This document shows positions 1 through 20,687 of a DNA stretch of 20,687 bases, piece by piece. The position numbers and the translations under genes were made by a program. This DNA is from an uncultured bacterium (GTDB lineage Bacteria > Hydrothermota > UBA3073 > NMUJ01): positions 1 through 20,687 of the forward strand of contig CBFDTI010000018.1 in the NCBI GenBank assembly GCA_965612795.1. The letters are read 5' to 3'. Every line of letters begins with the position of its first letter. Within the stretch, counting starts at the first letter, position 1. The notes under the pieces are model-generated. The model did not search any database. It saw only the letters and a program-made list of their open reading frames with translations, and was not told where the DNA came from.

Positions 1-1683
1 TCTCACACTACAGTGGAGAAGTTTATAGCAGTATCGGATAGTGTATCAGGGCCATGGCAATTTGTAGCAGGACCGGTGCCTTCTAAACCAATAGATACAG
101 TGTGGACCTGGGACACGTTATGGGTGAATCCTGAGGATATACCAGATGTGGGTACAAATCCATTCGTGGCGGGTTGGATAAAGGTATTGGGTGATAGTTC
201 GCCCAACCCAAGGATAACTCCGAATGTAGAGCCACCATGGCATTCGTTTATATATATGCATGAACCTCCCATTGGATGGCCGCCGGGTTGGTACCCCTCA
301 CCACATCAGTTCTGGATCCGTGCACTCGTGAGGGTTTATGAGGATATGTCACCAACTATACATTCGGTGGATAAGCTACCGTGGAGCTACACTACGGAAC
401 CACGTACAGTGACCGCTGATGTAAAGGATGTCATAGGTATACCAGAAGATAAGTGGGGGGTTGCATCAGCAACACTTGTTTACAACGTTAACGGTGGTGA
501 TTGGCAGACAGTTCCTATGGTTTGTGTAGACACCATAGAAACAGTAGGCGATAACATTAAACATGGTGTATGGGCTGCTGATATACCAGGTGTGGGGGTT
601 GGTGACTCCGTAAGCTACTATGTGGTTGCAGAGGATTTGAGTGGATTGAGTGATACATGGCGGACGATTTTCTGGTACAAGATAATTGAGGGTACACCCG
701 GAAATATCTTCTTCTACAATGATGATGATTATTATGGGCCACCGTTTACGCCCGATTTTGTGGGCATGGTATATGAGAATGTAGATTATTGGGATTACAA
801 TGTACGGGGTGCACCGGATTCGTCGGTGATCGCTTTCTACACCCCCGGTAAAGGGCCAGGTGCACCTGTGATACTATGGAACAGCTGGGGTGGTGAAACA
901 TTTGCCGAAGCAGTAGATGCAGGTGTGATACAGAGGTTCCTCGATGCAGGTGGTAACCTGTTCATGAGTGGCCAGGACTTCCTCTATGGATTAGCAGGTA
1001 CATATGATACAGTAACCTGGGAAGCAGGTACGTTTCCAAATGAGTATCTAAAATTTTATAAAACAGTAGATGATGCAGTTACTGGCACCACCTGCGTGAC
1101 AATTCATGGTGTACCTGGTGACACCATAAGCGGGCCGTTTGTTGATGATGACGTTTTGTACGTATGGCCGTATGTGTGGATGAATGCTTGTTTTACGTGG
1201 ATCGGTGAGATCATCGAAACAGATGCTATACCGATATTCTTCTTTGACGGTGATAGAATCTGTGGCACCCGCTACGATACTACCTACAAATACGTGTTCC
1301 TGTACTGGCCGTTTGCTTATATCGTGGAGGTAGAACCTGACACATGGACGTTCGATACATGGGCAGTTAAGACACTACTACGTCGTGTATTGCAATGGTT
1401 TGGCTTACCAGTAGGTGTTGAGCCACCCATTGTTGGGCAGAACCTCGATGTACCATCGATATTCACGAGCAGTATTAACATAAATTATGACGTCACGCAT
1501 AAGCTGCCAATGGATATCGAATTATACGATATCGTAGGTAGGAAGTTAGCTCACCTTCATACCGAGGTTGAGGGTAAAGGCACCTACCACTGGGATGTAT
1601 CACAGCTACCGATGGGTGTATATTTCATAAGAATAAACTTGGAGAACTACCACAATACTTATAAATTGATTAAAATACGCTAA
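1..1683 (+). CDS. 5'-truncated secreted protein with T9SS (Por secretion)-like C-terminal sorting domain
   Basis: Frame 1 is open from base 1 (tct cac act aca gtg...), so the true start lies upstream of the window. The C-terminus (IELYDIVGRKL...WDVSQLPMGVYFIRI...KLIKIR) matches the T9SS type-A CTD pattern. It also has an Ig-like segment (ATLVYNVNGGDWQTVPM...WAADIPG...VSYYVVAED) and an alpha/beta segment (FLDAGGNLFMSGQD). Function not identified. Confidence 0.8.
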   Translation, partial: SHTTVEKFIAVSDSVSGPWQFVAGPVPSKPIDTVWTWDTLWVNPEDIPDVGTNPFVAGWIKVLGDSSPNPRITPNVEPPWHSFIYMHEPPIGWPPGWYPSPHQFWIRALVRVYEDMSPTIHSVDKLPWSYTTEPRTVTADVKDVIGIPEDKWGVASATLVYNVNGGDWQTVPMVCVDTIETVGDNIKHGVWAADIPGVGVGDSVSYYVVAEDLSGLSDTWRTIFWYKIIEGTPGNIFFYNDDDYYGPPFTPDFVGMVYENVDYWDYNVRGAPDSSVIAFYTPGKGPGAPVILWNSWGGETFAEAVDAGVIQRFLDAGGNLFMSGQDFLYGLAGTYDTVTWEAGTFPNEYLKFYKTVDDAVTGTTCVTIHGVPGDTISGPFVDDDVLYVWPYVWMNACFTWIGEIIETDAIPIFFFDGDRICGTRYDTTYKYVFLYWPFAYIVEVEPDTWTFDTWAVKTLLRRVLQWFGLPVGVEPPIVGQNLDVPSIFTSSININYDVTHKLPMDIELYDIVGRKLAHLHTEVEGKGTYHWDVSQLPMGVYFIRINLENYHNTYKLIKIR

Positions 1684-1691
1684 CCTGAAGT

Positions 1692-1717
1692 AACTGTCCC
1701 GCCACGGCGGGACAGTT
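1692..1717. terminator. Perfect inverted repeat between convergent genes, probable bidirectional terminator
   Basis: AACTGTCCCGCC-AC-GGCGGGACAGTT (12-bp arms, or an 11-bp stem with a CACG loop) lies 8 nt after the + strand stop at 1683 and 10 nt after the - strand stop at 1728. There is no long U-tract on either strand. Confidence 0.7.
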
Positions 1718-1727
1718 CATAAAGCTG

Positions 1728-2147
1728 TCACTCCTTCGGTATACGAATCTCAATACACGGGAGGATGAGATCCGGATCCTTTATGATATCCTTATTGTAT
1801 TCGTAAATCACTTTCCACTTCCTCTCGTCACCATAAAACTGAAGTGCTATCTTCTTCAAAGTGTCGCCTTTCTTAATCCTGTAGACAATATAGGGTTTCT
1901 CAACCTGCTCTTTTAGGGAAGCAAGCTCAGCTTCGAGTTCCTTCACCTTAGCTTCCTTTTCGGCTTTCTCCTTTTGGAGTGCATCAACCTTAGCTTCAAG
2001 TTCGGCTACTTTAGCTTCGGCTGACTTAACTGCTGCTTCAGCCTCTTGGATTGCAGCCATCGTCTCAGGTTTCGCCCAACGTACACAGCCAGCCACTACA
2101 AAGGTTGTCAAAACTACTGCAATTATCGACCAAGTTATGGCTCTCAT
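1728..2147 (-). CDS. Lipoprotein with coiled coil and C-terminal LysM domain
   Basis: Signal peptide ends in lipobox VAG-C, followed by a heptad-rich A/E/K segment and a LysM motif (YRIKKGDTLKKIA..FYG....WKVIYEYN...IKDPDLILP). SD AGGAGGT overlaps the upstream gene's TAG. Confidence 0.9.
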   Translation of the reverse strand: MRAITWSIIAVVLTTFVVAGCVRWAKPETMAAIQEAEAAVKSAEAKVAELEAKVDALQKEKAEKEAKVKELEAELASLKEQVEKPYIVYRIKKGDTLKKIALQFYGDERKWKVIYEYNKDIIKDPDLILPCIEIRIPKE

Positions 2148-2155
2148 ATTACCTC

Positions 2156-2575
2156 CTACTCCTCGATGGGTATTTTAAGCTCCCATCCCGGCAGTATAAA
2201 ATCGGGATCCTTGATTATGTCGCGGTTGGCATCAAATATCTTCTTCCAACACATGTCACCGCCGTAGAATTTCTCAGAAATTGAGCGTAACATATCACCC
2301 GGCTTAACGATGTAGGTTTCATAACGTAGCTTCGGTAAAGCAGCCCTTAGCTTATCGAGCTCGGCTGTCAACTTACCTATTTTGCTATCAAGTGCACTAA
2401 TCTCGGATTCAAGAGATACCACCTGATCTTCAAGCTCCTTTATCTTAGCATTAAGGGTGGTTTCTTTCTGCTTCAGTTCCGCGAGCTTCGCCTGCGCCTC
2501 CTCTTCCTTTAGCCTTTCTTGGCCATAGAGTGGAATGATGAGCAGTATCATACATAAAAGTAACCATCGTTTCAT
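2156..2575 (-). CDS. Secreted coiled-coil protein with C-terminal LysM domain (paralogue of 1728-2147)
   Basis: Classical signal peptide MKRWLLLCMILLIIPLYG, a long coiled coil, and a LysM motif (YIVKPGDMLRSISEKFYG...WKKIFDANRDIIKDPDFILPGWELKIP). SD AGGAGG precedes the ATG. Confidence 0.9.
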   Translation of the reverse strand: MKRWLLLCMILLIIPLYGQERLKEEEAQAKLAELKQKETTLNAKIKELEDQVVSLESEISALDSKIGKLTAELDKLRAALPKLRYETYIVKPGDMLRSISEKFYGGDMCWKKIFDANRDIIKDPDFILPGWELKIPIEE

Positions 2576-2596
2576 GTTAACCTCCTATTTTATATT

Positions 2597-2623
2597 AAGT
2601 TAGGATTTATGAGGTTTTGTCAA
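2597..2623 (-). promoter_or_regulatory. Putative promoter of the LysM pair, TTGACA-N15-TAACTT
   Basis: Minus strand reads TTGACA aaacctcataaatcc TAACTT aatata aaatAGGAGGttaac ATG. Confidence 0.6.
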
Positions 2624-2644
2624 TCACATTCGAATCGACCACGG

Positions 2645-2671
2645 TTGACACAAATTTTATAAAGATATTTT
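2645..2671 (+). promoter_or_regulatory. Putative rplL-rpoB promoter, TTGACA-N15-TATTTT
   Basis: Reads TTGACA caaattttataaaga TATTTT tatata gggaaTAAGGAGGTagtag ATG, with a strong SD at 2683-2691. Confidence 0.65.
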
Positions 2672-2696
2672 TATATAGGGAATAAGGAGGTAGTAG

Positions 2697-3089
2697 ATGG
2701 CGAAGGTGGACGAACTGGTAGCTGCTATAAAGGAACTGAAAGTGAAAGAACTTGCCGACCTAATTAAGGCATTAGAAGAGGAATTTGGTGTAAAAGCTGC
2801 CCCTGTAGCAGTAGGTGTACCAGCAGCCGCTGGTACAGGAGCACCAGCTGCTGCACCTGCAGCCGAGGAGCAGACCGAATTCGATATCATACTGAAAGAG
2901 CTCAAACCCGACGCCAACCGCGTAGCCGTTATAAAGGAGGTACGTGCTATATTGGGATTGGGGTTGAAGGAAGCCAAGGACTTCGTGGATAGCATACCGA
3001 AACCTGTTAAGGAAAAAGTTACAAAGGAAGAGGCCGAATCCCTAAAACAGCGGTTAGAAGCAGTTGGTGCAGTTTGTGAAATTAAATAG
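2697..3089 (+). CDS. rplL: 50S ribosomal protein L7/L12
   Basis: N-terminal [15 protein letters not shown], Ala/Pro hinge, and C-terminal domain [10 protein letters not shown]...[21 protein letters not shown]...LEAVGA. Confidence 0.98.
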
Positions 3090-3116
3090 CAGTTATAGTT
3101 CCCGTATGATACAGGG

Positions 3117-6100
3117 ATGAAAGAAAAAGTTTTAAACTTTGTTAAAACTACATACGCACCACCGTTGGGAGATCTCACTGCATTGCAGTGGGAATCGTTC
3201 AATGACTTCTATCAGTTTGATGTACCACCTGATAAACGCGAGAAGAAAGGGTTGCAAGCACTTTTCGAGGAGTTCTTCCCGGTTGAAGATATACACAAAC
3301 GCTACAAATTGGAATTCGTGTGGTATGACTTTGGCACCCCCCGGTATACCCCTGAAGAGGCACGTGCTAAAAGTGTCACATATGGTATACCACTGAAAGC
3401 ATATTTTCGGTTGATAGTACGTGGTGAGGAAGGTCTACCACCCGACGTTATCGAACAGATAGTATACATAGGTGAAGTACCTATGCTCACACCTCAGGGG
3501 AGCTTCATAATCAATGGAGTTGAACGCGTGGTTATCAGCCAGCTACGTCGTATGCCAGGCGTGTACTTCGGCGAGGAGATACATCCCACCGGTAAACGCT
3601 TAATATCGGCTGAGATCATACCATACAGAGGCCCTTGGATAGAGATAGTAAGTGATGTCAACGATATGCTCTATATAAAGCTGGACCGTCAACATAAGAT
3701 ATTCATTACAACACTGCTGAGGGCATTGGGCTACGAAGATAACAGCACGATATTGAAGCTATTCTTAGACGTTAAAGAAGTCGATATAGACAAAGCTGAA
3801 GGTGAAGCACTCGCTGATGACATAAAGAAAGATGCACATACATACTTAGCACGTGCTGGCGATATATTGGACGAGGATCTAATCCGCAGCCTGAAAGAGT
3901 TTGGTGTCACCAAAGTACGTATACTTGTGGGTGAGAATATCTACTATCTTCTGAATACCATTCATCGCGATAGGGAGGGTACCCAGAAACAGGCCGTGGA
4001 AAAGATATACTTCATACTACGTGGTGTACCGGCACCGGATGCCGAAACAGCACGTCGCTTCCTTATGGATGCATACTTCTCGGAGAAGTATTTCTATCTG
4101 GGGCCACTTGGACGAAAGCGGTTAAATGAACGGCTTGGGCTCAATCTCACAACCCACACACTTACGCCACAGGATATCATCGGAACGGTACGTTATCTAT
4201 TACGTACACCACACGAATATCGTAAAATAGATGATGCCGACCATCTGGGTAACCGTCAAGTACGTCGTATAGGGGATCTGCTCGTCGAACAGTACAGGTT
4301 GGGTTTTGCTCGCCTCGTATGGGGTGTACAGGAGAAGATGGCCATGCACGACGTAGCACACCTCACCCCACAGGGGTTGCTAAACGTGCGTACGCTTATT
4401 AAAACAATTATGGCATTCTACACCACGTTCCCGCTCTGTCAGTTTATGGATGGTACCAACCCGCTCTCCATTGTAACACATAAACGTAGATTGTCGAAAC
4501 TTGGTCCGGGTGGGTTAACTCGCGAAACTGCCGGCATAGAAGCGCGTGATGTACATTATTCACATTACGGACGTATATGTCCGATTGAGACACCAGAAGG
4601 TCAAAACGTGGGTGTAATTAATACCTTAGCTCTATATGCACGTATAACCGAGAATGGTGTCATCACCACACCCTATTGGAGGGTAGAAAAAGGTGTAGTC
4701 ACAAACGAGTTAGTATATCTATCAGCTACTGAAGAAGAGGAGAAACTCATTGCCCAAGCATTGACACCGATTGACGAACACCGTAAACTGATCGGCCCAA
4801 GAATACTTGCCAGACGCGGTTCCGAATACTTATGGGCACACCCTGAAGATATCGAATACATGGAGGTGTCACCCAAACAGATGGTAGGGTTATCGGCCTC
4901 CCTTATTCCATTCCTTGAGCATGACGATGCTACACGTGCATTGATGGGATCAAACATGCAACGTCAGGCTGTACCATTGCTTTACCCCGAGGATCCCATC
5001 ATCGCCACCGGTATGGAGGAGAAAGTCGTACGTGATTCTGGTGTTGCAGTTATCGCCCAATCTGACGGTGTAGTCGTACGTGTAGACAGCAATGTCATAG
5101 TGATCAAACCAAACGGCAAAAAGGAGCTCGAATATTACTGGTTGAATAAGTTTGATCGATCCAATCAAAACACCTGCTACAACCAACGTCCAATCGTCAA
5201 GCCTGGTGACAAAGTTAAGAAGGGTGACATAATCGCAGACGGTGGTGCCACAAAGAATGGTAAGTTAGCGTTAGGTAAAGACGTACTTGTAGCTTTTATG
5301 TCGTGGCGTGGTTACAACTTTGAGGACGCTATCGTAATAAGTGAGCGATTGTTGAAGGATGATGTGTTCACATCGTTCCATATTGAAGAGCTTGAGCTTG
5401 AGGTACGTGAGACACGGCTTGGCCCCGAAGAAGTAACCCGCGACGTACCGAATGTACCTGAAGAGCCTCTACGTCACTTGGACGAAGCTGGCCTTGTACG
5501 TGTAGGTGCGTACGTGAAGCCCGGTGATATACTTGTGGGTAAAATCACACCACGAGGTGAAGCTGAACTCTCACCCGAGGAACGGCTACTGCGTGCAGTA
5601 TTCGGTCAGAAAGCGGCTGATGTTAAGGATGCTTCACTTTATGTGCCAGCCGGGCTCGAAGGTGTGGTTATTGACGTGCAGATACTCTCAAGGAGACCCA
5701 AACCCGGTGAAACTGACCTCGTGTGGGAGAAACGAGTTGAGCGCCTCAAATCCGAGATAAAACGCAAATACAGGCAGATGCGCGAAGATGCACGCAAATA
5801 TCTGGATCTCTCCGAAGATGAATACAAAGCTTACGTAAAAGAGTTACGTGCACGCGAAAAGGAAGAGCTACGTAAAGTCATGGAGGGTGACGAATTACCG
5901 TATGGTATATTGAAGATAATAAAGGTATGGATAGGCCAACGTAGGAACCTCACGATAGGGGATAAACTTTCGGGTAGACACGGTAACAAAGGTACAATAG
6001 GTATAATATTGCCAGAGCATGACATGCCATTCTTGGAAGATGGTACACCGGTTGATGTGGTGTTGGATCCACTGGGTGTACCCTCACGTATGAACATAGG

Positions 6101-6668
6101 GCAGATACTCGAAACACACCTTGGATGGGCGGCTAAGAAGCTTAACATAAAGATAGTTACCCCTGTGTTCGAGGGCCCCAAGATTGAGGAGATAAGGAAG
6201 CTAATGAGGAAGGCCGGTTTACCAGAGAATGGTAAGGTCACATTACGTGACGGCTACACAGGTGAACCTTTCAAACAACCCGTGACGGTAGGTTACATGT
6301 ACATAATGAAGCTCGTACATATGGCAGAGGATAAAATACATGCAAGAAATATAGGGCCGTACTCGCTTATCACACAACAGCCGTTGGGTGGTAAGTCACG
6401 TGCTGGCGGACAGCGTTTTGGTGAAATGGAGGTATGGGCACTCGAAGCGTATGGTGCAGCATATGCATTACAGGAGATGTTAACAGTGAAGTCAGACGAT
6501 ATGATCGGTAGACGTAAAGTGTATGAAGCTATCATCAAAGGTGAAGAGTTACCAGAACCTGGCTTACCAGCATCGTTTAACGTACTTTTGCGCGAACTTA
6601 ACGGGCTATGTCTCGCTACATATCTCATAAGACGTAAAGAATCCGATAAGCGCAAAGAAATAGGTTAA
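3117..6668 (+). CDS. rpoB: DNA-directed RNA polymerase subunit beta
   Basis: Motifs FIINGVERV, QFMD..NPLS..THKRRLS.LGPGGL, CPIETPEG, GYNFEDA, GDKLSGRHGNKG, GVPSRMNIGQ and GGQRFGEMEVWALEAYGAA; full length (1183 aa). Confidence 0.99.
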   Translation: MKEKVLNFVKTTYAPPLGDLTALQWESFNDFYQFDVPPDKREKKGLQALFEEFFPVEDIHKRYKLEFVWYDFGTPRYTPEEARAKSVTYGIPLKAYFRLIVRGEEGLPPDVIEQIVYIGEVPMLTPQGSFIINGVERVVISQLRRMPGVYFGEEIHPTGKRLISAEIIPYRGPWIEIVSDVNDMLYIKLDRQHKIFITTLLRALGYEDNSTILKLFLDVKEVDIDKAEGEALADDIKKDAHTYLARAGDILDEDLIRSLKEFGVTKVRILVGENIYYLLNTIHRDREGTQKQAVEKIYFILRGVPAPDAETARRFLMDAYFSEKYFYLGPLGRKRLNERLGLNLTTHTLTPQDIIGTVRYLLRTPHEYRKIDDADHLGNRQVRRIGDLLVEQYRLGFARLVWGVQEKMAMHDVAHLTPQGLLNVRTLIKTIMAFYTTFPLCQFMDGTNPLSIVTHKRRLSKLGPGGLTRETAGIEARDVHYSHYGRICPIETPEGQNVGVINTLALYARITENGVITTPYWRVEKGVVTNELVYLSATEEEEKLIAQALTPIDEHRKLIGPRILARRGSEYLWAHPEDIEYMEVSPKQMVGLSASLIPFLEHDDATRALMGSNMQRQAVPLLYPEDPIIATGMEEKVVRDSGVAVIAQSDGVVVRVDSNVIVIKPNGKKELEYYWLNKFDRSNQNTCYNQRPIVKPGDKVKKGDIIADGGATKNGKLALGKDVLVAFMSWRGYNFEDAIVISERLLKDDVFTSFHIEELELEVRETRLGPEEVTRDVPNVPEEPLRHLDEAGLVRVGAYVKPGDILVGKITPRGEAELSPEERLLRAVFGQKAADVKDASLYVPAGLEGVVIDVQILSRRPKPGETDLVWEKRVERLKSEIKRKYRQMREDARKYLDLSEDEYKAYVKELRAREKEELRKVMEGDELPYGILKIIKVWIGQRRNLTIGDKLSGRHGNKGTIGIILPEHDMPFLEDGTPVDVVLDPLGVPSRMNIGQILETHLGWAAKKLNIKIVTPVFEGPKIEEIRKLMRKAGLPENGKVTLRDGYTGEPFKQPVTVGYMYIMKLVHMAEDKIHARNIGPYSLITQQPLGGKSRAGGQRFGEMEVWALEAYGAAYALQEMLTVKSDDMIGRRKVYEAIIKGEELPEPGLPASFNVLLRELNGLCLATYLIRRKESDKRKEIG

Positions 6669-6695
6669 ACCACCCCGACCATAGTGCATTTCTAT

Positions 6696-7385
6696 ATGCT
6701 GGCGTTCGTTTTGCTTCTGTTTGATCCACCTATTTGGTACTGTATGGAATGTTTAGATAACTTCGTATTTAATCCATCGATTTATGTACATAGTATACGT
6801 TTGGGTACAGGGCTATTGTATGGGTTGACCGAACTCCCTTATTATATGGTAGCGGTTAGACTGCCCTACAAATCAGTGGATATCGGGCTATCAGGGATGC
6901 AATTCGGTAGTAGCTTCTACCATGAAAACGAACTTCTCTTCAACTTACGGTGTGGTCAGCTTCACACATATGGAATAAATCTACGAGTACTGCATGTGGG
7001 AGGTAAAGGGAGCACCCCCATTTACAATTGGGCACTCGACTGTGGTGTAGGAGTTTATCACACTAAAATGCCAATTTTTGTGGTTATACGTAATTTTAAT
7101 CCCAACCTATTGCGAACACAATTGCTCAGCGGTATAGTATACAACTATCGTGGGTTGCGGTTGATAGTCCTTTTAGAATACGTCGAAACAAAAACACAAC
7201 ATGTTCATGGTTTACTGCAACTATCGCCACATTCTCTGTGCAGAATTACGTTGGTTTGTTCGACTATCAAATTCTGGGGTTGTAAACTCTCTTTTAATCA
7301 GCCTCCGCTCATTATCGAATTTTGTCCAATATCACATCCCACATTGGGATGGTCTATTTATTCAGTGCTCTCGGTACAGTTATAA
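6696..7385 (+). CDS. Hypothetical protein, probable small outer-membrane beta-barrel (PorV/PorQ-like appearance)
   Basis: The ORF track starts at GTG 6684; ATG 6696 gives a hydrophobic N-terminus (MLAFVLLLF). Alternating hydrophobic strands and the motifs FNPS, LYGLTEL, FGSSFYHENE, YGINLRVL and LDCGV resemble small FCB-group barrels. The family call is from pattern recall only. Confidence 0.55.
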   Translation: MLAFVLLLFDPPIWYCMECLDNFVFNPSIYVHSIRLGTGLLYGLTELPYYMVAVRLPYKSVDIGLSGMQFGSSFYHENELLFNLRCGQLHTYGINLRVLHVGGKGSTPIYNWALDCGVGVYHTKMPIFVVIRNFNPNLLRTQLLSGIVYNYRGLRLIVLLEYVETKTQHVHGLLQLSPHSLCRITLVCSTIKFWGCKLSFNQPPLIIEFCPISHPTLGWSIYSVLSVQL

Positions 7386-8973
7386 CGCCATGGGGTGTAT
7401 TAAGTACAAGTTTATTTCCTTTTACTCCGGTTATCTCAAATAATTCAATATCTGCCCCTGTAATCACATCGCCCGGATTAACAGTGAACATATCATCCCA
7501 TTGTCCATCATTGTCCTTATCCCACCAGCCTAGTCCATCACCTACGCTTAAGTTACCGTCACCATCAACATCATCCCATGCTTCTACATATATTTCTTTT
7601 GGTTCATCAATCTCCCACGTAACCGTATAGTTACCGGTCTGTGGATCAACTTGTGTAATGGCTGCGATTACTATATACTCGGTATGTGAGGAGTCCAGGA
7701 ACGCATAACATTGATTGCTTAGCGTATGACCTGGCCATGTCACTGTACCGGAGACCGTAACCCCCGTAACAGGACCTCCACCTATAGATGCAATAAATTT
7801 CGACAGAAAAGCGTGCCAGTTAGTAGCACGGAACCTAAGCCGTACGTAGTGGGTTGAGTCAAACAACTCGTGATTAAACGGGAAGTGGATGTTCACCCCA
7901 CCGCGGGTTAATCCAGCCACATTCGTCATCGTAAATGGTACCGCATCGTTGATAGCGTCAATGACAGCATCGGCATCTTGACGTATCAAAGGTTTCTGAC
8001 CGATTGTGGGTTGTTGTTTCACCCTTTTTGCATATTCACGTAGGTCGACGAATGCAGGGTCGTCATACTGTGTGTAATGGGTTTCGTTAAATGCATTCAA
8101 TACCTCCTGCCATTCAGCTGCTGTCTCGACCTCTGTCACAAGGTGGTTACCGAAATCGCCTATTTTCGCTGCAAGTGTATTCATTTTACTCAAATCTATA
8201 AGCGCAAAATGTACATCTTTGCCCTTACGTTCACCTGCGTTGTAGACTGCAGTTACTATCTTTTGACCGAGTTCACTTGCCGGCATTTCGGGGTTCGCAA
8301 CCAGAGCACCTAACCATTCTGCTGACCCCAGCACACTTTCCATCGGCATCATAAATTGTGATCCACACATATAATCAGCAACATCTTTTAGCTCGTACGC
8401 TACCTCCACCATAGCCATGAGACATGCGTGAAAGACTATGATATCAAAATGTATGTCAACATCCTCTAACACTTCACGTAGTTCCGGTATCGACATCAAA
8501 TCGCCGGCACCGTTCTGCTCATCCTGACATACACCACGCCAACCAGATCCATGATCGTCGATCACTAACATGTAGTGGTTAGCGGGATAGTTTTCCTTCA
8601 CGTAATTGATGAAATCCTTCAACGTCTGTGGATCCGACATATCCTTGGTACCAAGTGTCTGCAGTACTGGCGAGCTAAGCGAATCCGGTAGCTCATCGGA
8701 ATACTTTTCGATATAGTAATACTTGAGTAATCCACCTCTTTTGATAGACGAGACAGCCGCTATTATCTTCACTTTATCGGTGGAACCTACCTCCTCCATT
8801 TCCTGTATATCCTCTATGACGTATGAAGTGTTGTTTTGACTGATATCAAGATTGTTGTTACCATCTGCGTAGACCATAATCGTCCATTCAGGTTTAACCT
8901 CAGCAGGTGGTGCCTTTCTACACCCGTATAGAGCCATTAGCCCTATCACCACAAACAATACAATCCGTCTCAT
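7354..8973 (-). CDS. Clostripain-family (C11) cysteine peptidase, lipoprotein
   Basis: Start reassigned from 9033 to ATG 8973, which has SD AGGAGG and signal MRRIVLFVVIGLMALYG-C. Motifs WTIMVYADGNNNL, YPANHYMLVIDDHGSGW (catalytic His) and FHACLMAMVEVAYEL (catalytic Cys). The C-terminal domain carries DxDxDG-type Ca-binding loops (DVDGDG, DKDNDG). Confidence 0.92.
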   Translation of the reverse strand: MRRIVLFVVIGLMALYGCRKAPPAEVKPEWTIMVYADGNNNLDISQNNTSYVIEDIQEMEEVGSTDKVKIIAAVSSIKRGGLLKYYYIEKYSDELPDSLSSPVLQTLGTKDMSDPQTLKDFINYVKENYPANHYMLVIDDHGSGWRGVCQDEQNGAGDLMSIPELREVLEDVDIHFDIIVFHACLMAMVEVAYELKDVADYMCGSQFMMPMESVLGSAEWLGALVANPEMPASELGQKIVTAVYNAGERKGKDVHFALIDLSKMNTLAAKIGDFGNHLVTEVETAAEWQEVLNAFNETHYTQYDDPAFVDLREYAKRVKQQPTIGQKPLIRQDADAVIDAINDAVPFTMTNVAGLTRGGVNIHFPFNHELFDSTHYVRLRFRATNWHAFLSKFIASIGGGPVTGVTVSGTVTWPGHTLSNQCYAFLDSSHTEYIVIAAITQVDPQTGNYTVTWEIDEPKEIYVEAWDDVDGDGNLSVGDGLGWWDKDNDGQWDDMFTVNPGDVITGADIELFEITGVKGNKLVLNTPHGVITVPRALNK

Positions 8974-8997
8974 TTCTCCTCCTTCTAACTTTATAAA

Positions 8998-9024
8998 TAT
9001 ATAACTTGCGTAAGTTGGGGTCAA
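8998..9024 (-). promoter_or_regulatory. Putative C11 peptidase promoter, TTGACC-N15-TATATA (or N17-TATATT)
   Basis: Minus strand reads TTGACC ccaacttacgcaagt TATATA tttata aagttagaAGGAGGagaa ATG. Confidence 0.55.
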
Positions 9025-9037
9025 TAGTATCAACGTG

Positions 9038-9064
9038 TTGACCTACATGTATAGTGTGTATCAT
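9038..9064 (+). promoter_or_regulatory. Putative promoter TTGACC-N15-TATCAT, near-leaderless
   Basis: Reads TTGACC tacatgtatagtgtg TATCAT attata gt GTG(9073). No SD precedes the GTG. Confidence 0.6.
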
Positions 9065-9072
9065 ATTATAGT

Positions 9073-10809
9073 GTGTGGCTGTTGATCGTATTGCTTACGT
9101 TACCCGAATATGAATGGGAATCAGACAATAAGTTTACTATATCATCCTATAATTTAGAAGAGCTGTCACGTTTGAAGGATAATCCAATAGATTTAAATAC
9201 GGCCACATTCGCAGAAATAGTGCGGTTACCATGGATATCAGTTATACTGGCTGAGAAGATAATCACCCAACGTTCGCAACGCCCATTCCGTGATACATGC
9301 GATTTCATCCAACGTCTACACATAAGCAATACACTATGGGGGAAAATTGCGCCTTACGTTACGGTTGGACCAGGTCGAAAACGCCCAACATTCTCCACCA
9401 AGCTGAGATTAAGTCAACGCCTACGTACCATATGGGGATATCAGCGTGCTGGATGCTTAGGCTCGCCTTACGAAGCACGTACATTTTTACAAGTACGATA
9501 TCCTGAGCGGTTTGCGTTCCATCTGCTGATACAGAAGGATCTGTACGAGCCACACTACGATGATTTCGTTTCATGGGGTATCGATATGCGGTTACCGCGA
9601 GTTGACCGCCTATTCGTGGGTAATTATGCTCTGGAGTTTGGTGAGTCACTAATGTTTGGTCCCCCATACAGAAGGATAAAATTCTATGCACTAAAGGGTG
9701 CGTCTCGCCTTATAATACCATACAGGATGGACGGTAACGAGAATCGTACACTGCAGGGTGTTGCCATGAAGTACGAGTTGGCAAGCATATCGTGGATAGG
9801 GTTCGCCTCATACACTATGCGTGATGCGAGGATCTACCATGATACCGTCAACCGCATAATTTATGAAAACTTATATCATGATACATATTCTAACCTAAAC
9901 GCAAAGAATAGGGTGGACGAACTCCTATATGGGCTATACATAGGTACAGATTGGGTTAGCTTTATGTTAAGTACCCTCAATTACAGAGGTGACTATGGGT
10001 TTGCGATACCTACCAGTTGTAAGATGATGAGCTTAATGTGGAATCTCCCTATACGTGGAGAGGTAACTTTCTACGGTGAGATAGGGCGCACTATATGGGA
10101 TAGCTACGGTGATGCACAGGTAATGGGTATAAACTATGGCCGTGGTAGATGGAGGTTAACTTTACTCTGGCGTAACTATGAAGATGAGTTCTGGGCGCCA
10201 TTTGGTACCTCGTTACGTGAAACCCGCAGCAGTAGTGAGTGTGGCCTTATACTCGCATATGCGTATGTTGCACGAGGTTGTAAGTTCAATTTCTATATAG
10301 ATAGGTACTTAGTATCATACACCCAACTTTATGTTGATTGCAGGATGACGATATTGTATAATTTCTGGCGTAACTATACACTTTATGTATCATATCGTGA
10401 GAAAAAGGCTTCCAATAATTCGCAATATTACAGGTCGGAGCTACGTTGTGACACCCGCTACAGAGAAAATACGTTCGAACTACGGACACGCCTTATAAGG
10501 GTTTGGTCCTCATCCGGGATTGGGCGCTTATTTTACATAGAGGTGGGCAAGAAATTAGCTGGTTATTCGGTTTCCTTACGTTACACAGTGTTTGGGGCCA
10601 CTGAATCAAGGGTGGCCTATGTGTATCAGTTCGAAAATGTGGCCGGCATTATAAGGAACATACCACTATATGGTGATGGCGAACGCATACTATTGAAGTT
10701 GACTTTATCTGTACGTAGTAGCACCGTATATTTATTCTACGTGTTCCACGTAAGGGGTGACCAATTCCATAAACATGAACTTGGTATAAGATGGGACATA
10801 CGGCTATAA
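9073..10809 (+). CDS. Helix-hairpin-helix (ComEA-like) domain protein with probable C-terminal outer-membrane beta-barrel
   Basis: PIDLNTATFAEIVRLPWISVILAEKII..R..RPF matches the ComEA/HhH_3 pattern. The remainder is rich in aromatic residues and alternating strands (LFVGNYALEFGESL, VTFYGEIG, LLWRNY) and ends in the amphipathic strand ELGIRWDIRL. Confidence 0.75.
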   Translation: MWLLIVLLTLPEYEWESDNKFTISSYNLEELSRLKDNPIDLNTATFAEIVRLPWISVILAEKIITQRSQRPFRDTCDFIQRLHISNTLWGKIAPYVTVGPGRKRPTFSTKLRLSQRLRTIWGYQRAGCLGSPYEARTFLQVRYPERFAFHLLIQKDLYEPHYDDFVSWGIDMRLPRVDRLFVGNYALEFGESLMFGPPYRRIKFYALKGASRLIIPYRMDGNENRTLQGVAMKYELASISWIGFASYTMRDARIYHDTVNRIIYENLYHDTYSNLNAKNRVDELLYGLYIGTDWVSFMLSTLNYRGDYGFAIPTSCKMMSLMWNLPIRGEVTFYGEIGRTIWDSYGDAQVMGINYGRGRWRLTLLWRNYEDEFWAPFGTSLRETRSSSECGLILAYAYVARGCKFNFYIDRYLVSYTQLYVDCRMTILYNFWRNYTLYVSYREKKASNNSQYYRSELRCDTRYRENTFELRTRLIRVWSSSGIGRLFYIEVGKKLAGYSVSLRYTVFGATESRVAYVYQFENVAGIIRNIPLYGDGERILLKLTLSVRSSTVYLFYVFHVRGDQFHKHELGIRWDIRL

Positions 10810-11834
10810 TGAAGCACGCAGTTGATGCACTTCAAAGAGGTGAGGTCATAGCTTTCCCTACAGATACTGTTTATGGGTTGGGGGCTGATGCTTACAATGA
10901 TGAGGCGATCGACAAGATCTATCGTATCAAACGCAGAAGCAGAGACAAACCCCTAATACTTTTCATCAAAAATAAAGCTGAATTACCTCAATATGTGACT
11001 GAACTGACGGAGGCTACGTTATCATTAATGGAGAAGTACTGGCCAGGTCCACTTACCTTGATTTTTAAAGCAAAAACGTCCACCCCATGTCAAAGCGCTA
11101 ATCACACCGTCGGTATACGTATACCAGATCATCAACTTGTGCTTACATTGTTAGAGCGGCTGGATTTCCCCTTAGCTACCACAAGCGCTAATATAGAAGG
11201 TGAGCCGCCCCTTAGTGAGCCCGAGCAAATCAGATCCCAACTTGGTATAAGGGTGATCTTAGGTGACGAGAAGATAACAATGGGAGTACCTTCTACCATA
11301 CTTGATGTGACAACTGCACCTCCCACCTTGTTACGTACTGGTAAGCTCAAGCCCGGTATACTCTGGCAAGATCTTAAACATCTGAAAATATGTGATAAAC
11401 TGCATTTACTATTCGTCTGCACAGGTAACCGCACGAGAAGTGTCATCGCTGAGTGGCTTGCAAGGACCATATTTCCCGACCTTGTAGAAGTACGTTCAGC
11501 TGGTGTATTACCAGGAGGTGCGCCACCCGACCCTAAAGCTGTCATGGTCATGCGTGAGAAAGGTATCGATATATCTAGCCATCGTTCGTTATCTATCGAT
11601 GTTGACTTACTGAAGTGGGCAGACTTTATCTTTGTCATGGAGTACCGTCATGTGGAATTTATCGAGTATTTATATCCAGATGCATTACCATATGTTTTTT
11701 ACCTTGATACACTTTCGAAGGAGGTGGGTGAAATACCCGACCCTATTGGTTCACCGATAGAGAATTATCAACTTGTCAGAGATATCATCGAAATAAGGTT
11801 GATGGAACTTAGCCGATATTTACTCTTTGAGTAA
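10809..11834 (+). CDS. tsaC: Threonylcarbamoyl-AMP synthase (TsaC/Sua5/YrdC) fused to a low-molecular-weight phosphatase domain
   Basis: N-terminal domain: GEVIAFPTDTVYGL, IYRIKRR...KPL, YWPGPLTLI, VGIRIPDH, TTSAN, PSTILD. C-terminal domain: LFVCTGNRTRS, SAG, ADFIFVME..H, EIPDPIG. The start is probably ATG 10809 (TAATG overlap with the upstream stop); 10791 is the alternative. Confidence 0.9.
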   Translation: MKHAVDALQRGEVIAFPTDTVYGLGADAYNDEAIDKIYRIKRRSRDKPLILFIKNKAELPQYVTELTEATLSLMEKYWPGPLTLIFKAKTSTPCQSANHTVGIRIPDHQLVLTLLERLDFPLATTSANIEGEPPLSEPEQIRSQLGIRVILGDEKITMGVPSTILDVTTAPPTLLRTGKLKPGILWQDLKHLKICDKLHLLFVCTGNRTRSVIAEWLARTIFPDLVEVRSAGVLPGGAPPDPKAVMVMREKGIDISSHRSLSIDVDLLKWADFIFVMEYRHVEFIEYLYPDALPYVFYLDTLSKEVGEIPDPIGSPIENYQLVRDIIEIRLMELSRYLLFE

Positions 11835-13865
11835 CGCTTTTCTTGATAATAAAGGACGCCCTTCGTCGTCAAACCCTATCACTTTAACAGCTACCTCATC
11901 ACCTATTTTTACAACTTCTTCAACCCTTTTGACCCGCTTGTGATCGAGTTGCGATATGTGTATCATACCATCAACACCTGGCGCTATCTCCACTATTGCA
12001 CCAAATGGTAGTATACGTTTTACCCTACCGATGTAGACTCTACCCTCACATGGACCGTTTACAATAAGTGATACCATCTGATACGCTTTCTCGGTAGCTT
12101 CCTTATCTTTTGAGTGGAACACGATACGTGAATCCTTAACCTCAATTTCTGCACCCGATCGTTCCACGATCTCACGTATTATCGTACCACCTGGACCTAT
12201 GATTTGGCCGATTTTCTCCTTGGGTACTTCCATCACCTTTATCTTAGGTGCGTATGGTGATATTTCACTACGTGGGCCAGGTAATACCTTTTCCATCAAC
12301 CCAATAATGTAGTGGCGGACGGATTTGGCGCCCTCCAGCGCATCTTTCAGGATGTCTTTACTTATACCTGGTACTTTAATATCGAGCTGTATAGCTGTGA
12401 TACCATCACGTGTACCGGCAATCTTAAAGTCCATATCACCGGCATGATCTTCCTCGCCAAGTATATCCGTAAGTATAACATCACCGACTAATCCCATTGC
12501 GATACCGGCGACATGTGTTTTTGTAGGTACACCTGCATCCATCAACGATAACGAGCCTGCACATACTGTGGCCATGGATGATGAGCCGTTCGACGATAAT
12601 ATATCGGAGACCACCCTTATAGTATATGGAAAGGCTTCGCTCGCTGGTAGGATGGGTTCCAGTGCTTTCTCAGCTAACCGTCCATGTCCTATCTCACGCC
12701 TGCGAGGTGCCTTCAAAGGTGCAGCTTCACCCGTGCTGAATGGTGGAAAGTTATAGTGTAACATGAAAGTTTTCCAACTCTCGCCAGTGAGTTCCTCCAC
12801 ATGCTGTTCATCGGCAGCTGTACCGAGTGTGGTTACTGCGAGGCTCTGTGTCTCACCGCGTGTGAAGAGTGCCGACCCATGTACACGCGGAAGTACACCT
12901 ACCTCACACGATATAGGACGTACATCCGTGGGTTTCCTACCATCCAATCTACGTCTTTCTTTTAGTATCAATTCACGAATATATGTATTCTTTATCTCTT
13001 CAACGATTGTCGCTACATAGGGGGTATCGGGATACTCCTCTCGTATACTGAGCCAGATTTTCTCTAACAAGTTATGTCTGTCTTTTTTGCGAGTATGGTT
13101 GAGTGCATTGATGATCGCATCTTTATACTTACGTTCGATGTTAGCCTTTATAGTGGGATCAATCTCAACCCGAGTATATTCAAACGGCGTTATTTCTATG
13201 GAATTAAGCAATTCTTCCTGTAGTTCGATAGTCTTTATTATTTCGCTATGAGCAATTTCAAGTGCCTCGAACAGGGTGGATTCGTCCACCTCATATGCAC
13301 TGGCCTCTATCATTGTTATACCTTCTTTGGTACCTGCTACTACCATATCGAGTGTACTGTTTTCAAGTTCGGTAACGGTGGGGTTGACCACCAATTCACG
13401 CCCTATTTGACCGATCCTCACTGCACCTATGGGTCCATTAAACGGTAATCCAGCTGCAAGTAACGCAAACGATGCACCTATTATTGCTGGTACGTCGGGC
13501 TGATTCTCCTGATCTGCCGAAAACACTATTGCGGTTACCTGTACATTATGCAGAAAATCATTTGGAAACAATGGCCGTACTGGCCTATCTATCAGACGTG
13601 CTGTGACGATTTCAGTTTCGTGTGGCTTACCCTCACGCTTGTAATATCCACCGGGTATTCTACCTGCAGCACCTGCTTTCTCTTGGTAATCAACCGTAAG
13701 TGGTAAGAACGGTGTATCGGAGACTACAGATTGGCTTACACATACAGTGACGAGTACACTTGTATCACCATATTTGACAAGTGCAGCTCCGTCACTCTGA
13801 AATGCAATATCACCTGTAGAAATAGAAAATGTCCTACCCGCGATTTCGCATTGAACTTGAGGCAT
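11820..13865 (-). CDS. pnp: Polyribonucleotide nucleotidyltransferase (PNPase)
   Basis: Motifs FLPLTVDYQEK, ARLIDRPVRPLFP, HGSALFTRGETQ, RRREIGHG, SNGSSSMA and GDMDFK, plus KH (IIGPGG) and S1 (GMIHISQL) domains. ATG 13865 overlaps the rpsO TGA (TGATG); GTG 13868 is the alternative. Confidence 0.98.
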   Translation of the reverse strand: MPQVQCEIAGRTFSISTGDIAFQSDGAALVKYGDTSVLVTVCVSQSVVSDTPFLPLTVDYQEKAGAAGRIPGGYYKREGKPHETEIVTARLIDRPVRPLFPNDFLHNVQVTAIVFSADQENQPDVPAIIGASFALLAAGLPFNGPIGAVRIGQIGRELVVNPTVTELENSTLDMVVAGTKEGITMIEASAYEVDESTLFEALEIAHSEIIKTIELQEELLNSIEITPFEYTRVEIDPTIKANIERKYKDAIINALNHTRKKDRHNLLEKIWLSIREEYPDTPYVATIVEEIKNTYIRELILKERRRLDGRKPTDVRPISCEVGVLPRVHGSALFTRGETQSLAVTTLGTAADEQHVEELTGESWKTFMLHYNFPPFSTGEAAPLKAPRRREIGHGRLAEKALEPILPASEAFPYTIRVVSDILSSNGSSSMATVCAGSLSLMDAGVPTKTHVAGIAMGLVGDVILTDILGEEDHAGDMDFKIAGTRDGITAIQLDIKVPGISKDILKDALEGAKSVRHYIIGLMEKVLPGPRSEISPYAPKIKVMEVPKEKIGQIIGPGGTIIREIVERSGAEIEVKDSRIVFHSKDKEATEKAYQMVSLIVNGPCEGRVYIGRVKRILPFGAIVEIAPGVDGMIHISQLDHKRVKRVEEVVKIGDEVAVKVIGFDDEGRPLLSRKALLKE

Positions 13866-14122
13866 CACTTTCTGAGACCCAACTTTTGGATCACCTCCCT
13901 ATAGCGAACGGGATCGTTCTCCCTAAGATAGCGTAGAAGCTTTTTACGCTTTGATACTAATTTGATGAGCCCATACCGCGAATGTAGGTCTTTACGATGG
14001 CGTTTCATATGTTCGGTAAGATTGCGTATCCTTTCCGTTAATATACCTATTTGTACCTCAACCGATCCTGTATCGTTAGGATGTTGTTGTAACTCTTTTA
14101 TGATTTCGTGGTTCGGTTTCAT
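13865..14122 (-). CDS. rpsO: 30S ribosomal protein S15
   Basis: Motifs [37 protein letters not shown] and LGLRK. Start reassigned to ATG 14122 (85 aa), because the ORF-track extension to 14158 runs through the promoter-like sequence. Confidence 0.97.
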
Positions 14123-14128
14123 CCAATT

Positions 14129-14155
14129 AAAATAACCATAAATTAAAAAAGTCAA
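14129..14155 (-). promoter_or_regulatory. Putative leaderless rpsO-pnp promoter, TTGACT-N15-TATTTT-N6-ATG
   Basis: Minus strand reads TTGACT tttttaatttatggt TATTTT aattgg ATG, with no SD. Confidence 0.65.
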
Positions 14156-14201
14156 CAATTTTCGACTGGCTGGTCTGTGTTATCCTTTGCATATCGTAAG
14201 T

Positions 14202-15251
14202 TTATATTCTAAAAACTGAACGCTTTATCTTTATCGCACCATGTGGGCATACTTCGTAACAGCATGTACATAGTATGCACTTATGATGATCAATCATATA
14301 AGGGGGACCCGATATCGCATTAGCAGGACACGAATCGGCACATACCCCACATGTACGACATCTGTTTGTGATCACAGGTCTATAACTAAATAGTAATGAG
14401 TAGATGTAGCGTAAAACCGTGGGTAGTATGAGATTTACAACCCTTGTTTGTGGCATCCGTATCCTTAGGGTGGTAACCTCACTGATAAGCTCGTATGAGG
14501 GAAGGGAGGCAATTTTTATTTCTGGAAAAATTCTCTCTGAGATGCGTGCAAGTTTTGTTATAGCAAAATCCATAGCAAGTGCATCGTCAGCTATCCCCAG
14601 TATACCGAAAGCTTTGGGCTCACCAGCGGACGGGCCGTTACCTTCCATACCTAAGATACCATCGAGCACCGTAATATGTGATGGTATCAACTTGTACAGC
14701 CTTAAAAGCATCTTCGTAAAGGAGACAGGATCAGGATACATACTATGTAAGTGCGATTTATATAACCCAGGTACTAAGCCAAACAAATTCTTAACCGCCA
14801 GCGTCATACCTGTCAAACTGTGAGTCTTTAATTTAGGTAGGTTAACGATCATATCCACATCGTAACAGATTTTGGATATGTGTAAATCATCCACAATCTT
14901 GATAGAATAGCGGTTGAGGTCCAGCAATTCTGCACCTACTTTATTGGCAACCGCTCGCATGCCAGTTATAATCCATAAGCTTTCCATATCTTTTACTGCA
15001 CCACCGGGGCTGTCGCCGATTAATACCTTGCCACCATGATCAACCACCCATTCGGCGATACCTTCAACCACCATCGGATGTGTAGTTATTGCAGCTGAAG
15101 GTGGTTTCGCTGTTAGTAGGTTGGGTTTGAGCAACACCCTATCACCCCGCCTTATGATATCCGTGTACCCTAGTAGGTTGAAGCCGCGTTCGATGGTCGC
15201 CTTGAGTATGGATTTACGGTAGGTTTCACATTTGAGTAGCACTACCTTCAT
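14202..15251 (-). CDS. DUF362-domain protein with C-terminal 2x[4Fe-4S] ferredoxin domain
   Basis: Motifs VLLKPNLL, TTHP, IGDSPG, NLPKLKTH, AVKNLFG and DGILGMEGNGPSAG, then CRTCGVCADSCP and CILCTCCYEVCP. Confidence 0.9.
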   Translation of the reverse strand: MKVVLLKCETYRKSILKATIERGFNLLGYTDIIRRGDRVLLKPNLLTAKPPSAAITTHPMVVEGIAEWVVDHGGKVLIGDSPGGAVKDMESLWIITGMRAVANKVGAELLDLNRYSIKIVDDLHISKICYDVDMIVNLPKLKTHSLTGMTLAVKNLFGLVPGLYKSHLHSMYPDPVSFTKMLLRLYKLIPSHITVLDGILGMEGNGPSAGEPKAFGILGIADDALAMDFAITKLARISERIFPEIKIASLPSYELISEVTTLRIRMPQTRVVNLILPTVLRYIYSLLFSYRPVITNRCRTCGVCADSCPANAISGPPYMIDHHKCILCTCCYEVCPHGAIKIKRSVFRI

Positions 15252-16050
15252 GCTGTGCTAGTATAGCATTGACCATGGTTAGTGCCTCACGTGTGGGTTT
15301 AACATCATGTACACGGAAGTAAGTGGCACCGTTCAAAAACGCTATGAGGTTGCTGGCGATTGAGCCGATCACACGGTCACGTGGGTTGTCTATACCTAAG
15401 ATCTTACCAATAAAGCTTTTACGTGATACACCGATCATCACGGGTGTGCCAAGCCTACATAGTGAGGATAGATTACGCAATATTGTTAAGTTATCCTCCA
15501 CACGTTTGCCGAACCCTATCCCGGGGTCGATGATAATGTTTTCACGCTTTATACCGTAGGATTGGGCAAATTCAAGCCTTTCGTTAAAGTATGTGATAAG
15601 TTCATGCATCACATCTTCATAGTAAGGGTTAACTTGCATAGTTCTGGGTGTACCTTTCATATGCATTATTACAACCTTTGCATTATACTTGGCGATAACT
15701 TCAGGCATGTGTGGGTCGAACCTCAACCCTGATACATCGTTCACAATCTCTGCACCCAATCTCAGTGCAGCTTCAGCTACCTCACTTTTATATGTATCAA
15801 TAGAAATCCTTATCCCTCTATCTGCAAGCTGTTCGACTACGGGTAAGACGCGGCGTAGCTCGTCATCCACTGGTACAGGGGTGGCACCTGGGCGGGTGGA
15901 TTCACCTCCTACATCGATGATATCGGCACCTTCTGTGGCCATCCTCATCGCATGCGATACCGCCACGTTGGGGTCTAAGAATAGCCCACCATCGGAGAAC
16001 GAATCCGGGGTTACGTTCAATATTCCCACGAGGATGAACTTTTTACCCAT
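15226..16050 (-). CDS. folP: Dihydropteroate synthase
   Basis: Motifs GILNVTPDSFSDGG, IIDVGGESTRPGA, SIDTYK, INDVS-like VNDVSG, MHMKGTP, IDPGIGFGK, GVSRKSF and RVHDV. Start reassigned to ATG 16050. Confidence 0.96.
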   Translation of the reverse strand: MGKKFILVGILNVTPDSFSDGGLFLDPNVAVSHAMRMATEGADIIDVGGESTRPGATPVPVDDELRRVLPVVEQLADRGIRISIDTYKSEVAEAALRLGAEIVNDVSGLRFDPHMPEVIAKYNAKVVIMHMKGTPRTMQVNPYYEDVMHELITYFNERLEFAQSYGIKRENIIIDPGIGFGKRVEDNLTILRNLSSLCRLGTPVMIGVSRKSFIGKILGIDNPRDRVIGSIASNLIAFLNGATYFRVHDVKPTREALTMVNAILAQHEGSATQM

Positions 16051-16056
16051 AAGTTT

Positions 16057-16083
16057 AAAATATTGACAACCCATGCATGGCAA
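16057..16083 (-). promoter_or_regulatory. Putative leaderless folP promoter, TTGCCA-N15-TATTTT-N6-ATG
   Basis: Minus strand reads TTGCCA tgcatgggttgtcaa TATTTT aaactt ATG, with no SD and the same geometry as rpsO. Confidence 0.6.
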
Positions 16084-16091
16084 GGGATAAG

Positions 16092-16119
16092 TTGATGAAC
16101 CCATAATCTCGATTAATTT
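16092..16119 (+). promoter_or_regulatory. Weak candidate promoter for the C25 peptidase operon, TTGATG-N16-TAATTT
   Basis: Lies upstream of SD GAGGT (16132-16136) and ATG 16140. It is a poorer match than the other six elements. Confidence 0.3.
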
Positions 16120-16139
16120 TTAACACTAAGCGAGGTATT

Positions 16140-19100
16140 ATGTACCTGCTATTGTGTATGGTGTTGGAAGTGACCATCTCGTATAGAGGGGGTATATCGA
16201 AAAATAATATAACATTCTATCATACCAAAGGCTATGTGATACCGAGGTTAGCAGATGCGGTTTACGATAATCCCACAGGTTATCCCACCCTACCGAGTAT
16301 ACCGATGTTCTTCTACGTACCAGAGGGTGCAAAGGTTACCAACTGTGAATTTAAAGTAATACATCGCGAGATAATACCTTTGGATGCACCAATTTATCCG
16401 ACACAACCACCAGTTATTAAACCCATACCTGGGAAGGAGATACCTGTACCGGAATTTGTCCACCTCAAAGAAGAAGTTAAATCACTCGCTGTATATCCAG
16501 AAACCTACACCAAACTTGGGTATATCGGTAACCTCAGCGGCTATCACGTACAGGAGTTGATAACCTACCCCATACGTTATTTGCCAAGCAAAAATGCGCT
16601 CGAACTTGTAACCGAGTTTGAACTACAGCTCACGTATGAGGGTGGTAAGCATTCCAGGGGTTCAATACTGGGGTATGAACTTGCCAGGTGTATTGTTGCA
16701 AATCCCAACGATTTACCTGTACCTAAATCCAGCTCACCTGCATATCTGGTGATCACCTCGTCATCGATGATGGACGAGTTTGCACCACTTATCGAGTGGA
16801 AGCGCCAGAAGGGGCTACACGTTATCACTCAGAACATACAGTGGATATACAGCAACTACGGAGGTTTAGACTGTGCAGCTAAAATTCGTAACTATATTCG
16901 TGATATGTACGAGGATTCAAATGTCGTGTTTGTACTGTTGGGTGGTGATACCAACATCATACCCAAACGTATAGCGTTCGCCATGTGTTGTGAAGCCGGT
17001 TTCGAGCCTAACGAAGATAGTATCTGTGCAGACCTATACTACTCAGATCTCGATGGTACATGGGATGCAGATGGTGATGCTGTTTACGGTGAAGTAACCG
17101 ACAATGTTGACCTATATCCCGACGTGATAGTAGGTAGAGCTTCAGTGAATGATGGCGATGAAGCCGCTATATGGGTGGATAAGCTCTTAACTTATGAACG
17201 TAATCCACCTCAGGATTACGAGAATCGTGCACTGTTTTTGGGTGAGATATTGTGGTGGGATCCTTACACGGATGCCGGTATAGGTAAAGATATGATCGAA
17301 GAAGCAGCATTCCCACCCGCTGGATGGGAGATAACCAAGCTTTACCAATCACTCGGTAACGAAACCCCTGCTGCTGTTATAGAAGAAGTTAATGCCGGTA
17401 AGAATCTAATCAACCACGACGGTCACGCGTGGTGGTATGTGATGGGTGTAGGTACTGGATATATCTCTAACTACGAGATGGACAACCTCATCAATGCACC
17501 TCGTTATGGTATATGGTATTCTATAGGGTGTTGGCCGGCAGCTTTCGATTACGACTGTATTGCGGAACACTTCATACATAGTCCACAGGGTGGTGGTGTC
17601 GCTTTCATAGGTAACAACCGCTACGGGTGGGGTTCACCAGGTAACCCCGGCTATGGGTACTCTGATATATACGATCGTGAATTCTTTGTAGTATTGTTTA
17701 AAGAAGGTGGTTACAAGCATCTTGGGTTGGCGTTGGCTAAAGCCAAGATACACTTCATACCATACGCACGTGATGCAAACGTATGGCGATGGCACCAGTA
17801 CCAGGTCAACCTGTTAGGTGATCCCGAGATGCCGGTGTGGTTAGGTATACCTGACGATATGGAGGTGAGCTTGCCACATCAAATACCTACAGGTGACGTT
17901 ATGTTGCGGGTGATGGTATCAGCTGATGGTTATCCACTCGATAGCGTTAGGGTGGCGGTGGCTAAGCCCGATGAATCACTGTACGAACATATCTATACGG
18001 ATGTCAATGGTACAGCGATACTCAATCTACATGTAGAAACTGGAGGTAACCTCATCGTTACGGTGACCAAGCCTAACTACATGCCGGTTATTGATACCAT
18101 CCAAGTAGGTGATGGTTATATACCGCCACAGTTTTATGGTTACACCATCATCGATACATTAGGTAACAACGATGGTGAGCCCAATCCTGGCGATACTATC
18201 GTGTTGGTTACCAAACTTACGTGCGTAGAAGGCCCATACTCAGGTGTGTTATCAACTAACGATATATATATCACCATCATTGACAGTATCGACGAACGTG
18301 ACTCTTGTATACAGGATACTGCGGTGTTGAGGTTCACCTTGTACATTGACGACGAAAGTCCACCACATAGCGCAGGTTTGGGGTTGCGATTCACTTTCGA
18401 CGATTGTGTTTGTAACTATAACATGGGGTTGGAGATAAAATTGGCACAACCCAAGCTGATAGATTATGTGGTTCAGGATACTCCAATACAATCCACAGAT
18501 ACCGTACACGTGGGGTTTGCTATCACCAACGCCGGAAACGGATTGCTGAGCTCACCACGATGTTGGCTATCATCCACCGTACCCTACATTGATATACCTG
18601 CAGAGACATTGCAATTGATGTCGATACCGCCGGGTGATACAATATGGACCGACTTCTTCACCGTCTATGTGGTGGATGCACCTGAAATCTGTTTCCCTGA
18701 TGTGATAGCCAATCTACGCGATATCTATGGATACGGGTTCGCTGATACGTTACAGCTCGTAGTGGGTAGGCCTGGCTTCTTCGATGATGTCGAATCAGAA
18801 GTTGATTGGATGCATGGTGGTACAAACGATAATTGGCATCGATCCACAATACGTGCACATTCAGGTGATCACTCATGGTATATGGGGGTGGAAGATTCCG
18901 CCAGTTATTTAAATAATACCTGCGCGTGGTTGTTGAGCCCCACCATTGTGTTGCCACCAGATGCAGAGTTACATTTCTGGTATTGGATGGATATCACCAC
19001 ATATGGAAGTGATGGCCTATACGTGACCGTGGGGTATGACGGTGATTGGGATACACTCGATTATATTGGTAGTGGTGGGGCGCTCGATTCAATGCTAAAT

Positions 19101-19841
19101 TTTGGCGTGGATTGGGTACCTGCACATTACAATTTAAATATGTACGAAGCTGGTGATACACTACAGGTTAAGTTCATATTTGTGAGCGACGAAACAGATG
19201 TTGCCGAAGGTGTTTATCTCGACGATATATACGTAGGTAGATCGGTACCACAACCGTTTGTGAGGTTACTAAGTGCGTATCCAGTTACAGGAGTGACAGG
19301 TGAAATAGTCATCTCGCTTATAAATGATGGCAATACAGCCATCGACAGCGTCTACGCAAAGCTATCCACAGTTGATACGATGGTACAAATCCTTACTGAT
19401 AGCATGTTTTATGGTAGGTTACTCCCTATGGAATCCAAATCCCAAGTATATACGATATCGCTGAACGAAAATACACCCCCTGACCACATTATACCGTTTG
19501 AGCTTACCATATATGGTAGCGGTGGATACTCACAGCGTAATAGCTTTAAAATGGAAGCAGGTACACTCGTACCCGTGGAACCAACCACCCATCCCATACG
19601 CTATGAATTTGTCCCGGTAGCGCTCGGTAATAAGCTTATCATCCACTATACGGCACCAGAGATAGGTACTTTAAGGATTAAGGTTTACGATGTAGCAGGT
19701 AGGCTTGTCGATACTTGGTACTTCAACATAGAGCATACCCATGCACGTATAGAGTTAACACATACACTCAAATCCGGTATATACTTTATTGAAGCTAAAC
19801 TCAACAATATGCGGGTTATTAAAAAGCTGACAATATTCTGA
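16140..19841 (+). CDS. Gingipain-like C25 cysteine peptidase with propeptide, Ig-like/beta-sandwich domains and T9SS-like C-terminal domain
   Basis: Propeptide (GYPTLP...YPIRY), then YLVIT...LIEWKRQKG, IRNYI, FVLLGGD, DLYYSDLDG, PDVIVGR, NHDGH (His ~17424), SIGC (Cys ~17529) and NLLGDPEM. The tail reads IKVYDVAGRLV...LKSGIYFI...KKLTIF. Confidence 0.93.
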   Translation: MYLLLCMVLEVTISYRGGISKNNITFYHTKGYVIPRLADAVYDNPTGYPTLPSIPMFFYVPEGAKVTNCEFKVIHREIIPLDAPIYPTQPPVIKPIPGKEIPVPEFVHLKEEVKSLAVYPETYTKLGYIGNLSGYHVQELITYPIRYLPSKNALELVTEFELQLTYEGGKHSRGSILGYELARCIVANPNDLPVPKSSSPAYLVITSSSMMDEFAPLIEWKRQKGLHVITQNIQWIYSNYGGLDCAAKIRNYIRDMYEDSNVVFVLLGGDTNIIPKRIAFAMCCEAGFEPNEDSICADLYYSDLDGTWDADGDAVYGEVTDNVDLYPDVIVGRASVNDGDEAAIWVDKLLTYERNPPQDYENRALFLGEILWWDPYTDAGIGKDMIEEAAFPPAGWEITKLYQSLGNETPAAVIEEVNAGKNLINHDGHAWWYVMGVGTGYISNYEMDNLINAPRYGIWYSIGCWPAAFDYDCIAEHFIHSPQGGGVAFIGNNRYGWGSPGNPGYGYSDIYDREFFVVLFKEGGYKHLGLALAKAKIHFIPYARDANVWRWHQYQVNLLGDPEMPVWLGIPDDMEVSLPHQIPTGDVMLRVMVSADGYPLDSVRVAVAKPDESLYEHIYTDVNGTAILNLHVETGGNLIVTVTKPNYMPVIDTIQVGDGYIPPQFYGYTIIDTLGNNDGEPNPGDTIVLVTKLTCVEGPYSGVLSTNDIYITIIDSIDERDSCIQDTAVLRFTLYIDDESPPHSAGLGLRFTFDDCVCNYNMGLEIKLAQPKLIDYVVQDTPIQSTDTVHVGFAITNAGNGLLSSPRCWLSSTVPYIDIPAETLQLMSIPPGDTIWTDFFTVYVVDAPEICFPDVIANLRDIYGYGFADTLQLVVGRPGFFDDVESEVDWMHGGTNDNWHRSTIRAHSGDHSWYMGVEDSASYLNNTCAWLLSPTIVLPPDAELHFWYWMDITTYGSDGLYVTVGYDGDWDTLDYIGSGGALDSMLNFGVDWVPAHYNLNMYEAGDTLQVKFIFVSDETDVAEGVYLDDIYVGRSVPQPFVRLLSAYPVTGVTGEIVISLINDGNTAIDSVYAKLSTVDTMVQILTDSMFYGRLLPMESKSQVYTISLNENTPPDHIIPFELTIYGSGGYSQRNSFKMEAGTLVPVEPTTHPIRYEFVPVALGNKLIIHYTAPEIGTLRIKVYDVAGRLVDTWYFNIEHTHARIELTHTLKSGIYFIEAKLNNMRVIKKLTIF

Positions 19842-20687
19842 TGCTTTTGTATATCTTAATATTGGCCTTTATCTCACCGGATGAAGTGCATCCAGGTGAT
19901 AGGGGCTATGGTATAACTGCATTCCGTTACAACCGTATCGATACGTTTCAGGTGGAGATTATCGATGTCATCCCACGTGCATTCCCTAGTGATAAACATA
20001 TAGTGTTGGCACGCATATGGGGTAGGCGGGTTGATACCACCGGTGTAGCAGCTGGTATGAGTGGTAGCCCAATCTTTATCAATGGCAAGTTGTTAGGTGC
20101 GCTCGCGTACGCATGGGAGTTCGCTAAAGAAGCAATTTGTGGTATCACACCTATTACAGAAAGTATGGAAAGTGTCGGCCTACAGCAAGGTGCTGATCTC
20201 AAAAGCATGGGGTTATCACCATATAATTTACCATTAGTGGCTGCAGGGTTGGTGCCTGAGGTTATCGATAGCTTGGCAAACGTGTTTGTTTACCCCATTG
20301 TTACAGATGTTACAGGTAAAGTGGAGGGTGACTCTATCTTCACCGGTAGCCCTATCGGCATATTACTGGTGGATGGTGATGCGCGGTTAGGTGCAGTTGG
20401 TACCTGCACGTACTATAAAGATGGAAAATTATGGGCGTTTGGGCATCCGTTTCTTGGTGCAGGTGATGTACGGTTACCGATAACTACTGCACGTATACAT
20501 TATGTTTTACCATCGCTTTCGGTGTCACGTAAGATAGCGTCACTTGGCAATGTGGTAGGGGTTACACATTGGGATGGTATAATGGGCATCTACGGTGTGT
20601 TGGGTGAACTTCCGGATTGGCTCATCATGGATGTAACCATCGGTGATGATACGTTTCACTATAAAATTGTGCAATGGAGGCCCATCA
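19841..20687 (+). CDS. SpoIVB/peptidase S55-domain protein, 3'-truncated (absent from the ORF track)
   Basis: My translation from ATG 19841 (TGATG overlap with the C25 stop) is open to the window end: MLLYILILAFISPDEVHPGDRGYGITAF...FQVEIIDV...GVAAGMSGSPIFINGKLLGALAYAW...GITPI...GAVGTCTYYKDGKLWAFGHPFLGAG...GIYGVLG. Confidence 0.88.
   Translation, partial: MLLYILILAFISPDEVHPGDRGYGITAFRYNRIDTFQVEIIDVIPRAFPSDKHIVLARIWGRRVDTTGVAAGMSGSPIFINGKLLGALAYAWEFAKEAICGITPITESMESVGLQQGADLKSMGLSPYNLPLVAAGLVPEVIDSLANVFVYPIVTDVTGKVEGDSIFTGSPIGILLVDGDARLGAVGTCTYYKDGKLWAFGHPFLGAGDVRLPITTARIHYVLPSLSVSRKIASLGNVVGVTHWDGIMGIYGVLGELPDWLIMDVTIGDDTFHYKIVQWRPI

Follow-up and report, generated by a model that had tools for sequence, protein, structure and literature searches.

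Promoters with a 15- to 16-bp spacer in a small order of the WOR-3 phylum and the apparent loss of RpoD in one of its genera

The DNA analysed here (the window) is a stretch of 20,687 nucleotides from an uncultured bacterium (GTDB lineage Bacteria; Hydrothermota; UBA3073; NMUJ01), positions 1 to 20,687 of contig CBFDTI010000018.1 in the assembly GCA_965612795.1, which is referred to below as the source genome (G000). The original prediction described six promoters in this window, each composed of a -35 and a -10 hexamer separated by 15 nt, and a direct check of the window recovers all six, with the hexamers and the 15-nt gap as described (Table 1). The promoter of the lysM gene, which encodes a LysM protein by profile match, is followed 22 nt further downstream by a Shine-Dalgarno sequence and an ATG, and is arranged back-to-back with the promoter of the rplL-rpoB operon, downstream of which L7/L12 and rpoB were identified by profile match. 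The promoter of the clostripain-like peptidase gene is divergent from that of a 578-aa ORF, for which a search of the NCBIfam profiles returned no match.

Table 1. Putative promoters of the window and the gene of the beta subunit.
Feature	Position	Strand	Description
lysM-gene promoter	2597..2623	-	TTGACA (2623-2618), 15-nt spacer, TAACTT (2602-2597)
rplL (L7/L12)-rpoB operon promoter	2645..2671	+	TTGACA, 15-nt spacer, TATTTT
rpoB (beta subunit, 1183 aa)	3117..6668	+	flap-tip helix SPEERLLRAVFGQKA
Clostripain-like (C11) peptidase gene promoter	8996..9024	-	TTGACC; ambiguous -10
Promoter of 578-aa ORF (called HhH in the original prediction)	9038..9064	+	TTGACC, 15-nt spacer, TATCAT
rpsO (S15)-pnp promoter	14122..14155	-	TTGACT, 15-nt spacer, TATTTT (14134-14129), 6 nt, ATG at 14122
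folP (DHPS) promoter	16050..16083	-	TTGCCA, 15-nt spacer, TATTTT (16062-16057), 6 nt, ATG at 16050

The strict pattern TTGACN-N15-TANNNT fits four of the six sites (lysM, rplL, HhH, and rpsO). The -35 box of folP has one mismatch to the consensus, and the -10 box of the C11 promoter may be read either as TATATA (8998-9003) after 15 nt, with no T at -7, or as TATATT (8996-9001) after 17 nt. Seven strict spacer-15 matches are found in the window, against 1.09 expected, a number reached by none of 100 dinucleotide shuffles, with the remaining three being intragenic, and the strict pattern with a spacer of 16 has zero matches in the window. The ATG said to follow the -10 box after 6 nt is present in both rpsO and folP, and the S15 and DHPS profiles support the two start codons, with the S15 alignment beginning at residue 4 of the 85-aa product; the rpsO-pnp and folP mRNAs are predicted to be leaderless. 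The rplL orthologues of the 14 relatives scored have no two-block match within 140 nt upstream, and therefore provide no orthologous promoter for comparison.

The canonical sigma70/sigmaA promoter of E. coli, B. subtilis, and most phyla is TTGACA-N17-TATAAT, and a 17-bp spacer is taken to be nearly universal among the promoters of bacteria. In a survey of 49 species with mapped transcription start sites, published in 2025, spacers are 16-18 bp, with 17 predominant, according to the available portion of the report (PMC12641261). In the source genome, by contrast, the dominant promoter is gTTGACa-N15/16-TAttTT. EM, started from the E. coli consensus with a spacer prior that is flat over 12-22, assigns shares of 0.41-0.51, 0.34-0.38, and 0.04-0.06 to spacers of 15, 16, and 17, respectively, and the spacer distribution of a shuffled control remains flat. 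The -35 consensus is gTTGACa (T.82, T.90, G.91, A.71, C.57, a.49), the -10 consensus is TAttTT (A.99, last T.75), and the -10 box is followed by a/a/a (0.48-0.52 A). Counts of TTGACN-Nx-TANNNT in the whole genome reach 205 for x=15, 113 for x=16, and 77 for x=17 (46-97 for other values of x), and those near gene starts are 146, 65, and 26, respectively, with a flat distribution away from the starts. A control search for TTGACN-15-TANNTT gives 136 against 12, and a profile anchored on the -10 box finds TTG 118 times at N18 and 92 times at N19, versus 26 expected. The motif is found upstream of between one quarter and one half of the genes, including housekeeping genes such as rplL, rpsO, and the tRNAs.

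The genome-wide mode that the original prediction had proposed to check is thus 15, and not the 16-18 that would have contradicted this prediction, although the TTGACA -35 and the TAnnnT -10 are both present. Given that spacer 16 represents 0.38 of the sites, the preference is for 15-16, rather than strictly for 15. The proposal that the holoenzyme of this lineage reads a spacer approximately 2 bp shorter is supported by this mode, by the fixed register of the -10 box, by the use of the motif in housekeeping genes, and by the modes of 16 and 17 in the relatives, but the shift is one of 1-2 bp rather than a clean 2 bp, with a second class at 16 and many WOR-3 relatives also at 16.

The first in-frame start lies exactly 6 nt past the -10 box at 19 of 111 spacer-15 sites and six of 47 spacer-16 sites genome-wide. 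A two-block match is present at 20 of the 46 tRNA genes (spacer 15 in nine, 16 in six, and 17 in one), where the mature 5' end is mostly 7-11 nt beyond the end of the -10 box. The leaderless start codons and the tRNA 5' ends are two independent landmarks, which fix the register of the -10 box. Transcription would start approximately 7 nt past this box, in which case the -35 box would span approximately -33 to -28, around 2 bp nearer the start than in E. coli. Four metatranscriptome runs from one study provided short contigs from a relative (95-99% identity), none of them spanning a promoter.

It is extremely improbable that the pattern is an artefact of register or chance, in which the true -10 would be a TATA-like box 20-21 nt past the -35, or TTGACA would be the site of a regulator. 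The continuation with WWTATA described at four of the six sites is found in the window, and there is a weak secondary rise of TATA starts at offsets 21-23 past TTGACN, as this explanation would have it, but only three of 103 spacer-15 sites continue in this way genome-wide, which reduces the continuation to a local coincidence. The EM, -35-anchored, and -10-anchored profiles agree on a TA at +15/16, and the leaderless starts and tRNA 5' ends match TAnnTT as positions -12 to -7. The retention of the -35-reading residues in the sigma factor and the frequency of the motif upstream of genes also argue against an artefact, an explanation already largely refuted by the sequence evidence.

Spacer-15 enrichment is found in all four genomes of the order, with observed/control counts of 205/51 in the source genome, 524/107 in G001, 138/33 in G041, and 189/40 in G042, and none of 51 other WOR-3 genomes rises above 1.2x at this spacer. 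In a 41-genome sample of the phylum, 20 genomes peak at spacer 16, 17 genomes at 17, and two at 15, with no mode in two others; spacers 14 and 18 were measured in the source genome and four sampled relatives, and anchor counts were used for the mode in G008 and G039, in which EM gave no clean motif. The sharpest 15-bp mode is that of G001 (0.76 by EM). A separate 17-bp class in this genome was rejected, as its 11 matches are TATAATTT, that is, mis-registered 15-bp sites. The 15-bp trait is, on this distribution, derived and phylogenetically narrow.

A profile search of the source genome recovers only two Sigma70_r2 matches, one of which is an ECF fragment, and the sole non-ECF sigma-70 protein is a short sigma of 275 aa (contig C15; L001:1378-2205). 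In Pfam terms, this protein has r1_2, r2, r3, and r4 only, with region 1.1 and the non-conserved insert being absent, and its residues for reading the -35 box are still canonical (SRERVRQIK). Its score against TIGR02393 (RpoD) is 184 bits, below the cut-off of 354, which places it outside group 1, and it is also below the cut-offs of TIGR02394 (RpoS; 206 vs. 378.7) and TIGR02392 (RpoH; 165.8 vs. 323.1). In the sigma trees, the long and short forms separate with support of 100; the long WOR-3 forms cluster with the E. coli RpoD (99), and the protein of the source genome is found among the short sigmas of the same class, outside the RpoD+RpoS clade (94). The paralogous clade of short sigmas occurs across WOR-3, and the promoters upstream of the short-sigma genes of 22 genomes provided two weak matches only, which are uninformative. 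Indels were to be sought in regions 3-4 of RpoD, but the source genome has no canonical RpoD that could have been altered; a paralogous short sigma is found in its place, with a region 3.2-4.1 linker that is 2-3 residues shorter.

All other WOR-3 genomes sampled encode a canonical long RpoD, which is absent from all three genomes of the genus. The genomes are metagenome-assembled and fragmented (128 contigs), and two of the three are only 66% and 87% complete, which would leave room for a canonical RpoD missed by assembly or binning, with an ordinary housekeeping sigma. It is very improbable that this is the case, however, given that the completeness of the source genome is estimated at 99.5%, that the gene is missing from three genomes out of three, and that a tblastn of the source genome with 30 long WOR-3 RpoDs as queries recovered the short sigma only, with no N-terminal match. 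At the ancestral dnaG-rpoD site, in addition, both flanks lie inside contigs and rpoD is missing between them: dnaG, on C89, is followed within the contig by an unrelated ORF, and the counterparts of the genes that follow rpoD in G001 are internal to C13, with another ORF before them. This synteny indicates that RpoD has truly been lost in the genus. In the sister family, the long RpoD of G001 is intact, with canonical DNA-reading motifs in regions 2.4 and 4.2, but it has a long branch (1.05-1.17) and only 288 bits against TIGR02393, and is fast-evolving.

The motif thus most probably marks genuine housekeeping promoters in this small WOR-3 order, read in the source genome by the short sigma following the loss of RpoD, a reading to which we assign a probability of about 0.7. 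The promoters would be read by RNA polymerase with the 275-aa sigma by elimination, since no other non-ECF sigma-70 is left. Both the mode of 15 bp and the RpoD loss are new, and the literature search found no paper on WOR-3 sigma factors and promoters. A single phylum contains natural lineages that peak at 17, 16, and 15 bp, with RpoD apparently discarded within the 15-bp lineage, and the polymerases and sigmas of such close relatives, which measure the spacer differently, represent material for finding the determinant of the distance between sigma2 and sigma4. The lineage of the source genome is a natural test case for the way in which RNA polymerase measures a promoter. Software for promoter prediction or genome annotation will mis-score such genomes if it takes a spacer of 17±1 bp and a long RpoD for granted, and synthetic promoters for these organisms would need a 15-bp spacer.

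The 15-bp optimum would be an intrinsic property of the short-sigma holoenzyme, and the most concrete candidate for its determinant is the shortening of the sigma 3.2-4.1 linker by 2-3 residues, no other change in length having been found. Measured from WWIRQ to RERVRQ, the distance is 149 aa in the source genome and 148 aa in the sister family, and 151 aa in both RpoD and RpoS of E. coli, in 19 of 21 long WOR-3 RpoDs, and in 44 of the 50 Bacteroidota sigmas that could be measured. Genomes of the same class in which the short sigma has an equal spacing of 148-149 aa have no spacer-15 excess, and family f8, which lacks a short sigma and whose long RpoD has the 151-aa distance, nevertheless has a sharp 16-bp mode, so neither the type of sigma nor the length of its linker explains the spacing phylum-wide. 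The beta flap was also considered as a cause, and rejected: the flap-tip helix has no indel relative to the relatives with 16- and 17-bp spacers and no substitution common to both families, and the insertion behind the flap is shorter, but likewise in families with modes of 16 and 17. The suggestion of an altered sigma4/beta-flap geometry is therefore left with the shorter linker, as a candidate cause only.

It is unlikely that the shift is a property of the core polymerase, or of an accessory factor common to the order (beta', alpha, or another initiation factor), with the loss of RpoD being incidental, in which case both sigmas of G001 would use 15-bp promoters. The genome with the sharpest mode does retain an intact long RpoD with canonical motifs, and the long RpoDs of the phylum accompany modes of 16 or 17 with an identical linker length, so some factor besides the length of the linker moves the optimum. 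The findings on the flap tip and the insertion behind it do not favour such a shift, however, and the long branch and low score of the G001 RpoD fit a sigma deprived of its main job.

The topology of the DNA is a quite improbable alternative, in which a thermophile with reverse gyrase would have relaxed or overwound DNA, a state that would favour shorter spacers, and an unchanged polymerase. Spacer length has been linked to supercoiling sensitivity in the part of the source available (PMC8695583), and full-length reverse gyrase is encoded in the source genome (1277 bits) and G001 (1094 bits), being over the cut-off in only six of 41 genomes. Other genomes with reverse gyrase peak at 17 (G020, G038, and G006, of family f11) or 16 (G010), however, and GyrA is also found in the source genome (1058 bits) and, in a divergent form, in G001 (817 bits). 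A shift of 2 bp would amount to approximately 70 degrees of twist, more than a plausible change in supercoiling. The topoisomerase repertoire was rejected as a cause, as the presence of reverse gyrase or GyrA fails to separate the 15-bp order from its relatives with modes of 16 and 17.

The promoters of the source genome resemble the canonical sigma70 system in their -35 hexamer, the invariant A-11 and T-7, the probable distance from the -10 to the start, and the -35-reading residues of sigma region 4.2. They differ in the spacer, which is 15 and then 16, with 17 nearly absent (0.04), in the TAttTT -10 box, and in being read, in all probability, by a sigma that is not a group-1 RpoD and has no region 1.1. 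The statement in the original prediction that no description of such a system was known is too strong, given that Bacteroidetes and Chlorobi promoters of the -33/-7 type with a short primary sigma have been published. The Bacteroidetes promoters (TTTG or TTG ... TAnnTTTG) are read, in the portions of the literature available, by the short primary sigma-ABfr. This protein (approximately 285 aa) and the sigma of the source genome are both short, without region 1.1, and found in place of the canonical RpoD; as in the Bacteroidota, the short sigma is the only housekeeping sigma of the genome. In its first six positions, TAnnTT, the -7 box is identical to the -10 box described here, but it ends in TG, whereas the -10 box lacks this TG and continues with aaa, and does not conform to TAnnTTTG. 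The full TTGACA -35 and the use of Shine-Dalgarno sites are further differences from the Bacteroidetes. No solved structure of a Bacteroidetes RNAP-sigma complex was found among the literature matches listed.

In Flavobacterium, the optimum distance from TTG to the box is reportedly 19. The form of the promoter given in the excerpts available is TTG-N17-23-TANNTTTG, a range that overlaps the second class of the source genome (TTG-N19-TA), with the main class (TTG-N18-TA) being one bp shorter. Relative to the Bacteroidota-type range of about 19-21 nt between TTG and TA, the source genome has its 118 cases at N18 and 92 at N19, and a 400-kb sample of Flavobacteriales has four TTG at N19 versus 1.7 expected, too weak for use. 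The best relatives of the short sigma outside WOR-3 (39-44% identity) are mostly Bacteroidota, in a retrieval biased by word patterns, and the WOR-3 short sigmas (98) and the Bacteroidota sigmas (99) are separate clades within a polytomy. It may be proposed, tentatively, that a Bacteroidota-like short sigma displaced RpoD in WOR-3, possibly as an independent second takeover, and that its shorter tether sets the 15 bp, although the Bacteroidota sigmas keep the 151-aa spacing and that of the source genome has 149 aa. A shorter 3.2-4.1 tether would draw the module of sigma4 and the flap tip toward sigma2, so that 15 bp would be measured rather than 17; spacer length would then be partly encoded by countable linker residues, and evolutionarily tunable.

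Chlorobaculum tepidum, which we take to belong to the same FCB superphylum as WOR-3, provides another comparison. Its RpoD motif by dRNA-seq is -33 TTG / -6 TA[ATC][ATC][AT]T in the available part of the preprint (bioRxiv 10.1101/172254), which refers to experimentally mapped starts, whereas those of the source genome are derived from the DNA sequence. As far as that part extends, the two are alike in the T-rich -10 box without TTTG, and in a -35-like TTG whose distance from the start is shorter than in E. coli.

The six promoter elements for which the original prediction had claimed a gap of 15 bp, rather than 17 bp, between the -35 and -10 boxes were each found exactly as described in the window (see table). 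A strict pattern, TTGACN-N15-TANNNT, has seven matches here against 1.09 expected, a count reached in 0/100 shuffles; four of the seven are predicted sites and three are intragenic. The C11 element satisfies this pattern at spacer 17 only (TATATT), and spacer 16 has no strict match in the window. The gene identities were upheld for two LysM proteins, L7/L12, rpoB, the clostripain-like peptidase, S15, PNPase, and DHPS, and no family matched the 'HhH' ORF.

Promoter elements and associated loci (G000, the source genome; G001, a genome of its sister family; C numbers, contigs)
Feature	Coordinates	Sequence or remark
lysM promoter		TTGACA-15-TAACTT, read in window
rplL promoter		TTGACA-15-TATTTT, read in window
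C11 promoter		TTGACC-15-TATATA, read in window
HhH promoter		TTGACC-15-TATCAT, read in window
rpsO promoter		TTGACT-15-TATTTT, read in window
folP promoter		TTGCCA-15-TATTTT, read in window
Divergent promoter pairs, window	2597-2671; 8996-9064	Back-to-back -35 boxes
Divergent promoter pairs, G000	C3:19533-19612; C6:32042-32121; C19:10666-10744; C31:1337-1396; C41:3692-3764	
Region with the ORF after rpoB	window 3117-7385	
Type IX secretion homologues	window 1-1683; 16140-19841	
Short sigma gene and neighbors	L001:31-2977	G000 C15
Divergent GyrA and long RpoD	G001:C1:27269-29566; G001:C7:58375-59085	

The same spacing prevails throughout the source genome (1.42 Mb in 128 contigs, of which the window is C18; estimated 99.5% complete), where TTGACN-Nx-TANNNT, counted on both strands, occurs 205, 113, and 77 times at spacers 15, 16, and 17, and 46-97 times elsewhere. 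Restriction of the -10 box to TAT[AT]TT gives 60, 28, and 8 matches at these spacers and 1-7 at the others. Close to gene starts, the unrestricted pattern yields 146, 65, and 26 matches, and far from them the profile is flat (32-65). When TTGACN alone is the anchor (500 sites near starts), T, A, w, t, T, T, t emerge at offsets 21-27, that is, after a 15-nt gap, and the reciprocal anchor, TAnnTT, recovers 118 TTGs at N18 and 92 at N19, where 26 would be expected. Two EM runs (E. coli consensus as start, flat prior on spacers 12-22) converged on gTTGACa / TAttTTaaa, with shares of 0.41 or 0.51 for spacer 15, 0.34 or 0.38 for 16, and 0.06 or 0.04 for 17, and the shuffled control was flat; the estimated fraction of the ~1,210 upstream regions carrying a site (0.52 or 0.25) depends on the implementation. 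The prediction was open to contradiction by a genome-wide mode of 16-18 bp, and spacer 15 proved to be the commonest.

The register of the -10 box is indicated by the distances to start codons and tRNA genes. At 19/111 spacer-15 sites (distances of 5 and 7 nt occur in 2 and 3) and 6/47 spacer-16 sites, exactly 6 nt separate the hexamer from the first in-frame start codon, a geometry that, judged from sequence, would be that of leaderless mRNAs, with +1 at the A of the ATG; the rpsO and folP start codons of the window are backed by the S15 and DHPS profiles. A two-block match is found within 90 nt upstream of 20 of the 46 tRNA genes (spacer 15 in nine, 16 in six, 17 in one, and others in four), with the -10 box ending mostly 7-11 nt ahead of the mature 5' end. 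A TATA box 20-21 nt past the -35 box was rejected as the general -10 element, given that WWTATA follows only 3/103 spacer-15 sites. Taken together, these distances and the rarity of the TATA box would place TAnnTT at -12 to -7, and TTGACA at about -33 to -28. No start sites were obtained from metatranscriptome contigs. In many of the tRNA genes (e.g., tRNA-Thr on C1, tRNA-Asp on C2, and tRNA-Val on C25), only 7-8 nt lie between the end of the -10 box and the mature 5' end, so the primary transcripts would have 5' leaders of ~0-2 nt and RNase P would have little to remove.

Identical pattern counts, with a reversed-pattern control for each genome, revealed spacer-15 enrichment in all four genomes of the order (observed/control: G000 205/51, G001 524/107, G041 138/33, and G042 189/40), and an excess above 1.2x in 0/18 other genomes of the class and 0/33 from other classes. 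In a 41-genome sample of the phylum, scanned at 15, 16, and 17, the mode is 16 in 20 genomes, 17 in 17, and 15 in two, with no clear peak in two. Fetched DNA gave spacer 15 a share of 0.76 in G001 (consensus TTGACA-15-TAaAAT), a sharp 17 mode with a canonical TGnTATAAT in G028, a mode of 16 in G039, and 16≈17 in G008. The phylum optimum thus already varies from 16 to 17 outside the order, and the confinement of the enrichment indicates that the 15-bp mode is derived and belongs to a single small order. Over 400 kb of its contig C1, the spacer-15 and spacer-16 promoters of G001 share a conserved A-ttt-TG, with its TG occupying positions 12-13 of either spacer; this fixed distance from the -35 box is unlike the placement of the canonical extended -10 TGn.

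All the other WOR-3 genomes sampled carry a long RpoD, the canonical primary sigma (open frame of 512-669 aa, 248-388 bits to TIGR02393), and most also have a short sigma of about 265-325 aa. The source genome has the short sigma only, its second Sigma70_r2 match being an ECF fragment, and in tblastn searches with 30 long RpoDs, the short gene was the sole match (30-39% identity across the C-terminal halves). The genus is represented by two further genomes, 66% and 87% complete, and these likewise carry the short sigma alone; G001 has both. In G001, dnaG precedes the long rpoD, which is followed by genes of 134 aa and 213 aa; in the source genome, dnaG is followed within contig C89 by an unrelated 215-aa ORF, and the 134/213-aa homologues lie inside contig C13, after a 351-aa ORF. 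By this synteny, the absence of rpoD represents a real loss. In the source genome, the 15-bp-reading holoenzyme must necessarily contain the short sigma. The short sigma gene lies between genes for an HtrA/DegP-like serine protease and a putative M23 (NlpD-like) peptidase, whose motif is presumably typical of that family; this neighborhood resembles the nlpD-rpoS linkage of E. coli, although in reverse order.

Only regions 1.2, 2, 3, and 4 were recognized in the short sigma by Pfam, and only the generic sigma-70 superfamily TIGR02937 passed among the NCBIfam sigma models, with scores below the cut-offs for RpoS (206/379), the RpoD C-terminal model (184/354), and RpoH (166/323). The long and short sigmas of WOR-3 are separated with a support of 100, and the source genome's sigma falls, on a long branch, among the short sigmas of its class (86-94); the branch of the G001 long RpoD is long too. 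When E. coli references are included, the long forms join RpoD (99), then RpoS (94), and the WOR-3 short sigmas (98) fall outside this clade in an unresolved set with Bacteroidota plus Gemmatimonadota and Latescibacterota plus Krumholzibacteriia. The closest non-WOR-3 relatives, from a retrieval biased by word patterns (39-44% identity, residues 9-264), are mostly from Bacteroidota, with some from Gemmatimonadota, Latescibacterota, and Spirochaetota.

According to the best-supported reading, sigma4 is placed about 1-2 bp nearer sigma2 in the holoenzyme of the order. The original prediction is confirmed for the 15-bp spacing (in the window, genome-wide, and in register), and its altered housekeeping holoenzyme is supported in part. 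In published structures, rotation of the sigma4/flap-tip module follows spacer length, and its position differs from sigma to sigma (PMC10216364), which makes a sigma-encoded shift plausible. The -35-reading helix is canonical (SRERVRQIK), and the sole gap in the alignment with B. subtilis SigA (7ckq_F) is of two residues, in the region 3.2/4.1 linker. The distance from WWIRQ to RERVRQ, presumably in regions 2.4 and 4.2, respectively, is 149 aa in the short sigmas of G000 and G042, 148 in that of G001, 148-149 in three others of the class, 142 in family f4, and 150-152 in other classes, versus 151 in 19/21 long RpoDs, E. coli RpoD and RpoS, and 44 of the 50 measurable Bacteroidota sigmas (56 loci fetched). 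This tether, shorter by 2-3 residues, is the only definite change in length that emerged and may contribute to the shift, but it predates the 15-bp mode and fails to predict the spacing elsewhere, so its role is tentative. A 148-149-aa short sigma was rejected as a sufficient cause, given that genomes of the class carry one with no 15-bp excess, as was the short sigma or linker length as a general determinant, given the 16 mode of family f8, with its 151-aa long RpoD. The f8 genomes (G003, G024, G030, and G036) have the long RpoD only and the sharpest 16-bp modes (e.g., 369/67), which shows that reading 16 bp is possible for a long RpoD whose linker has the standard length.

Less probably, the spacer optimum is set instead by a core-level change common to the order; the beta flap-tip helix is free of indels and of substitutions common to G000 and G001. 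In alignment columns after the flap tip, the rpoB insertion is ~50-70 residues shorter in families f1, f2, f3, f5, and f6 (G000, G001, G008, G022, and G040) than in f4 and the other classes. DNA topology may also contribute, though improbably: the reverse gyrase of G000 and G001 is found in 17- and 16-mode genomes as well. GyrA is present in both G000 and G001. The GyrA of G001 is unusually divergent (817 bits, below the 877 cut-off), as is its long RpoD (288 bits), with two extra residues in the region 3.2-4.1 linker alignment (WWIRQ-to-RERVRQ distance of 152 vs 151).

The interest of the case is solid, since it combines the shortest housekeeping spacer yet observed and the loss of canonical RpoD in a phylum where 15-, 16-, and 17-bp relatives can be compared. 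The nearest precedent in the literature is the -33/-7 promoter of Bacteroidetes/Chlorobi, which a short primary sigma reads (PMC7366714; bioRxiv 10.1101/172254), and a survey of 49 species gives spacers of 16-18 bp, predominantly 17 (PMC12641261). The literature searched contained no paper on WOR-3, sigma factors, and promoters, and none describing 15 bp as a housekeeping mode, which does not prove that such a description is lacking.

Divergent promoter pairs recur in the source genome, with the -35 boxes back to back and only 7-46 bp apart, which suggests a compact bidirectional layout in a small genome. The usual bacterial gene order is rplJL-rpoBC; in the window, rplJ is missing upstream of rplL, and rpoB is followed not by rpoC, but by a 233-aa ORF that matches no NCBIfam model. 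None of the 14 relatives scored has a promoter-like match directly upstream of rplL. Type IX secretion is typical of the FCB group, and in the window one encoded protein carries a T9SS C-terminal sorting domain and another is a PorU-like sortase homologue.
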